Positions 1 to 64,000 of a DNA stretch of 64,000 bases are shown in pieces (the first letter of the stretch is position 1; every line of letters begins with the position of its first letter). The DNA is from Chloroflexota bacterium (GTDB lineage Bacteria; Chloroflexota; Anaerolineae; UBA1429). The position numbers were made by a program, and so were the translations under genes. The notes under the pieces are model-generated. The model was not told the origin of the DNA, searched no databases, and saw only the letters and a list, made by a program, of their open reading frames with translations. The stretch is from NCBI GenBank assembly GCA_021372475.1, contig JAJFUJ010000162.1:15173-79172 (forward strand), given 5' to 3'.

Positions 1-103
1 TTATCATAACAATTTTCTCAGTGCACATAGAGGGAGGAAGATTGTAATCCCCGGGCATGGATATGCGCCAGAGTGGCTCATCCCTTTGCTGTATGATATA
101 GTG

Positions 104-141
104 AAAGCGCCTGCTGCGGCAATAGCCGCAGCAGGCGCTTT
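104..141. terminator. Perfect 17-bp GC-rich inverted repeat (AAAGCGCCTGCTGCGGC-aata-GCCGCAGCAGGCGCTTT), likely a bidirectional intrinsic terminator downstream of htrA
   Basis: Read directly: perfect stem with a 4-nt loop and flanking A/T runs on both strands, about 60 nt past the htrA stop (minus strand). Confidence 0.5.
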
Positions 142-201
142 CTCGTTCTATCTTGATCTAGGGGGCCAATCTGCACATAGTTGCCCCTTTGTCTCGTTTA
201 C

Positions 202-1452
202 CTATGATGAACGCGCGTCCAAAGTGACGGATACCTGTAACGATTGCCCATTACGCAGAACTGTTAGTTCTACTGTCTGACCAACTTCAGTATAGCGCGC
301 CAGGTAGCTAATCAAATCATCGTACTTGTTTACTACAGTACCGTCTATCGCAGTAATGATATCGCCGTCTGTCGGCACCTGGCCGCCGAGGACCGTCTTG
401 GTTTGAGTGCTGGGATGCAGGCCAGCCTCATCCGCTGGGCTGCCGGGTGTAACTTCTACCACCATTACACCTCTTTGGGTAGATGGCAAACCGAGAGCTT
501 CGGCGATTGGCTGGCTGATAGTAAAGGTTGTGATTCCCAGCCTGGGATGTTGGTAAACGCCGTTTGTAATCAGTTGTGGGACTACCTTTTTTACAATGTT
601 GGATGGAATGGTAAAACCCACACCTGCTGAGCTCTGTGAAGAAGACTCGATAGCAGCGTTCACACCAATTACCTCACCGGACAAGTTCAACAAGGGTCCG
701 CCAGAGTTGCCTGGGTTAATCGCAGCATCGGTCTGGATAATATCGGGAATGGTATAGACGGATGCTGATGTTGAACTGCTGCTAGCAGGTATCGTCCTGC
801 CTAGTGCACTTACGATACCAGAGGTCATCGTTCCTTCCAAGCCAAATGGGTTGCCGATGGCGATAACCTGCTGCCCGACGCGCACCTGGTCGGAATCACC
901 AAGCGTCAGCGGAGCAGCGTTAACGCCGTCCCTCTCCACCTCTAGAACAGCCAGGTCGCTATCGGGATCTGCCCCTATCACCTTGGCAGGCAGAGTCGTA
1001 TCATCGGAAAAGGTCACATACACCAACTCTGCCCCGGCAATGACGTGGTTATTGGTAACAATGTGCCCCTGGTCATCATAGACAAACCCCGAGCCTTCCC
1101 CTACCTGGTAGGTAGGTGTATCCGATGAATTGACGGTAACGGCTTGAGATGCTACGCGGATATTCACGACCGATGGATTTATGCGCAGGTACAGCGCTTC
1201 CAAACCGGTAAGGTCTTCGGGTAACGGCGTCGGAGCTGCTGTCGCTACCGTAATGGCGGTATTTTGGGTTGTCCTTGTTGGCTGACTAGTGGAAGCAGAT
1301 TGAACCTGGGTTGTCTGTTGGCGCTCCGCCTGGTTCACTATGCGCGACAGCGTATTGACTCCTACGCAGCCGGATAGCATTAACGAGACAATCAAAATGA
1401 GCGTTAGCGTAACCGATGAGCTGATAATCGAACGACGCATATCAACCTCCAA
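202..1452 (-). CDS. htrA: Periplasmic trypsin-like serine protease with C-terminal PDZ domain (HtrA/DegP family)
   Basis: N-terminal TM/signal sequence. S1C catalytic region GSGFVYDDQGHIVTNNHVIAGA and GNSGGPLLN. C-terminal PDZ segment (GVMVVEVTPGSPADEAGL...GDIITAIDGTVV). Confidence 0.88.
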   Translation of the reverse strand: MEVDMRRSIISSSVTLTLILIVSLMLSGCVGVNTLSRIVNQAERQQTTQVQSASTSQPTRTTQNTAITVATAAPTPLPEDLTGLEALYLRINPSVVNIRVASQAVTVNSSDTPTYQVGEGSGFVYDDQGHIVTNNHVIAGAELVYVTFSDDTTLPAKVIGADPDSDLAVLEVERDGVNAAPLTLGDSDQVRVGQQVIAIGNPFGLEGTMTSGIVSALGRTIPASSSSTSASVYTIPDIIQTDAAINPGNSGGPLLNLSGEVIGVNAAIESSSQSSAGVGFTIPSNIVKKVVPQLITNGVYQHPRLGITTFTISQPIAEALGLPSTQRGVMVVEVTPGSPADEAGLHPSTQTKTVLGGQVPTDGDIITAIDGTVVNKYDDLISYLARYTEVGQTVELTVLRNGQSLQVSVTLDARSS

Positions 1453-1712
1453 ACTGACTATGAGTACTTCTGTATAAAAAACGTTACCTTATCGATGATT
1501 ATTCGAAGTAAACTCGTTTTCTTCTCGCAATCAGCGGGGGACAGTTGACCAGCAAGTTATAGCAGGCCACTGCAAGGAGCTTTTTTATAGTTGCCCGAGG
1601 GTCAGAACCATGAAAGGTATAACTCAAGCAAGGTATGGCAAGCAAGGTTTCCCCAGATAGCTGGCTACTTAAAGTCATTTATAAACAGCCTCTTCTCAAA
1701 ACGAGCACTCTA

Positions 1713-1721
1713 TGTTATAAT
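1713..1721 (+). promoter_or_regulatory. Extended -10 element TGtTATAAT with a weak -35 (TTCTCA, 1693-1698) upstream of the small zinc-ribbon gene
   Basis: TATAAT at 1716-1721 preceded by TG at 1713-1714, in an AT-rich intergenic region. Confidence 0.35.
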
Positions 1722-1832
1722 AAGAGTGAGCTCGTAGTATTTGCATATTTATAATACCATTCAAGTAACGGATACTCTCAGGTTAGGTTGGTCGGTGTCT
1801 ATTTATCTCTCATGACGTCGAGGAGGATGAAC

Positions 1833-2021
1833 ATGGACGGGCAAACTACAACACCTCAGATGGTCCACCTCAAGGAATGCCCCAAATGCGGCCGCAGCAA
1901 CCTAGCAGATGCCCGCTATTGTGAAGGATGCGGCGCCAATATCAAAGATGTTGAAGCCAAGATTGCCGCACCCGAAAAGAAAAAGGGGCTATTAGCCAAG
2001 TTATTTGGTCGCGAGTCCTAG
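1833..2021 (+). CDS. Small zinc-ribbon protein (about 62 aa)
   Basis: CPKCG...x11...CEGCG zinc-ribbon motif. GGAGG RBS at 1822-1826 lies 6 nt upstream of ATG 1833, so the ORF-track start at 1788 is likely over-extended. A terminator hairpin follows. Confidence 0.55.
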   Translation: MDGQTTTPQMVHLKECPKCGRSNLADARYCEGCGANIKDVEAKIAAPEKKKGLLAKLFGRES

Positions 2022-2040
2022 CATTCGGCTCCTGATAGGT

Positions 2041-2086
2041 AGGATGCACGCTTAAGCCGTCATCTTCAAGTGTGCATCCTTTTTGT
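2041..2086 (+). terminator. Rho-independent terminator (AGGATGCAC ... GTGCATCCT + TTTTTG)
   Basis: 9-bp inverted repeat followed by a T-run, immediately after the zinc-ribbon ORF stop. Confidence 0.5.
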
Positions 2087-2200
2087 CTTGTAATGGTATA
2101 TTCCACACGTCCGCAATTTTCCCCGTTTAGCAGTTCTCCTGCCCCTTGACCGTTTGGTTTTTTAGCGTTAGCCTAATGCTATTCAACCTGGAGGTTAGCG

Positions 2201-3358
2201 ATGAAAATCAAGTCGATCGAGTGTTTTACCCATCAGCAGGCACCTCGCCAGTTATCAGGAGCCAGACGCCCGGCCTGGGTGGCTGACGCCGAAGTGGCCA
2301 ATCCAATGAGCAAATTCGCTGAATACAAACGTTACCGCTCTTCATGGCTGCCCACATGGCCCGGTTTTTGGGTCAAGGTGACTGCCGAGGATGGCACATA
2401 TGGGCTGGGACCATGTTCCTTTGGCCGCGCAACCGCAGCCATCATCCAGGATCATTTTGCCAAGTTGTTGGTCGGGCAGGAAGCCCTGGCTATCGAGCGC
2501 CTATGGGATATGATGTTCCGCATGTCCAAACCGTATGGCACTGTCGGCCTGGCTTCATCAGCTATCAGCGGCGTTGATCTGGCATTGTGGGACCTGGCAG
2601 GGAAAATCCAGAGCAAACCCGTTTATGAGCTGCTGGGCGGTAAAATGCGCGATAAGATCTTCACCTACGCCACCGGCAATGATGTTGACTGGTATATGGA
2701 GTGTGGATTCAAGGCCGTCAAGCTGGCTTGCCCATACGGGCCAAGCGATGGAGTTTGGGGCATCGACCAAAACGAAAAACTGGTCGCGGAAACACGTTCA
2801 CTCGTCGGCAATGACGTGGAGATAATGCTCGATTGCTATATGGCTTTCGATGTCGAATATACGGTGCGGCTCGCCGAGCGCCTGCGCCCGTACCGGTTAA
2901 AATGGATTGAGGAATTCTTGATTCCGGAGGACCTTGATGGACATGTCGCTGTACGCGAGCGTATCCCGTGGCAGACGCTGGCAACCGGCGAGCACATGTA
3001 CACTCCATGGCCGTTCCAATGGCTGATCAAGCATCGCGCGCTGGACATCCTGCAGCCAGATATGAATTGGGTGGGGGGCATCACAGCATGCCGGCGCATA
3101 GCCGAGATGGCCGATGTAGCCGGCCTGACGGTAATCCTGCACGGCGGCGCGATGTCACCCTATGGCACTCATTTGACCATCGCAATGCCCAATATGCCGT
3201 GGGGTGAGTATTTTGTCGGCACAGCTCCCGGCATTCCGCTGGCCGAGGGGCATAGTTACGACGGCTCACTGGCCCCGATAGATAGCTACGTCACCGTCAG
3301 CGATACCCCTGGCTTTGGCGTGGATATACCGAGCGAACAGCTCATTCCATTCAACTGA
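2201..3358 (+). CDS. rhmD: Enolase-superfamily sugar-acid dehydratase, L-rhamnonate dehydratase (RhamD/YfaW)-like
   Basis: Blocks matching E. coli YfaW: ANPMSKF, ISGVDLALWDLAGK, LKWIEE, DILQPDMNWVGG. GGAGG RBS at 2189-2193. Confidence 0.75.
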   Translation: MKIKSIECFTHQQAPRQLSGARRPAWVADAEVANPMSKFAEYKRYRSSWLPTWPGFWVKVTAEDGTYGLGPCSFGRATAAIIQDHFAKLLVGQEALAIERLWDMMFRMSKPYGTVGLASSAISGVDLALWDLAGKIQSKPVYELLGGKMRDKIFTYATGNDVDWYMECGFKAVKLACPYGPSDGVWGIDQNEKLVAETRSLVGNDVEIMLDCYMAFDVEYTVRLAERLRPYRLKWIEEFLIPEDLDGHVAVRERIPWQTLATGEHMYTPWPFQWLIKHRALDILQPDMNWVGGITACRRIAEMADVAGLTVILHGGAMSPYGTHLTIAMPNMPWGEYFVGTAPGIPLAEGHSYDGSLAPIDSYVTVSDTPGFGVDIPSEQLIPFN

Positions 3359-3384
3359 GCGGCTTAGACAGGGCAGCGCACAAG

Positions 3385-6093
3385 CTAGTGCGCTGCCCTG
3401 TCTATCAACGCCAAGATGCTGCTGCCGGCAATCGGCACGCAAACAGAAATGCCTGGTTCGATTGTATGCGGCGCATAATAGCGCCGAGTCAATTCATCGA
3501 CCAGCGCGTTTATCGCGCTTGCATGCGCTAATACCATCATACAGCCGCCTAATCCGGCGCCGGCCAACTGAGCGCCGGCAACCTGAGGGATGTTTCTGGC
3601 GATATCGACCATCCAATCTATCTCGCGCGTGCTGCAGCGGTAGGAGCCGGGTTGAAGCTCCAACCGGGCTCGCTCGCTGCGGAGCAGGTCACCCGACGCG
3701 CTATCATCAATGAGAGCCTGCAAATACGCATCGCTAATCGGCGCTTGATAGGGCGCCTCGGCGCCATCCTGCGTATGCGCGACCACCCGATCACCGTTAT
3801 GGGAGATCTTCATCAGTTCGCCAAATGACTGCACCTGCCCTGAGGCTAGCAGCTCAACCCCGTAGCGGCTGCGCTCACATTCTGCCAGGCCGAACAGTAC
3901 CACCCCGCGAACAGGCAGCGGATACGTTGAAGTGCCCAAGGCTGCCAAAACTGAAGCTAATTCAGAGGCAGGCAAAGAGTCGGCGAGTTCCTCCCGTGAG
4001 ATACTTATCGGCAGGGACAACAATATCTGGTACAGCGAGCTCAAGGGGATGCGCAGATTGCGGACATTGACATCGCGCAGGTGCTCTAATAACGGCGCAT
4101 ACTGTGGATAGTTATGCTTGATAAGCAGCAGGCCAGCTCGGTAACAAGCGATACGCTGGTTGAATATCTCGCGCGCTTCCTGCGATTTACGCGCCTGAAT
4201 CCGCGAATCGCACACTACTAGGTGATAGCCAGGCGGAAAGTCGACCAGCCGCTTGACGCCGAACGGAAAGAACGTGACCTGGGCTACTTTGCCGCGCTGA
4301 CCGTACTTGATTGCCGCATGGTCGGCGCTGCCGCCGCGCGTGCCAACGAACCATTCCCCTTCTCCGGCTAAATCAATAAATTGTTCGGGCTGGATATCAA
4401 GCCTATTGACTGCGCTCATCGCCTCAAGGGTTGCGACGACAAGCGCTGAAGAAGAAGAGAGCCCGGCAGCAATCGGGATATTCCCATGAACATACAAGTC
4501 CATTCCATTAAGGGCTCGGTCGCGATAGTGTTTCTGCAGCCGCAGCACTGCCGCTTTGACGTACTGGCTCCAGTCTCCGTGCGCCGACCGTGACATCTCG
4601 AGAACCGCTGGGCTGTTGACTAATGACATCCAGTCATCCCAAGGTAACAGACTGACAAGCTCAGCAATCGAAAACTGAGTTTCCTTAAACTCCCCGCCAT
4701 TTACATTATGTAGTGTTATGATGTCATCCCGGCGCGGATGCACCACCGCAAGTATTTCGCGGTCGATAGCCAGCAGATTGCAGATGCCGCCCTGATGGTC
4801 GATATGGCGTCCCAGGATGTTCGCACGACCGGGTGAACGTACAACAGCTACTTGCGGGTCGCCCGTTGAATGCCTCCAGCAAAAGTGCAGCAATTCGGTC
4901 AGAGCACGTCGGCGTTCGTTCAACAATAGCTGGTCGCTGCCGTAGGCATGCGTGAACTCATTGGCGAGGCTAGTTGACAACGAGCTATTAACTCCGGAGC
5001 GGCCAACAGGTGTGAGTGCATCCAACCAACGGGATACCGGCCAGAAGTGCTCAGTAGGTCGAGTGATGACCAGAGCAGCCTGCTTTTTTGCACGGTAATA
5101 TGCTTCGACGGCCAGTAATTCCGCGGGATTATTGTAGCCCAACACCCGGCGTGAGTCCTGCACATAAAGTGTCCGCACGCTCCGGCCAGCCTGGACTAGG
5201 ATGTTGACGACATCGGACAAGTATTCCTCATGCTGTGCGTTATCGGTACTCAGATGATCCAATGCATATTGTAAAGCAGAGGCTCTGAGCAGATATACTG
5301 AAACGTTAACCTGGGTAATTTGTGCTACCTGCTGCGGCGACATGCTCACATTGCCGGCATTAGCCGTTTTGAACATAAATGAATCAGGTTTGCCATCCAG
5401 CAGTTCGTTCCACTCCTGTCGGGATAATTCCTCCGCCGTTTGCAGCCTTGTCCACAGGTCATTGAAGGTAACTTGCACTTTATCGGCGGGGGTGTGTTCC
5501 TGCAGGAGAGCCGTGGCTTCAGCGCGGGTCGGCGGCTGCCCGGCGGCTAATTTTTGCCTCAGTGCTAAGTAAGCCTCACGCTGCCACACATCCCGCATCT
5601 CGACGACACCGAGTGTCTGTCCGGCGCCATTTACAACAACCCGCCCTTGTTCGGATTCCAGAGAGCGGGAGGTTGAGACAAATGCCAAATCGCAGGCACT
5701 CGCATAATACAGCTCGTAGAGCTGCTCCAATACCTGCTGCTCCACGATGCGATCGCCTGCTACTAGCAGCAGGTCGGCATCCCCATCCAGCAACACGCTA
5801 TCGAGCGCCCGCAGGCCGATGCGTGCAGCATCGCCAGTGCCGCGTTGTTCAGCCTGATAAGCATAGATGATGCCGGAATGTTCCTGAGCTATCGTTTGCA
5901 TAACCTGGCTGGCTAGTGCGCCAACAACGACAATCGGATAAGCGATGCCGGAAGCTCGATAGATTTCAATGACGCGGTTAATGACCGGCCGACCGTCAAC
6001 CAGGAAGCAGACTTTATGCTGGGTAGCTGAGCCCATACGCGTACCTTTGCCTGCGGCCAAGATCAGGACGTATCGAGGTTTTGTACAAGGCAT
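3385..6093 (-). CDS. Bifunctional sugar-1-phosphate nucleotidyltransferase / GHMP sugar kinase (Fkp-like L-fucokinase / NDP-sugar pyrophosphorylase architecture)
   Basis: N-terminal YVLILAAGKGTRMG nucleotidyltransferase motif. GHMP-kinase motifs PGRANILGRHIDHQGG, HGNIPIAAGLSSSSALVVA and GAGLGGCMMVLA. About 900 aa. Start placed at the internal ATG (MPCTK...), which has an AAGGGG RBS and avoids overlap with the upstream gene; the ORF-track start at 6186 is rejected. Confidence 0.7.
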   Translation of the reverse strand: MPCTKPRYVLILAAGKGTRMGSATQHKVCFLVDGRPVINRVIEIYRASGIAYPIVVVGALASQVMQTIAQEHSGIIYAYQAEQRGTGDAARIGLRALDSVLLDGDADLLLVAGDRIVEQQVLEQLYELYYASACDLAFVSTSRSLESEQGRVVVNGAGQTLGVVEMRDVWQREAYLALRQKLAAGQPPTRAEATALLQEHTPADKVQVTFNDLWTRLQTAEELSRQEWNELLDGKPDSFMFKTANAGNVSMSPQQVAQITQVNVSVYLLRASALQYALDHLSTDNAQHEEYLSDVVNILVQAGRSVRTLYVQDSRRVLGYNNPAELLAVEAYYRAKKQAALVITRPTEHFWPVSRWLDALTPVGRSGVNSSLSTSLANEFTHAYGSDQLLLNERRRALTELLHFCWRHSTGDPQVAVVRSPGRANILGRHIDHQGGICNLLAIDREILAVVHPRRDDIITLHNVNGGEFKETQFSIAELVSLLPWDDWMSLVNSPAVLEMSRSAHGDWSQYVKAAVLRLQKHYRDRALNGMDLYVHGNIPIAAGLSSSSALVVATLEAMSAVNRLDIQPEQFIDLAGEGEWFVGTRGGSADHAAIKYGQRGKVAQVTFFPFGVKRLVDFPPGYHLVVCDSRIQARKSQEAREIFNQRIACYRAGLLLIKHNYPQYAPLLEHLRDVNVRNLRIPLSSLYQILLSLPISISREELADSLPASELASVLAALGTSTYPLPVRGVVLFGLAECERSRYGVELLASGQVQSFGELMKISHNGDRVVAHTQDGAEAPYQAPISDAYLQALIDDSASGDLLRSERARLELQPGSYRCSTREIDWMVDIARNIPQVAGAQLAGAGLGGCMMVLAHASAINALVDELTRRYYAPHTIEPGISVCVPIAGSSILALIDRAAH

Positions 6094-6103
6094 AGGCGCC
6101 CCT

Positions 6104-7939
6104 TTATACTTCGAAGCGAATTTTGACGCCTTCCAACCGCAGGCGCTGCACCAGCTCAGCCGAAGTGCTGCACAGGAGCGCTTCATCGATCATGCGTCTG
6201 GATTTCTCGATCGACCAATCCTGGAGCAGCCTGGCGATGGGCTGAAGGCGATCTACTGCCACGCTGAGCTTGATGCCTAAACCGCTCAACAGCAGCGCCT
6301 CTGGCCATTGCCCTGCCAAGACCCCGCAGACAGTCACCGGTTTCCCGCCTGCCTGGGCCATGCTGGCTATCCTGGACATGCAACGCCAAAAGGCAGGCTG
6401 CAGCCCGATACGCCCATCGAGTGTTGAAGCGCTCTCGCGGCTTTGGGCGAACATGAGCGCACCCAGGTCATTGCTACCGATACTGATAAAATCAGCTTCA
6501 GCCACCATTTCATCCAGGCACCAGACCATCGCAGGCACTTCGAGCGAAATCCCGAGTGGGAGATTCACCCGCGTACTGAGATAGCTTTCCACTGCGCGCT
6601 GCTCTTCCCTCAGGTAACTGCGCGCTGCCCGCCATTCCTGGGTGGTTCGCACCAGAGGAAGTAATGCCTGCAAATCATGGCCGATGCTGGCCCGCAGTAA
6701 TGCTCTGAACTGCACCTGCAGCATCGCCGGATTCTTGAGGATGAACGCCAAACCTCGTTTGCTGACCTCATCGCTATATGGCATGCCGGGGGTCAGGTCC
6801 GCGAGCCGAATAGTTACCGGCCTTTTGCCGCTAGCCGCCAGCAGCCCGTCTAGCTGGCGCGTCTGTTCCCCTTCATCCAACGAACTCGAACCAATATAGA
6901 ACACCTCGCTGCGCACCAGGCCGATGCCCGCAGCGCCGGCTGCTATTGCTGCCTTGACCAGCTCGCTGCTGTCAGCATTCGCCAGCAATCCCAGATGTGT
7001 CGCCGAAGCTCCCAGCGTTGGGAGCGCCGAACTGCTCCTTGCCGAGATCGGTTCGATCACTGCCTCATCGCGGACAGTGCCTTCCTGGCCATCTACAACC
7101 AGGTTATCGCAGGCAGCCATCTCTTCGAGGTCCGCAGGCTTGAAGCCGCTAACCATCGGTATCCCGAGCCAGCGCGCAGCAATCGCGGTGTGAGATGACT
7201 CGCCGCCCTCACAAGTGATAACAGCACGAATCCAACGCGCCTGCGAACCGAGTAAATGGGCGAGCAGCACCCGGTATCCCATCAGCACAAGTCCCTTATG
7301 GGCGGCAGGTTCTGCTTGTACCTGGCGCATTGCCGCGAATAAGCGCTGGCTCAGGTCCGCCAGGATCTCAGCGCCGGGAGCATTCTCAGCCGCAGGGGAT
7401 AAGACTAGATCAGCGGTGAGTCGTTCATCTGCCAGGAGCTGCCGCTCTGCGCTGACCAGCTCGATCAGGTCACCCGCGCCAATCGCGTGTAGCATCTCTT
7501 CCTCTACGGCAAGCTCTTCATCAACCCTCGAGCGCGCCAAGCTCCAATCCGGGTTTGCCTCCGGCTCAGCAGCTCCAAGATTCGGCAGTTCTCCGCCGAT
7601 ATACTCACTCGGCCACCAGGGGGCTCCGCTACCTACGCCAGGCACCAAACCGTTCGCGTTCCAATGGCGCGCCTGCTGCTGTTCAGAGCCCAGGAGCAGG
7701 ACGATAGAATCCAGCACGGATTGCGGCGTGTCCTGCGCAGCGACCAATTCAACCGTATCGCCGCAAGCGAGCGCCAACTGCAGCAGCGCGAGGGGGCTGC
7801 TGGCATCGGCTGTGCCGCGCGAGCCCACTACCTGGAGCTGCGCCTGGGCTGCCCGGACGATACCCGCAAGGCGAACTGCGATACGCGCATGTACCCCCTG
7901 CGGCGCCCTAACCACCAATTTACGTCTGATTTCGCCCAT
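6104..7939 (-). CDS. ptsI: Multiphosphoryl transfer protein: HPr domain fused to PEP-protein phosphotransferase (Enzyme I)
   Basis: N-terminal HPr-like segment (KLVVRAPQGVHARIAVRLAGIV, with the active His in GVHAR). EI phospho-histidine region GGESSHTAIAARWLGIPMVSG. EI PEP-binding region SIGSNDLGALMF. Confidence 0.78.
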   Translation of the reverse strand: MGEIRRKLVVRAPQGVHARIAVRLAGIVRAAQAQLQVVGSRGTADASSPLALLQLALACGDTVELVAAQDTPQSVLDSIVLLLGSEQQQARHWNANGLVPGVGSGAPWWPSEYIGGELPNLGAAEPEANPDWSLARSRVDEELAVEEEMLHAIGAGDLIELVSAERQLLADERLTADLVLSPAAENAPGAEILADLSQRLFAAMRQVQAEPAAHKGLVLMGYRVLLAHLLGSQARWIRAVITCEGGESSHTAIAARWLGIPMVSGFKPADLEEMAACDNLVVDGQEGTVRDEAVIEPISARSSSALPTLGASATHLGLLANADSSELVKAAIAAGAAGIGLVRSEVFYIGSSSLDEGEQTRQLDGLLAASGKRPVTIRLADLTPGMPYSDEVSKRGLAFILKNPAMLQVQFRALLRASIGHDLQALLPLVRTTQEWRAARSYLREEQRAVESYLSTRVNLPLGISLEVPAMVWCLDEMVAEADFISIGSNDLGALMFAQSRESASTLDGRIGLQPAFWRCMSRIASMAQAGGKPVTVCGVLAGQWPEALLLSGLGIKLSVAVDRLQPIARLLQDWSIEKSRRMIDEALLCSTSAELVQRLRLEGVKIRFEV

Positions 7940-9622
7940 CTAGATGACTCCTGTGAAGCCGGCAATGAAACCAACTACCGATATCCCCAGCACAACCCAA
8001 GTGGGCTTAATGCGGTGTTTGAGTACCCACAAACATAGCAGGCACATCCCCAGCACGAGCGCTTGCGGCACAAGCGCATCCAGGATACCCTGCAGGGGCA
8101 CCACTTGGCTGCCCAGGTTCAGGGTCACCAGCAGGTTCAGGGGAACCGCCCGCGCTAGCAGAACGCCCAACATCACACTGCCGACCAACTCCAGGCTTGC
8201 GAGCCACTGCTGCCAAGCTCCTGATGCGATGCGCCGCTGAATCAATGACCGGCTACCCCGGTAACCTGCCATGTAACTCAACGCACCTACTCCCCAAATG
8301 CTGATAGCCACCATCAGGGTGTAGATAACCGGCCCCAGTAAACCAACCTGGCGAGTCAATCCAATCCCTAGCATCAGAGCGAGTGGGATCCAGGTCCCCT
8401 GGATAAGCGAATCGCCGATGCCAGAGATCGCTCCCATCAACCCTATTTTGATAGCATTGACTGTATTGTAGTTTGGTTCGGCTTCGCAAGCTTGTTTCTC
8501 CTCCATAGCTGCGACCGTACCGATAACAAAGGCCCCTAGGTTAGGCTCGCTATTGAAGTAAGTAATATGCCTATTAAGAGCTTCTGCTCGTTCCCTTTGG
8601 TTAGGGTATAGACGGTTGATAATCGGGATCATGCTATGAGCAAAACCCAAACCCTGCATACGTTCATAGTTATAACTGGCATGCGAAAAGAACAGCCAAT
8701 TGAGCCATGAGACGGCCAGATCCCTTCGCTTCAACTTACGCGGGAGATACGGGGCATTGGCATCCGTTTCAGGAGCTGCCGTCTGAGCCGTAGGCTGCAC
8801 GAGCCAGGCGATGCACGCTGCTGCAAGCGCCAGAGCCAACAAAGGCCAATCGGTCAACGCCGCAACCAAAAAGCCAAGGATGAACCAGGCGCCATTACGC
8901 CCGTGCCACAACAGAGTCAGGCTATAAGCTAGGCCCACTATGGGCAATACAGCGCCCGCACCGGAGAGACCTTTAAGCAGCCAGGACGGAATCTGCGCCA
9001 GGTTCTGGCTGAGCCAGGCAGGTCCCCAATAGACGGCGGCTGCGCAAGGTAGCAGGCTGATCAATACAAGCAGCGCCTGCGGCGCGAGCACATTGCACCA
9101 TACCCAGGCTTTGGTGTTACCCTGGCTCGCCAGATATTCAGCCCACCTGACGAAAACAACATCCAGCGACATACGCAGTTGATAAATGAGGTATCCCAGA
9201 ATACCGACCGGTACAGTCAGAGCCAGGGCGGCCTCAGCATCCAGGCCACCACCCAGCGCCAACGCCGTGCCGAGGTATCCGGCCAACGAGATATCGCTGG
9301 GAAGCGAACCGCCGGCAGCAACAAAACCGAGATAAGCCAGGTTTATCGTTGCGCCGATCTGCGCGCCTTCCAACGGCGCTCCCAAAATAAGCCCGACTAA
9401 TGTGCCGCCAACCAATGGCCGGTACAACGTAAAAAAGCCAATGCCCGCAACCCAAGCGCTCTGCGACAGGTAATAACACAGGCCAATAAGGAAAGCCGCC
9501 AACAAACTAATCGGGCGGGTTGGCGTTGCGTCGGCAGCATGGCTGAGCAAACCCGGGGCGGCAAGCGATACGCCGCCAAGCAGGGCCAGCCAGGCCGCTA
9601 CCCAGCGGAATCTGGGCGCCAT
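7940..9622 (-). CDS. PTS mannose/sorbose-family EIIC-EIID fusion permease
   Basis: N-terminal half resembles ManY (RPLVGGTLVGLILGA). C-terminal half resembles ManZ (SYNYERMQGLGFAHSMIPIINRLYP, GLMGAISGIGDSLIQGTW, WVVLGISVVGFIAGF). The start is uncertain: the ATG at 9622 overlaps the IIB stop by 25 nt, and the ORF-track start at 9754 is probably too far upstream. Confidence 0.75.
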   Translation of the reverse strand: MAPRFRWVAAWLALLGGVSLAAPGLLSHAADATPTRPISLLAAFLIGLCYYLSQSAWVAGIGFFTLYRPLVGGTLVGLILGAPLEGAQIGATINLAYLGFVAAGGSLPSDISLAGYLGTALALGGGLDAEAALALTVPVGILGYLIYQLRMSLDVVFVRWAEYLASQGNTKAWVWCNVLAPQALLVLISLLPCAAAVYWGPAWLSQNLAQIPSWLLKGLSGAGAVLPIVGLAYSLTLLWHGRNGAWFILGFLVAALTDWPLLALALAAACIAWLVQPTAQTAAPETDANAPYLPRKLKRRDLAVSWLNWLFFSHASYNYERMQGLGFAHSMIPIINRLYPNQRERAEALNRHITYFNSEPNLGAFVIGTVAAMEEKQACEAEPNYNTVNAIKIGLMGAISGIGDSLIQGTWIPLALMLGIGLTRQVGLLGPVIYTLMVAISIWGVGALSYMAGYRGSRSLIQRRIASGAWQQWLASLELVGSVMLGVLLARAVPLNLLVTLNLGSQVVPLQGILDALVPQALVLGMCLLCLWVLKHRIKPTWVVLGISVVGFIAGFTGVI

Positions 9623-10089
9623 ACTAGCGGCAGGTCGTGGTAGCGTGCCTGAATTATGATATTTAAACCGCATGCCGTGAGCGATCGCAGCACCTCCTTT
9701 TCTGAAGGCGACAGGTACACCTGAGCGGAGACGCGTTGGCGTCCGGTGCGCCATCCCAGGGCACCAAGCATAACCACCTCTGGATTATAGCCGGCACTCA
9801 GCAATAGCTGCAGCTCTTCCAGGCTCGGAAGCAGCACCAATACGGCGTTCTCGTCGCTGCGCTGCCACAAGTATTCCGCCGCGTCCCGCGCATTGCCTAT
9901 CCATAATTGATAGCGTTCAGCCAGAGCCGAACGCACAAGCGCCCTTTGGCCGTCATCCAGCGACTCGTGGACGACCATCACGCACACCGGATCGAGATAG
10001 CGCAGCCAGTCGAAAATCACTTGGCCGTGAACAAGACGGTCATCCACACGCACCAATACCCGACCAGCAGGCGACATGATATTCCTCAA
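9598..10089 (-). CDS. PTS mannose/sorbose-family EIIB
   Basis: VLVRVDDRLVHGQVIFDW matches the IIB(Man/Sor) IDDRLIHGQV phospho-histidine motif. 163 aa. Confidence 0.75.
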   Translation of the reverse strand: MRNIMSPAGRVLVRVDDRLVHGQVIFDWLRYLDPVCVMVVHESLDDGQRALVRSALAERYQLWIGNARDAAEYLWQRSDENAVLVLLPSLEELQLLLSAGYNPEVVMLGALGWRTGRQRVSAQVYLSPSEKEVLRSLTACGLNIIIQARYHDLPLVWRPDSAG

Positions 10090-10536
10090 CTAGCGGATGC
10101 CTTCCGGCAAGAGGTGGATATCATGCACTGCCGCCTGCAGAACGCGCCTGGCTAAAACATCCAACGACTCGGTTCGTGCTGAACTCACGCATGCCTCCAA
10201 GACCATTGCCAGGTTCATACCGCTCAATACGACAGCTCTATCTTTCCAGGGCGGGACACCGGCTATCTGCGAGGCAATCTGCCAGGGAGTCCCACCATAT
10301 ATATCGGTTAGCACAAGAAATGAAGCCTGCGGACCCAAAGCTCGCATCGTCTCAAGGAGCCGATCGTATAAATAGCTCGGATTATCCGCTCCATCCAAAT
10401 CGAACGCCTGCAGTAGTTGGCCAGATCCCACTATTACCTCCGCAGCACACTTATATGCTGCCGCCAGGCCGGAATGGGCAACCAGGATTATATGAAACAA
10501 GATTTTGTTCTCCACATAAATCAGCCAGCCCAACAC
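10090..10536 (-). CDS. PTS mannose-family EIIA
   Basis: ILFHIILVAHSGLAAAYKCAAEVIVG...LTDIYGGTPWQIASQI resembles the ManX IIA domain (GTHGWAAE...DTWGGSPFN). The ORF extends to 10689, but the first roughly 55 codons are low-complexity with no homology, so the true start is probably an internal GTG/TTG near 10515-10536. Confidence 0.65.
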   Translation of the reverse strand: MLGWLIYVENKILFHIILVAHSGLAAAYKCAAEVIVGSGQLLQAFDLDGADNPSYLYDRLLETMRALGPQASFLVLTDIYGGTPWQIASQIAGVPPWKDRAVVLSGMNLAMVLEACVSSARTESLDVLARRVLQAAVHDIHLLPEGIR

Positions 10537-10759
10537 GATAGGAGCTCCCCTTGGCCGCGGAGATGCTTCCCTTGCATCTGTCGCCCCATCCCTTTCAGGA
10601 GCTACGTCGTCGATATCAAGCAAGGGCGCGCCAGGGGATATATGGAAATGCAGCCACCCATCTACAGAGCATCCATCCCTTTCAGCCATTCCCTATGGTT
10701 ATTCTAGCATCAGGTAGTTGGTATGGCAACGCTTCGTTATGCATTTAGGGCGTGGATGT

Positions 10760-10810
10760 AAGCTTGATAATTGAACAATTTTGATTATTATGATATCAGA
10801 TATTAGCCTC
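10760..10810. promoter_or_regulatory. AT-rich divergent promoter region between the PTS operon (minus strand) and murA (plus strand)
   Basis: A 50-nt AT-rich block with several -35/-10-like hexamers (TTGATA, TTGAAC, TATTAT, TATTAG) inside an otherwise GC-rich intergenic region. Confidence 0.35.
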
Positions 10811-10853
10811 ACAGTTAGCGTCTAGCCTGCAATCTGGGCGACACCAAGGTGGG

Positions 10854-12188
10854 ATGATGCCATTTGTAATTGAAGGGGGACATCCGCTGAGCGGGTATGT
10901 GGATGTTGAAGGTGCTAAGAACGCTGCATTACCTATTATAGCTGCTACTTTGCTCACCGCTGACGAGTGCTTGCTGGAGAATGTGCCTTTCATCGAGGAT
11001 ATTCGGACTATGCTCAAGGTGCTGCACCACCTGGGGGTGGCTGCTCGTTTCGAGGGCCCCAATACGCTGCGCATAAAGGCAACCCGCATCTCCAAGGCCT
11101 ATTTGCCGGCCGATTTAGCTAAAGCGATGCGTGCCAGTTTCCTGGTTGTCGGCCCGCTGCTCAGCCGCTTTGGCCAGGCCGAAGCGCCGCATCCGGGCGG
11201 CTGCAGCATCGGCATCAGACCTGTCAGCGTGGACTTGCAGGGATTTCAGCATATGGGCGCTGAAATCAATATGTCGGATGTCAACTATGTCATTCGGGCG
11301 CCCGGGCTGCATGGCGAGCGCTTAATACTGGATTATCCCAGCCATACCGGTACCGAGAACGTCATTATGGCCGCTTGTTTGGCCGAGGGCACCACAGTTA
11401 TAGAGAATGCCTCCATCGAACCCGAAGTTGCAGACCTGATTTCCTTTTTATGCGCGATGGGGGCGCGTATCTCTGGCGCCGGCACCAGTACGCTGCACAT
11501 CGAAGGCACTGGACGTCTGCACGGCGCTTGCTTCAGGGTGATGCCCGACCGTATGGTAGCTGGCACTTATATACTTGGTGCGCTTGTCTCCGGCGGTGAT
11601 GTGGCAATGAGCGGTGTTGTCGCGCCGTATCTTGGGGCGCTATCGAACAAGCTGCAGGAAGCTGGCGCCGAGGTTTACATCAGCCAGAACGAATATCGCG
11701 TGCGCTATGTACAGCCGCTGCGGGCGGTAGATATACAGACCTACCCGTACCCTGGATTTCCAACGGATTTGCAGGCCCCTTTCACCACCGTGATGACTCA
11801 GGCGGAGGGCGATAGCTCTACCGCCGAAATGATGTTCGACGGACGGCTTCAATACGTGGACCAGCTCAAGCGTATGGGCGCAGCTATCGATATACTCGAT
11901 AACGGCCGCCGTGCTATAGTACACGGCCCTACAAGGCTCAAAGGAGCTGAAGTGCAGGCACTGGATATCCGTTCCGGAGCGGCCATGGTGATGGCCGCAC
12001 TGGCCGCCGAGGGTCAAACCACGATAAGCAATGTCACCTATATTGACCGAGGGTACCAAGATATAGACAAGCATCTCACCAGCCTAGGCGCGGTTATTTC
12101 CCGCAGCGCTGAAGAAGAACACTGCTGCCCTCCTAGCGATTCGAGCGAACCTGTTGAATGGTCCGCAATAAGTGAACTCAAAAACTAG
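10854..12188 (+). CDS. murA: UDP-N-acetylglucosamine 1-carboxyvinyltransferase
   Basis: EPSP-synthase fold start MMPFVIEGGHPLSGYVDVEGAKNAALPIIAA. Catalytic Cys context GGCSIGIRPV. AGGTGGG RBS. Confidence 0.9.
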   Translation: MMPFVIEGGHPLSGYVDVEGAKNAALPIIAATLLTADECLLENVPFIEDIRTMLKVLHHLGVAARFEGPNTLRIKATRISKAYLPADLAKAMRASFLVVGPLLSRFGQAEAPHPGGCSIGIRPVSVDLQGFQHMGAEINMSDVNYVIRAPGLHGERLILDYPSHTGTENVIMAACLAEGTTVIENASIEPEVADLISFLCAMGARISGAGTSTLHIEGTGRLHGACFRVMPDRMVAGTYILGALVSGGDVAMSGVVAPYLGALSNKLQEAGAEVYISQNEYRVRYVQPLRAVDIQTYPYPGFPTDLQAPFTTVMTQAEGDSSTAEMMFDGRLQYVDQLKRMGAAIDILDNGRRAIVHGPTRLKGAEVQALDIRSGAAMVMAALAAEGQTTISNVTYIDRGYQDIDKHLTSLGAVISRSAEEEHCCPPSDSSEPVEWSAISELKN

Positions 12189-12213
12189 ACTGCCCACGGG
12201 CTAACCGGCTCCT

Positions 12214-12244
12214 AGCCATCAATTGTGTACTGATGGCTTTTATG
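12214..12244 (+). terminator. Rho-independent terminator after murA (AGCCATCA-loop-TGATGGCT + TTTTAT)
   Basis: 8-bp inverted repeat followed by a T-run, 25 nt past the murA stop. Confidence 0.5.
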
Positions 12245-12281
12245 TTATGATTGCGTCCGATAAAAGGTTCGAGGAGGACCG

Positions 12282-13283
12282 ATGTTTGAAAAGCAGATAG
12301 GCATCGACCTCGGCACAGTCAATGTGCTGGTTTATGTGCGCGGCAAAGGCGTTGTGCTCAATGAGCCTTCTGTCGTCGCTATTTCACAGGTCGATAATCG
12401 GATCCTAGCGATTGGAAACGAAGCGCGCGCAATGCTGGGGCGCACGCCAGATACGATTGAGGTTGCCCGCCCCATGCGCAACGGCGTGATTGCCGATTAC
12501 GTCGTGACCGAGGCGATGTTGCGCTACTTTATCGGTAAAGTATGCAACCATTTTGAACGGCGCCCTGAGATTATGATCAGTGTGCCAGTCGGGGTCACCA
12601 GCGTAGAGAGCCGCGCCGTCAGAGATGCGGCTATTCAAGCAGGCGCTCGCATCGCTCATCTCATCCCTGAGCCGTTAGCTGCAGCTTTAGGCGCGAATAT
12701 GCCGATCGGCACGCCGACGGGCAATATGATTGTTAATATCGGCGGCGGTGCATCAGAGGCAGCAGTGATATCGATGTACGGTATCGTAGTATCCAACTCG
12801 GTGCGTGTAGCCGGTGAAAAGCTGGATGATGCTATCGCTGCATATATTCGTCGTAAGTACAATTTGATGATTGGCGAGAGCACGGCGGAACAAATCAAGA
12901 TAGAGATTGGTTCCGCCATTCCGCTTGATGAGGAAATGCGCCTGGAAGTGCGTGGCCGCGATCAGGTCGCCGGCTTACCCCGCACTATTACCATCACTTC
13001 TACTGAAGTGAGCGACGCGCTCTCCGAGCCGCTTGGCGTCATTGCCGCTACGGTTCGTACGGTACTGGAGAAGACTCCGCCCGAGCTTTCTTCCGACATC
13101 ATCGACCGCGGGATGGTCATTGTGGGGGGCGGGGCGCTGCTGCGTAATATCGACCGCTTCTTTACGCGCGAGACGGGTGTGCCCTGCCACGTTGCTGAAA
13201 AGCCGATGCTGTGCACGGCCCTGGGAGCTGGGCGCGGCTTGGAGTATCTACCGCTCATCCGCCGAGCAGTGGAGTCTACCTGA
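12282..13283 (+). CDS. mreB: Rod shape-determining actin homolog MreB
   Basis: [34 protein letters not shown] is the canonical MreB N-terminus. GGAGG RBS 5 nt upstream. Confidence 0.92.
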
Positions 13284-13316
13284 TTCCAGGAGCGCCAGGT
13301 CCCTCGAGAGAGCCTG

Positions 13317-13928
13317 TCAAGCCCAGTGCTGAGCGCGAATAAAATCATCTGCTGTGTTGATATTAAAGAACGAGATTAAGTGTGGATCATACAACTTAAT
13401 CTCGTTTTCGCTTACCTCGCGAATATTTTGCCCAGTATAAAAACTGATAACGCGCATCTTGTTCTGAGCAATGGCCGTGCGTAACGACGGGACTACCTTA
13501 CGGTGATAAAGCGCATGAAACGGCTCCAGGCCAACCGACAGCTTGGGCACAACTATCGTATATTCCTGTCGAAGGCTCAACATATAGCGTACCAGTGGGA
13601 GCTGGATGAACGGCATATCACAGGCCATGAGGAAGACCCAATCATTGCGGGCGTGCTCCAGCCCCACAAAGATGGCCGGCAATACTCCTCTGTTGCCAGG
13701 AGGATCGTGAACGACTGCCGCGCCCTTTACTGTGATATCTTGGTCAGCGCGCGCCACACAAATAACATCATCGCTGAGTTGCAGTGCGGTAGAGACACCC
13801 CTTTGGATAAGCGGGACGCCCTCCAGCAGCAGGGTTGCTTTATCCTGGCCGATACGTTCACCGCGCCCACCTGCAAGAATAACGATGCTGACAGGTAACT
13901 CAGGCGATGAGTAATTCTGAATATTCAC
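13317..13928 (-). CDS. mobA: Molybdenum cofactor guanylyltransferase (MobA-like NTP transferase)
   Basis: VSIVILAGGRGERIGQDKATLLLEGVPLI and MACDMPFI motifs. Confidence 0.75.
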   Translation of the reverse strand: MNIQNYSSPELPVSIVILAGGRGERIGQDKATLLLEGVPLIQRGVSTALQLSDDVICVARADQDITVKGAAVVHDPPGNRGVLPAIFVGLEHARNDWVFLMACDMPFIQLPLVRYMLSLRQEYTIVVPKLSVGLEPFHALYHRKVVPSLRTAIAQNKMRVISFYTGQNIREVSENEIKLYDPHLISFFNINTADDFIRAQHWA

Positions 13929-13960
13929 ACTATCATCCGCGGCAGTGACTAGTAATAGAT

Positions 13961-14000
13961 ATGAAAATAAAGGATGCCCTTGCGATGAATCGGGGCATCC
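13961..14000 (-). terminator. Rho-independent terminator downstream of the ACP gene (GGATGCCC ... GGGCATCC, T-run on the minus strand)
   Basis: 8-bp inverted repeat at 13972-13979 / 13992-13999, with an A-run on the plus strand at 13963-13970 (a T-run on the minus strand). Confidence 0.5.
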
Positions 14001-14030
14001 TAGATCCCTAAGTGATGTTCAACCGCGAAG

Positions 14031-14267
14031 CTAACCCAGTTTTTTCTCTGCCAGATTTACGACATCTGCGACGGTAACGACATCCTTGGTCTCATCCTCG
14101 CTAATCGTAAAACCAAACTCATCCTCAAGGTCGTTCAACAGCTCAACCAGATAGAGCGAGTCTACTTTGAGATCCTCGCGCAGTTTGGCGGTAGGAACGA
14201 CTTCTTCAGGCTTTACCTGCAGCCGATCCACGATAATCTTCTGAACGCGCTCAAACGTAGTGCTCAT
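14031..14267 (-). CDS. acpP: Acyl carrier protein (78 aa)
   Basis: Phosphopantetheine-attachment context LKVDSLYLVELLNDLEDEFGFTISEDE (DSL motif). Monocistronic, with its own terminator. Confidence 0.8.
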   Translation of the reverse strand: MSTTFERVQKIIVDRLQVKPEEVVPTAKLREDLKVDSLYLVELLNDLEDEFGFTISEDETKDVVTVADVVNLAEKKLG

Positions 14268-14422
14268 TAGCCCTCCTAACCTGGTAAAAGAATGTGTTTG
14301 GCAGCAGATTCAGCCTATTATAACATCCGCGGATATGGGAGTCAATCATTCGCCTAAACCTGCGCTGCATTTCTTAACACTCTATCTGGCAATTGGTTAC
14401 GCGTTTCGTCGAATATGAATCA

Positions 14423-14451
14423 TTGACACAGCTTCGTATTCCAAGTAAAGT
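14423..14451 (+). promoter_or_regulatory. Sigma-70-like promoter for idi: -35 TTGACA (14423-14428), 17-nt spacer, -10 TAAAGT (14446-14451)
   Basis: Consensus -35, a plausible -10, then a GGAGGA RBS at 14466-14471 and ATG at 14476. Confidence 0.4.
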
Positions 14452-14475
14452 CATTATGTTATGCGGAGGAATAGG

Positions 14476-15492
14476 ATGCTAGAGCAGCGTAAACGCGAAC
14501 ATCTGGATATCTGCTTGAAACAGGGCGTGAACTCGTCTATCGCGAACGGCTTTGAGCGTTACCGGTTCACACATAATGCTCTCCCTGAGCTTGATTTAGA
14601 CCAGGTGCAGCTCAGCACGAGCTTTCTAGGGCATACACTCGAGGCGCCGTTATTGATTTCAGCGATGACCGGCGGGACCAGGGATGCTGCGGTGTTGAAT
14701 GCGCGTCTCGCTCAGGCCGCGAACAAGTTCGGGATAGCGATGGGGGTCGGTTCCCAGCGCGCGGCAATCGCGAATCCGGCTTTGCTGGAGACCTATCAGG
14801 TGCGCAGGTACGCGCCTGATATCATGCTCTTGGCGAATTTAGGTGCAGTTCAACTCAACAATGGCTATGATCTCGCCGAATGTCAACAAGCGGTAGCCAG
14901 TATCGATGCTGATGCCTTGGTCCTGCATCTAAACCCGCTCCAGGAAGCGCTGCAAAGCGATGGCAATACTAATTTCAGCCAACTGCTGGATAAAATCCAC
15001 GGTATATGCAGCGCTCTGCCGGTCCCCGTAATCGTCAAAGAAATAGGTTACGGGCTCTCCCCCCAGACAGCCGAGTATCTCCTAGAGGCCGGCGTGGCTG
15101 CTCTCGATATTGCCGGCGCGGGTGGCACTAGTTGGAGCGAAGTCGAGCGTTTGCGCTCCGCCGATTCAGCCAGGGCGCAGATTGCATCTGGATTCAGAGG
15201 GTGGGGCATCCCCACCGCAGAAGCGCTCAATACGCTGCATCGAGCCTTTCCTCAAGCCCTTTTGATTGCCAGCGGCGGTATTCGCGACGGTATCGAGGTG
15301 GCCAAGGCGCTGAGCCTCGGTGCGAGCCTGGCAGGTATCGCCAGACCTTTATTGATTGCCGCCCATAGCTCGCAGGACGAACTAGAGGCTGCGCTCCAGG
15401 TTATCATTGAGCAGTTGCGCATCAGTATGTTTTGCACCGGCTCACGGACTCTGGGGGAACTGCAGAACAGTATTACCGCTGTTAGCGATTAA
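14476..15492 (+). CDS. fni: Type 2 (FMN-dependent) isopentenyl-diphosphate delta-isomerase
   Basis: MLEQRKREHLDICL...SAMTGGTRDAAVLN...GASLAGIARPLL matches IDI-2. Start moved to ATG 14476, which sits behind a GGAGGA RBS; the track start at 14461 lies inside the RBS. Confidence 0.85.
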   Translation: MLEQRKREHLDICLKQGVNSSIANGFERYRFTHNALPELDLDQVQLSTSFLGHTLEAPLLISAMTGGTRDAAVLNARLAQAANKFGIAMGVGSQRAAIANPALLETYQVRRYAPDIMLLANLGAVQLNNGYDLAECQQAVASIDADALVLHLNPLQEALQSDGNTNFSQLLDKIHGICSALPVPVIVKEIGYGLSPQTAEYLLEAGVAALDIAGAGGTSWSEVERLRSADSARAQIASGFRGWGIPTAEALNTLHRAFPQALLIASGGIRDGIEVAKALSLGASLAGIARPLLIAAHSSQDELEAALQVIIEQLRISMFCTGSRTLGELQNSITAVSD

Positions 15493-15504
15493 GGTGGTTG
15501 TAGG

Positions 15505-17217
15505 ATGAGCGAATGGGTAATCACCACGAACAGGGCGCGCTGCCGAGATTGTTATCGCTGCGTGCGCATCTGCCCTGTCAAGGCCGTGCGCGTCGAAAAC
15601 GGCCAGGCGCAGATTGTGCCGGAGTTATGTGTGGCTTGCGGAAGCTGTGTGCGGGAATGCCCTCAGGGCGCCAAAGTGGTTCGAGATGACCGAGCATTAG
15701 TGCGTCAGGCAATCAAGTCCGGCCGGCCGGTATATGCTACCGTTGCTCCTTCTGCGCCGGCATATTTTGGCATCAAGGAGTTCGACCAACTGCACGGGGC
15801 GCTTGAACAATTGGGATTCACTGACGCCTTTGAGACCGCATTTGGCGCGCAGATGGTTGCTCCGGCGCACCGCGAATTTGTAGAGCACGACCGGAATAAG
15901 TGGCCTATCGTCGCTTCCGCCTGCCCGGTAGTGGTGAACCTTTTCGAGCGCTATTATCCAGACTTGCTTGCCCACCTGGCGCCGATTGTTTCGCCGATGA
16001 TTGCCCACGGCCGGTACCTGCGCAACAAGTACGGCCCCGAAGCGCTGATTGTCTTCATTGGGCCATGCATTGCAAAAAAAGAGGAGCTGCGCGATCCTGA
16101 GGTTGCCGGCGCGGTAGATGCTGCCCTTACCTTCAACGAGTTGGAAGAGTGGCTCGGGCAGGATAATGTCGCGCTACCAGAGCCTTCCGCAGAATTGGCC
16201 GATGCGCCACAAGCCAATGCGCGCCTTTTCCCCGTGGAAGGCGGTTTGGTCGGCACAGCCAGGATGAACACGGATATGCTCTCCAGCCAGATAATTGCCA
16301 CGTCAGGGATGGATGCCTGCCGTGATGTATTGGACAGTATTCGTTCCGGCGAGTTGACGGTGTGTATGGCTGAGTTAATGGCTTGCGACGGCGGATGCAT
16401 TAACGGGCCGGTTATGTCGGCCAAGAGCGGTCCGAGCCTGGCGCGCCAAAAGGTGATGGCTTATGCTGGGAAGCGCCAGACACAGCCGCTGCCCTCTCCC
16501 GAAGAGCGCCCCAATCTGGAAAGGAAATACAACGACCACAACATCAAGATGCCGGATTTCGCGGAAGAGCGCATCCGTGAAGTGATGCGGCTGGTCGACA
16601 AGTACACGCCCGAAGACGAACTCAACTGTGGCGCTTGTGGTTATGCGACTTGCCGCGACAAGGCGATCGCTACTTTGCGCGGTATGGCCGAAAGCACGAT
16701 GTGCATCCCCTATATGCGCCGGCGGGCGGATTCGCTCCGCCAACTTGTTATGGATGTAACGCCGAATGCTATCATCATTGTCGACAAAAACCTACGTATC
16801 CTGGACATGTCCCCTTCTGCGCAGCGCATGTTTGAGCGCAGCCTCAATTCCGTCCAGGGGCAGCCGATCAATATGGTTATTCCGTTGGCCAATAGCTTTG
16901 AGCGCGTTCACGAAACTGGCATCGCGGTGATGAACGAACTGCTGCGCATTAATGACAACCTGGTTGTCGAGCAATCCGTTGTGCCTGTAACTTTCCAGAA
17001 CATGCTTATGGCGATTCTGCGCGATGTGACCGAACGCGAGGTGCAGCAGGCCGAGTTGACCCACATCCGCACAGAAACCCTGACGCGTACCCAGGAGGTG
17101 ATTGCCAACCAGATGCGCGTTGCACAGGAAATTGCCCAACTCCTCGGCGAAACGACCGCTGAAACCAAGATGGCCCTAACAAGGCTGGCCAAGCTGATTG
17201 AGAACGGCGAATCCTGA
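15505..17217 (+). CDS. Sensory [FeFe]-hydrogenase-like protein (HydS/HfsB type): 2x[4Fe-4S] N-domain, H-cluster domain, Cx2Cx4Cx16C motif, C-terminal PAS domain
   Basis: CRDCYRCVRICP and CVACGSCVRECP ferredoxin motifs. H-cluster motifs L1 ASACP (variant of TSCCP), L2 GPCIAKKEE, L3 ELMACDGGCINGP. Exact CGACGYATC-x16-C motif. PAS-like segment (VTPNAIIIVDKNLRILDMSP...). AGGTGG RBS. Confidence 0.8.
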   Translation: MSEWVITTNRARCRDCYRCVRICPVKAVRVENGQAQIVPELCVACGSCVRECPQGAKVVRDDRALVRQAIKSGRPVYATVAPSAPAYFGIKEFDQLHGALEQLGFTDAFETAFGAQMVAPAHREFVEHDRNKWPIVASACPVVVNLFERYYPDLLAHLAPIVSPMIAHGRYLRNKYGPEALIVFIGPCIAKKEELRDPEVAGAVDAALTFNELEEWLGQDNVALPEPSAELADAPQANARLFPVEGGLVGTARMNTDMLSSQIIATSGMDACRDVLDSIRSGELTVCMAELMACDGGCINGPVMSAKSGPSLARQKVMAYAGKRQTQPLPSPEERPNLERKYNDHNIKMPDFAEERIREVMRLVDKYTPEDELNCGACGYATCRDKAIATLRGMAESTMCIPYMRRRADSLRQLVMDVTPNAIIIVDKNLRILDMSPSAQRMFERSLNSVQGQPINMVIPLANSFERVHETGIAVMNELLRINDNLVVEQSVVPVTFQNMLMAILRDVTEREVQQAELTHIRTETLTRTQEVIANQMRVAQEIAQLLGETTAETKMALTRLAKLIENGES

Positions 17218-17230
17218 GGAGTATTGAACT

Positions 17231-18406
17231 ATGCGTCAGGTCGTTGAGGTAACCTCCGAGAGCCTCTCAAAATACGGCGAGGAGCTGTGCGGCGATACCG
17301 TCAAAATCAATACTACGGATACTTACCTTACCGTGGTTCTGTCGGATGGGTTAGGCAGCGGTGTCAAGGCAAATATCCTCTCTACCCTCACCGCGCAGAT
17401 TGCCGGCTCGATGTTCGAACAAGGTGCTGAAATCCAAGATGTGATGCAGACGCTGGTCGATACCCTGCCAGAGTGCCAGGTGCGCAAGCTGGCGTACGCG
17501 ACCTTCGCTATGGTAAAAGTTTACCGCGGCCATGAAGTTTACCTGGTTGAATACGACAGCCCTCCGCTCATCCTGGTGCGCAACAATGAAATTATCCAAG
17601 TCGATACCAAGGAAAGGGTTGTCAGCGGGCGCAAACTGCGCGAGGCTAAATTCGAGGTATATGACAAAGATTATATGGTGCTTGTCAGCGACGGCTACGA
17701 GCACGCCGGTGTAGGCGGAATATATCGCCTCGGTTGGGGGTGGCAAAACATAGCCATCGCGGTCAAACGTTGGGCGCAGACCGGCTGCGACGCGTATAGC
17801 CTGACGCAAGCCCTCAAGCGCACCTGTACCAAGCTCTATGACGGCAAGCCAGGGGATGACGCGACAGCAGTAGGAATGCGCGTGCGGCCAGCCATCGTTG
17901 TCACCATCCTGACCGGACCGCCGGCAGATAAAAACAATGACGAGCTAATCGTGCGCAAGCTGATGGAAAGCCCTGGGCAGAAAGTGATTTGCGGCGGCAC
18001 CACAGCACAAATGGCCGCCCGAGTACTTGGCAAAGAACTCAAGGTAGACTGGGTGCCGCCTAACCAGCGCGTCTCGTCCAATTCGCGCCGCAAACATACA
18101 CCGCCTACTGCCCGGTTGGAAGGAGTTGACCTTGTCACCGAAGGTATCCTGACCCTCGGTCAGACGGTCGAATTGCTGGAAAAGGCACACGACATCCACG
18201 AGCTGCCTACCGATGAAGATGCGTCAACCCGGCTGGCTCGCATTTTGTTGAGTGCTGACGTCATCACGCTTGTCGTAGGCACTGCGGTCAATCCCAACCA
18301 GGTTGCGGATGTCATCCGCGGCGAGCCGATGCGGATGATCTATGTCCGCCAGCTCCAGCAAATCCTCGCACCCACTACCAAGAAGGTTAACCTTATCAGC
18401 ATCTAG
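17231..18406 (+). CDS. SpoIIE/PP2C-family serine phosphatase (HfsC-like partner of the sensory hydrogenase)
   Basis: PPM-type metal-binding motif VVLSDGLGSGVKANI. 14-nt gap after the hydS-like gene, same strand. The C-terminal roughly 170 aa has an unassigned fold. Confidence 0.65.
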   Translation: MRQVVEVTSESLSKYGEELCGDTVKINTTDTYLTVVLSDGLGSGVKANILSTLTAQIAGSMFEQGAEIQDVMQTLVDTLPECQVRKLAYATFAMVKVYRGHEVYLVEYDSPPLILVRNNEIIQVDTKERVVSGRKLREAKFEVYDKDYMVLVSDGYEHAGVGGIYRLGWGWQNIAIAVKRWAQTGCDAYSLTQALKRTCTKLYDGKPGDDATAVGMRVRPAIVVTILTGPPADKNNDELIVRKLMESPGQKVICGGTTAQMAARVLGKELKVDWVPPNQRVSSNSRRKHTPPTARLEGVDLVTEGILTLGQTVELLEKAHDIHELPTDEDASTRLARILLSADVITLVVGTAVNPNQVADVIRGEPMRMIYVRQLQQILAPTTKKVNLISI

Positions 18407-18411
18407 CTGTG

Positions 18412-19899
18412 CTAAGATTGCGTTAAGCCCAGGCGCACATATTGCTCAGGCGGCGCATCGTTAGCGCGCATCTCAGCAACCAACATATCAATCATCCGGC
18501 TCTCCAAGCGCGCGTCCTTCAGCGGGCGCTCCTGAAGCGGGTCATCAGCCAGGTCATATAGATAGGTACCGAACTGTTTCCCTGCGTTCAAGCCAGCTCT
18601 GGCAGGGATGCGCATGGTATGGCATCCTTTAGTAAAGGAAAAGGGCTCCGCCAGGGAGACGCCGTTAAACTCTTCTACGCTGAACATCCCCGTCATATGG
18701 GTAGGCATCAGGGTATATTCATACAGAGGGGTATTCTCGGGCGTAGCATTGGCCCGCATATAGACGTATCGCCCGTCGGTAACGTTCACATGCGCGCCGT
18801 GCAACCCAAATAGTCCGGCTTCCCGCACCGGCGTATCGTCGGCAATGGTTGCCCGCAGCGGATTCCCTTGCATATCGGCGGGTAAAGGAACACCAAAATA
18901 CGCTAGCAGAGTTGCCGGCAGATCGATCGTCTGTACCAGGGATTTACGGCGTTCGCCGCGCGCACCACAGCGCGGATCCCAGATGAATAACGGGGTATGC
19001 GCCACCTCGTCCCAAAAAGGCTGGACAACCTTGGCCCACCAATCGTGTTCGCCCAGCAGAAACCCGTGGTCTGTGTTCACGATGAGCAGCGTATCCTTCC
19101 ATAGATCCAATTCATCCATCACATCCATCAGGCGCCCCAGGTACCAATCGCACATACTGTGCAGGGCAGCGCTCATACAGCGCATATGCTGCACCTCGTC
19201 AGGATTTTCGACCACGCGGGCGTAATTCGGCCAATCAAAGTGCTGGCCGTGATACGCATGCGGGTAAAGGTCTTGGAAGCGCTGCGAGCTAAAATAGGGT
19301 TCGTGCGGGTCAAAAGTCTCGATAGTCAAGAACCAGTCGTCCTGGGCATGGTTCATCCGCAGGAAGTCAATGCCGGCTTGAAACGTGCGCGGCTGCGGCA
19401 TCTGTTCCTCGTTGGCCGTATGCAGCCGGTTGACCCAATCCTGCCGCAGCCTGGCGGTTGGTCGGGGATTGTTCAGGAACTGGGGCAAATCGATTGGTCT
19501 CAGGTCAGGTATCCAGGCATCACCCTCCTGGCCACGGAAACTCTCCCAGGTGCTGTAGCGATTGTGATAGGTGCAGCCGCCGTCCTCCCAATAATGGTAA
19601 TGGTCGCTGGCAAGGTGGCTGGTAATACCATGTTTTTTTAGGATTTCGGGTAACGAGTCATCGAAGGGCTCCAGGGGGCCCCAACTGCGGTGTAGAAAGT
19701 TGTAACGGCCGGTATGCAGCTCGCGCCTGGCGGGCATGCACGGCATCGAACCGACATATGCGGTATCAAAGGTCACGGCATGTTCCGCCAACCGCGTAAA
19801 GTTCGGCGTCATCACCCAGCGATAAGCGCCAGGCTCGTGCTGATAGGGGCTGAGCATACGCCGGTTAAGCGAATCATACATCAGCATGATAGCCCGCAT
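18412..19899 (-). CDS. Sulfatase-family hydrolase (Cys-type, formylglycine-dependent)
   Basis: Sulfatase signature C-M-P-A-R (SMPCMPARRELHTGRY) and the general alkaline-phosphatase-superfamily fold. Confidence 0.75.
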   Translation of the reverse strand: MRAIMLMYDSLNRRMLSPYQHEPGAYRWVMTPNFTRLAEHAVTFDTAYVGSMPCMPARRELHTGRYNFLHRSWGPLEPFDDSLPEILKKHGITSHLASDHYHYWEDGGCTYHNRYSTWESFRGQEGDAWIPDLRPIDLPQFLNNPRPTARLRQDWVNRLHTANEEQMPQPRTFQAGIDFLRMNHAQDDWFLTIETFDPHEPYFSSQRFQDLYPHAYHGQHFDWPNYARVVENPDEVQHMRCMSAALHSMCDWYLGRLMDVMDELDLWKDTLLIVNTDHGFLLGEHDWWAKVVQPFWDEVAHTPLFIWDPRCGARGERRKSLVQTIDLPATLLAYFGVPLPADMQGNPLRATIADDTPVREAGLFGLHGAHVNVTDGRYVYMRANATPENTPLYEYTLMPTHMTGMFSVEEFNGVSLAEPFSFTKGCHTMRIPARAGLNAGKQFGTYLYDLADDPLQERPLKDARLESRMIDMLVAEMRANDAPPEQYVRLGLTQS

Positions 19900-20005
19900 A
19901 GTACCACTCCCAATGGCTAGTTGTTCTCAATCTCGGATTTACAATAAGGTTAATCGTATTCTGACATTTCGTCAACAGGATGATTGTTCTCCACTGGCCG
20001 ACAAC

Positions 20006-20034
20006 CTTGACGCCATCAGCGGTGGAGGTTATAC
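20006..20034 (+). promoter_or_regulatory. Sigma-70-like promoter: -35 TTGACG, 17-nt spacer, -10 TATACT
   Basis: Hexamers at 20006-20011 and 20029-20034, 30 nt upstream of the 20065 start codon. Confidence 0.45.
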
Positions 20035-20064
20035 TCTCCGTCAGCTATCCGGTAAGGAGCGCGT

Positions 20065-21630
20065 ATGACTAGCGTGAAACGCACTCTCCACCAGCGCCTG
20101 TGGAACCCTTATATCATCGTCTTTATCGGCAGCGCCGGCAGCATGATAACAGAGCTGGTGGCCAGCCGGATGATCGCCCCCCAGATAGGTGTATCGCTAT
20201 ATACCTGGACCTCGGTCATCGGTGTCATCCTGGCGGGCAGTTCCCTCGGGAATTACCTCGGTGGGCGCCTTGCCGACCGCTACGGCTCACCACGGCTGCT
20301 TGGAATCGTCTTCGCATTGGCCAGCATCGCCAGCCTGTCAATCCTGCCACTGCGCGAATTAGCTAACTCGATCCGATGGGGCCCCAATTTCCCGCTGCTG
20401 CTGCGGGTAGTCTTGTATATCGGGATTATCTTTATCCTCCCCAGCCTGATGCTGGGCTGCGTGTCGCCGATCGTCGTCAAAATCAGCCTCAGCAATCTGG
20501 AGCATTCCGGTTCGACCGTCGGCAAAATCTACGCCTGGGCAACCGTGGGCTCCATCGTTGGCACATTCGCCACCGGCTTTTGGTTGATCTCGCTCTTTGG
20601 CACAAAAACAATCATCGTGCTGGTTTCCGCCGTGCAGATGATAGTCGGCGTATGGTTTCTGGCTTCTGCCAAGCTGAAGCCAGCACTGATTGGCGCCACA
20701 GCAGCCTTACTGATATATGGATGCCTGCTAGGCATCCTGTATTGGCGCGGGATGCTCGGTTCAGAGTGCATGCGGGAAACGAATTATTTTTGCATCAACA
20801 CCTACGACCGCGACCAGAATGAGGATATTAAAGCGGTGGAGGGAGCACAATACAAGCCGCTCATTATCCGTGAATTGGTGCTGGATCGGCTTGTGCATAG
20901 TTATGTTGACCTAGAGAATCCCTCGAGGCTGGTATACGGCTATGAACGCACGTATGCGGATGTCATCAAGCCGCTTTTGGCCAGGAAAGGTATGCTGGAT
21001 TCATTCTTTATCGGTGGCGGAGGTTATACTTTCCCCCGCTATTTGGAGCTGCAAGCTCCCGGAAGCGAACTGGTGGTAGCAGAAATCGATCCCGGGGTGA
21101 CTGAAGTCGCCCGCGAAAGGCTTAATCTGCCGTTGACGACGACAATCAAGACGGTGAACCTTGATGCGCGCATCCTGATGGAGACACAGCAGCAAGATAA
21201 AGCGTATGACCTGGTGTTTGGCGATGCTTTTAACGACTACTCCGTGCCCTACCATCTGACCACGCTCGAGTTCGACCAGATGATTAGCCATATGCTACGC
21301 GACGACGGTTTGTATATCGCCAATATCATCGACGGCGGCACGCACGGGCATTTCCTGCGTGCCTTTGTGCGCACCGTGGAGGCGGTATTCCCTTATGTTG
21401 AAGTAATCCCCTCCACTGAGGGCTGGCGAACCGCTTTCCGCACGACCTTTGTCATTGTTGCCAGCCGGCAGCCTATCGACCTCTCAAGCTTGTTGCAGTC
21501 GACTGCGCCGCTTTCGCACCAAGAATTGGCTGAGTATCTGGCGCTCGAAAAACCGCTTATTTTGACCGATGACTATGTGCCGGTAGATACGCTGCTAGCG
21601 CCAGTTTATGTAGATTCCGAGCGCATGTAA
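20065..21630 (+). CDS. Fused MFS-like membrane domain / spermidine synthase-like aminopropyltransferase
   Basis: About 230 aa of N-terminal multi-TM region, followed by the FIGGGGYTFPRY...LVFGDAFNDYSVPYHLTT spermidine-synthase fold. Confidence 0.7.
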   Translation: MTSVKRTLHQRLWNPYIIVFIGSAGSMITELVASRMIAPQIGVSLYTWTSVIGVILAGSSLGNYLGGRLADRYGSPRLLGIVFALASIASLSILPLRELANSIRWGPNFPLLLRVVLYIGIIFILPSLMLGCVSPIVVKISLSNLEHSGSTVGKIYAWATVGSIVGTFATGFWLISLFGTKTIIVLVSAVQMIVGVWFLASAKLKPALIGATAALLIYGCLLGILYWRGMLGSECMRETNYFCINTYDRDQNEDIKAVEGAQYKPLIIRELVLDRLVHSYVDLENPSRLVYGYERTYADVIKPLLARKGMLDSFFIGGGGYTFPRYLELQAPGSELVVAEIDPGVTEVARERLNLPLTTTIKTVNLDARILMETQQQDKAYDLVFGDAFNDYSVPYHLTTLEFDQMISHMLRDDGLYIANIIDGGTHGHFLRAFVRTVEAVFPYVEVIPSTEGWRTAFRTTFVIVASRQPIDLSSLLQSTAPLSHQELAEYLALEKPLILTDDYVPVDTLLAPVYVDSERM

Positions 21631-21684
21631 TATACCGGCTGCCTACATTTATTGCGGTCAGCAGAACCCGATTGGAGATGAGTT

Positions 21685-22854
21685 ATGCAAGAACTAGCGC
21701 TGCGATATGGGATGAATCCGCACCAAAAACCGGCGCGCGTATTTTCAAGTGACGGTGAGCTGCCGATTTCCGTTCTGAACGGTGCGCCCGGATATATCAA
21801 CCTGCTGGATGCCCTGAATTCATGGCAGTTGGTGCGCGAGCTAAAAGCGGCCAGCGGGCTGCCGGCCGCAACCTCCTTCAAGCACGTCAGCCCAGCCGGC
21901 GCTGCTTTGGGTCTTCCGCTGAGCGAGGTTGAGGCGATTTCGTGCTTTGTGCAGGATATTGAGCTTTCCCCACTGGCAAGCGCCTATGCCCGCGCGCGCG
22001 GGGCCGATCGCATGTCTTCGTTCGGCGATTGGGCTGCGCTTTCGGATACCTGCGATGAGCCGACCGCGCGGTTGATCAACCGGGACGTCTCTGACGGCGT
22101 GATTGCCCCTGATTATGAGCCCGCTGCACTCGAAATCCTGCGCGCCAAGCGCGAAGGCGGCTACCGTGTGCTGCGCATTGATCCCAACTACAACCCGCCC
22201 GCTATGGAGCAGCGTCAAGTATTCGGCATCACGCTCGAGCAGCACCGCGACGATTACACCGTTACTGCCGATATGTTTAAGAACACTGTCACGAACAATA
22301 CCACTATCCCGGCCAATGGCTTACGCGACCTGATTGTTGCTACGATAGGATTAAAGTACACCCAGTCGAATTCGGTCGCCCTTGCGTTCAACGGGCAGAT
22401 CACCGGCGTAGGCGCCGGCCAGCAATCCCGCGTGCACTGCACCCGGCTGGCTGCCAGCAAATCGGACTTGTGGTTCCTGCGGCAGCACCCGCGGGTGCTC
22501 GGCTTCAAGTTCGCCAAAGGGCTGCCGCGCGCCGAGCGCAACAATGCGATTGACGTTTTCTTTTTGGAAAACCTGACCAGAGCGGAGCAGACGGCCTGGG
22601 AAAAGTGTTTTCGGCAGGTGCCGCAGCGCCTGACGCATGAGGAAAAACTAGGCTGGCTGGCTCAGGTCAACCATGTTGCGCTTAGCTCGGATGCCTTTTT
22701 CCCATTTCGGGATTCAATCGATCGCGCTTCTGCCAGTGGTGTGCGTTATGTCGCCCAGGCGGGCGGCTCCCTGAACGATGCGGGGGTCATTGAAGCCTGC
22801 AATGAGTATCATATGGTGATGTCCCTGACGGGCATCCGCCTGTTCCACCACTAG
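21685..22854 (+). CDS. purH: AICAR transformylase domain protein (PurH formyltransferase domain only, no IMP cyclohydrolase/MGS domain)
   Basis: LRYGMNPHQ motif (PurH LRYGENPHQ). Length of 389 aa matches the AICARFT domain alone. Confidence 0.65.
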   Translation: MQELALRYGMNPHQKPARVFSSDGELPISVLNGAPGYINLLDALNSWQLVRELKAASGLPAATSFKHVSPAGAALGLPLSEVEAISCFVQDIELSPLASAYARARGADRMSSFGDWAALSDTCDEPTARLINRDVSDGVIAPDYEPAALEILRAKREGGYRVLRIDPNYNPPAMEQRQVFGITLEQHRDDYTVTADMFKNTVTNNTTIPANGLRDLIVATIGLKYTQSNSVALAFNGQITGVGAGQQSRVHCTRLAASKSDLWFLRQHPRVLGFKFAKGLPRAERNNAIDVFFLENLTRAEQTAWEKCFRQVPQRLTHEEKLGWLAQVNHVALSSDAFFPFRDSIDRASASGVRYVAQAGGSLNDAGVIEACNEYHMVMSLTGIRLFHH

Positions 22855-22875
22855 TCGATACCCGGGGAGGTAACA

Positions 22876-23436
22876 GTGCTGCGGTCAGAATTGCTGCACG
22901 GCGAGAATATCCTGCTCTCCGCCGTCACCAAAGCGGACGCTCCAGCTATCGCCAGATGGACCGCGGATGCCGAGTATCTGCGGCTGCTCGATGCCGATCC
23001 CGCCAGGCCCCTCAATGAAGATCAGGTGCTGGAATGGATTAGCGAGATTCCCAAGCGCAAGAACAGCTTCCCGTTCGCCTTACGACGCAAGAGCGATCAG
23101 GAACTGGTTGGGCTCACGGAGCTGGACGATGTGAACTGGCAGCATGGCAATGCCTATCTCTCGATCGGGTTAGGCAAGCCGTATTGGGATATGGGCTTCG
23201 GGACAGAGGCGATGGAGCTAATCGTGCGCTATGCTTTCCAGGAGCTCAACCTGCATCGTCTGCAGCTTACCGTTTTCGAGTACAATGAACGCGCTCTGGC
23301 CGTTTACCGCAAGGTGGGATTCGTTGAGGAAGGGCGTCAGCGCGAGTGGATCCACCGTGATGGCAAACGCTACGCCATGATCCTGATGGGTTTGCTCGCC
23401 AGCGACTGGCGGCAGATGCATGGACTCCAGCCCTAA
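22876..23436 (+). CDS. GNAT-family N-acetyltransferase (RimJ/RimL-like)
   Basis: Acetyl-CoA binding block LHRLQLTVFEYNERALAVYRKVGF. GTG start behind a GGGAGG RBS. Confidence 0.75.
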   Translation: MLRSELLHGENILLSAVTKADAPAIARWTADAEYLRLLDADPARPLNEDQVLEWISEIPKRKNSFPFALRRKSDQELVGLTELDDVNWQHGNAYLSIGLGKPYWDMGFGTEAMELIVRYAFQELNLHRLQLTVFEYNERALAVYRKVGFVEEGRQREWIHRDGKRYAMILMGLLASDWRQMHGLQP

Positions 23437-23447
23437 GTGCTACCGTA

Positions 23448-24629
23448 CTATTTGCCCTTGCGGGCATTGTAATCCAGCAGGGACGCGCGCTGGATGGCAT
23501 CATCCCCCCAGCGGGCGCGGATGGCATCCAGCGTGTCGTTCAATCTGCTACGACGGATATCGCTGTGCTCGAACAGGTTCAATTGATACCCGCCCTGTTC
23601 GAGCAGGTTACTCATCCCGACGCCTAGCAGTCGAACCGCGTCCCCGGCCTTCCACTGCGCCTTGAGCAAACGCAGCGCTTCCTGGTAGACAACCTGCTCC
23701 TGATCGGTAGGATTCTCCAGTATGGCTTGGCGGGTGATGGTGCTGAAATCCGGATAGCGCAGCTTGATGCGTACTGTCCTCCCAACCAGCGCATGCGCAC
23801 GCATGCTGCTGGCCACCTGTTCGCTCATACTTAGCAATGTTCTGGCGAGCCGGCCATAGTCACGCACATCTTCGCTAAAGGTAACCTCTTTACTGACCGA
23901 ACGGCGCTCGCGTTCGGTCGTTACCTGGCTTACGTCTATACCGCGCGCGAGCTGCTGCAACGGTTCTGCCTGACTGCCCAGAAGGCGCTCCAGCGCCAGG
24001 GTGGGGTAATCCGCCAATTTGCCGATGGTAGTTATGCCCAGGCTGCGCAGGTGCGCTCCCGTGACCTTGCCGACGCCCCATAAGCGCTCGATTGCCAGCG
24101 GCGCTAGAAAAGAGGCCTCTTCCCCAGGAGGGACGATGACCAGCCCGTGCGGCTTGCCGTAATCACAGGCAATCTTCGCTACAATTTTACAGGCGGCCAC
24201 GCCCAGCGAAACTGGCAGGTTCACTTCAGAGTTGACGCGCTCCTGAATCATATGGGCGATATGTTCAATCGGTCCCCAAAGCTTCTCGCAGCCGGTTACA
24301 TCCAGAAAAGCTTCATCGATCGAGACTTGCTCAACGAGCGGGGTCACTTGCTTGAGAATATCCATCACCTGCTCGGAATAATGACCATACATGCGGTAAT
24401 GGCCGTGTACGATAATCCCCTGAGGGCACAGCCGTATAGCCTGCCCCATGGGCATCGCCGAGTGAACGCCGTAAGCGCGGGCTGCATAGGAACAGGAGGC
24501 AACCACACCGCGACCGCTGGGATCGCCGCCAACGATAACGGGCTTGCCTTTTAGTGTGGGGTCAAGCAGTTCCTCGACAGAAGCAAAGAATGCGTCCAGG
24601 TCAACGTGTATTATCCAGCGCATAGCCAT
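23448..24629 (-). CDS. dinB: DNA polymerase IV (Y-family translesion polymerase)
   Basis: IIHVDLDAFFASVEE...KPVIVGG is the canonical DinB N-terminus. Confidence 0.9.
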   Translation of the reverse strand: MAMRWIIHVDLDAFFASVEELLDPTLKGKPVIVGGDPSGRGVVASCSYAARAYGVHSAMPMGQAIRLCPQGIIVHGHYRMYGHYSEQVMDILKQVTPLVEQVSIDEAFLDVTGCEKLWGPIEHIAHMIQERVNSEVNLPVSLGVAACKIVAKIACDYGKPHGLVIVPPGEEASFLAPLAIERLWGVGKVTGAHLRSLGITTIGKLADYPTLALERLLGSQAEPLQQLARGIDVSQVTTERERRSVSKEVTFSEDVRDYGRLARTLLSMSEQVASSMRAHALVGRTVRIKLRYPDFSTITRQAILENPTDQEQVVYQEALRLLKAQWKAGDAVRLLGVGMSNLLEQGGYQLNLFEHSDIRRSRLNDTLDAIRARWGDDAIQRASLLDYNARKGK

Positions 24630-24749
24630 TGCTGCTCACCTCTTGCCCTTGAGCTCATTATAACACACTCCGCCAAGAGCTTGCGCAGCCATCCGCTGTG
24701 CGATAATATAATAACGAGTCCATAGTGTTTTAGTGCGGGAGGTTGCAAC

Positions 24750-25907
24750 ATGTTAGCCACGCGCGAATACCTGGAGACGATTGAGTTGGAACATTTGGCG
24801 CCTTACGCGCAGCTCAGCAAGCACACGCATACTCGCGGGAGGGTTCATCCCGAGCCAGAACACGCGTACCGCACCGCTTTCCAGCGCGATCGCGACCGCG
24901 TCCTGCATACGACGGCTTTCCGACGCCTGGAATACAAGACGCAGGTATTTGTAAACTATGAAGGTGACCACTACCGCACGCGCTTGACACATACCCTCGA
25001 GGTATCCCAAATTGCGCGTACCCTGGCCCGCGTTTTGCTAGTGAACGAGGACCTGACGGAAGCGATTGCCCTGGCGCATGATTTGGGGCACACCCCGTTC
25101 GGCCACGCGGGCGAACGCACGCTGCACGACAAGATGCTCGATTTCGGCGGATTCAACCACAACACCCACGGGCTGCGCATTGTGGAGGAGCTGGAGGATC
25201 GATATCCCTCCTTCCATGGATTGAACCTCACTTGGGAAGTCCGCGAAGGCATCATTAAGCATGCCACCGAGTACGACACGCCGCAGGCTGTCGATTATGA
25301 GCCGCAGCTTCGTTCTTCGCTCGAAGGACAAATTATTAACACCGCCGATGAAATCGCTTACAATACCCACGACCTTGATGATGGCCTGAGATCGGGACTG
25401 ATTTCACCGCAGCAGTTGCTGGATGTCGAACTGTGGCGCGAGGCGCTGCGCGAACTGCAGTTGGATTCGAATAGCCTGAGCTCACTTGACCGCAACAGGA
25501 TTATCCACTATCTGATCAACCGCGAGGTAACGGACGTTGTGCAGGCAACCGAGCGTGGGCTGCAGCAATCGCAAGTCAACAGCCCGGATGAAGTGAGGGC
25601 TGCTCCCCAAGACCTGGTGGTATTCTCCGAAGCCCAGAGCGCTCTCAATCGCGAACTGCGGGATTTCCTGTACCGCAACCTCTACCGCAATTGGCGTGTC
25701 ATGCGCATGACCGCCAAGGTAACCCATATGGTCGGCGAACTGTTTGACTATTTCGTAGAGCACCCGGAACTGCTGCCGCCTGAGCACCAGCTAAGGGCAA
25801 AGGATCTGCCAATTCAACGCGTCGTCTGCGATTATATCGCCGGCATGACCGACCGCTACGCTTTGCAGGAATACCGACGGCTGCTGGATCCCGAAGAGAA
25901 GGGCTAG
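24750..25907 (+). CDS. dgt: dGTPase-like HD-domain deoxynucleoside triphosphate triphosphohydrolase
   Basis: RTRLTHTLEVSQIAR...HDLGHTPFGHAGE HD motif. Confidence 0.85.
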   Translation: MLATREYLETIELEHLAPYAQLSKHTHTRGRVHPEPEHAYRTAFQRDRDRVLHTTAFRRLEYKTQVFVNYEGDHYRTRLTHTLEVSQIARTLARVLLVNEDLTEAIALAHDLGHTPFGHAGERTLHDKMLDFGGFNHNTHGLRIVEELEDRYPSFHGLNLTWEVREGIIKHATEYDTPQAVDYEPQLRSSLEGQIINTADEIAYNTHDLDDGLRSGLISPQQLLDVELWREALRELQLDSNSLSSLDRNRIIHYLINREVTDVVQATERGLQQSQVNSPDEVRAAPQDLVVFSEAQSALNRELRDFLYRNLYRNWRVMRMTAKVTHMVGELFDYFVEHPELLPPEHQLRAKDLPIQRVVCDYIAGMTDRYALQEYRRLLDPEEKG

Positions 25908-25908
25908 C

Positions 25909-27138
25909 TCAGTCGGCCATCTCCGCGGTAATTTCGAGCGCCAGCCTGCGGAAATAACTTTTGTTCGGGTCGATGCTGGTATCGTATTCAGCAGCCACGA
26001 CTTGGGCTGTAATACGCAGGGAACGTGTCTCCAGGATGATTAACGCCCCAGGCTCGGCAAGTACCAGGTCGCCTTTGGCGCTCAAACGGTTGTTGAGCGT
26101 AGGGTTCTCATAGGCGTATTCGCTCACCAGGAACTTGCTGACGCTGCTCACATCGCCTTTATCAAACAACCATACCTCCAGAGCATCCACATGCTGAGGA
26201 CCGATAGCCGGCAACACATCGCTCACGCCGATGCCACAATCCCCCATAAAGACGCCTTCAGGCGTAGAGATGGTGAACGAGCAGTCAAAGTCGTCAGCGC
26301 CAAAGGCATATTCAGCTTCATAACTACCCAACACGCCCGCCTCTGCGCTCTCAACCGCGTCTGTCAGGATATTCTCGTTCTGTCTATCGTCTGTAGCAGG
26401 CCGGGTAAGGTGCGGGTCGGGAGCCTGGAATTTCGGGGTAGGAGTAATGCGCTGCGGTTCGGCGTCTAGCTCTTCGACCGGCACAAAGGGCTGCCCGCTG
26501 GTATACTGGGCAGCCGCCTCACCGCTCAGCGCATGGCTGGGCGCGGTATCGAACTGCTCCACGTCAGGCTCGCTCTCAGCCTCAACCTGCATGCTGGTAT
26601 CGCCAGGCACCCCTGGCTCCTCACCACCCTCCTGGCGTTTGAGATTTTGTTTGGCCATATACCATAGCCCCAGAGCCAGCAGGGCCAGAAAAACCAACAC
26701 GGCGCCAATAAAGAGCAAGATACGCCATACTTCTACATTGCGCCGGGCATTAGGCTCTTCCTCCAAAGCTCCTTCCTGAGGCAGGTTGAGAGCATCGGCC
26801 ATGCTCAACAGACGCTGCGCCCCCTGTTCATCACTTTGATTCTGGAGGGCTGTAGCTTCCTGCTCAATCACGGCCCCAAGCTGCTTCCAGGTCAAATCAT
26901 CGTTGACCAGACGGCCAAGGCGCTGGCGGGCAAGTTCCTCATCGCCATTGAGCGCGAAAGAATCGGCAGCCATGCTAATCCAGGCGCTGCGGTCGGCCTC
27001 TGGAAGCGTATCGGTTGCATCTGCCCCCTTTGAGAATGCCCCCCCTATGGCAAGGCCCAAGAGCAGACAGACGACGCCAATACCGATGAACCAGGCAAGT
27101 TTGTTATCACGGTCAAGTGAAAATCCCCTTTTTCTCAT
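25909..27138 (-). CDS. Hypothetical membrane-anchored protein with an acidic, low-complexity central region
   Basis: GAGGAGG RBS 5 nt before ATG 27138; the track start at 27240 is rejected. Two predicted TM helices and a D/E-rich linker. No recognisable domain. Confidence 0.5.
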   Translation of the reverse strand: MRKRGFSLDRDNKLAWFIGIGVVCLLLGLAIGGAFSKGADATDTLPEADRSAWISMAADSFALNGDEELARQRLGRLVNDDLTWKQLGAVIEQEATALQNQSDEQGAQRLLSMADALNLPQEGALEEEPNARRNVEVWRILLFIGAVLVFLALLALGLWYMAKQNLKRQEGGEEPGVPGDTSMQVEAESEPDVEQFDTAPSHALSGEAAAQYTSGQPFVPVEELDAEPQRITPTPKFQAPDPHLTRPATDDRQNENILTDAVESAEAGVLGSYEAEYAFGADDFDCSFTISTPEGVFMGDCGIGVSDVLPAIGPQHVDALEVWLFDKGDVSSVSKFLVSEYAYENPTLNNRLSAKGDLVLAEPGALIILETRSLRITAQVVAAEYDTSIDPNKSYFRRLALEITAEMAD

Positions 27139-27158
27139 TCCAGCCTCCTCAGTATATG

Positions 27159-28241
27159 CTAGCTCTGAATTGGTTGAACAACTGCCACTTTGGGCGCCTG
27201 CGTCAGGATTGTACAACCTGAGTCGTCCAAAAGCACACAATCCTCAATGCGGATTCCTCCCCAGCCCTGCTCGTATACACCCGGCTCGATGGTGACCACT
27301 GCACCGGCAGGCAGCTTGGCGACAGTCAGGCGAGAAAGGCTGGGCTTTTCATGGATCTCAAGCCCGACACCGTGACCTAGACCGTGCCCGAATTTATCAG
27401 CCAGACCGGCATCGGCTATCACCCGTCTCGCCAAGGCATCCGCCTCAACGCCAGTCATGCCAGCTCTGACGCTCGCTTCGGCAGTCTGCTGAGCTCGCAA
27501 TACCAAGTCCCAGCGTTCCAGATAGGTATCATCAGCGCGGCCATAACAGAATGAGCGCGTGATATCCGAACAATACCCATGATAACGCGCGCCGATATCT
27601 ATCACAAGCATATCGCCAATGCGCAGGCTACGTTCACCCGGTATAGCGTGCGCCATCGCACCGTTCTCACCAACGGCAGTGATCGAGTCAAACGAAAGCG
27701 CTTCTGCGCCGTGGGTACGCATGAACGACTCTATCTCCCAGGCGATTTGCAGCTCGTTAACGCCGGGTCTGAGCCACTCCATGATATGCAGCATCGCCTC
27801 ATCCGCAATCCTAACTGCCTCCTTGATGACGGATACTTCCGCTTCATCCTTGCTGACGCGCAGATCTTCCACCAGATTAGTCTGGGGCACCCACTCGACT
27901 CCGCTAGGAAGGGCTTGCTGGTATTCGGTGAACGTCTTGACGGTCAGCGCGTGGCTCTCAAAGCCAAGACGCTTGACAGGCAAAGCCGAAAATGCCAGCG
28001 CAAGCGCGGCTGTCATCGTTTCTGTGATTTTCACGAGTGTAAACTCGGGAGCCTGGCGCTCAGCCTGCTCGAAATAGCGCGAATCGGTCACAATCAAGGC
28101 ATCGCCGGGGGTAACCAACAGTACACAATCACCGCTGGTAAAGCCGGAGATATAACGGATATTACTCGCTTGAGTAATCATCAGGGCATCGAGTGCCTGG
28201 CTAGATAATGCGCTACGCAGCCTGCTCAATCTGTTTGTCAT
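27159..28241 (-). CDS. pepP: Xaa-Pro aminopeptidase / M24 metallopeptidase
   Basis: M24 motifs DIGARYHGYCSDITR, HGLGHGVGLEIHE and AVVTIEPGVY. Confidence 0.85.
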   Translation of the reverse strand: MTNRLSRLRSALSSQALDALMITQASNIRYISGFTSGDCVLLVTPGDALIVTDSRYFEQAERQAPEFTLVKITETMTAALALAFSALPVKRLGFESHALTVKTFTEYQQALPSGVEWVPQTNLVEDLRVSKDEAEVSVIKEAVRIADEAMLHIMEWLRPGVNELQIAWEIESFMRTHGAEALSFDSITAVGENGAMAHAIPGERSLRIGDMLVIDIGARYHGYCSDITRSFCYGRADDTYLERWDLVLRAQQTAEASVRAGMTGVEADALARRVIADAGLADKFGHGLGHGVGLEIHEKPSLSRLTVAKLPAGAVVTIEPGVYEQGWGGIRIEDCVLLDDSGCTILTQAPKVAVVQPIQS

Positions 28242-28264
28242 CGCCTATATTCCTCTGAGCATAT

Positions 28265-28978
28265 TTATGCGGATTCCGCCATCAGCCGAATCGCAGTGAG
28301 ATTGCCTTCCACTACTCGAACACTGAATAACGCACCAAAATTGGCTGTAAAGCGGTCCTCTACCTCGCGCATAGGCGGCGTCTTGCCTAGTTCAGCCGCT
28401 AGGCTGGTAACTCCGCCGTCGGTGATCCCGCAAGGGATTATCATCGACCAGTGGCGCATATTCGGGTCAACATTGAACGCCAAACCATGATAGCATATCC
28501 CGCCCTTGATGCGAACCCCAAGCGCCGTAAGCTTGTTGTTGCCTACCCAAACCCCGATAATTCCATCGCGGCGATGGGTGTTGATGCCGTAATCGGCAGC
28601 CAAAGCTGCAGCGACATCCTCCAGGCGGTGCATATAGTCGCTTGGGCCCAAGCCCAGGGTCGGAAGGTGTAGGATCGGATAGGCGACCAGTTGCCCGGGG
28701 CCGTGATAAGTCACGTCGCCGCCACGTTCGGTCCGACAAACCTGGACGCCTTCACCCGCCAATGCCTCCGAGCTGGCAAGAATATGGGTTGGATCGGCGC
28801 GCCGCCCCAGGGTAATCACCGGCTCATGCTCCAGGAGCAGCAGCACATCCGGAATGCGGTTCTGCTGACGCAGCGCAACCAGCTCTTTCTGCAGTTCCTC
28901 AACCGGCAGATACGGCTGCAGCCCGAGCCTACAGCAAAACACCTGGCCTATATATCGGCTTCCTATATCCTGGCTCAT
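28265..28978 (-). CDS. lipB: Lipoyl(octanoyl) transferase
   Basis: RGGDVTYHGPGQLVAYPIL is the LipB signature. Confidence 0.85.
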   Translation of the reverse strand: MSQDIGSRYIGQVFCCRLGLQPYLPVEELQKELVALRQQNRIPDVLLLLEHEPVITLGRRADPTHILASSEALAGEGVQVCRTERGGDVTYHGPGQLVAYPILHLPTLGLGPSDYMHRLEDVAAALAADYGINTHRRDGIIGVWVGNNKLTALGVRIKGGICYHGLAFNVDPNMRHWSMIIPCGITDGGVTSLAAELGKTPPMREVEDRFTANFGALFSVRVVEGNLTAIRLMAESA

Positions 28979-28985
28979 GTTTGCG

Positions 28986-29921
28986 CTAACCCAACCTGGC
29001 GCCTATAAATCCGCGGTGACCGCGGGCAAATTCAATCGCTGTCATCGCGCGTTTATTGGCCGGCTGCACTTGATCGAACAACAGCATACCTTCGCCTGCA
29101 ATGACTCCCACCTGTCCATCATACATTATTACAGTACCTGGCTCCCCTTGCAGCGGCGTTTCGACGGTGCTTGACGCTTTCAGCACCTTGAGCAGGAGAC
29201 CGTCCAGCAGCGTCCAGGTGCCCGGCCATGGATTCAGGGCGCGCACCTGGCGCTCCAGCATGCTGCTGGACAAGCTAAAATCCAACTTGCCTTGCATGCG
29301 GGTGAGCGGCGGCGCCCAGGTAACTTGGCTCTCATCCTGTGGCTGGGGTATTATTTTACCTGCCAGCCAATCCGGCAGTGTATCCTTCAGCAGAGCAGCA
29401 CCGCAATGCGCCAGCTTATTTGTGAGTGATGGTGTGGCGTCATCCGGGGCAATAGGCATGCTGCGCTGCGCGATGATTGCGCCCGTATCCATGCCAGTAT
29501 CCGTATGCATAAGCGTGACCCCAGTTATCTCATCGCCGTTCAGGATTGCAGCCGCAATCGGCGCCGCACCGCGCCAGCGGGGCAAAAGGGAAGCGTGCAC
29601 GCCGATGCATCCGCCGGGGGCAAGCGTCAAGATATTCTGGCGCAGAATCTGGCCGTAAGCTGCCAGAACGAGCACGTCCGGCGCGAGCGCGCGTAAATGA
29701 GCGTAAAGAGCGACATCGCGCCGCAGGCTGGGAGGTTGAATTACGGGGAGCTGGTGCGCTGCCGCCCACACCTTGACGGGCGGCTGTATCAGCCTGGTGC
29801 GGCCTCGTCCGGCAGCTTGGTCCGGTTGAGTGATAACAGCTACCACCTCATGCGTATCGTACAAGCATTCCAGGACTGGCACCGCGAACTCGGGTGTGCC
29901 TAGAAACACCACCTTGGCCAT
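28986..29921 (-). CDS. fmt: Methionyl-tRNA formyltransferase
   Basis: MAKVVFLGTPEFAVPVLECL N-terminus. GAAGGAG RBS upstream of the internal ATG; the track start at 29978 is likely over-extended. Confidence 0.88.
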   Translation of the reverse strand: MAKVVFLGTPEFAVPVLECLYDTHEVVAVITQPDQAAGRGRTRLIQPPVKVWAAAHQLPVIQPPSLRRDVALYAHLRALAPDVLVLAAYGQILRQNILTLAPGGCIGVHASLLPRWRGAAPIAAAILNGDEITGVTLMHTDTGMDTGAIIAQRSMPIAPDDATPSLTNKLAHCGAALLKDTLPDWLAGKIIPQPQDESQVTWAPPLTRMQGKLDFSLSSSMLERQVRALNPWPGTWTLLDGLLLKVLKASSTVETPLQGEPGTVIMYDGQVGVIAGEGMLLFDQVQPANKRAMTAIEFARGHRGFIGARLG

Positions 29922-30107
29922 ATCAGCAACGCACTCCTTCACACAAACCAGTATCCAGTGATTCCCACTGGCAGCCATTCTAGCACAGCCTGGTCAGCCA
30001 GGCAATGCGCAACCTAGCATCAACGGCAGCGTATTGTACGTGTAAGACAATTGATACATGCTAAAAACTAGGCCGAATAAACTTAAATTAATGACGGAGG
30101 ACACATA

Positions 30108-30551
30108 ATGACCGAGCATGAGACAAAACCCCTGGAGCCATTCGGATTACCTGAAGAGCCGAGCAACGCGTCTTCAGGAAATGCCTCCATGAACCAGGTG
30201 CCGAGCGAAGACCGCCTGTGGGCGGGATTGGCCTATTGGAGCCAAATCGTATTGCCAGGCGTGCTGCCAGCGATTCTGCTCCTGAGCGGCCACACCAACA
30301 AGAACAAGTTCGTACGCTACCATGCCATTCACAGCTTAGCCTTCATATTGCTTTCTGTAATCTATCTGATTATAGCGACTATCTTTGTCATCACGATTGC
30401 TGAGGTGGCTTCTTTTACGCTATGTATGACCTGGCTGCTTTTCCTGGTGCCGGCCGTACCACTCATCTATTATGGCGTTCACGCCTACAAAGGCGAAACT
30501 CGCAATGTGCCTTGGCTGACCGGCTTTCTCAAGCAATGCCGCCTTATCTAG
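30108..30551 (+). CDS. Small integral membrane protein (DUF4870-like)
   Basis: Three or four predicted TM helices. WAGLAYWSQIV...RYHAIHSLAF block. No enzymatic motif. Confidence 0.5.
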   Translation: MTEHETKPLEPFGLPEEPSNASSGNASMNQVPSEDRLWAGLAYWSQIVLPGVLPAILLLSGHTNKNKFVRYHAIHSLAFILLSVIYLIIATIFVITIAEVASFTLCMTWLLFLVPAVPLIYYGVHAYKGETRNVPWLTGFLKQCRLI

Positions 30552-30567
30552 CCTGAAGGAACATAAA

Positions 30568-30597
30568 CTTGCCCAACAGGGGCCGGCCTTGCTATAA
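30568..30597 (+). promoter_or_regulatory. Sigma-70-like promoter for recJ: -35 TTGCCC, 18-nt spacer, -10 TATAAT
   Basis: Hexamers at 30568-30573 and 30592-30597. ATG at 30625. Confidence 0.45.
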
Positions 30598-30624
30598 TCC
30601 AGAAAACAATCCTGTGAGGAAAGC

Positions 30625-32310
30625 TTGGCAGCTAAAAACTGGCGCCTTCGGCGGCGTGAGAATGATGCATTTGTCAACGGCCATCCTGAGATCGATCCGC
30701 TACTGGCCAAGATTCTTTGGGCGCGGCACATCGATCAACCCGAGCAACTAGCGTCTTTTCTGCGTGAGCCTGGCCTGCTTTTGGCAGATCCTCTGCTCAT
30801 GCTCGGGATGGATAGAGCCACCGACCGCCTGGCGCGGGCAATCGAATCGCATGAGCAGATGGTCGTCTATGGCGATTTCGATGCTGACGGCGTATCGTCC
30901 ACAGCGCTGCTCTTGAGCGCGCTGCGGGCGCTTGGCGCCGTAGTCGATACCTATATTCCTGATCGTTTCTCTGAATCTTACGGATTGAACACTCCTGCGC
31001 TGGAACGCTTATACAGCATGGGTGCCCGTCTGGTCGTTACGGTGGATTGCGGTATACGTTCGGTGGCTGAAGTGGAGGCTGCCAACCGCCTGGGATTGGA
31101 TATCGTCATTACCGATCACCACGCAATTCCGCCTGTGCTGCCACCGGCCTATGCCGTAGTTGATCCCAAGCAATCCGGCTGCCCATATCCCTTCAAGGAA
31201 CTGTCCGGCGTTGGCATCGCCTATCAACTCAGCCGCGCTTTGTACCATAAGCTGTGCCAGCGCGAACCAGAGCGCGAGCTGCTCGATTTAGTGGCGCTTG
31301 GCACCGTTTCGGATATCGTTCCGCTGACGGGCGAGAATCGCATACTCGTGCAGCACGGGCTTGATGTGCTGCACCGTACCCAGCGCCCAGGATTACAGGC
31401 GCTGATGTGTACGGCCGGCATTGTCCCCGAACAAGCGGATAGCACGGCGATAGCCTTCCGGCTCGGACCGCGCATCAATGCCGCCGGACGGCTGCATTCT
31501 GCACAGCTCGCACTCGATCTGCTGACTACGAACGAACCCGATAAGGCTGAGTCGCTGGCGCAGCAACTTTCGGCAATCAACGGTGAACGGCAGAGCCTGC
31601 TCAACGAGCAGGTGGAGCTGGCGCAAGAGCTGCTGAGCAAAACCAACCACGAGCGCTTGTTGTTCGCGGCGCATCCGGATTTCCACGAGGGGTTGGTCGG
31701 GCTAGTTGCCAGCAGACTGTGCGAGGAGTATTACCGGCCGGCGTTTGTCATGAAGTGCGGTGACGAGAACACCCGCGGCTCTGCACGCAGCATCGAGGGG
31801 CTGCATGTTACGGCGGCGCTCGATACCTGCCAAGACCTGCTGCTGCGTTATGGCGGGCATGCCAAGGCAGCCGGATTTACACTCGCCACCAGGGATATTG
31901 ATAACCTTCGGGAGCGGCTAGAGCAACATATCGCTTCCCTCATCCAGGCAGATACCTTTACCCAGCGCCTGCTGGTAGATGCCATCGTTCCGCTGGAGAT
32001 GATTTCGCCACATTCGCCCGTAGCGCTGCAGTCTCTGGAACCCATCGGCGACGCAAATCCAGAGCCGGCGCTGGCTACACTGGCCCTAAAGGTTGCGCAT
32101 GTCCGCCAGATTGGCGCAGATAACCGGCATCTGCGCCTGGATGTGAGCGACGGCAACCGAGCGCTGCCTGTGATTGCCTTCCGCCAGGGGGATAAAGCGG
32201 CTGCCCTCGCGAATGGGCAGCTCATTGATATGGTCTACCGCCCCAGTATCGAGGCATGGCAGGGGCAGGAAACGCTCCAACTAATCGCTCAGGATATACG
32301 GATTCACTAA
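30625..32310 (+). CDS. recJ: Single-stranded-DNA-specific exonuclease RecJ (DHH/DHHA1)
   Basis: DHH motif VVTVDCG...IVITDHH and the C-terminal DHHA1 block (GGHAKAAG). Confidence 0.9.
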   Translation: MAAKNWRLRRRENDAFVNGHPEIDPLLAKILWARHIDQPEQLASFLREPGLLLADPLLMLGMDRATDRLARAIESHEQMVVYGDFDADGVSSTALLLSALRALGAVVDTYIPDRFSESYGLNTPALERLYSMGARLVVTVDCGIRSVAEVEAANRLGLDIVITDHHAIPPVLPPAYAVVDPKQSGCPYPFKELSGVGIAYQLSRALYHKLCQREPERELLDLVALGTVSDIVPLTGENRILVQHGLDVLHRTQRPGLQALMCTAGIVPEQADSTAIAFRLGPRINAAGRLHSAQLALDLLTTNEPDKAESLAQQLSAINGERQSLLNEQVELAQELLSKTNHERLLFAAHPDFHEGLVGLVASRLCEEYYRPAFVMKCGDENTRGSARSIEGLHVTAALDTCQDLLLRYGGHAKAAGFTLATRDIDNLRERLEQHIASLIQADTFTQRLLVDAIVPLEMISPHSPVALQSLEPIGDANPEPALATLALKVAHVRQIGADNRHLRLDVSDGNRALPVIAFRQGDKAAALANGQLIDMVYRPSIEAWQGQETLQLIAQDIRIH

Positions 32311-32398
32311 TTGCGGTGAAAACGCGCAACTCGGCATACAGAAAAAACGAATAGTAATATAATACTGATGTAGCGCATGATGAAAGGAGTTGTCTATT

Positions 32399-33073
32399 AT
32401 GGCATCACTATTGGAAAGAGTCGGTACACTCATCTCGGCCAATCTGAACTATCTGGTAAGTAAGGCGCTCAAAGCCAACAGCATGGCTGTTATCGATGAG
32501 TACATCCGTAAAATTGAGGATAACCTTGAGGCCCTCGAGGATGCCGCGGCTACTGTCGGCGGCGAGGCCAAGGGAATGCGCCGCAAGGCTCAGGAATACC
32601 AGGCCAAATCCGAGGAGTTGGACCGCAGTATCGACCTGTTCCTGCGCTCCGGCAAGGAGGATCTGGCTCGCTCAACCCAGAGCAACCTGAACACGATGAT
32701 GCGTCTGGCGGATACCTACAAAGAACAAGCTGATTCCCAGGAAGCAGAATATCACAAGCTGGTGGAAGCCAAAGGCAAGCTTGAGACTAAGCTGACGGAA
32801 ACCAAGCAGGAGCGCGAGGAGCTGCAGGCCATGCTCGATCTGGCCAAATCCAAAGAGACCACACACAAAGTTGTATCCGGAGTGGCCGGAGCTACCGCGG
32901 CTGATAGCGGCATTGACGAGATGCGCACAGCCATTCAGTCACGCCTGGATAAGGCAGCCGCCCAGGGCGAGATGGATGCTTCGCGTTTAGAACGTCAGGC
33001 TGCCGAGGTGCTTGAGCAGGATACGCTGGACACTCAGTTGGCTGAGCGCAAGCGCAAGCTTGGTCTCAGTTGA
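32399..33073 (+). CDS. pspA: PspA/IM30 (ESCRT-III-like) membrane-stress protein
   Basis: Coiled-coil PspA N-terminus MASLLERVGTLISANLNYLVSKA. AAAGGAG RBS and a TATAAT box at 32358-32363. Confidence 0.85.
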   Translation: MASLLERVGTLISANLNYLVSKALKANSMAVIDEYIRKIEDNLEALEDAAATVGGEAKGMRRKAQEYQAKSEELDRSIDLFLRSGKEDLARSTQSNLNTMMRLADTYKEQADSQEAEYHKLVEAKGKLETKLTETKQEREELQAMLDLAKSKETTHKVVSGVAGATAADSGIDEMRTAIQSRLDKAAAQGEMDASRLERQAAEVLEQDTLDTQLAERKRKLGLS

Positions 33074-33164
33074 TATATTCAGTAACGCTAGAGGCATTTC
33101 AGCCTGCTCGGGATGCCTCTTCGATATTTTGTTGTATCTGCCTGTCTTGTCGATGAGGTAAGGC

Positions 33165-34349
33165 ATGACCAAAACGCGCTGGGTTTTTATTATTCTCATT
33201 TTAATCGTCGCCGTGGTAGTCGGCGCGGCGCTGCTCACTCGCCAGAACGAGGGGATTACCACCGTCAGCGAGAGCGGGCCAATCGAAGTGCGCATTGTAT
33301 GCGCTCTGCCTGTCGAGCCGTTTGTGTCACAAGCTGCCAAACAGTATAACGCGGAAAAGCACGAGCTCGAAGGGCGGGTCATCGAGGTCAGTATCGTGCC
33401 CATGGACGGCTTGACCGCGATGAGCCGCTGGGAAAGCGGCGAAATGGAGCCTGTGCCGACGGTGTGGATACCCGACAGCCGTTACCTGGTGGAACTCGTC
33501 AATGCCACGCTCAAAGAACAACGCGGACGGGATGTCTTTTTAACCGGCGGGGAATACCGTGCCCGACCGATTGCCACCTCGCTCTTTTGCTGGGCTATCT
33601 GGCAGAGCCGCGACCAGGTTCTCGAAGCCAAATACGGCGCGAACCTCGGTTGGAAGGATATCCACGATGCGGCCATCACGGCGGGCGGTTGGCCAGAGTT
33701 GGGAGGCAAAGCGGAGTGGGGCTATTTCAAGCTGGTAGTGCCCAATCCGCGGCGCAATGTGGGCGGGTTGATGGCGATGGTAGCTGCCGCCGGTGAATAC
33801 TGGCAGAAAACGCGCATCTCGGTTGAGGATGTGACCAATCCCGAGTTCCAGCAATGGCTGAAAGAGCTGATGGGGGCCGTGACTGACTTTTCCAGCCTAG
33901 GCTCTTACTCCGCTGAAAACCTGGCTTTGTTCGGTTATTCGATGGGAGATGGTGGCCAACTACTGGAAAGCGATCTGCTGGTAAACATGGCCGGCATGCA
34001 AACTCGCTGGGTGGAGCCGATGGACGTGCGCTATCCGCAGTACATCACCTGGTTCGACTTTCCCTATACGATTTGGATGGGAGACGAAACCACCGCGCAG
34101 GAGAAAAATGCTGCCCTGGATTTCCAACACTATCTGCTGACTGCAGACGTCCAGAAACTAGCGGTGGGCTACGGCCTGCGGCCAGCCAACACCGAGGTTG
34201 CGATAGACGACGCGGACAGCCTGTTCGTCAAGTGGCAGGAGCAAGGCGTGTTGGCTGTGGTGCCTGCGACCACCCAGATGCGCCCGCCTGATCGTGAAGT
34301 GCTGTTGGCTTTGCTACGCTGGTTCGATCTCAACGTGAGTCAGCGTTAA
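33165..34349 (+). CDS. Membrane-anchored periplasmic solute-binding-like protein (paralog of the next gene)
   Basis: N-terminal TM helix plus a roughly 350-aa binding-protein-like ectodomain. Shares blocks with the next ORF (FKLVVPNPRRNVGGLMAMVAAAG versus FKWSHPSAGTASGLLTTLAIFYAG). Confidence 0.5.
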   Translation: MTKTRWVFIILILIVAVVVGAALLTRQNEGITTVSESGPIEVRIVCALPVEPFVSQAAKQYNAEKHELEGRVIEVSIVPMDGLTAMSRWESGEMEPVPTVWIPDSRYLVELVNATLKEQRGRDVFLTGGEYRARPIATSLFCWAIWQSRDQVLEAKYGANLGWKDIHDAAITAGGWPELGGKAEWGYFKLVVPNPRRNVGGLMAMVAAAGEYWQKTRISVEDVTNPEFQQWLKELMGAVTDFSSLGSYSAENLALFGYSMGDGGQLLESDLLVNMAGMQTRWVEPMDVRYPQYITWFDFPYTIWMGDETTAQEKNAALDFQHYLLTADVQKLAVGYGLRPANTEVAIDDADSLFVKWQEQGVLAVVPATTQMRPPDREVLLALLRWFDLNVSQR

Positions 34350-34404
34350 CCGTTAAACCAGTGGGCAGCTCGCCTGTGGTCTGTATAGGATTTGGAGAAC
34401 GAGC

Positions 34405-36081
34405 ATGTCTTATCGCGTGCGGTCAACCAAACGGCATTCAGCACTAACTGTGGTTATACCGATATTGATTGTATGCGGTATGTTTGCCTGCATCCTGACG
34501 ACGGCGTTGAGCAAGTGCGGAAACATACTCAACGGCAGCTCCGAGAGCGCCCCCACTTTGCGCCTGGCTTATTCCTCGGATAAAGAAAGCGTTTTTAGCG
34601 CCCTGATCGACCGCTTCCTAGCAACGAATCCGAAACTGCCGGATGGCCAGGCGGTAACCTTGGAAGGGGAGTCCCTATCTTCTGATAAAATCGTCGAGAC
34701 GGCATTACTTGGTTCTGTGCAAGTCATCAGCCCGGATTCCTCCCTGTGGCTTTCCGAGCTGGACCGCCGTTGGGCAGAGCAGCAAGGCACGGATACCTAC
34801 CTGGTCGGCGATAGCACACGTTATATGGTCAGCCCGATAGTCATCGCCATGTGGAGCGATATTGCCGAATCGCTCGGTTACCCTCAAAGCGAACTAGGGT
34901 GGGCGGATTTACTCCGCGCCGCCCAGGAAAATCCGCAGTTCAAATGGAGCCATCCCTCGGCCGGCACAGCCAGCGGCTTGCTGACGACTTTGGCGATTTT
35001 CTATGCCGGGGCGGGCATCACCCGCGGCCTGGACGAGGCGACAGCGACTGCACCACAAACGATCGCCTATGTCAGCGAACTGGAGAAGACGGTCAGCCAC
35101 TATGGCGAGGCCGAGGAAAAGGTTATCCAGCAGGTCGAAGCTCAGGGACGCAGCTATCTGGATGCGTTCGTTATCCAGGAGCAGTTGTTGGTGCAATACA
35201 ATATCGCCCACCCATCCAGCCTAGTAGCTGTTTACCCTGTCGAGGGCACGCTATGGGCCGACCATCCGCTCGCACTGCTGGAGCTGCCGGACCTAACCGA
35301 TGACCAGCGCCTAGCCTATGATCTGTTCAAGCAGTTCCTGCTTTCCACAGAGGTGCAGCAGTACCTGCTCTCCGAGGGGTACCGGCCGGCGGACCTTGAG
35401 GTTAAGCTGGATAGCGCAGGCTCAGTGCTCACCAAAGCGAATGGGGTCGATTCAGCTCAGCCATACACCACCCTGCAGGTACCCAATTCCGAGGTTGTCG
35501 ATGTCGTGCTGAATGCCTGGGCTTATACCAAGCGCCCGGCCAACATCTACCTGGTAGCCGATGTTTCAGGCAGTATGGAAGGGGATAAGCTCGCCAGCGC
35601 TCAAGAAGCATTATCTGCTTTTATCCAGCAAATCCCAAACGATACTGAACGTGTTGGCTTAATCGCTTTCAGCTCCTCGGCGCGCGAGGTTGTACCGCTC
35701 ACGATGATCGGCACCGGCCGCGAGCAGCTCGAACAAGCCATTAGCGGCTTGAGCGCCAACGGCAATACCGCGTTGCTGGATGGCGTCTCCCTAGGATTCA
35801 CCAAACTGCAGGACCTCGATGACCGCGAACGCATCAACGCGATTGTGGTCATGACCGACGGCAAGGAAAACAACTCAGTCATCCGCCTGAGCTCGCTCAC
35901 GCGGGAGCTTGAGGCGGCATCCAAGTCAAGCCTGCCGGTGCTGGTGTTCTGCATCGCCTATGGCGAGGATGCGGAACTGCAGCCTCTGGAATCAATGGCG
36001 CAAGCTACCGGCGCATTTGCCCGCTCAAGCGGTACAACCGATATCTCTGACTTGTACAAAACTTTGTCCACTTATTTCTAG
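34405..36081 (+). CDS. Membrane-anchored solute-binding-like protein with a C-terminal von Willebrand factor A (vWA) domain
   Basis: N-terminal TM. The binding-protein-like domain is paralogous to the previous ORF. vWA MIDAS motif IYLVADVSGSMEGDKL and NGNTALLDG...VVMTDGKEN. Confidence 0.65.
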   Translation: MSYRVRSTKRHSALTVVIPILIVCGMFACILTTALSKCGNILNGSSESAPTLRLAYSSDKESVFSALIDRFLATNPKLPDGQAVTLEGESLSSDKIVETALLGSVQVISPDSSLWLSELDRRWAEQQGTDTYLVGDSTRYMVSPIVIAMWSDIAESLGYPQSELGWADLLRAAQENPQFKWSHPSAGTASGLLTTLAIFYAGAGITRGLDEATATAPQTIAYVSELEKTVSHYGEAEEKVIQQVEAQGRSYLDAFVIQEQLLVQYNIAHPSSLVAVYPVEGTLWADHPLALLELPDLTDDQRLAYDLFKQFLLSTEVQQYLLSEGYRPADLEVKLDSAGSVLTKANGVDSAQPYTTLQVPNSEVVDVVLNAWAYTKRPANIYLVADVSGSMEGDKLASAQEALSAFIQQIPNDTERVGLIAFSSSAREVVPLTMIGTGREQLEQAISGLSANGNTALLDGVSLGFTKLQDLDDRERINAIVVMTDGKENNSVIRLSSLTRELEAASKSSLPVLVFCIAYGEDAELQPLESMAQATGAFARSSGTTDISDLYKTLSTYF

Positions 36082-36088
36082 GCGAAAG

Positions 36089-36913
36089 ATGACCGTTCAT
36101 TCAAATCCGGAAGAGCTAAAGAAAAAGACCAAGCGGGCGATTATCGCCAACGCCTTCTACCGCGTCGAGAGCGCCCTGACGATTGGCCTGACTATCCTGT
36201 TAATCGTCTTCATGCCGCAGCCCTTTGGCTGGTGGCAGTGGTGGTACTGGCTGATACTCGGCGGAACGGCGGAGGTGTTGATTGTGGTCACCAGCCTGAC
36301 CGACCAGACTACGGCAAACCAGGTAGTGACGATGGTTCTGCGGGAGAAATACGACCCAGGCCAAATTAAAACCCAGAAATACCGAGAACAAGTAAATAAG
36401 GCGCTGCTTTACCGGCAGTATATCGAACAGCTCATCTACAACAGCCCGCCCGGCGTACTGCGCGACCATCTGTATGATAGCACCGCCGGAATAGCGGATT
36501 GGATCGGCAAGATATTTGACTTAGCCAAGCGCCTGGATGTGTACGCCAGGGATGAAGTCCTTCACCGCGACCTGATCTCAGCTCCAGGGGAGGTTACCAG
36601 GCTGCTCAACGCAGCCAGCAACGAGGATGACCCGGAAGTAAAGGCGCAGATCCAGTCAGCGCTCACGGCTGCGCAGGGCCATTGGAATAACCTGCGCACC
36701 TTGGAAAACAAGATGGAACAGGCCGAGTTTCGCCTGGAGGAGACGGTTACCTCACTTGGGACGGTGTATTCGCAGTTTCAGCTTGTCTTCGCCCAGCGGC
36801 TGGGAGGCGCTGAGGCTCAACGCCTAAGCGCTGATATCAAAGACCAGGTCCAGCGTCTCCAGGATATTATCACTACGATGAGCGAGGTTTACACTGCGGC
36901 GCCTACCGGGTAG
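36089..36913 (+). CDS. Hypothetical membrane protein with two N-terminal TM helices and a C-terminal coiled-coil region
   Basis: ATG at 36089, 7 nt after the vWA gene stop. Hydrophobic segments then heptad-like charged repeats. The ORF-track start at 35909 is rejected because it overlaps the upstream gene. Confidence 0.5.
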   Translation: MTVHSNPEELKKKTKRAIIANAFYRVESALTIGLTILLIVFMPQPFGWWQWWYWLILGGTAEVLIVVTSLTDQTTANQVVTMVLREKYDPGQIKTQKYREQVNKALLYRQYIEQLIYNSPPGVLRDHLYDSTAGIADWIGKIFDLAKRLDVYARDEVLHRDLISAPGEVTRLLNAASNEDDPEVKAQIQSALTAAQGHWNNLRTLENKMEQAEFRLEETVTSLGTVYSQFQLVFAQRLGGAEAQRLSADIKDQVQRLQDIITTMSEVYTAAPTG

Positions 36914-36942
36914 GAGCTGTACATCAAGGAGGCGATTCGCCG

Positions 36943-38094
36943 ATGGATTCCAAAGTGCTGCGTGCGATAGTTTGTTCGCTGCTGCTTTTGAGTGTTCTCA
37001 CTGGTTGTAAGGGGACCTCCGCACCGACAAAAGGTGATTTGATTGTTTACGTCGCGGCACCCCTTTCGGGGTGGCAGGCGGACGGCGGACAGACCGTTGT
37101 CGGCGGCGCCAGGGTTGCGGCCGAACGCGCCAACGCGGAGGGCGGGGTGCTGGGGTACTCTATCAAGGTAGTGGCTTTGGACGATGAAGCGGATACCGAT
37201 GTCGCCCTTACCGTCGCCAACCAGATTGCCGGCGCTATTCATGGCGGCGAACGCGTGCTCGGGATTATCGGCCACTATAACAGCGGACAAAGTGCAGCGG
37301 CGCTCCAGATATATAAAGACCTGCCGGTTATCGTCATCACGCCTACTAGCAGCGATCCCAGCTTGACGCATGAAGGTTATACCAATTTCTTCCGGGTCAA
37401 CGCCACCGATGCTTCGCAGGCGCCTTACGATGCCAGTTTTATGGTGAATGACCTGCAAGCCCAGCGCATTGCGGTAGTCTATGCCGAGAACGATTACGGC
37501 CAGGCTTTGCGGGATGAGATGGTCAAAGCGCTGGAGGCCCTCGGAAAACCAGCAGTTGCGGTCATCGGCATACCAGAAGGCGCTGACTCGCAGCAGGCTG
37601 CCGTGGCCCAGATTCAACAGATTAACCCCGACATGGTATTCCTGGCAGGATATGAGACAGAAGGGTATGTGCTGCTTCCCGAGCTGCGCAGCGCCGGGGT
37701 AACCGCTAAGTTTATGGCCAGCGATGGCTGCTTCCTCTATGAGTTTATCGACGGGTCGGGCAAAGCCGCCGAAGGCGTGTATGTGAGTGGGTTTGCGCCC
37801 GATACCCGCACGGTTACTGATAAGCAGTGGTGGAGCAATTACCAACAGATTGAAACCCGCAACCCAGGCACTTACAGTCTGGCTGGTTATTCCGCGATGA
37901 CCGTCCTCATCGAGGGAGCTCGCCAGGCCAATAGTCTGGATTATGTGAAGGTTGGGGATGCCCTGCGCTCCGGCGAATTCAGCACTCTGGTTGGCACGAT
38001 CCAATACGATGCCAACGGCGACCTGCAGGACCAGCGTATCTTTATCTTCCAGGTTATAAATGACGAGTTCGTGCAGGTCAAGCCAACCCCATAA
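36943..38094 (+). CDS. LivJ/LivK-family (type-I periplasmic binding) lipoprotein with no adjacent permease genes
   Basis: Lipobox LLSVLTGC. Binding-protein blocks IVYVAAPLSGWQADGG and RIAVVYAENDYGQALRDEM. Confidence 0.75.
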   Translation: MDSKVLRAIVCSLLLLSVLTGCKGTSAPTKGDLIVYVAAPLSGWQADGGQTVVGGARVAAERANAEGGVLGYSIKVVALDDEADTDVALTVANQIAGAIHGGERVLGIIGHYNSGQSAAALQIYKDLPVIVITPTSSDPSLTHEGYTNFFRVNATDASQAPYDASFMVNDLQAQRIAVVYAENDYGQALRDEMVKALEALGKPAVAVIGIPEGADSQQAAVAQIQQINPDMVFLAGYETEGYVLLPELRSAGVTAKFMASDGCFLYEFIDGSGKAAEGVYVSGFAPDTRTVTDKQWWSNYQQIETRNPGTYSLAGYSAMTVLIEGARQANSLDYVKVGDALRSGEFSTLVGTIQYDANGDLQDQRIFIFQVINDEFVQVKPTP

Positions 38095-38233
38095 GATACC
38101 TTCGACCGCATCTATATCGCCGATTCTTTAAAAAATCCACCAAACGGAGTATAGGCAGCCGACCTCTCTTTTGCTATTATAGAGGCAGCCTTGGCAATCA
38201 CGTGATTTAGGCTATGAGGTGTCGGCATTGGGG

Positions 38234-38266
38234 CCGTTTAGCAAACGTTGCTGAACGGTTTTTTTA
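38234..38266 (+). terminator. Terminator-like hairpin (CCGTTTAGCAA-acg-TTGCTGAACGG + TTTTTTT), 22 nt upstream of the GOGAT operon start codon
   Basis: Imperfect 11-bp inverted repeat followed by a 7-T run. It may terminate the upstream binding-protein gene, or act as a leader attenuator. Confidence 0.45.
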
Positions 38267-38287
38267 TTCATCCGAGATGGGGACAAA

Positions 38288-39802
38288 ATGGCGCTTTCGT
38301 ATATTAGTCCGCAGTTTATCATCGAACGGGATGCATCGCGCTGCATCGCTTGCCAGGTATGCGTGCGGCAGTGCGCAAACGATGTCCATTCGTATAATGA
38401 GGAAGACGGTCTGGTCAGCAGCCACTCGTTGAATTGTGCGGGCTGTCACCGCTGCGTAACCGCCTGTCCGACTCAAGCCTTGAATGTACGCCTTTCGCCG
38501 CTCGACTTTCGCCCGCACGCAAACTGGACGCCTTCCATCATCACGAATATCTACAAACAGGCGGAATCAGGTGGTATGCTGCTCACGGGGATGGGCTGTG
38601 ACCAGCCGTACCGCATCTACTGGGACCATATGGTGCTCAATGCCTCGCAAGTAACCAATCCTTCCATCGACCCGTTGCGTGAACCGATGGAGCTCAAAAC
38701 TTACCTCGGCAGCAAGCCGGAGCAGCTCGAGTTCAGCCAGTCTCAGGATGGACTCGAACTCGACACAGAGATAGGTCCGCAATTGGAACTGGCCATACCG
38801 ATCATGTTTTCGGCCATGTCTTATGGCTCAATCAGTTTTAACGCCTGCGAGAGCCTGGCGCGCGCCGCCCAGATCGCCGGCACCTACTATAACACCGGTG
38901 AAGGCGGGTTACATCCTGACCTGTACAAATATGGGGCAAACACCGTCGCTCAGGTTGCTTCGGGGCGGTTTGGCGTTCATCTGAACTACCTAAATGCCGT
39001 CGCCGCGCTTGAAATCAAGGTAGGGCAAGGCGCCAAGCCTGGCATCGGCGGTCATTTGCCTGGGGAGAAAGTCAGCCTGGATATCTCGCGCACACGTATG
39101 ATTCCTCAGGGCACCGATGCGATTTCTCCCGCGCCGCACCACGATATTTACTCTATCGAGGATTTACGGCAGCTTATCTTCGCCCTCAAAGAAGCCACCC
39201 ATTACAGCAAGCCCGTCAGCGTCAAGGTGGCGGCGGTGCACAACATCGCCCCGATAGCCAGCGGCATCGTGCGCGCCGGCGCGGATATCGTGGCCATCGA
39301 CGGCCTGCGCGGCGGCACCGGCGCAGCGCCGACGGTCATCCGCAACAATGTGGGAATCCCCATCGAGATGGCCATCGCAGCGGTTGACCAGCGCCTGCGG
39401 GATGAAGGTATTCGCCACCGCGCGTCGCTGGTCGCGGCCGGCTCCATCCGTTCCAGCTCCGATGTCGTCAAGGCAATTGCGTTAGGGGCCGACGCCGTGT
39501 ATATAGCCACCTCGGCATTGGTTGCGCTGGGCTGCCATCTCTGCCAGCGCTGTTACACCGGCAAGTGCAACTGGGGCATCGCCACGCAGGACCCCTACTT
39601 GACCAAACGCCTTAATCCCAACATCGGCGCGCGCCGTTTGGTCAACCTGCTGCGCGCCTGGTCTCTGGAGATCAAAGAGATGATGGGCGGGATGGGCGTC
39701 AACTCGATTGAATCGCTGCGCGGTAACCGCGACCACCTGCGCGGCGTGGGGCTGAACCAGGTAGAGCTAGATGCATTGGGCATTAAGGCGGCGGGTTACT
39801 AG
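38288..39802 (+). CDS. gltB: Archaeal-type glutamate synthase subunit (FMN/Fe-S domain, GltB domain-2 homolog) with an N-terminal 2x[4Fe-4S] ferredoxin domain
   Basis: CIACQVCVRQC and CAGCHRCVTACP motifs. GOGAT FMN-domain blocks GEGGLHPDL, KVGQGAKPGIGGHLPGEKV and LRGGTGAAP. Confidence 0.85.
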   Translation: MALSYISPQFIIERDASRCIACQVCVRQCANDVHSYNEEDGLVSSHSLNCAGCHRCVTACPTQALNVRLSPLDFRPHANWTPSIITNIYKQAESGGMLLTGMGCDQPYRIYWDHMVLNASQVTNPSIDPLREPMELKTYLGSKPEQLEFSQSQDGLELDTEIGPQLELAIPIMFSAMSYGSISFNACESLARAAQIAGTYYNTGEGGLHPDLYKYGANTVAQVASGRFGVHLNYLNAVAALEIKVGQGAKPGIGGHLPGEKVSLDISRTRMIPQGTDAISPAPHHDIYSIEDLRQLIFALKEATHYSKPVSVKVAAVHNIAPIASGIVRAGADIVAIDGLRGGTGAAPTVIRNNVGIPIEMAIAAVDQRLRDEGIRHRASLVAAGSIRSSSDVVKAIALGADAVYIATSALVALGCHLCQRCYTGKCNWGIATQDPYLTKRLNPNIGARRLVNLLRAWSLEIKEMMGGMGVNSIESLRGNRDHLRGVGLNQVELDALGIKAAGY

Positions 39803-39822
39803 CGTATCTTGGGAGTTAAGGC

Positions 39823-40281
39823 ATGAAAAAGAAGCGTATCGTGATCCACGAGGAATACTGCATCGGCTGCCGGCTGTGCGAGGTGCACTGCCTGGTGCAG
39901 CACAGCAAGTCCAGGGATATCGTCAAAGCCTTCAAAGAAGAACGCTCCAGTACGATGGCCCGCGTCATGGTGGAAGAGAGCGGCCCGGTTTCGTTTGCCT
40001 TACAGTGCCGCCAGTGCAGCGAATCCAACTGCCTCGAAGCCTGCATCTCAGGCGCTATGCACCGCGATCCGGAGACTGGCGCCGTAGTCTGCGACGAGAG
40101 CAAATGTGTGGGCTGCTGGATGTGCATCATGGTCTGCCCGGCCGGCGCAATCCGCCAGAACCTGACCGGTACGCACATCGCCAGCAAATGCGACTTGTGC
40201 TACGGCTCTGCTATGCCGGCCTGCGTGCTAAACTGCCCCAATGAGGCTTTGACGTATGAAGAAGTGGAAGTGAGGGACTAA
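39823..40281 (+). CDS. 4Fe-4S dicluster ferredoxin-domain protein (GOGAT electron-transfer subunit)
   Basis: CIGCRLCEVHC and CVGCWMCIMVCP cluster motifs. Confidence 0.75.
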   Translation: MKKKRIVIHEEYCIGCRLCEVHCLVQHSKSRDIVKAFKEERSSTMARVMVEESGPVSFALQCRQCSESNCLEACISGAMHRDPETGAVVCDESKCVGCWMCIMVCPAGAIRQNLTGTHIASKCDLCYGSAMPACVLNCPNEALTYEEVEVRD

Positions 40282-40284
40282 CCC

Positions 40285-41562
40285 GTGCAGATTATAATCA
40301 TCGGCAATTCCGCAACCGCCGTCGGCGCGATAGAGTCCTTCCGCGAGTACGACCAGAGCGCTGAAATTACCGTGGTTAGCGAAGAACCTCACCTGATATA
40401 TTCGCGCCCTCTGTTATCGCATTTTCTAGGGAAGGAGATCGAGCGCAGCCGCCTGGCCTACCGCCCCAGCGACTTTTATGTGAAGCACAGTATTCGACCC
40501 ATACTGGAAGATGCCGTTACCGCCGTCGAGCCGGAGGCGCATACCATTAGGACCGCGTCGGGACTAAGCCTGCACTATGACAAATTGCTCATCTGCACCG
40601 GCGGCACGCCGATTGTGCCCCCACTGCAAGGCATCGATATACCAGGTATATATACCTTCACCAAACTGCAGGATGCACTATCCATTGAAAGATATATTGA
40701 TGACTATCCCATCTCCCGCGCGGTGGTGGTTGGCGGCGGCATGATCGGCATCAAGGCTGCGAACGCGCTGATGAAACGTGGCATCCCGCTGACGATGGTC
40801 GAACTTGCACCGCGTATCCTGAGCGCAGCTATGGATGAAGCCGGTTCAGCAATGCTGACCCAGATACTAGCGGAGCATTCCGTTCAGGTTCTTACGAATA
40901 ACACGGTTACCAGCATCCATCAGTCAGAAGGCCGTTTCAGCGGAGTGACCTTACGCGACGGCCGCGAACTGGGCGCGGAACTGCTCGTATTCGGGATTGG
41001 GGTGCGGCCGCGGGTTGAACTCGCCAAAGCAGCCGGCCTGGTCGTTAACAAAGGTATTGTCGTCGATAAGTTTATGCGCGCCTCAGCGCCCGATATCTAC
41101 GCCGCCGGCGATGTGGCCGAAGCCTACGACCTCGTGGTGGATATGAACCGTACCGTTGCTATCTGGCCGAATGCCTACCGCCAGGGAGCAATAGCTGGCG
41201 CTCATATGGCTGGAGTCGATCGGGCAGACATCGGCGGAATTGCTATGAACGCCGTCGAAGTATGCGGTGTGCCGGCTATGTCCATCGGCAACGGCAACGT
41301 CACCGGCTCAGAGTATGAAGTATTATCCGAGATCGACGAACGTTCCCAGAATTATAAACGGTTGGTGCTGCAGAACGACCGTCTAGTGGGAGCTCTCCTG
41401 ATAGGCAACATCTCACGGGCGGGCATCTACACCGGGTTAATCCGCCACAAGCTCGACGTGAGCAGCGTGCGCAAGAACCTGCTTAGCGAGCACTTTGGGC
41501 TGCTCTCGTTGCCCGACCAATACCGCAAGCATGTCGTCTCCGGCTCGAGCATCGAGATTTAG
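40285..41562 (+). CDS. FAD/NAD(P)-dependent pyridine nucleotide-disulfide oxidoreductase (GltD-like reductase partner)
   Basis: Two Rossmann dinucleotide motifs (IIIIGNSATAVGA, VVVGGGMIGIKAA). GTG start 3 nt after the previous stop. Confidence 0.75.
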   Translation: MQIIIIGNSATAVGAIESFREYDQSAEITVVSEEPHLIYSRPLLSHFLGKEIERSRLAYRPSDFYVKHSIRPILEDAVTAVEPEAHTIRTASGLSLHYDKLLICTGGTPIVPPLQGIDIPGIYTFTKLQDALSIERYIDDYPISRAVVVGGGMIGIKAANALMKRGIPLTMVELAPRILSAAMDEAGSAMLTQILAEHSVQVLTNNTVTSIHQSEGRFSGVTLRDGRELGAELLVFGIGVRPRVELAKAAGLVVNKGIVVDKFMRASAPDIYAAGDVAEAYDLVVDMNRTVAIWPNAYRQGAIAGAHMAGVDRADIGGIAMNAVEVCGVPAMSIGNGNVTGSEYEVLSEIDERSQNYKRLVLQNDRLVGALLIGNISRAGIYTGLIRHKLDVSSVRKNLLSEHFGLLSLPDQYRKHVVSGSSIEI

Positions 41563-41574
41563 GAGGTATGAGCA

Positions 41575-42732
41575 ATGGCATGGGCTGATAGTGAAAACCG
41601 TTACAAGCAGGATAAAGTTTACGATGCCTGCGGTCTTTTTGGATTTATAGACACAACGGGGGCCAAGCACGACGGCAATAAGGTTGTGGCCGCACTCAAT
41701 AGCATGAAAGAGCGCGGTAACGGGCTTGGAGCAGGATATGCAGCCTATGGATTGTATCCCGAGTTCAATGACCATTATTGCTTCCATACCATGCACAGCG
41801 ACGAAGCCCACCGCCTCGAACTCGACACTTACCTGCGTAAGCACTTTGCCGTCGTCCACGATGAGCCTATCCCGCATAAACACGTGCAAGAGATCCTCGA
41901 CCCACCGGTAGTCTGGCGCTACTTTCTTTTTCCGCAGAGCGCCCACATGGTTGGGCGTTCCGAAGAGGATTACATCGTCCACGAAGTGATGCACATCAAC
42001 TCCCATTTCGAGGGTTCTTTTGTGGTTTCCAGCGGTAAGAACATGGGCATCTTTAAAGGCGTCGGACACCCTGAGGCGATTGCCGAGTTCTATCAGATCC
42101 AAAACTACCAGGCATACATGTGGACCTCGCACAACCGGTTCCCTACCAATACCCCGGGCTGGTGGGGCGGCGCCCATCCGTTTGGGTTGCTGGATTGGTC
42201 AGTGGTGCACAATGGCGAGATATCCTCCTACGGCATCAACCGACGCTATATCGAGCAGCACGGTTATTGCTGCACCATGCGTACCGATACCGAGGTCTTT
42301 GCCTATGCCGCCGACCTGCTTGTGAGGCGACACCACCTGCCCTTTGAGATTGCTGCGGCTGTGTTCGCCAGCCCGCTTTGGTCGGATATTGAGCGTATGT
42401 CAGAACGCGAGCAGCGCATATATCGTGCGCTGCGCCAGACTTACGGGCGATTGCTAATGAACGGACCTTTTACCATCATTCTAGCCAAGTCCGGCGTGAT
42501 GATGGGATTGGGCGACCGCATTCGGCTGCGTCCGCTGGTAGCTGGCATCAGGGGGGGCACGCTCTATGTTTCCTCCGAGCTCTCATCGATCTACCTGGTC
42601 GAACCGGAAATCGAACAAACCTGGATGCCGCAAGGGGGTGAACCGGTAATCGGCAGGCTTGGCACGGCTCCTCAAGCCCCACAGGAACACAAGCAGGTTC
42701 ACAGAGTGGTAGCACAAGGAGTGGAAGCATGA
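41575..42732 (+). CDS. Class-II (Ntn) glutamine amidotransferase subunit of archaeal-type glutamate synthase (GltB domain-1 homolog)
   Basis: Ntn nucleophile context DACGLFGF (the Cys is preceded by a 17-residue propeptide). Also NGLGAGYAAY and HNRFPTNTPG blocks. Confidence 0.8.
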   Translation: MAWADSENRYKQDKVYDACGLFGFIDTTGAKHDGNKVVAALNSMKERGNGLGAGYAAYGLYPEFNDHYCFHTMHSDEAHRLELDTYLRKHFAVVHDEPIPHKHVQEILDPPVVWRYFLFPQSAHMVGRSEEDYIVHEVMHINSHFEGSFVVSSGKNMGIFKGVGHPEAIAEFYQIQNYQAYMWTSHNRFPTNTPGWWGGAHPFGLLDWSVVHNGEISSYGINRRYIEQHGYCCTMRTDTEVFAYAADLLVRRHHLPFEIAAAVFASPLWSDIERMSEREQRIYRALRQTYGRLLMNGPFTIILAKSGVMMGLGDRIRLRPLVAGIRGGTLYVSSELSSIYLVEPEIEQTWMPQGGEPVIGRLGTAPQAPQEHKQVHRVVAQGVEA

Positions 42733-43493
42733 GCACTGCCGCTGTACAAACTAAAACCCAAACGTTGGACGCCGGTGGCTTGTATTACCGCGATCTGAAC
42801 GAACGTCTGCTGGAACTGGTAAACGAAGGCGCAGAGACTGTCGAAATACTCAATGTGAACGGTCAGCGTTACCTGGGAACCAACCTCCAACGCCCGGTGC
42901 GGCTGATCGTCCACGGTATTCCTGGCAATGACCTGGGCGCTTTCATGGACGGCCCGCAAATTACGGTATTAGGCAGCGCTCAGGACGGCTGCGGCAATAC
43001 GATGAACTCGGGTTCAATTATCATCCATGGCTCAGCGGGCGATATCCTGGGACACTCGATGCGCGGCGGCACTATTCTGGTGAAGGGTAACGTGGGCTAC
43101 CGCGTTGGCATCCACATGAAAGAATACGAGACCGTCCGACCGGCTATTGTCATTGGCGGCACCGCGCAGCATTTTCTAGGGGAATATATGAGCGGCGGTG
43201 TGCTGGTGGTGCTGGGCTTGAACCTGGATAGCGATGAACTGCATCCGACCCATTTTCTAGGCACGGGTATGCATGGCGGCGTGATATTTATGCGCGGGCG
43301 TGTAGATGCTTCCTACTTAGGGAAAGAAGTCGGCCAGGAGAAAATGGACGATGCGGATAACTGGCTGCTGCAGCGTTTGGTCCAAGAGTATGCCGATACC
43401 TTCAAAGTTGACTCCGAAGGCATCTTTAGTGTACCATTCATCAAATTAGTGCCGCGCACAAAACGCCCTTACGGGCAACTCTATGCCTATTGA
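42729..43493 (+). CDS. Glutamate synthase GXGXG-domain subunit (GltB domain-3 homolog)
   Basis: Repeated GXGXG beta-helix motifs (VHGIPGNDLGAFMDG, IHGSAGDILGHSMRGG, VKGNVGYRVG). 4-nt overlap with the upstream gene. Confidence 0.85.
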   Translation: MSTAAVQTKTQTLDAGGLYYRDLNERLLELVNEGAETVEILNVNGQRYLGTNLQRPVRLIVHGIPGNDLGAFMDGPQITVLGSAQDGCGNTMNSGSIIIHGSAGDILGHSMRGGTILVKGNVGYRVGIHMKEYETVRPAIVIGGTAQHFLGEYMSGGVLVVLGLNLDSDELHPTHFLGTGMHGGVIFMRGRVDASYLGKEVGQEKMDDADNWLLQRLVQEYADTFKVDSEGIFSVPFIKLVPRTKRPYGQLYAY

Positions 43494-43507
43494 TGATGGT
43501 GTAATGC

Positions 43508-44317
43508 ATGCATCCCTATCTGAACTTGGACTGCGAGCGCGAGACCGCACGTATCTGCCGGTTTATCGCGCAAACGCTTTGCGAAGCACATTGCTCCAAG
43601 CTGGTGCTTGGACTTTCCGGCGGAATAGACTCCACCCTGATAGCCACCCTTGCGGTGCGTTGCCTTGGCGCAGAGAACGTGCTGGGTGTGCTGATGCCGT
43701 ACCGCACATCTAACCCGGATAGCACGGCCCACGGCCTGTTGGCCGCCAAGACATTGCATATCCATCCGCGGCGTTTTGAGATAACGCTCATGGTAGAAGC
43801 GCTCAGCAAGGCCAACCCGCATATGAGCGCTTTGCGTATGGGCAATATTATGGCGCGCTGCCGGATGACCGTGCTCTATGATTGTTCAGCCGATTTCGGC
43901 GGATTGGTCGCTGGCACAAGCAACCGCACCGAAACGCTGCTTGGTTACTTTACCTTGTACGGCGATAGCGCCGCGGCGCTCAAGCCGATCGCCCATCTAT
44001 ATAAATGCCAGGTCAGGCAGTTGGCGGCTTACTTGGGATTACCGCAGGTGATTATAGATAAGGCTCCCAGCGCCGACCTCTGGGAAGGGCAAACCGACGA
44101 AAGTGACCTGGGCTTTACCTATGACCAGGCTGACGAAGTGCTGTATTTGCTAAGCGAATGCCACTGGAGTATCGCTCAGGTTGCTGCGGCAGGCATCGGT
44201 GCGGAGATAGCCCAAGCTGTCGCCAAGCGCATGGCAGCGAATGCTTTCAAGCGCGCTGAACCAGCCGCGTTAATCCCTGATAATCCACTGGCACAATCAC
44301 CAGCGGCAGTGCGGTGA
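43508..44317 (+). CDS. nadE: NH3-dependent NAD+ synthetase
   Basis: PP-loop LGLSGGIDST. Length of 269 aa. Confidence 0.85.
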   Translation: MHPYLNLDCERETARICRFIAQTLCEAHCSKLVLGLSGGIDSTLIATLAVRCLGAENVLGVLMPYRTSNPDSTAHGLLAAKTLHIHPRRFEITLMVEALSKANPHMSALRMGNIMARCRMTVLYDCSADFGGLVAGTSNRTETLLGYFTLYGDSAAALKPIAHLYKCQVRQLAAYLGLPQVIIDKAPSADLWEGQTDESDLGFTYDQADEVLYLLSECHWSIAQVAAAGIGAEIAQAVAKRMAANAFKRAEPAALIPDNPLAQSPAAVR

Positions 44318-45444
44318 ATATGCTTAAAAATAAAGGACTACTGGCTCTCGAGGATGGCAGCACCTATGCAGGCGAATCGGTTGCCGCAGCGGGCGAATGG
44401 GTGGGCGAGATTGTCTTTAACACCTCGATGATGGGCTATCAGGAGATCATCACCGACCCCTCCTATTGGGGACAGATGGTGGTCTTCACCTACCCGCATA
44501 TCGGCAATGTCGGCGTCAACGAACAGGATGTCGAATCCAGGCAGCCATATGTGCGCGCTGTGATTGCCCGCCAAATTTGTAAACAACCTTCCAATTGGCG
44601 CGCTACCAGCTCACTTCCCGCTTATTTATGTCAAGCGGGTGTGCCCGCCCTATCGGGGATAGACACCCGCAGCTTGACGCTAAGGCTGCGCACCAAGGGC
44701 GTTATGCGGGCAGCCATTTCTACCGTTCGTTTCGAGCCGGAGCGGCTCATCGAGATGGCGCGCAATGCGCCGGATATGAGCGCACTGGAGCCGGCCGATG
44801 AGGTAACCTCCGCTATAGTGAACCGCTGGACGGAAGCTATCCCGGAAGCCTGGCAGCCGGTAGTGCGCACGAGCTGCAAAGCTCCCCTGGTTGTAGTGCT
44901 TGATTGCGGCACAAAGCGCAATATCATGCGCTGCCTGGTTACCTTCGGGGCGCAGGTTACGACAGTGCCTGCTTCCACATCGGCTGAACGTATCCTGGCG
45001 CTCAAACCGGATGGCGTGCTGGTGAGCAACGGGCCGGGCGATCCCACGAGTTGGCTGCCGACCGTTGAGACCATCCGCCAATTGATTGGGCGGGTGCCTC
45101 TCTTTGGATTATGTCTCGGACATCAGCTTATCGCCCTAGCCTGCGGTGCACGTACTTATAAATTGCCGTTCGGGCACCACGGCAGCAATCATCCAATCCA
45201 ACCTGTGGGCGGCGGCCTGGTTGAGATAACAGCTCAGAATCATAACTATGTGGTGAGCGGCGATTCTATCGCCAACTCTCCCCTGGAAGTAACCTACCGC
45301 AATCTGAACGACGGCACTATCGAGGGCCTGCGTTCTGCTGCGCTGCACATTACGACCGTTCAACACCACCCCGAGGCTTCGCCAGGGCCGCACGATAGCC
45401 GGCACCTGTTAGCTGAATTTGTAAACTCGCTTGGTGAAGCTTAG
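44314..45444 (+). CDS. carA: Carbamoyl-phosphate synthase small (glutaminase) subunit
   Basis: [32 protein letters not shown]. Triad context GLCLGHQL. Confidence 0.92.
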
Positions 45445-45467
45445 CTGTAACACCCTTAGGAAATTGT

Positions 45468-48400
45468 ATGCCTAAACGAAATGACCTGCACAGGATTCTG
45501 ATAATCGGCTCCGGCCCGATCGTCATCGGCCAAGCTTGTGAGTTCGATTATTCCGGGACACAGGCCTGTAAAGCCCTGCGCGAAGAGGGCTATCAGACGG
45601 TGCTCGTGAACTCGAATCCTGCTTCGATTATGACCGATCCCGAGATTGCCGATATCACCTACATTGAGCCATTGACGTCTCAGGTACTGGAGCGCATCAT
45701 CGCCCAAGAACGGCCTGATGCCTTATTATCGACGATGGGCGGGCAGACTGCGCTCAACCTCGCGACCGAGTTGTTCCGCTCCGGCGCACTGGAACGCTAC
45801 CACGTCGAGCTAATCGGCGCCAACGCGCACTCGATCGAGTTGGCCGAGGACCGCGAGCTGTTCAAGCGCACCATGCTGGGGGCCGGACTGGATGTCCCGC
45901 GCAGCTTTTCCATCACCACGCCCGAAGAGGCGCGGATGGTGCTCGCGCAGGTCGGTTTGCCGGCCATCATCCGTCCTTCGTTTACCCTGGGCGGCACGGG
46001 GAGCGGCATCGCCTATAACCGTGAGGATTATGACGAAATGATTGACCACGGCCTGGAGCAAAGCCCGGTGCACCAGGTGCTGGTTGAGGAATCGGTTATC
46101 GGTTGGAAAGAGATCGAGATCGAAGGCATGCGCGATGCGGACAGCAACTTTGTTGTCGTCTGCACAATCGAGAATATGGACCCGATGGGGGTTCATACGG
46201 GCGACAGCATCACGGTAGCGCCCATTCAGACGTTGACCGATAAGGAGTACCAGGTACTGCGCGACCAAACTCGCATCATCATGGAATGCGTCGGAGTAGA
46301 GACCGGCGGATCCAATGTCCAGTTCGCCATCCACCCCGAGACGGGGCGCACCGTCGTCATCGAGATGAACCCACGCGTCTCGCGCAGTTCAGCCTTATCC
46401 AGCAAAGCTACCGGCTTTCCGATAGCCAAAATCGCTGCCAAGCTGGCCGTCGGCTACCGTTTGCCCGAAATCAGAAACGACATCACGCGCGAGACGCCGG
46501 CCTCTTTCGAGCCGATGCTGGATTATGTGGTGGTCAAGATTCCACGTTGGAATATGGAGAAATTCCCGCAGGCTGACGCGACACTCGGCACGCAGATGAA
46601 GTCGGTCGGCGAGGTGATGGCGATTGGCCGCACCTTTGGCGAGGCGCTCAATAAAGGTCTCTGCGCTCGTGAAGACAGCCGCGACGGCATCTTTGACCGT
46701 GAGGCCGCTAATGCTTCGCTGGAAGAGATCCGGCGGCACTTGATAGTGCCTAACCCGGAGCGTGTCTTTTATATTGTGCCGGCCCTCGATGCCGGATTGA
46801 GCATTGCTGAAATTAACGAGCTTGCGCACATCGACCCCTGGTTCCTGCGCGAGATTGACTCCATGCGCGAGCTGCGCGATCAGATTAGCGGAGCGCCCCT
46901 GGAATCCATTGATGCGGATATGTTGCGCACACTCAAACGCGCCGGATTTGCTGACCGATTGATTGGGCGTCTCGTTTCCCCCAAGCTGCCCGAACTCGAG
47001 GTGCGCGCCTACCGCAAGAGATTAGGCATCCTGCCGGTCTATTCGCGTGTAGATACTTGCGCCGCCGAGTTCCCGGCGCACACCCCCTATCTCTACAGCA
47101 ACTATGAATCGGTATGTGAAGCCGACCCAAGCAGTGCACGCAAGATAATCGTCCTCGGCAGCGGACCAAACCGCATCGGGCAGGGCATCGAATTCGATTA
47201 TTGCTGTACCCACGCCGTCAAGGCCTTCCGCGAGATGGGTTTTGAGACCACCATGATTAACTGCAACCCGGAAACGGTCTCTACCGATTATGATGAAAGC
47301 GACCGGCTCTACTTTGAACCGCTGACCCTGGAGCATATCCTCAATATCTGCGACCTCGAGCACCCCGAGGGTGTAGTCGTGCAATTCGGGGGGCAGACGC
47401 CGCTCAAACTGGTGGGCAAGCTGGCCGCGGCCGGTGTGCCTATCCTGGGGACCTCGCCGGAGGGGATCGACCTGGCGGAGGATCGCGAGCGATTCGGCGC
47501 GCTGATGCAAGAGATTGGCCTGCCGATGCCTGACCATGGCTGCGCTCGTTCGCCCGCTGAAGCCTTCGAGGTTGCCAGCAGTATCGGTTACCCGGTCATC
47601 GTGCGGCCTTCTTATGTCTTGGGCGGCCGGGCAATGGCCATCGTATATACTCCCCAGGATTTGGAGCAGTATATCCGCTCTGCAGTGCAGGTAGCCGAGG
47701 ATACGCCGATTCTAATCGATAGATTTCTCGAGGATGCTTTCGAAATGGATGTGGACTGCGTCTGTGATGGGAAGGACGTCCGCATTGCCGCCATTATGGA
47801 GCAGATCGAGCTGACCGGCGTGCACTCTGGTGACAGCGCCTGTGTGATTCCAACCGTCATGGTGGGCGAAGAGGCGCTGCAGACGCTGCGCGACTATACG
47901 CGGCGCCTGGCTCAGGCGCTCAAGACTGAGGGCTGCCTCAATATCCAGTATGCGATGAAAGATGGCACCGTATACGTCATCGAAGCTAATCCGCGCGCTT
48001 CACGGACTGTGCCGTATGTCAGCAAGGCTACCGGCGTCACCTGGGTGCGGGTAGCTTGTGAGATCCTGGCCGGGCACATGCTGCAAGAGATGCATGTCCC
48101 TGATGAACCGCTGTTGCACGGACATTTTTGTAAGGAAGTCGTCATGCCGTTTCTCAAATTCCCCGGTGAGCCTGCCATCCTGTTGCCCGAGATGCGCAGC
48201 ACCGGTGAGGTGATGGGCATGGACGAAAGTTTTGGTATGGCCTATGCCAAGGCGCAGATGGCGGCCGGCAACTCGCTGCCGACGCGGGGCACGGTGTTTC
48301 TTTCGGTTAACAACCACGATAAGCAGAACCTGCTGCCAATCGCGCAGAAACTGGCAGCCCTTGGCTTCAAGATGGTCGCCACTCGCGGGACTGCCCAGGC

Positions 48401-48695
48401 TTTGCGTACGGCAGGGCTGGATGTCGCCACCATCCTCAAAGTTAGCGAAGGCCGTCCGAACGGTGTTGATTTGATAATCAACGGTGAAATCGACTTGGTC
48501 ATAAATACACCGCTGGGCAGCCGGGCCTTTGGTGACGAGCACCTGCTGCGCCAAGCAGCGATAAACCACGGCGTGCCTGTACTGACAACTTTGTCAGGAG
48601 CACATGCGGCGGCGATGGCAATCGAGAGTTTGCGCAACGGTCGTGTTGAGGTAAAGAGTCTGCAGGAGCACATGCGGGAACGGATTGGCGGTTAA
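45468..48695 (+). CDS. carB: Carbamoyl-phosphate synthase large subunit
   Basis: 1075 aa with duplicated ATP-grasp halves ([24 protein letters not shown] / [24 protein letters not shown]) and the MGS-like C-terminus. Confidence 0.95.
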
Positions 48696-50194
48696 TGCCT
48701 CCTTCAGAAGCGGTTGTTACGGTTCGCGACATCATACACCTGGCGCTGCCTTCTGGGACTACTGTCGCCGGCGGGAGCTCGGCGCTCGAGCATAAGGTTG
48801 AGTGGGTAACCTCGCTGCGTGCAGCGTTTCCCCTGTTTGGCTCGCTGGATAGCGGCTATCTGGCGATTGCCAGGCTGAGCCTGGCTCGCGGCCTGGATAA
48901 CCGGATTACTCCGGCTTATCTGATTGCCGAGCTACACCGCGTCGAGGCGGCCGCCCTGGTTGTCGATGAACCCATCTCTGAGCAGGATGCTCATTTAGCT
49001 GATGAGTTTGCTCTCCCCGTTATCTGTCTCCCTCCCGCCAGCGATCTGTATGAGATTGAGCGCAGCGCTCTGCGCACCATTATCGACCGCGAGGGTCAGA
49101 TAACCCGACGCGAACTAGAGATACGCCAGCGTCTGTACGCAGTATTCGAGCGCGGCGGAATAGAGTCACTCCTCGCTGAAGCCGCTGCAATCTGCGGTGG
49201 CAGATGGGTGCTATATACCCCCAACCACTCCCGTGTGGCATCCGCTGGCAGCGGCAGCCAGCCGCAGGAGCAGCAATACCTCGTTTCTGTCGCCGGACGT
49301 ACCCATGGTCAGCTTTCGGTATTTTTGGAGCATACGCCAACCAATTTAACCGAACAAATCACGGTTCGTCAGACGGTTGATATTTGCGGGATCGCTCTGG
49401 TGGAGCTAACCGCCCGACGTGAAGCTGAGGAACGCTTCGGCGCCGAATTGATCGAGCAACTCCTGAACAATACGGAGGATGGAGCGACCATTACCAAGCG
49501 GTTAGAGCGGCTCGGTCTATCGGTAATAGATAACAATTGCAGTATCGCCGCCGTGCTGGGCGGAGTTGGCGACCATGCTGCAGCAGCCAGCGAGGATGTC
49601 GCTTTTCGCCTGGTCAATATCAGCAAGCAGGATGGCGCTCAGGCTATTGCGGCCCCGTATCGGCATCTGATTGTCGTGATAATGAGCACGAAAAACCAGA
49701 TGCCGGATCGTACCAGCCATCGGTGGCTGCAGCAGGCATTCGAGCCGACCAGCGCAGACTGCATGGTCGGCGTGGGACGCTGCTTGCACGGAGTAGCGGG
49801 GATTCGCCAATCCGTGCTGCAAGCGATTGATGCCTGGGATCTTGGGCAGTATATCAAGACTACCAGCGGTCCGTTTTACTACGAGGAACTCGGATTGTAC
49901 CGTTTACTCGCCCGGCTGCGGGGTAACGATGAGATGCACCGCTTTTACCAGGAAACCTTGGGAGCGCTGGCTGATTATGACAAGCGCCACAATGCCGAAC
50001 TCGTACATACGCTTGCAGTCTTTTTTGAACAGAACGCGAACGCCAGCCAAGCCGCACGCGCTCTCTACATTCACCGCAACACGCTTAATTACCGCTTACA
50101 GAGAATCTGTGAAATCACTGGGCTCAACCTTGAGGATCCTGAAGCTCGCTTAGCGTTTCAAATTGCCCTAAAAATTCACCGAATATCTGCCTAG
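48695..50194 (+). CDS. PucR/CdaR-family transcriptional regulator
   Basis: C-terminal PucR-type HTH (ASQAARALYIHRNTLNYRLQRICEITGL). The start codon overlaps the carB stop (ATGA). Confidence 0.75.
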   Translation: MPPSEAVVTVRDIIHLALPSGTTVAGGSSALEHKVEWVTSLRAAFPLFGSLDSGYLAIARLSLARGLDNRITPAYLIAELHRVEAAALVVDEPISEQDAHLADEFALPVICLPPASDLYEIERSALRTIIDREGQITRRELEIRQRLYAVFERGGIESLLAEAAAICGGRWVLYTPNHSRVASAGSGSQPQEQQYLVSVAGRTHGQLSVFLEHTPTNLTEQITVRQTVDICGIALVELTARREAEERFGAELIEQLLNNTEDGATITKRLERLGLSVIDNNCSIAAVLGGVGDHAAAASEDVAFRLVNISKQDGAQAIAAPYRHLIVVIMSTKNQMPDRTSHRWLQQAFEPTSADCMVGVGRCLHGVAGIRQSVLQAIDAWDLGQYIKTTSGPFYYEELGLYRLLARLRGNDEMHRFYQETLGALADYDKRHNAELVHTLAVFFEQNANASQAARALYIHRNTLNYRLQRICEITGLNLEDPEARLAFQIALKIHRISA

Positions 50195-50322
50195 TTGGGC
50201 ATCTTGCACAAATACTCGCCGGCTATACTGTCATACTTGCCCGATGTGAAAGCGTTTCGAATCGTATATATTCTTTAGCGTAACTTGCCTTACGCGCCAT
50301 GCTGCAATGGGGAGTTGCTGTA

Positions 50323-51648
50323 ATGTTTTACTCCGTAAATCAAGTGCTCCAGCTCGTACAGGAAGGAGAAATTCAGTTTATTAACTTGCAATTCTCCGAC
50401 ATTGTTGGGCTGCTCAAGAGCATCACATTGCCTGCCAAGCAGCTCGAACAAGCTTTTACAAACGGAGTCTGGTTCGATGGCTCCTCGATTGAAGGATTTG
50501 CGCGCGTCAGTGAGAGCGATATGTTCCTTGTGCCGGATCCTGCCTCGTTCGCCATCATCCCTTGGCGAGATGGGGCTCATAAAACCGCCCGTTTGATTTG
50601 TAACGTATATACGCCGGATGGCGATGAGTTTATTGGCTCACCGCGCGGCGCCTTGAAGCGCACCGTAGCCGAAGCCGCCAAGTTAGGTTACTCGTACCAA
50701 GTTGGCCCAGAGTATGAGTTCTTTTTGTTTGGCACCGATGACAATGGCGATCCAGATCCGGATGTTATCCATGACCATGCCGGCTATTTTGATTCCACTG
50801 CTGACAGGGCGACCCTGGTCAGGCAAGATATGATAAACGCTCTGGAAGCGTTAGGCATCGAGGTCGAGACCGGACACCACGAGTGTGCGCCCGGGCAGCA
50901 TGAAATCGATTTTAGGTACAGTGATGCCTTGTCCGCTGCGGATAATTCGATTACTTTCAAATACGTTCTCAAAACAATCGCACAAAAGCATAATTTATAT
51001 GCTTCATTTATGCCTAAACCACTGATGTCTGTGCCGGGCTCGGGCATGCACTGTCATCAAAGTCTGTGTTTTTTAGAGACCGGCAGCAATGCCTTTGCCG
51101 ATGCTGCCGACCCCTATGGCTTATCGAAAACAGCCAAGCAGTTTATCGCCGGCCAGCTTGCGCATGCGCGCGGCATGTCGGCAATTGTTGCCCCTTTGGT
51201 GAACTCTTATAAGCGCCTTGTGCCAGGCTATGAGGCACCTATTTATGTGAGCTGGGCGCGCATTAATCGTTCGGCGCTGATTCGCGTCCCGCGCTCCAAT
51301 AATAGTAACGTGCGCTTGGAGTTGCGCTGCCCTGACCCCAGTTGCAACCCATATTTGGCGTTGGCCGTCATGCTGGCAGCCGGGTTGGATGGAATTGTCA
51401 ACGATTTACCGCTGCCTGACCCAACCGAAGAGGATTTATTCGAATCCGAATGGGCCCGCCACGGGCTACAGATGTTACCCCGCACACTGCGGGAAGCGCT
51501 GGATGAGCTGGAGCGAGACACCGTTATCCAGCAAGCACTGGGGCCGCATATCCTTGAGCGTTTTGTGGATGCTAAAACGCAGGAATGGGAGGATTATCGT
51601 GTTGATGTGAGCTCTTGGGAGCGCAACCGTTACTTGAGGATTTTCTAA
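50323..51648 (+). CDS. glnA: Glutamine synthetase type I (GSI-alpha-like, no adenylylation tyrosine)
   Basis: GS beta-grasp and catalytic domains (FDGSSIEGF, GPEYEFFLF, MPKPL...GSGMHCHQSL). F replaces Y at the adenylylation-site position (EEDLFESEW). Start moved to ATG 50323, which lies behind a GGGGAG RBS. Confidence 0.85.
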   Translation: MFYSVNQVLQLVQEGEIQFINLQFSDIVGLLKSITLPAKQLEQAFTNGVWFDGSSIEGFARVSESDMFLVPDPASFAIIPWRDGAHKTARLICNVYTPDGDEFIGSPRGALKRTVAEAAKLGYSYQVGPEYEFFLFGTDDNGDPDPDVIHDHAGYFDSTADRATLVRQDMINALEALGIEVETGHHECAPGQHEIDFRYSDALSAADNSITFKYVLKTIAQKHNLYASFMPKPLMSVPGSGMHCHQSLCFLETGSNAFADAADPYGLSKTAKQFIAGQLAHARGMSAIVAPLVNSYKRLVPGYEAPIYVSWARINRSALIRVPRSNNSNVRLELRCPDPSCNPYLALAVMLAAGLDGIVNDLPLPDPTEEDLFESEWARHGLQMLPRTLREALDELERDTVIQQALGPHILERFVDAKTQEWEDYRVDVSSWERNRYLRIF

Positions 51649-51753
51649 CGTTATCAGAGTGAATCCTGGGATTAGTTAGGTATACCTGATATTGGATAGC
51701 AGACAATGGGCTTAATGACGTTATTTATTATTTTTCGCATGGGAGGGATCTAG

Positions 51754-53169
51754 ATGCCAGGTTCTGTAAAGGATGTTTTAGAATTGGGTAAAAGCGTCAA
51801 GATGGTGGACATCCGCTTCACTGATTTGCCGGGTGTTTGGCAGCATTTTACCATTCCTGTTAACCGCCTGGATGAAGACTTGTTTACAAATGGAATAGGT
51901 TTTGACGGTTCGTCGATCCGCGGCTTTAAGGAGATTCACGAATCCGATATGCTGCTTATGCCGGATCCAGCCAGCGCGTTCATCGACCCGATTTTTGAGG
52001 TGCCAACCCTGGATATCGTCTGTGACGTCTACGACCCGGTTACGCTCCAACCATACGGCCGCGACCCGCGCTATGTAGCTCGCAAGGCCGAGGCTTATCT
52101 CAAGCAGACCGGCATCGCCGACTCAGCCTATATGGGGCCTGAGGCTGAGTTCTTTATCTTCAGTGATGTACGTTACGGCGTTGAATCAAATTCTGCCTTC
52201 TACCGTATTGACAGCCCTGAAGGCTGGTGGAATTCAGCCAGCGAAGAAGGCACCCACCTGGGCGGACAGATTCCACCCAAACGCGGCTATTTCCCCGTCC
52301 CACCTACCGACACCCTGCAGGATGTCCGTAGCAAGATGGTGCTGGCCTTGATGGCCAGCGGCATGGAGATAGAGATTCATCATCACGAAGTCGCTACGGC
52401 CGGTCAATCAGAAATTGGCCAAAAGTTCAATACGCTGCTCAAATCTGCTGACGGCGTGATGAAATACAAATACATCATCAAGAACGTAGCGCGCCAAAAC
52501 GGGCTCACCGCGACATTTATGCCCAAGCCGCTCTTTGGCGATAACGGCAGTGGGATGCACACCCACCAAAGCTTGTGGAAGAAGGGCGTCAATCTCTTTT
52601 ACGACGAAGCCGGTTACGCCCAACTCTCCGACTATGCCCGCTGGTATATCGGCGGCCTGCTCAAACACGCCCCTGCGCTGTTAGCTTTTACATCGCCAAC
52701 CACCAACTCCTACCGCCGCTTGGTGCCTGGTTTTGAAGCGCCGGTTATCCTGGCATATTCACAGCGCAACCGTTCGGCCGCCTGCCGTATTCCAGTGTAT
52801 TCCAAGAGTCCCAGCGCCAAACGCGTCGAGTTCCGCCCGCCCGACCCGAGCTGCAATCCTTACCTGGGCTTTGCCGCGATGTTAATGGCCGGCCTGGATG
52901 GCATCCAGAACCGCATCGACCCCGGCGAACCGATGGATAAAGATCTCTACGGCCTAAAGCCGGAGGAACTCGAGGCAATCCGGCAGGTGCCCGGTTCACT
53001 CACTGCCGTACTCGATGCTGTTGAGGCCGACCACGACTTTTTGACCAAGGGAGATGTCTTCACGGAGGATTTGATCGAGACATGGGTAAGCTACAAGCGC
53101 GAAGTCGAAGCTGCACCCATGAGCCTGCGCCCGCATCCTTATGAGTTTATGCTCTATTACGATATTTAG
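51754..53169 (+). CDS. glnA: Glutamine synthetase type I (GSI-beta, adenylylation site conserved)
   Basis: GS motifs [18 protein letters not shown] and [19 protein letters not shown]. Adenylylation loop [12 protein letters not shown] (E. coli NLYDLPPEE). GGGAGGG RBS. Confidence 0.9.
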
Positions 53170-53190
53170 GTCTTAGCTGCAATCCTCCTC

Positions 53191-53227
53191 CACACAAGCC
53201 GGGCTTAGCCTGGCTTGTGTGTTTTTG
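53191..53227 (+). terminator. Rho-independent terminator after GSI-beta (CACACAAGCCGGG-cttag-CCTGGCTTGTGTG + TTTTTG)
   Basis: 13-bp near-perfect inverted repeat followed by a T-run, 22 nt past the stop. Confidence 0.6.
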
Positions 53228-53272
53228 CGTGATGCCTAAACTAAACCCATAACTCACAGGATTACAGCATCA

Positions 53273-56200
53273 ATGGCAGACTGGCTCGATCCGCGTTTGG
53301 AACCTGTTCTAGAGCGTTTATTACGTTCTATCCCATCTGCGGCTATCCCAGATAGATGGGCAGCTACACTAGTACATGCTCTGAGTACTACCGCTAACCC
53401 TGAACGCGCCCTGCTGAATCTGGATACGTTCAGCCAAAGCGTCGGCGATGCGGCCGCATTCTGGTCCGAGCTGGCAACAAGTCCTCGTCTACTGCAGATA
53501 CTGCTTAGCCTGTTTGCCGGCAGCCAGCACCTCTCGCAGGTATTGATCCGCCACCCAGAATACTGGCCGCGCCTGGTACAGATCCCGTCGCTCGCTCATG
53601 CGGTAGTCCTGCAGCAATATCTGGATGAATTGCAGGTCTATCAGGAATCTGCGGATGACCAGTTACTATCGCAAAACCTCTGCCGTTGGCAGGGATGGGA
53701 AATGCTGCGCATCGGGCTGTGCGATCTGGCTGGTCTGATGGATCTGACTGCCGTCACGACTCAGCTATCCCTTCTGGCGGAGAGCCTGGTGCGCATTTGC
53801 CTGCAGAGGAACCTGAAAAACGAGGCGGCCCAAGGTTTCGTCATCTTGGCATTGGGCAAGTTGGGCGGCCAGGAACTCAACTACAGCTCTGATATTGACC
53901 TGATCTGCTTATCTGAGCATGACACAATTGCTTACGTGCGGGCGGCTGAGCAGGCCGTGCACTTGCTCAGTCAAGTTACCAGCGAAGGTTTTCTTTACCG
54001 AGTGGATATGCGTCTGCGTCCCTGGGGGCAGTCGGGCTCTTTAGTGCCGACGCGAGCTGCCTATACCCGCTACCTGAAGCAGAGCGCCCGCTTGTGGGAG
54101 AAACAGGCTCTGCTCAAAGCGCGTCCAATTGCCGGCGATTTAGCTTTTGGCGCCGCCTTTCTGGCAGAGACCCAGCCGCTTCTGATGAGCTGCGACAACG
54201 AGGCTATTCGCAGCGATGTGCGCGAGATGAAGCAGAAAATCGAGGATGACCTGGCAGAGCACGGCCGCGCCTGGGGCGAAGTCAAACTAGGGCGCGGCTC
54301 TATACGCGATGTTGAGTTTGTTACCCAGTATCTGCAGTTGACGCACTGCGGTAAACATCCTGCCATATTGGGTGGCAACACGGTGAATGTCCTCAAACAG
54401 TTGAGAGACGAGAAAATTATCACCTCGCACGATTACCGTGTTCTGGTCGAAGGATACACTTTTTTACGGCCGCTGGAGCATTACCTGCAGATGACGGATT
54501 ACCGCCAGGTTCACATACTTCCGCAGGAGCAGCATGAACTCGATGCCCTGGCACGCCGGCTCGGATTCCGCGGCGCCAAGGCGGGTGAAGTGCTGCTTGC
54601 CCGGTATCATGAGCATTCTGAAGCGATTCGCGCCGTTTATGAGCAGCAGCTATACGGCAAGGAGGCCGCTATGACAGCTCAGCATAATGCTCTCGAACCC
54701 CTCGTACGCCGCCACCTCGAAAGGCTTAGCCCCTTCTATCTAGAGACGTTTACCGCCGTCGAAATCCAGCACCATGCCGAGTTAATCGAAAGGTTGAATG
54801 AACATAACCTTGTGGAGGTCGAAGCAACAGTAAACCGTGATAGCCAGGTCGCTCTGACGATTGTGGGGTATGACTTCCCCGGCGAATTGTCGCTGATTTG
54901 CGGCTTGCTTTTCGTACATGGCTTTAGTATCAGTGATGGCAACATATTCACCTACGAACCTGCTGAAAACCACCACGAAGAGCTTTCTCGTGAAGAGCAG
55001 CGTCGTAAAATCGTCGATGTCCTGAATGTTACCGAAATACACCCAAGCGGCATAGCCGATATCTGGCAGCGTTACCATGACGATCTCGAGGCGCTTCTGG
55101 CTCAAGTGGAACATGGCAATTCATTGGCCGTACAAGCGGATTTAGCCAGTCGTATTGCGGTTGCCTTACCACCTGCCAATGAGGCCGACATTCATCTGCA
55201 TCCAATCGAGGTCCGCATCGACAACACTTCATCGGAGCGCTATACCTTGCTGCATATCGAGGCGGCCGATACGATGGGCTTCTTATACGAGCTGACTAAC
55301 GCCCTGGCCTTGATGGGTTACCAGATCTCATTGGTGACGGTGGATTCAACCGGGCAGCGCGCGCATGATATTATCTACCTTACGGATGCTGCCGACCGTA
55401 AGGTAACCAGCAAAACCCGCAAGAACGAACTGACCACAGCAGTCATATTGATCAAACACTTTACCCATCTGCTGCCAAGGTCGCCTAATCCGGAATCGGC
55501 CCTGCTGCATTTCCGCGAGTTAGTGGCAGAATTGATGCGCCGCCCCGACTGGATGCATGAGCTATCCTCTCTGGAAAGTCCGGATGTCCTCGCTGTCCTG
55601 ACTAAATTGCTGGGCGTGAGCGACTTTCTATGGGATGACTTCCTGCGCCTGCAGTATGACAGCTTGTTCCCTTTGCTAAACGATATCAACGAGTTAAATG
55701 CAGTCAAGACGCCGCCCGAGCTCGAGGCTGAACTGTGCGCCTTGCTGGACGCTGCGCCTGACTATGCGGCCAAACGCGAGGCACTCAACCGCTTCAAAGA
55801 CCGCGAGATGTTCCGCATCGACTTGCGCCACATCCAGGAGTTAGTCGGCAGCTTTGCCCAGTTCGCCCATGAGTTGACCGACCTGGCTGACGTCGTTATC
55901 CGCACAGGTATTGAGCTGTGTATCGAGCGGGTAGCGGGCCAATACGGCGAGCTGCGTGATGCAACAGGCAACCTTGTGCCCTGGTGCTTGAGTGCGTTGG
56001 GCAAGTGCGGCGGCCGTGAGCTCGGCTATGCCTCTGATATCGAGCTGCTCTTTATCTATTCCGGCATAGTGTCTCCCAACTTGGCCATTTCAGCGAACGA
56101 GTATTACAACAAGGTTATCGTAGAGCTGCTCAACCTGATCCAAAGTAAGCATGAGGGTATATTCCATATCGACTTGCAGCTTCGGCCGTTCGGGAGCGCC

Positions 56201-56833
56201 GGCAGCATCGCCGTGCCGCTGGAATCCTTCCAGCGCTATTACGCTCCGAATGGGGCTGCCTGGCCGTATGAGCGCCAGGCGTTAATCAAGCTGCGGCCCC
56301 TCGCCGGCGACTCGGCATTGGGAGAGCAACTGCTCGGGTTGCGCGACCAGTTTGTCTTTCGCTCGGAATCGCTGGATATCCAGGCAATCAGGGCGATGCG
56401 CGAACGTCAGGTTCGCCAATTGGTGGCGGGGGGTACGCTTAACGTCAAGTTCAGCCCAGGCGGCACTGTCGATGCCGAATATCTTGTACAGACGCTGCAG
56501 ATTCGCTACGGCCAGCATAACCCCGAGCTGCGCCTGGCAAACACCCTCGACGCGATGGGCGCTTTACATCAGGCCGCTATTCTGACGGATGACCAATACG
56601 CGCAGCTTCAGGAGAGCTACATTTTCCTACGGCGTATGGTGGACTCGCTGCGCATGGTGCGCGGCAATACGCGCGACCTGACAGTGCCGGAGCCGGGCAG
56701 CGATGAATACGCTTACCTGGCCCGGCGTATGGGGCTTCATCGCGACATAGATAAACTGGGCGCTCATATAGCGGAAGCGATGAGCACTATCCAGCGCTTG
56801 CAGGCGCAGTTGTGGGCTGCATCTACCCTTTAG
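53273..56833 (+). CDS. glnE: Glutamine synthetase adenylyltransferase/adenylyl-removing enzyme GlnE with two inserted ACT-like domains
   Basis: Two GlnE nucleotidyltransferase cores (LGKLGGQELNYSSDIDLICL, LGKCGGRELGYASDIELLFIY). Between them, two ACT-like segments (VALTIVGYDFPGELSLICGLLFVHGFSISDG, LLHIEAADTMGFLYELTNALALMGYQISLVTVDSTGQRAHDIIYLTD). 1186 aa, versus about 950 aa for a canonical GlnE. Confidence 0.85.
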   Translation: MADWLDPRLEPVLERLLRSIPSAAIPDRWAATLVHALSTTANPERALLNLDTFSQSVGDAAAFWSELATSPRLLQILLSLFAGSQHLSQVLIRHPEYWPRLVQIPSLAHAVVLQQYLDELQVYQESADDQLLSQNLCRWQGWEMLRIGLCDLAGLMDLTAVTTQLSLLAESLVRICLQRNLKNEAAQGFVILALGKLGGQELNYSSDIDLICLSEHDTIAYVRAAEQAVHLLSQVTSEGFLYRVDMRLRPWGQSGSLVPTRAAYTRYLKQSARLWEKQALLKARPIAGDLAFGAAFLAETQPLLMSCDNEAIRSDVREMKQKIEDDLAEHGRAWGEVKLGRGSIRDVEFVTQYLQLTHCGKHPAILGGNTVNVLKQLRDEKIITSHDYRVLVEGYTFLRPLEHYLQMTDYRQVHILPQEQHELDALARRLGFRGAKAGEVLLARYHEHSEAIRAVYEQQLYGKEAAMTAQHNALEPLVRRHLERLSPFYLETFTAVEIQHHAELIERLNEHNLVEVEATVNRDSQVALTIVGYDFPGELSLICGLLFVHGFSISDGNIFTYEPAENHHEELSREEQRRKIVDVLNVTEIHPSGIADIWQRYHDDLEALLAQVEHGNSLAVQADLASRIAVALPPANEADIHLHPIEVRIDNTSSERYTLLHIEAADTMGFLYELTNALALMGYQISLVTVDSTGQRAHDIIYLTDAADRKVTSKTRKNELTTAVILIKHFTHLLPRSPNPESALLHFRELVAELMRRPDWMHELSSLESPDVLAVLTKLLGVSDFLWDDFLRLQYDSLFPLLNDINELNAVKTPPELEAELCALLDAAPDYAAKREALNRFKDREMFRIDLRHIQELVGSFAQFAHELTDLADVVIRTGIELCIERVAGQYGELRDATGNLVPWCLSALGKCGGRELGYASDIELLFIYSGIVSPNLAISANEYYNKVIVELLNLIQSKHEGIFHIDLQLRPFGSAGSIAVPLESFQRYYAPNGAAWPYERQALIKLRPLAGDSALGEQLLGLRDQFVFRSESLDIQAIRAMRERQVRQLVAGGTLNVKFSPGGTVDAEYLVQTLQIRYGQHNPELRLANTLDAMGALHQAAILTDDQYAQLQESYIFLRRMVDSLRMVRGNTRDLTVPEPGSDEYAYLARRMGLHRDIDKLGAHIAEAMSTIQRLQAQLWAASTL

Positions 56834-56838
56834 CCGTG

Positions 56839-57108
56839 CTACTTTTTCCCGGATTCCTTACGCCAGCGTTCGATATCTTCTTTAGGAGTAACTTTAGGAT
56901 GCATCGGCGCCGGCAGTTCGTCGTCCGCAGCGCTGCCGGCCGCTCCTGCGATGGCGAAGCGGGAGACGACTTTATTAGCACATCCTCCGCACTTGGGACA
57001 GACCGCCGTATCTGTCTGGGCGGAGTTGCTGCTCAGCTTTACCAGTGCATCGAAGCGAGCACTACACTGCGTACAGACATAATCATAGATAGGCACAATT
57101 CCCTCCAT
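56839..57108 (-). CDS. FmdB-family zinc-ribbon putative regulatory protein
   Basis: VPIYDYVCTQCSARFD...CPKCGG is the FmdB signature (PIYEY-C-x2-C ... C-x2-C). Confidence 0.6.
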   Translation of the reverse strand: MEGIVPIYDYVCTQCSARFDALVKLSSNSAQTDTAVCPKCGGCANKVVSRFAIAGAAGSAADDELPAPMHPKVTPKEDIERWRKESGKK

Positions 57109-57123
57109 TCCTGTGCACAAACA

Positions 57124-58461
57124 TCAATCGCGCGGCAGCCGCAAAAACGGCAGCGTCGTAACGGCTTGTAAAAGCCCGCCGATGAGTATGGCCGAGCGCA
57201 GCCCGAGCGTATCACTTAGCGCAGCGCCAATTAAGGGGCCAATAAAGACGGCCAGGTTCGCCTCAATGCTCCAGAAAGCGGCGAAAAGCGGCTGCCGTTC
57301 GGCTTGGCAAGCTCCCAGCATCAGGTCAAAGAGCCCCACATCAATCCCCGATGCAGTCATACCCCAGAGCAGCGCGACCGGTAAGATCCAGATGGCACTG
57401 GGTAGAAAGGAACTGATAATCACGTAGGCTGCCAAACCCAGCGCTGATATAAATAACACCTTGCGGTGTCCGATGCGGTTAGCAATCCGTCCCCAAAGCA
57501 TATAACCGACCACGAGAGCGCCATAGCCAACGGTGCCGCGTAATCCGATCAAGGTATCCGGAGCGCGCAGTTCATTTACCCACAGCAGCGTAAATAGAGG
57601 AACGGGCATATTAAGAGCCACCCGATAGAGAAAGGTGGCTAACAGATAAACCACGAACGGTTTGTGACTAAACACCGGTCGAAAATAGTTGCGGACACGC
57701 TCTCGCCAGGGAGCTCCGCGCTGCGGTTTGATTACCTGGATAGGCGCGATTTTTATCCGGGCAAAGAATATCGGGTCGATCACCGCTACCGCAAACGAGA
57801 TAAAGAAGACCAACTGATAGTTGAAAGGGAAAGCAACATGGTCAAGCAGCCAACCAAAAAAGGCGCTCGATACTGCCATTACCAGGCTCATCAAGGCCCA
57901 GCGAGTGCCGTTGAGCTGAGCCCGGCGCTGCGGCGATACCGCCCGTGCCATGACAGCCGTCCAGGCCGGGATAGTAACCGCTTCTGCGAGGACCTTGAAA
58001 GACCACAGGATAATCAGCACAATCGGCAGGTAGCCTACCGGGACAAAAAAGGGCGCTACGGCACAGAGCAGGTAACCGAGCAACACCAACGATATCCAAG
58101 TAACCCGCACTTTGACCTGGTTTTCCTGGCGTTCGGCGATAACCGCACCCGGAATCAGGAATATGACGGCGACCAGAGCAGGGCCTGAAGTCAGCCAGCT
58201 CACCATCGCAGAGTTCGCGCCCAGACGCGCCAAAAAGACAGGTAAAAATGCAACAATGCCGCCGGAAGCTACTCCCACCATGGCGGTATTCAGATACAAC
58301 AAGCGCATATTGCGCTCTTCCTGGTTCTGAGGGTGCAGCAGCAATATGCGGCTCAAGCCAGCTTTGAGATAATTCAAAGCGTGTGAAATCGAGAATGCCA
58401 AAGCGTTTGCTCCATACTGTGCTAGGCTGGTAAAATAATCTATACACAGCCCGGTGGTCAC
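57124..58461 (-). CDS. MFS transporter
   Basis: Twelve predicted TM segments. The true start may be the internal ATG near 58308 (MRLLYLN...). Confidence 0.7.
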   Translation of the reverse strand: MTTGLCIDYFTSLAQYGANALAFSISHALNYLKAGLSRILLLHPQNQEERNMRLLYLNTAMVGVASGGIVAFLPVFLARLGANSAMVSWLTSGPALVAVIFLIPGAVIAERQENQVKVRVTWISLVLLGYLLCAVAPFFVPVGYLPIVLIILWSFKVLAEAVTIPAWTAVMARAVSPQRRAQLNGTRWALMSLVMAVSSAFFGWLLDHVAFPFNYQLVFFISFAVAVIDPIFFARIKIAPIQVIKPQRGAPWRERVRNYFRPVFSHKPFVVYLLATFLYRVALNMPVPLFTLLWVNELRAPDTLIGLRGTVGYGALVVGYMLWGRIANRIGHRKVLFISALGLAAYVIISSFLPSAIWILPVALLWGMTASGIDVGLFDLMLGACQAERQPLFAAFWSIEANLAVFIGPLIGAALSDTLGLRSAILIGGLLQAVTTLPFLRLPRD

Positions 58462-58528
58462 TCACGAGATGCGACACACACGGCGTATCATTATACTCAC
58501 AATACTCGAAACGAGGTACTAGTTAACG

Positions 58529-59074
58529 ATGCAGGTATTTGAGACAACTTTATCTGGCGTCAAAATCATCGAGCCGAAAGTTTTCCCGGATGCGCGCGGA
58601 TTTTTCTTTGAGAGTTACAACAAACGTGACCTGGCCGCCTGCGGGATCACCACCGACTTTGTACAGGATAATCACAGCCATTCGCAGTATGGGACGCTGC
58701 GCGGCATGCATTTTCAGCTTGCGCCGGGCCAGGCCAAGTTGGTGCGCATAGTAGTGGGCGAAGTGTATGACGTAGTCGTTGACTTACGGCGCAATTCGGC
58801 CACTTTTGGGCAATGGTACGGGATCACGCTTTCAGCCGAAAACAAGCGGATGCTCTATATTCCTGTCGGCTTTGCCCACGGGTTCTGTGTGCTCAGCCAA
58901 CACGCCGAGTTCCTTTACAAGGTTTCCAGCTACTATGACCCGCAGGCCGAACGCGGGTTGGCCTGGGACGACCCGGAGGTGGGGATTACCTGGCCGATCC
59001 AACAGCCGCTGCTCTCCGCACGCGACCAGGCACACCCCGGGTTACATGGTATTCCGCTCAGCGAACTGTTTTAG
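58529..59074 (+). CDS. rfbC: dTDP-4-dehydrorhamnose 3,5-epimerase
   Basis: GVKIIEPKVFPDARGFFFESYN and RGMHFQ cupin motifs. Confidence 0.88.
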   Translation: MQVFETTLSGVKIIEPKVFPDARGFFFESYNKRDLAACGITTDFVQDNHSHSQYGTLRGMHFQLAPGQAKLVRIVVGEVYDVVVDLRRNSATFGQWYGITLSAENKRMLYIPVGFAHGFCVLSQHAEFLYKVSSYYDPQAERGLAWDDPEVGITWPIQQPLLSARDQAHPGLHGIPLSELF

Positions 59075-59088
59075 CAACTAACTATCGC

Positions 59089-60147
59089 CTATACCAGGGC
59101 ACAGGGCAGTTCGGTGGGCTTGTGCACCCCCTGCTGGGTAATGATGGCCTTGATCAGGTGCGCCGGCGTTACATCAAAGGCCGGGTTGCGCGCTTGTGCC
59201 CCTTGGTGTGACATGCGCACACGCGTCAATTCACCACGGTCATCCCGCCCGACCACATACAGCACCTCATCCTGGCTGCGTTCCTCGATGGGGATGTCAT
59301 CGCCGCTGGCGCACGCCAGATCAATCGTGCTCATCGGGGCTGCCACGTAAAACGGCACCTGGTTGGCCGCTGCGCACACGGCCTTTTCATAGGTGCCGAT
59401 TTTATTGGCAGCATCGCCGTTGCGCGCGATACGGTCGGCGCCCACAATCACCAGGTCAACCTCGCCGCGGTGCATCAGGAAGCCGGCGGCGTTATCCGCG
59501 ATTATGGTGTGCTCGATACCCTCCCCGTTCAATTCCCAGGCAGTCAGCGAAGCTCCCTGGCAGCGCGGACGGGTTTCATCCACCCAGACCGAGACGCGCT
59601 TGCCCTGGCGGGCGGCCATATAAATCGGTGCCAGCGCACTGCCCCAATCCACAAATGCCAGCCACCCGGCGTTACAGTGCGTGAGCACGCGCGCGCCGTC
59701 TGAGATTAGTTCTGCGCCGTGGCGGCCGATTGCTTCGCCAGCGGCCGCGTTCTCATCCGCCAGGGCTTCGGCAGCCTCAACGGCCAGCAAGCGCGCCTGA
59801 GCTGCCGTAGCTCCTTTTAGGGCTGCGGCATACACCCTCTCGATAGCATAGAAAAGGTCCTGCGCAGTCGGGCGGGTTCGGCGCAGCGCCTCTCTGCCGG
59901 ACTCGATATATGTCATAAAACGGTCGTCATCGGGCGCTTCGAGCACCACCTGCGCCATACCGTAACCGGCAGAGGCGCCGATGGCGCCAGCCCCGCGTAC
60001 GAGCATACTGCGGATAGCCTCCGCCGTCTGCAGATGGTTCTCCAGCGAACTAAGCTCAAAGCGGTGCGGGATAAGCTGCTGGTTGATCATCCGCACTGTG
60101 CGGCCTTCCATCCAGACCGTGCGATAAGGTACGCCGTTGACCTGCAT
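59089..60147 (-). CDS. mtnA: S-methyl-5-thioribose-1-phosphate isomerase (eIF-2B alpha/beta/delta family)
   Basis: MtnA N-terminus YRTVWMEGRTVRMINQQLIPHRFE and VIVGADRIARNGD. Confidence 0.85.
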   Translation of the reverse strand: MQVNGVPYRTVWMEGRTVRMINQQLIPHRFELSSLENHLQTAEAIRSMLVRGAGAIGASAGYGMAQVVLEAPDDDRFMTYIESGREALRRTRPTAQDLFYAIERVYAAALKGATAAQARLLAVEAAEALADENAAAGEAIGRHGAELISDGARVLTHCNAGWLAFVDWGSALAPIYMAARQGKRVSVWVDETRPRCQGASLTAWELNGEGIEHTIIADNAAGFLMHRGEVDLVIVGADRIARNGDAANKIGTYEKAVCAAANQVPFYVAAPMSTIDLACASGDDIPIEERSQDEVLYVVGRDDRGELTRVRMSHQGAQARNPAFDVTPAHLIKAIITQQGVHKPTELPCALV

Positions 60148-60179
60148 CCTGCTCCAATCTCGTATGGATTATGTAGGAA

Positions 60180-61142
60180 CTAGAAACCCCGCTGCTTGTC
60201 GATTTGGTTGAGCAGCGGGAATTCGCTGTTAATGAACCTGCGTAAGTTCGTTTGCATAACGGCATAAAGCTGCTCGAGCTCGTACTGGCTGCCGCCGGCA
60301 GTATGTGGCGTCAACTGCAGGTTGGGCAGATCCCAGAGTTCGCTTTCCGGTGGCAACGGCTCGGTCTCGAAAATATCCAGTGCTGCGCCGGCAAGCTTGC
60401 CAGTGCGCAGCGCATCCGCCAACGCTCGTTCATCGATGATGCCGCCGCGTGATACGCCAACCAGAAAGGCGCCGTCGCTCATTTGAGCGATTTCCACCGC
60501 GCCGATCATGCCGGCAGTGGCCGGAGTATAGGGCACCGTTACGACGCAGTAATCCGATTCGGCCATCAAGGCAGCCAGCCCCCCAATGCCTTCAAGGCGT
60601 TCCACATAATCCGGTTTATCGCCAGGATACAGGTCCACCGCAACGATGCGCATATCAAAGCCGGCTGCTCGTTTGGCCACCGCGCGGCCGATAACGCCAA
60701 AGCCGATGATGCCAAGAGTAGCTCCGGCTAGCACGCGCAGATTATTGCGTAGCTCAACGGACGCCCAACAGTGCTGCTGCTGCCTGCGGAATGAAGTGCC
60801 CAGGCCGCGCGAGAAAAAGAGTATCATGGCCATGGTTTGGTCCGCCAGGCTGGCGCCATGGGTGCCGCGGGCATTGGTGAGCAGCACCTCGCTGGCGACC
60901 AATTCAGGAATCTCCATAAAGCCGTTGACGCCGGTGCTGGGCGCTTGAATCCAGCGCAGCCGGCGAGCGCTAAGGAATTCGGCGCGATCGCACCATCCCC
61001 ACAGGATATCCGCATCTTCCAGCGCCTGCGCAAATGCTACTTTCTCGTAGGCTTCCTGCACCTGCAGCGCAGGGAAGGCCGCCCGCAGTTTAGGGACAAC
61101 CTTTTCCAGGCCAAGCTGGTTCGGTCCAACTACGATTTTCAT
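60180..61142 (-). CDS. D-isomer-specific 2-hydroxyacid dehydrogenase (NAD-binding)
   Basis: GIIGFGVIGRAVAKRA Rossmann motif. The catalytic His context from LQLTPHTAGGSQ. Confidence 0.78.
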   Translation of the reverse strand: MKIVVGPNQLGLEKVVPKLRAAFPALQVQEAYEKVAFAQALEDADILWGWCDRAEFLSARRLRWIQAPSTGVNGFMEIPELVASEVLLTNARGTHGASLADQTMAMILFFSRGLGTSFRRQQQHCWASVELRNNLRVLAGATLGIIGFGVIGRAVAKRAAGFDMRIVAVDLYPGDKPDYVERLEGIGGLAALMAESDYCVVTVPYTPATAGMIGAVEIAQMSDGAFLVGVSRGGIIDERALADALRTGKLAGAALDIFETEPLPPESELWDLPNLQLTPHTAGGSQYELEQLYAVMQTNLRRFINSEFPLLNQIDKQRGF

Positions 61143-61266
61143 AGTATGCTCCTCCATATTGGAGTGTGAAACATACTAGCAGTTTAGCCTGCGTGATCGA
61201 AATGGTCAATAGCTCTGCCGTTATGCTTGTGGTACAATAATGGCCGAACCTAAATTGGAGGGATAG

Positions 61267-61821
61267 ATGATAGTCGGTAAGCGCATCACGCTGCGCGCCT
61301 GGGAGAAGAGCGACCTCGAAACGTTTACGCGCTGGTTCAACGACCCGGAGGTGACTATTTATTTGGGAAACGCTTATCCCAGCCTTTCGCTAAGCGAAGA
61401 GGAGAAATACCTCGCTGAAAACATTAGCCGGCCATATACGTATGCTATTATGTTAAATGATGGCGACAGAATCATCGGCAATTGCGACCTGCATGCGATA
61501 AATATGCGCGAACGGACAGCGGAACTTGGCATCGTCATCGGTGAAAAGGAATATTGGAGCCAGGGTTACGGCCGCGAAGCCATCGGTATGTTATTGGAGA
61601 TTGGATTTGAGCATATCGGGCTCAACCGTATCGGGCTCTATTTGGTGAGCATCAACACACGCGGGTACAGGTGCTACCTGGCATCAGGTTTCAAAGAGGA
61701 AGGGCGGTTGCGGCAAAATAGTTATATCCAGGGTAGTTTTCACGACGATATCGTGATGTCGGTGCTTGCCGAGGAATACCGCGCGCGTAAAGCACAGGTT
61801 GCAGGAGCAGCCCAGGGATGA
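61267..61821 (+). CDS. GNAT-family N-acetyltransferase (RimJ/RimL-like)
   Basis: Acetyl-CoA block LNRIGLYLVSINTRGYRCYLASGF. Confidence 0.72.
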   Translation: MIVGKRITLRAWEKSDLETFTRWFNDPEVTIYLGNAYPSLSLSEEEKYLAENISRPYTYAIMLNDGDRIIGNCDLHAINMRERTAELGIVIGEKEYWSQGYGREAIGMLLEIGFEHIGLNRIGLYLVSINTRGYRCYLASGFKEEGRLRQNSYIQGSFHDDIVMSVLAEEYRARKAQVAGAAQG

Positions 61822-62837
61822 AACGGTGCGTCGCCCGGCTGATTGTGGTTTTGGCAGGCACACTGTTGCTGAGCGGCTGCTCCAGCATAGGCCCAGTCCT
61901 GGCCTGGCTTGTCCCGCCAACCGCCACCCCGACTGCCACGGCGACGCCAACCATAACACCGACGGCGACCTCAACCCCTACACCGACCAGCACGCCCACG
62001 CCGACGGCAACGCCGACGCCCACCCTGCCGCCGCTCCAAATCTACCTGCAGGTCGATCCATCCGAAGTGGCGCAGGGCAAAACGGCGCTAATCTCGGTGG
62101 TTACCAACCGACCTTGCCAGGTGACCGGCAGCGCGGGCGAACAGCAGCTTGTCTTTGTGAGTTCCGGCGCCTACAACTACAGGGCTTTCCTGGGCATCTC
62201 CCCCATAGCAGACCTGGCTTCCCTGGATATTAACGTGACCGCTCAGGCGCAGGACGGCAGTACAGCCTCGGCCGCTGCGGCTATTTCTATTATCGCCGGC
62301 GCCTTTGAGTATGAGGAAATCGACTTTACGCCCGAAGTCGGAGCTTTGCTATCACCCGATATCTCGGTGCCGGAGGCGGAGCGCCTGCAGGCGTTGTTCT
62401 CGCTCTCAACTACCAACATCCGCTGGAGCGGCGTATTTACCTGGCCGCATCAGGGACAGATTACTTCTTCCTTCGGCGAGCGCCGGCTGTATGACGGCGA
62501 GCTCTCCAGCTACCATGGCGGTCTGGACATCGCCGGAGAAGCTGGTGCACCGGTATATGCTGCTGCCAGCGGTCAGGTCATCCTGGCAGAGCCCCTGCAG
62601 GTGCGCGGGAATGCGGTAATCATCGATCATGGCGCTGGCGTCCTGAGCGCCTATTACCATCTGCAGGATATCGTAGTCAGCCCATGGCAGATGGTGAGCC
62701 AGGGCGAGTTAATCGGCCATCTCGGCACCACCGGGCTTTCCACTGGACCGCACCTACACTGGGAGATGCGTGTGGCTGGGATGCCGGTTGACCCGCTGGA
62801 GTGGACCACACGCTTGATGAGCGCGGGAGATAACTAA
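61818..62837 (+). CDS. M23-family peptidoglycan endopeptidase lipoprotein with a Thr-Pro-rich linker
   Basis: Lipobox LLSGC. TP repeat linker. M23 motifs YHGGLDIAG, IIDHGAGVLSAYYHL and GPHLHWE. Confidence 0.82.
   Translation: MKRCVARLIVVLAGTLLLSGCSSIGPVLAWLVPPTATPTATATPTITPTATSTPTPTSTPTPTATPTPTLPPLQIYLQVDPSEVAQGKTALISVVTNRPCQVTGSAGEQQLVFVSSGAYNYRAFLGISPIADLASLDINVTAQAQDGSTASAAAAISIIAGAFEYEEIDFTPEVGALLSPDISVPEAERLQALFSLSTTNIRWSGVFTWPHQGQITSSFGERRLYDGELSSYHGGLDIAGEAGAPVYAAASGQVILAEPLQVRGNAVIIDHGAGVLSAYYHLQDIVVSPWQMVSQGELIGHLGTTGLSTGPHLHWEMRVAGMPVDPLEWTTRLMSAGDN
61920..62035 (+). repeat. Thr/Pro/Ala-rich low-complexity repeat (TPTATATPTITPTATSTPTPTSTPTPTATPTPT) encoding an interdomain linker
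   Basis: ACN-CCN codon repeats seen directly in the sequence. Confidence 0.8.
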
Positions 62838-62838
62838 T

Positions 62839-63591
62839 ATGCCAATCACAAACAAGAAACCCCTTATATATGCCCATCGCGGCGCGCGCGATGTCGCGCC
62901 CGAAAACACACTGGCAGCCTTCAAGGCAGCCGTGAGTGCGCAAGCGGACGGCGTCGAGTGCGATGTCTCGCGTTGCGCGACAGGCGAAATCGTTATTCTG
63001 CACGACGATAGGCTCGACCGCACTACCAACGGCGTGGGCTTGCTCAGCCAGATCGCTTTCCAGGCACTGCGTCAACTCGACGCGGGCGCCTGGTTTGCGC
63101 CCGAGTTTACCGGCGAAAGACTGCCCACCCTCGAAGAGCTGCTGAACCTTGCAGGGAACAGCCTGCGCCTGAACATCGAGATCAAGGGGATGAGCGAGCA
63201 AGATGACGGCCTCGAGGTCGAGATTGCCGGCTTGCTGAGGCAGCACGGCCAACAAGACTCGACGATTATCTCATCCTTTAATCCGTTTGCGCTCAGGCGC
63301 ATGCACACCGCTGATCCCGAGATTGGCTGCGCCCTGCTGTACACGCAGGATTCCCCTATCTATCCGCTGCTGCCGGCTGTGATCGATAAACTGACCCTCA
63401 AAGCGCTGCATCCCGAGTTCTCGTTAGTTGATGAAGCGTATGTGACGCGCGCACACAAGCGGGGTTATCTGGTGAATGTATGGACGGTGAACGAGCAGGA
63501 TGATATGCTGAGGATGATTAACTTGGGCGTGGATGGGATTATTACCGACCATCCTGCCTTATTGCGCAAGCTGCTGGTTGCGAGGAGGTAA
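62839..63591 (+). CDS. ugpQ: Glycerophosphodiester phosphodiesterase
   Basis: GDPD motifs [25 protein letters not shown] and [13 protein letters not shown]. Confidence 0.85.
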
Positions 63592-63594
63592 ATA

Positions 63595-64000
63595 TGGCTG
63601 AGCATGCGCTGGTTCAACTGGCGCGCAAAACTATCGAGCTGTATGTGCGCGAACACAAAGTGCTGACGCCGCCGACCGAGCCGACCCCGGAGATGCGTCA
63701 ACGCGCAGGAGTGTTCGTCTCGCTGCACCGCCAAGGCGAGCTGCGCGGCTGCATCGGCACGATCGAGCCAACGCAGGCGGACGTCGCCCGCGAAGTCATC
63801 GCGAACGCCATCAGCGCCGCCACGCGCGACCCACGCTTTACGCCGATGCGCGCGAATGAACTCGCCGACCTGGATATCTCCGTCGATGTGCTGACGGCTC
63901 CAGAAGCTATTGACTCGCCCGATGAGCTGGACCCCAAGCGCTACGGCGTGATTGTAGCGTCGGGCGGCCGGCGCGGTTTGCTGCTGCCGGATTTGGAGGG
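63595..64000 (+). CDS. AMMECR1-domain protein (5' part; truncated by the window end)
   Basis: [11 protein letters not shown] is the AMMECR1 signature. The ORF runs off the window. Confidence 0.7.

Follow-up and report, generated by a model that had tools for sequence, protein, structure and literature searches.

Two glutamine synthetase (GS) genes and, downstream of them, one long gene of the glnE family lie at this locus, and the product of the latter carries a tandem pair of ACT domains between its two nucleotidyltransferase (NT) halves (Table 1). The protein is 100% identical to the NCBI MAG entry [quoted passage not shown] and, with 1186 aa compared to 946 aa in E. coli K-12 GlnE, is longer by exactly 240 aa, in agreement with the sequence-only reading, which had put it about 240 residues beyond canonical GlnE. 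Searched as a whole against Pfam, it matches the GlnE NT family PF03710 twice (E = 5.5e-87), PF08335 twice (E = 2.7e-39) and an ACT family, PF24931, at aa 647-723 (27.2 bits; cutoff 27). The pol-beta-type motifs (G-x-G-G...SD-x-[DE] and a third Asp) are intact in both halves, at aa 195-210 with D245 in the N-half and at aa 910-925 with D967 in the C-half, and are invariant in 120 of 120 homologues. The cutoffs of the NCBIfam GlnE equivalogs are missed (NF010707, 533 vs 625 bits; NF008292, 434 vs 487; NF010706, 387 vs 724); by its domains, the protein is a member of the GlnE family, yet it is no equivalog of the curated canonical types. All GlnD models stay far under their cutoffs on the whole protein (96 vs 959 bits for the best of them), and Pfam finds neither an HD domain nor a GlnD-type NT domain in it. 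Some homologues carry the NCBI name "[protein-PII] uridylyltransferase family protein", which they owe to the shared ACT and PF08335 parts and to nothing else.

Table 1. Coordinates, strand and basis of assignment of the features discussed in the text.
Feature	Position	Strand	Basis
Second glutamine synthetase, 449 aa, Phe replacing the adenylylation Tyr (EEDLFESE)	50299..51648	+	Pfam, sequence
Type I glutamine synthetase, 471 aa, adenylylation loop PMDKDLY399GLKPEE	51754..53169	+	Pfam; 56% identity to E. coli GS
glnE-family ORF, 1186 aa, NT(N-type)-helical-ACT-ACT-NT(C-type)-helical	53273..56833	+	ORF list, Pfam, NCBIfam
N-type half, aa 1-462, AR-like, PF03710 NT and PF08335 helical	53273..54658	+	Pfam
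Flexible linker, aa 463-473, N-type half to regulatory module	54659..54691	+	pLDDT <50, full-length model
Pre-ACT helices, aa 476-506	54698..54790	+	Homologous to segment before GlnD ACT1; GlnD model start at profile 689; modelled helices
ACT1, aa 514-631	54812..55165	+	Strands 514-520, 526-533, 551-560, 579-588; helices 538-548, 597-613, 617-631
ACT2, aa 646-736	55208..55480	+	Strands 646-650, 658-665, 684-693, 696-704; helices 670-680, 714-736
C-type half, aa 737-1186, AT-like: helical connector, PF03710 NT, PF08335	55481..56830	+	Pfam, motifs, tree

The adenylylation loop of the 471-aa GS can be set beside AMDKNLYDLPPEE of the E. coli enzyme. About 40 of 81 loci have a GS of the same type beside the long glnE, with a loop of the form PMDKDLY.LPP, and the Tyr is retained in 36 of 38. 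On its sequence, this GS is the likely, presumed substrate of the GlnE-type protein, and the 449-aa GS is probably not a target. The pathway context in the window, that is, in the whole 64-kb stretch of DNA that was analysed, comprises GS, GOGAT and carAB. A six-frame motif scan and tblastn found neither PII nor a GlnD HD domain in the window, which bears out the earlier remark that glnB and glnD are absent from it, and tblastn with the HD region of E. coli GlnD gave no match, whether in the window itself or at 80 loci. Among 81 loci, covered with flanks of up to 10 kb, a single one has PII close to glnE; at L082, two amtB-glnK pairs follow the long glnE about 4 kb further downstream. The step from there to PII-independent control, which had also been proposed, is unsupported, because PII genes exist in the clade and one 64-kb window is uninformative about the genome.

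Across 120 homologues, the N-type half keeps the motifs GKLGGQELNYSSDIDL (aa 195-210) and VDMRLRPWG (aa 244-252) unchanged, and they correspond to those of the deadenylylating (AR) half of E. coli GlnE. It bears ELNYSSDIDL...VDMRLRPWGQSGSLV, and the ELN..SD.D motif that it shares recurs in each of 10 canonical AR halves; it intermingles with canonical AR halves in a neighbour-joining tree, at a distance of 1.47 to canonical AR and 1.76 to adenylylating (AT) halves. By motifs and half-domain tree, this half is settled as AR-like, and the sequence-only reading had rightly called it the deadenylylation type. The C-type half, whose connector includes a low-confidence stretch (aa 762-803), carries GKCGGRELGYASDIEL (aa 910-925) and IDLQLRP (aa 966-972), which are likewise invariant in 120 homologues and resemble ELGYSSDLDL of the E. 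coli AT half, ELGY being common to most canonical AT halves. In the half-domain tree, the C-type halves form one clade of their own (99/100 bootstrap), separate from the AT halves of canonical GlnE, and they are equidistant from canonical AR and AT (mean distances of 1.96 and 1.97). BLAST against the E. coli halves and phmmer against the PDB gave a weak reciprocal preference for the swapped AR/AT assignment. The NCBIfam models place both halves on the same part of each profile, and the family profiles score E. coli AR and AT equally (253.5 vs 253.3 bits; 180 vs 175). Whole-half similarity is thus non-discriminating; the swapped domain order was rejected, and the active-site motifs and the half-domain tree were used instead. 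Because neither distances nor whole-half scores discriminate, it is by elimination and by its ELGY motif that the C-type half is labelled AT.

The extra 200 to 230 residues or so (aa ~514-736) are two ACT domains. Taken alone, aa 459-734 are colinear with the ACT1-ACT2 tail of the GlnD models (NF003467, E = 1.2e-22, profile positions 689-920 of 940), and the two parts of this segment match GlnD models separately, the first half at E = 1.7e-5 and the second at E = 3.5e-16. AlphaFold2 gives the insert a beta-alpha-beta-beta-alpha(-beta) ferredoxin-like ACT fold with a pLDDT of 87. Structure prediction, which had been named beforehand as a check, therefore agrees with the GlnD-model matches on what was first recognised by eye at 54821-55420 (residues 517-716, with the peptide GYQISLVTVDSTGQRAHDIIYLTD, residues 682-705, cited), namely two ACT regions resembling those of GlnD. 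The pre-ACT helices align to residues 660-700 of E. coli GlnD. ACT1 has a variable loop (561-578) and the ligand-loop motif D534-x-x-G537-x-L539; it has no Pfam match and is recognised only through its fold and the GlnD models (E = 1.7e-5). ACT2 has the corresponding motif D666-x-x-G669-x-L671 and an invariant DT.GFLYE..ALA in homologues, and when searched alone it matches PF24931, an ACR9-like ACT family, with 30.8-31.6 bits (cutoff 27), PF01842 remaining under its own cutoff (18.8-23.4 vs 27). Identity to the E. coli GlnD ACT domains is low, at about 21%, and by sequence search the insert has no meaningful match among PDB chains. Mean column identity is 60% in the insert, compared to 62% over the full length, and neither domain varies in its D..G.L loop across 28-120 homologues: in these alignments, the ACT insert is conserved as strongly as the catalytic cores. 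The full-length AlphaFold2 model has a pTM of 0.46, and its contacts between the ACT domains and either catalytic domain are therefore not reliably placed.

In 8 canonical GlnEs, the two NT motifs lie 503-528 aa apart; in 120 homologues of the long form, the median is 728 aa (706-797), which confirms a real insertion of about 200 aa. To this extent the initial description of the pair as inserted between the halves stands, but it is misleading, as split and permuted relatives tie the ACT pair to the downstream AT-like half. In all 87 cases, the motif that comes next after the ACT module is ELG[YF].SD.E, a median of 165 aa away, and never the N-type motif. Seven permuted proteins of the order ACT-C-N were found, and split forms occur in Nitrospira and Abditibacteriales. 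The split pair of L084 is in tandem with a gap of 44 nt and that of the Nitrospira locus L096 is divergent, both breaking at a position equivalent to the flexible linker (aa 463-473). Some ACT-C genes are solitary, with no AR-half gene nearby (L097). The split ACT-C forms match PF03710 with E = 1e-38 to 1e-47. Because it precedes the same NT clade in fused, split and permuted forms, the ACT pair is the N-terminal regulatory module of the AT-like half and no neutral linker insert.

The long form is found throughout the clade: 119 of the 120 best homologues have at least 1140 aa. The ACT insert is present in 352 GTDB species genomes and, among the 80 listed, nearly all are Anaerolineae, of which the ACT-bearing GlnE is the standard GlnE. 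As judged from the homologues, the ACT-linked design recurs in fused, split or reordered form in several bacterial phyla. A literature search for GlnE with ACT domains, and for GlnE in Chloroflexi, found no account of such an architecture, and a GlnE with a built-in tandem ACT pair is a new variant of a known enzyme.

Adenylylation of GS is a textbook cascade, known almost entirely from enterobacteria, in which a separate sensor, GlnD, and a transducer, PII, inform GlnE. E. coli GlnE (ATase; PDB 1V4A, 3K7D) shares with the present protein the two halves of PF03710 and PF08335, with G-x-G-G...SD-x-[DE] and D-x-R-L-R-P intact, the AR-like N-half, the ELGY of the C-half, a regulatory region between the halves and the same tyrosine loop in GS; unlike it, the E. 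coli enzyme lacks a tandem ACT pair and has some 200 fewer residues between the NT motifs. We know of no recognisable domain that forms the glutamine site of enterobacterial GlnE, and no ACT domain accounts for this site in the E. coli ATase. In E. coli, AR is N-terminal and AT is C-terminal, with a central regulatory region between them (PMC12409994), and glutamine acts on the enzyme allosterically through a third site (PMC5448240). The premise of the sequence-only reading that canonical GlnE senses nitrogen only indirectly, via PII, is contradicted by that site; since E. coli GlnE is already glutamine-regulated, direct sensing of glutamine would be no new capability, only a new identifiable sensor module.

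From the pre-ACT helices to ACT2, GlnD is homologous to and colinear with the module described here, and the D-x-x-G-x-L loops are common to both; GlnD depends on its ACT domains to respond to glutamine (PMC11190351). In contrast to the present protein, GlnD has an HD domain and a GlnD-type NT, its target is PII rather than, presumably, GS, and its ACT pair comes after the catalytic domains in the polypeptide, while here the pair comes before its partner catalytic half. ACR11 binds GS2 and Fd-GOGAT (PMC4944146, PMC3173338), and the Chlamydomonas alpha-amylase AMA2 is activated by glutamine via its ACT domain (PMC11190351). By analogy, these two are precedents for the GlnD-type ACT as a portable glutamine switch, although plant ACR proteins and AMA2 are eukaryotic, the former being stand-alone repeats and the latter an amylase with a single ACT, unlike the tandem pair within GlnE. 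Actinobacterial GlnE (Streptomyces, Mycobacterium) also stands outside the enterobacterial paradigm but has canonical NT spacing (506 aa in Tsukamurella, where glnA adjoins glnE) and no ACT insert. Hesketh et al. reportedly found in 2002 that GS adenylylation in Streptomyces coelicolor needs neither GlnK nor GlnD.

We consider it fairly probable that the protein is a bifunctional, ligand-gated AR/AT enzyme of GS from the GlnE family with a built-in GlnD-type module, which consists of the helical lead-in and the two ACT domains. The ACT pair would bind a small ligand that signals nitrogen status at the conserved D-x-x-G-x-L loops, and glutamine would be the most likely one by analogy with GlnD, plant ACR proteins and AMA2. 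Binding would turn on the adjacent AT-like half and turn off the AR half, directly or indirectly, so that at high glutamine the neighbouring GS would become adenylylated and inactive. Because the ACT domains are attached to one catalytic half, the protein probably reads nitrogen status directly. That the ACT pair senses glutamine itself is plausible from the analogies; ACT domains bind many ligands, and ligand specificity is for this reason not readable from sequence.

The pair may instead sense another amino acid, 2-oxoglutarate or a nucleotide, and the control logic would then differ from a GlnD-like switch. The structural neighbours of the insert do bind diverse ligands (Lys/Thr in aspartokinase, Ile/Val in IlvA, Arg in CASTOR, Ser in SerB/PGDH), the identity to the E. 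coli GlnD ACT domains is as low as about 21%, and the glutamine sensitivity of AMA2 survived the exchange of a conserved Asp, so that conservation of the motif is no proof of specificity. We nevertheless consider a ligand other than glutamine unlikely, as the nearest sequence relatives outside the GlnE-linked family are the C-terminal regions of GlnD and no other ACT family, and the context of GS, GOGAT and carAB is centred on glutamine. The invariance of the canonical ligand-loop motif in both ACT domains (28-120 homologues) speaks against a mainly structural or docking role, in which the pair would serve oligomerisation or offer a surface on which PII or GS docks, and would stand in for the regulatory region at the centre of E. 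coli GlnE, with control still dependent on PII. With PII near glnE in a single locus of 81, and with the ACT pair of split systems going with one catalytic half as an allosteric module would, such a role is distinctly improbable.

It is also conceivable that the C-type half modifies a different target, for example PII, or uses a different nucleotide, which would make the protein a GlnD-like sensor-transferase joined to a GS-deadenylylating half. The separate clade of this half, equidistant from canonical AT and AR, would fit, as would the GlnD-like character of the adjacent module, the uridylyltransferase name of some NCBI records and the ACT-C genes that have no AR-half gene nearby (L097). 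We regard this as very improbable: the half matches the GlnE family PF03710 (1e-38 to 1e-47 in the split forms) and no GlnD NT, its active-site motif ELGY.SD is similar to that of canonical AT halves, a GS that has the adenylylation Tyr recurs next to the gene, and an AR half would be left with no modification to undo if no AT accompanied it.

In the reading that we favour, that of a ligand-gated GlnE, a GlnD-type sensor module is wired straight into the enzyme. As the ACT pair is evolutionarily locked to one catalytic half, it offers a candidate allosteric site that can be mutated and a prediction of the activity that it gates, and the series of fused, split and permuted forms is a clean natural experiment on domain coupling. 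The architecture is standard in Anaerolineae and split in Nitrospira, and it therefore bears on the control of ammonium assimilation in abundant bacteria of wastewater, soil and sediment. We speculate, tentatively and as a possibility rather than an expectation, that the ACT pair and the C-type NT half together may constitute a self-contained, glutamine-gated GS adenylyltransferase which, with a fused or separate AR half, would replace the whole relay from GlnD via PII to GlnE in several putatively GlnD-less phyla (Anaerolineae, Nitrospira and other Nitrospirota, Abditibacteriota and some Spirochaetota). If a single sensor-effector does replace the relay, nitrogen assimilation would be under a widespread and unrecognised kind of post-translational control, also in nitrifiers of environmental importance.

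The glnE-family gene of the window is a single, uninterrupted open reading frame, and its 1186-aa product exceeds the 946-aa GlnE of E. coli K-12 by exactly 240 residues, the figure that the sequence-only reading had given as approximate. Pfam assigns it two copies each of the GlnE nucleotidyltransferase domain (PF03710) and of the helical PF08335 domain, plus one ACT match (PF24931, aa 647-723; 27.2 bits against a cutoff of 27). In NCBIfam the nearest models are the GlnE equivalogs, all three of whose cutoffs are missed (533/625, 434/487 and 387/724), and aa 467-725 align with the C-terminal positions 681-920 of a 940-position GlnD model. By its domains the protein belongs to the GlnE family, though it does not rank as an equivalog of any curated canonical type; the identical (100%) NCBI entry is named 'glutamine synthetase adenylyltransferase [Chloroflexi bacterium]'. 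The lack of an HD domain, together with GlnD scores far below the cutoff, rules the protein out as a GlnD.

To exclude any contribution by the nucleotidyltransferase (NT) and PF08335 parts, the insert was run separately. Isolated aa 459-734 are colinear with ACT1-ACT2 of the GlnD models NF003467 (E = 1.2e-22) and TIGR01693 (E = 9.4e-19), and each half matches alone (E = 1.7e-5 for the first, 3.5e-16 for the second); Pfam recognises ACT2 as the sole domain of the isolated insert and leaves ACT1 undetected. AlphaFold2, given aa 470-745 and 28 homologous inserts, predicts two beta-alpha-beta-beta-alpha units behind a helical lead-in (pLDDT 87.3, pTM 0.87). The Foldseek neighbours are consistent with an ACT fold: the ACT-like region of the mycobacterial 180-kDa GDH, SerB2 and IlvA, with no solved GlnD structure returned by the search. 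[quoted passage not shown] The two GlnD-like ACT domains previously placed at aa 517-716, a span that covers both, are therefore borne out by the models and by the structure prediction that had been suggested as a check. The beta2-beta3 loop of ACT1 (aa 561-578, window ~54953-55006) is modelled at low confidence; among homologues it varies from ~10 to >40 residues and is often Arg/Pro-rich.

The long form is not a one-off. At least 1140 aa were found in 119 of the 120 best database homologues (median 1228 aa), mostly from Anaerolineae MAGs, and the insert is conserved like the rest of the protein (mean column identity 60% vs 62%). The proposed survey of GlnE lengths confirms a real insertion of ~200 aa, since the NT motifs are a median of 728 aa apart (706-797) in the long form, compared with 503-528 aa in eight canonical proteobacterial and actinobacterial GlnEs. 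Signature peptides of the insert are present in 352 GTDB species genomes; 78 of the 80 matches listed bear a Chloroflexota label (Anaerolineales, Ardenticatenales, Caldilineaceae and others), and the other two are an unclassified 'bacterium' and a 3-kb 'Nitrospinota' contig. The latter (L048, RFHZ01000629.1, 3153 nt), binned as 'Nitrospinota bacterium', holds a long-form glnE fragment with a typical Anaerolineae-like insert at 50% identity; its label probably stems from wrong binning and does not reflect true distribution. Hundreds of ACT-bearing GlnE sequences are already deposited in public databases with precomputed ACT matches; no paper describing them was found in the literature searched.

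Comparison of the whole halves with AR and AT was ambiguous or slightly 'swapped', and canonical GlnEs from ten genera were therefore collected for comparison by motif and by a neighbour-joining tree of 58 half-domains. The N-half is supported as AR-like because it has the ELN..SD.D motif of 10/10 canonical AR halves, has VDMRLRP.G.SG.LV in common with the AR half of E. coli, and belongs to the N-type halves, which intermingle with canonical AR in the tree (mean distance 1.47 vs 1.76 to AT). The C-type halves (window 55481-56830 and those in 23 proteins) form a separate clade with 99/100 bootstrap, equidistant on average from canonical AR (1.96) and AT (1.97). ELGY.SD.D is found in 5/8 canonical AT halves with an identified motif, and ELGY.SD recurs in the window C-half, which motif and elimination together suggest is the AT. 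Every C-type half has Glu as its second acidic residue (SD.E), where canonical halves have Asp (SD.D).

When the insert served as query in an exhaustive profile search, 243 representatives were retrieved at E <= 1e-30, and two further architectures emerged besides the fused form. In proteins of ~710-790 aa the module (lead-in, ACT1 and ACT2) is N-terminal and followed by one GlnE half. This split form pairs a ~740-aa ACT-ACT-C protein (P0130, P0167, P0180, P0188 and P0193 among them) with an adjoining gene for an N-type half of 512-574 aa; in one other context no N-type gene lies within 8 kb. Among named members it is carried by Nitrospira, other Nitrospirota and Abditibacteriales, and a fused form occurs in a Spirochaetia MAG. 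The Nitrospira pair (L096) adjoins a HisKA/sigma54-activator (NtrB/NtrC-like) pair; the next gene downstream of its ACT-AT gene encodes a Fic-domain protein (AMPylase; L096 10379-11506). Permuted proteins of ~1240-1274 aa, drawn from Logan, ENA and NCBI contigs, have the order ACT-ACT-C-N (P0197, P0212, P0220, P0229, P0234, P0259, P0263), which inverts the canonical arrangement of AR before AT. Motif typing with BLAST placed a C-type half (GK.GG.ELG[YF][AG]SD.E) after the module in 87/87 cases, at a median distance of 165 aa, and an N-type half (GKLGG.ELNYSSDID) directly after it in none of the 87. The module does lie between the halves in the window protein, as had been stated, but because the C-type half follows it in fused, split and permuted forms alike, it is better called the N-terminal regulatory module of that half. 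The break point of the split form (aa 463-473) falls on a low-confidence linker of the full-length model. ACT-ACT-only proteins of ~300 aa (P0164, P0170, P0185, P0186, P0208, P0230) are either stand-alone proteins or gene fragments, one being flagged partial (Deinococcus sp. MAG).

Coordinates of the nitrogen-assimilation genes in the window and of comparison loci
Feature	Source	Position	Strand	Remarks
Glu_synthase with Fer4	window	38288-39802	+	split GOGAT
Pyr_redox	window	40285-41562	+	split GOGAT
GATase_2	window	41575-42732	+	split GOGAT
GXGXG	window	42729-43493	+	split GOGAT
NAD synthase	window	43508-44317	+	
carA	window	44314-45444	+	
carB	window	45468-48695	+	
PucR-type HTH regulator	window	48695-50194	+	
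449-aa GS	window	50299-51648	+	37% identical to E. coli GS
471-aa GS	window	51754-53169	+	56% identical to E. coli GS
glnE-family gene	window	53273-56833	+	1186 aa
Split GlnE pair	L084	6419-10241		tandem, same strand; N-type gene 44 nt upstream of ACT-C gene
Permuted GlnE	L085	8001-11762		
Split GlnE pair	L096	6211-10280		4.7-Mb Nitrospira contig; divergent genes
Two amtB-glnK (PII) pairs	L082	8819-12360		

The gene closes a co-directional nitrogen-assimilation cluster (38288-56833) with a four-gene, split (archaeal-type) glutamate synthase, and two adjacent, paralogous type I GS genes lie directly upstream of it. In the 471-aa GS the adenylylation loop reads PMDKDLY399GLKPEE (E. coli GS, AMDKNLYDLPPEE), whereas the 449-aa GS has Phe at the Tyr site (EEDLFESE); GlnE therefore probably regulates the former but not the latter. 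A GS of the 471 type directly adjoins long glnE in ~40/81 loci and keeps the Tyr in 36/38.

Neither PII nor GlnD was found within the 64 kb, in agreement with the earlier reading, nor did the flanks of any long-glnE locus show the HD domain of GlnD. PII does exist in the clade: in an Anaerolineae MAG (L082) two consecutive amtB-glnK pairs lie ~3-6.6 kb downstream of long glnE, and the PII-independent control proposed in the earlier reading is therefore conjectural. The first of these PII proteins is without the usual T-loop Tyr context (GKQSAVGTTPDGVTLYAG).

The analysis shows a GlnE-family enzyme with both active sites intact, a conserved tandem ACT module of the GlnD type joined to its AT-like half, and a genomic neighbour whose Tyr loop marks it as an adenylylatable GS. 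By analogy, the two ACT domains would bind a ligand that reports nitrogen status, most probably glutamine, and would gate the adjacent AT-like activity, such that high glutamine would lead to GS adenylylation. GlnD's glutamine response requires its ACT domains, and the Chlamydomonas amylase AMA2 owes its activation by glutamine to a GlnD-like ACT domain (PMC11190351); plant ACR11 has GS2 and Fd-GOGAT as partners (PMC4944146, PMC3173338). The premise that canonical GlnE senses nitrogen status indirectly, via PII, is incomplete: glutamine is itself an allosteric effector of E. coli AT/AR, acting at a third site apart from those for PII and PII-UMP (PMC5448240). The novelty here accordingly lies in a recognisable, portable sensor module and not in direct glutamine sensing by a GlnE as such. 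The series of fused, split and permuted forms and their occurrence in Nitrospira add to the interest of ACT-GlnE, which offers a testable hypothesis of nitrogen sensing by one protein.
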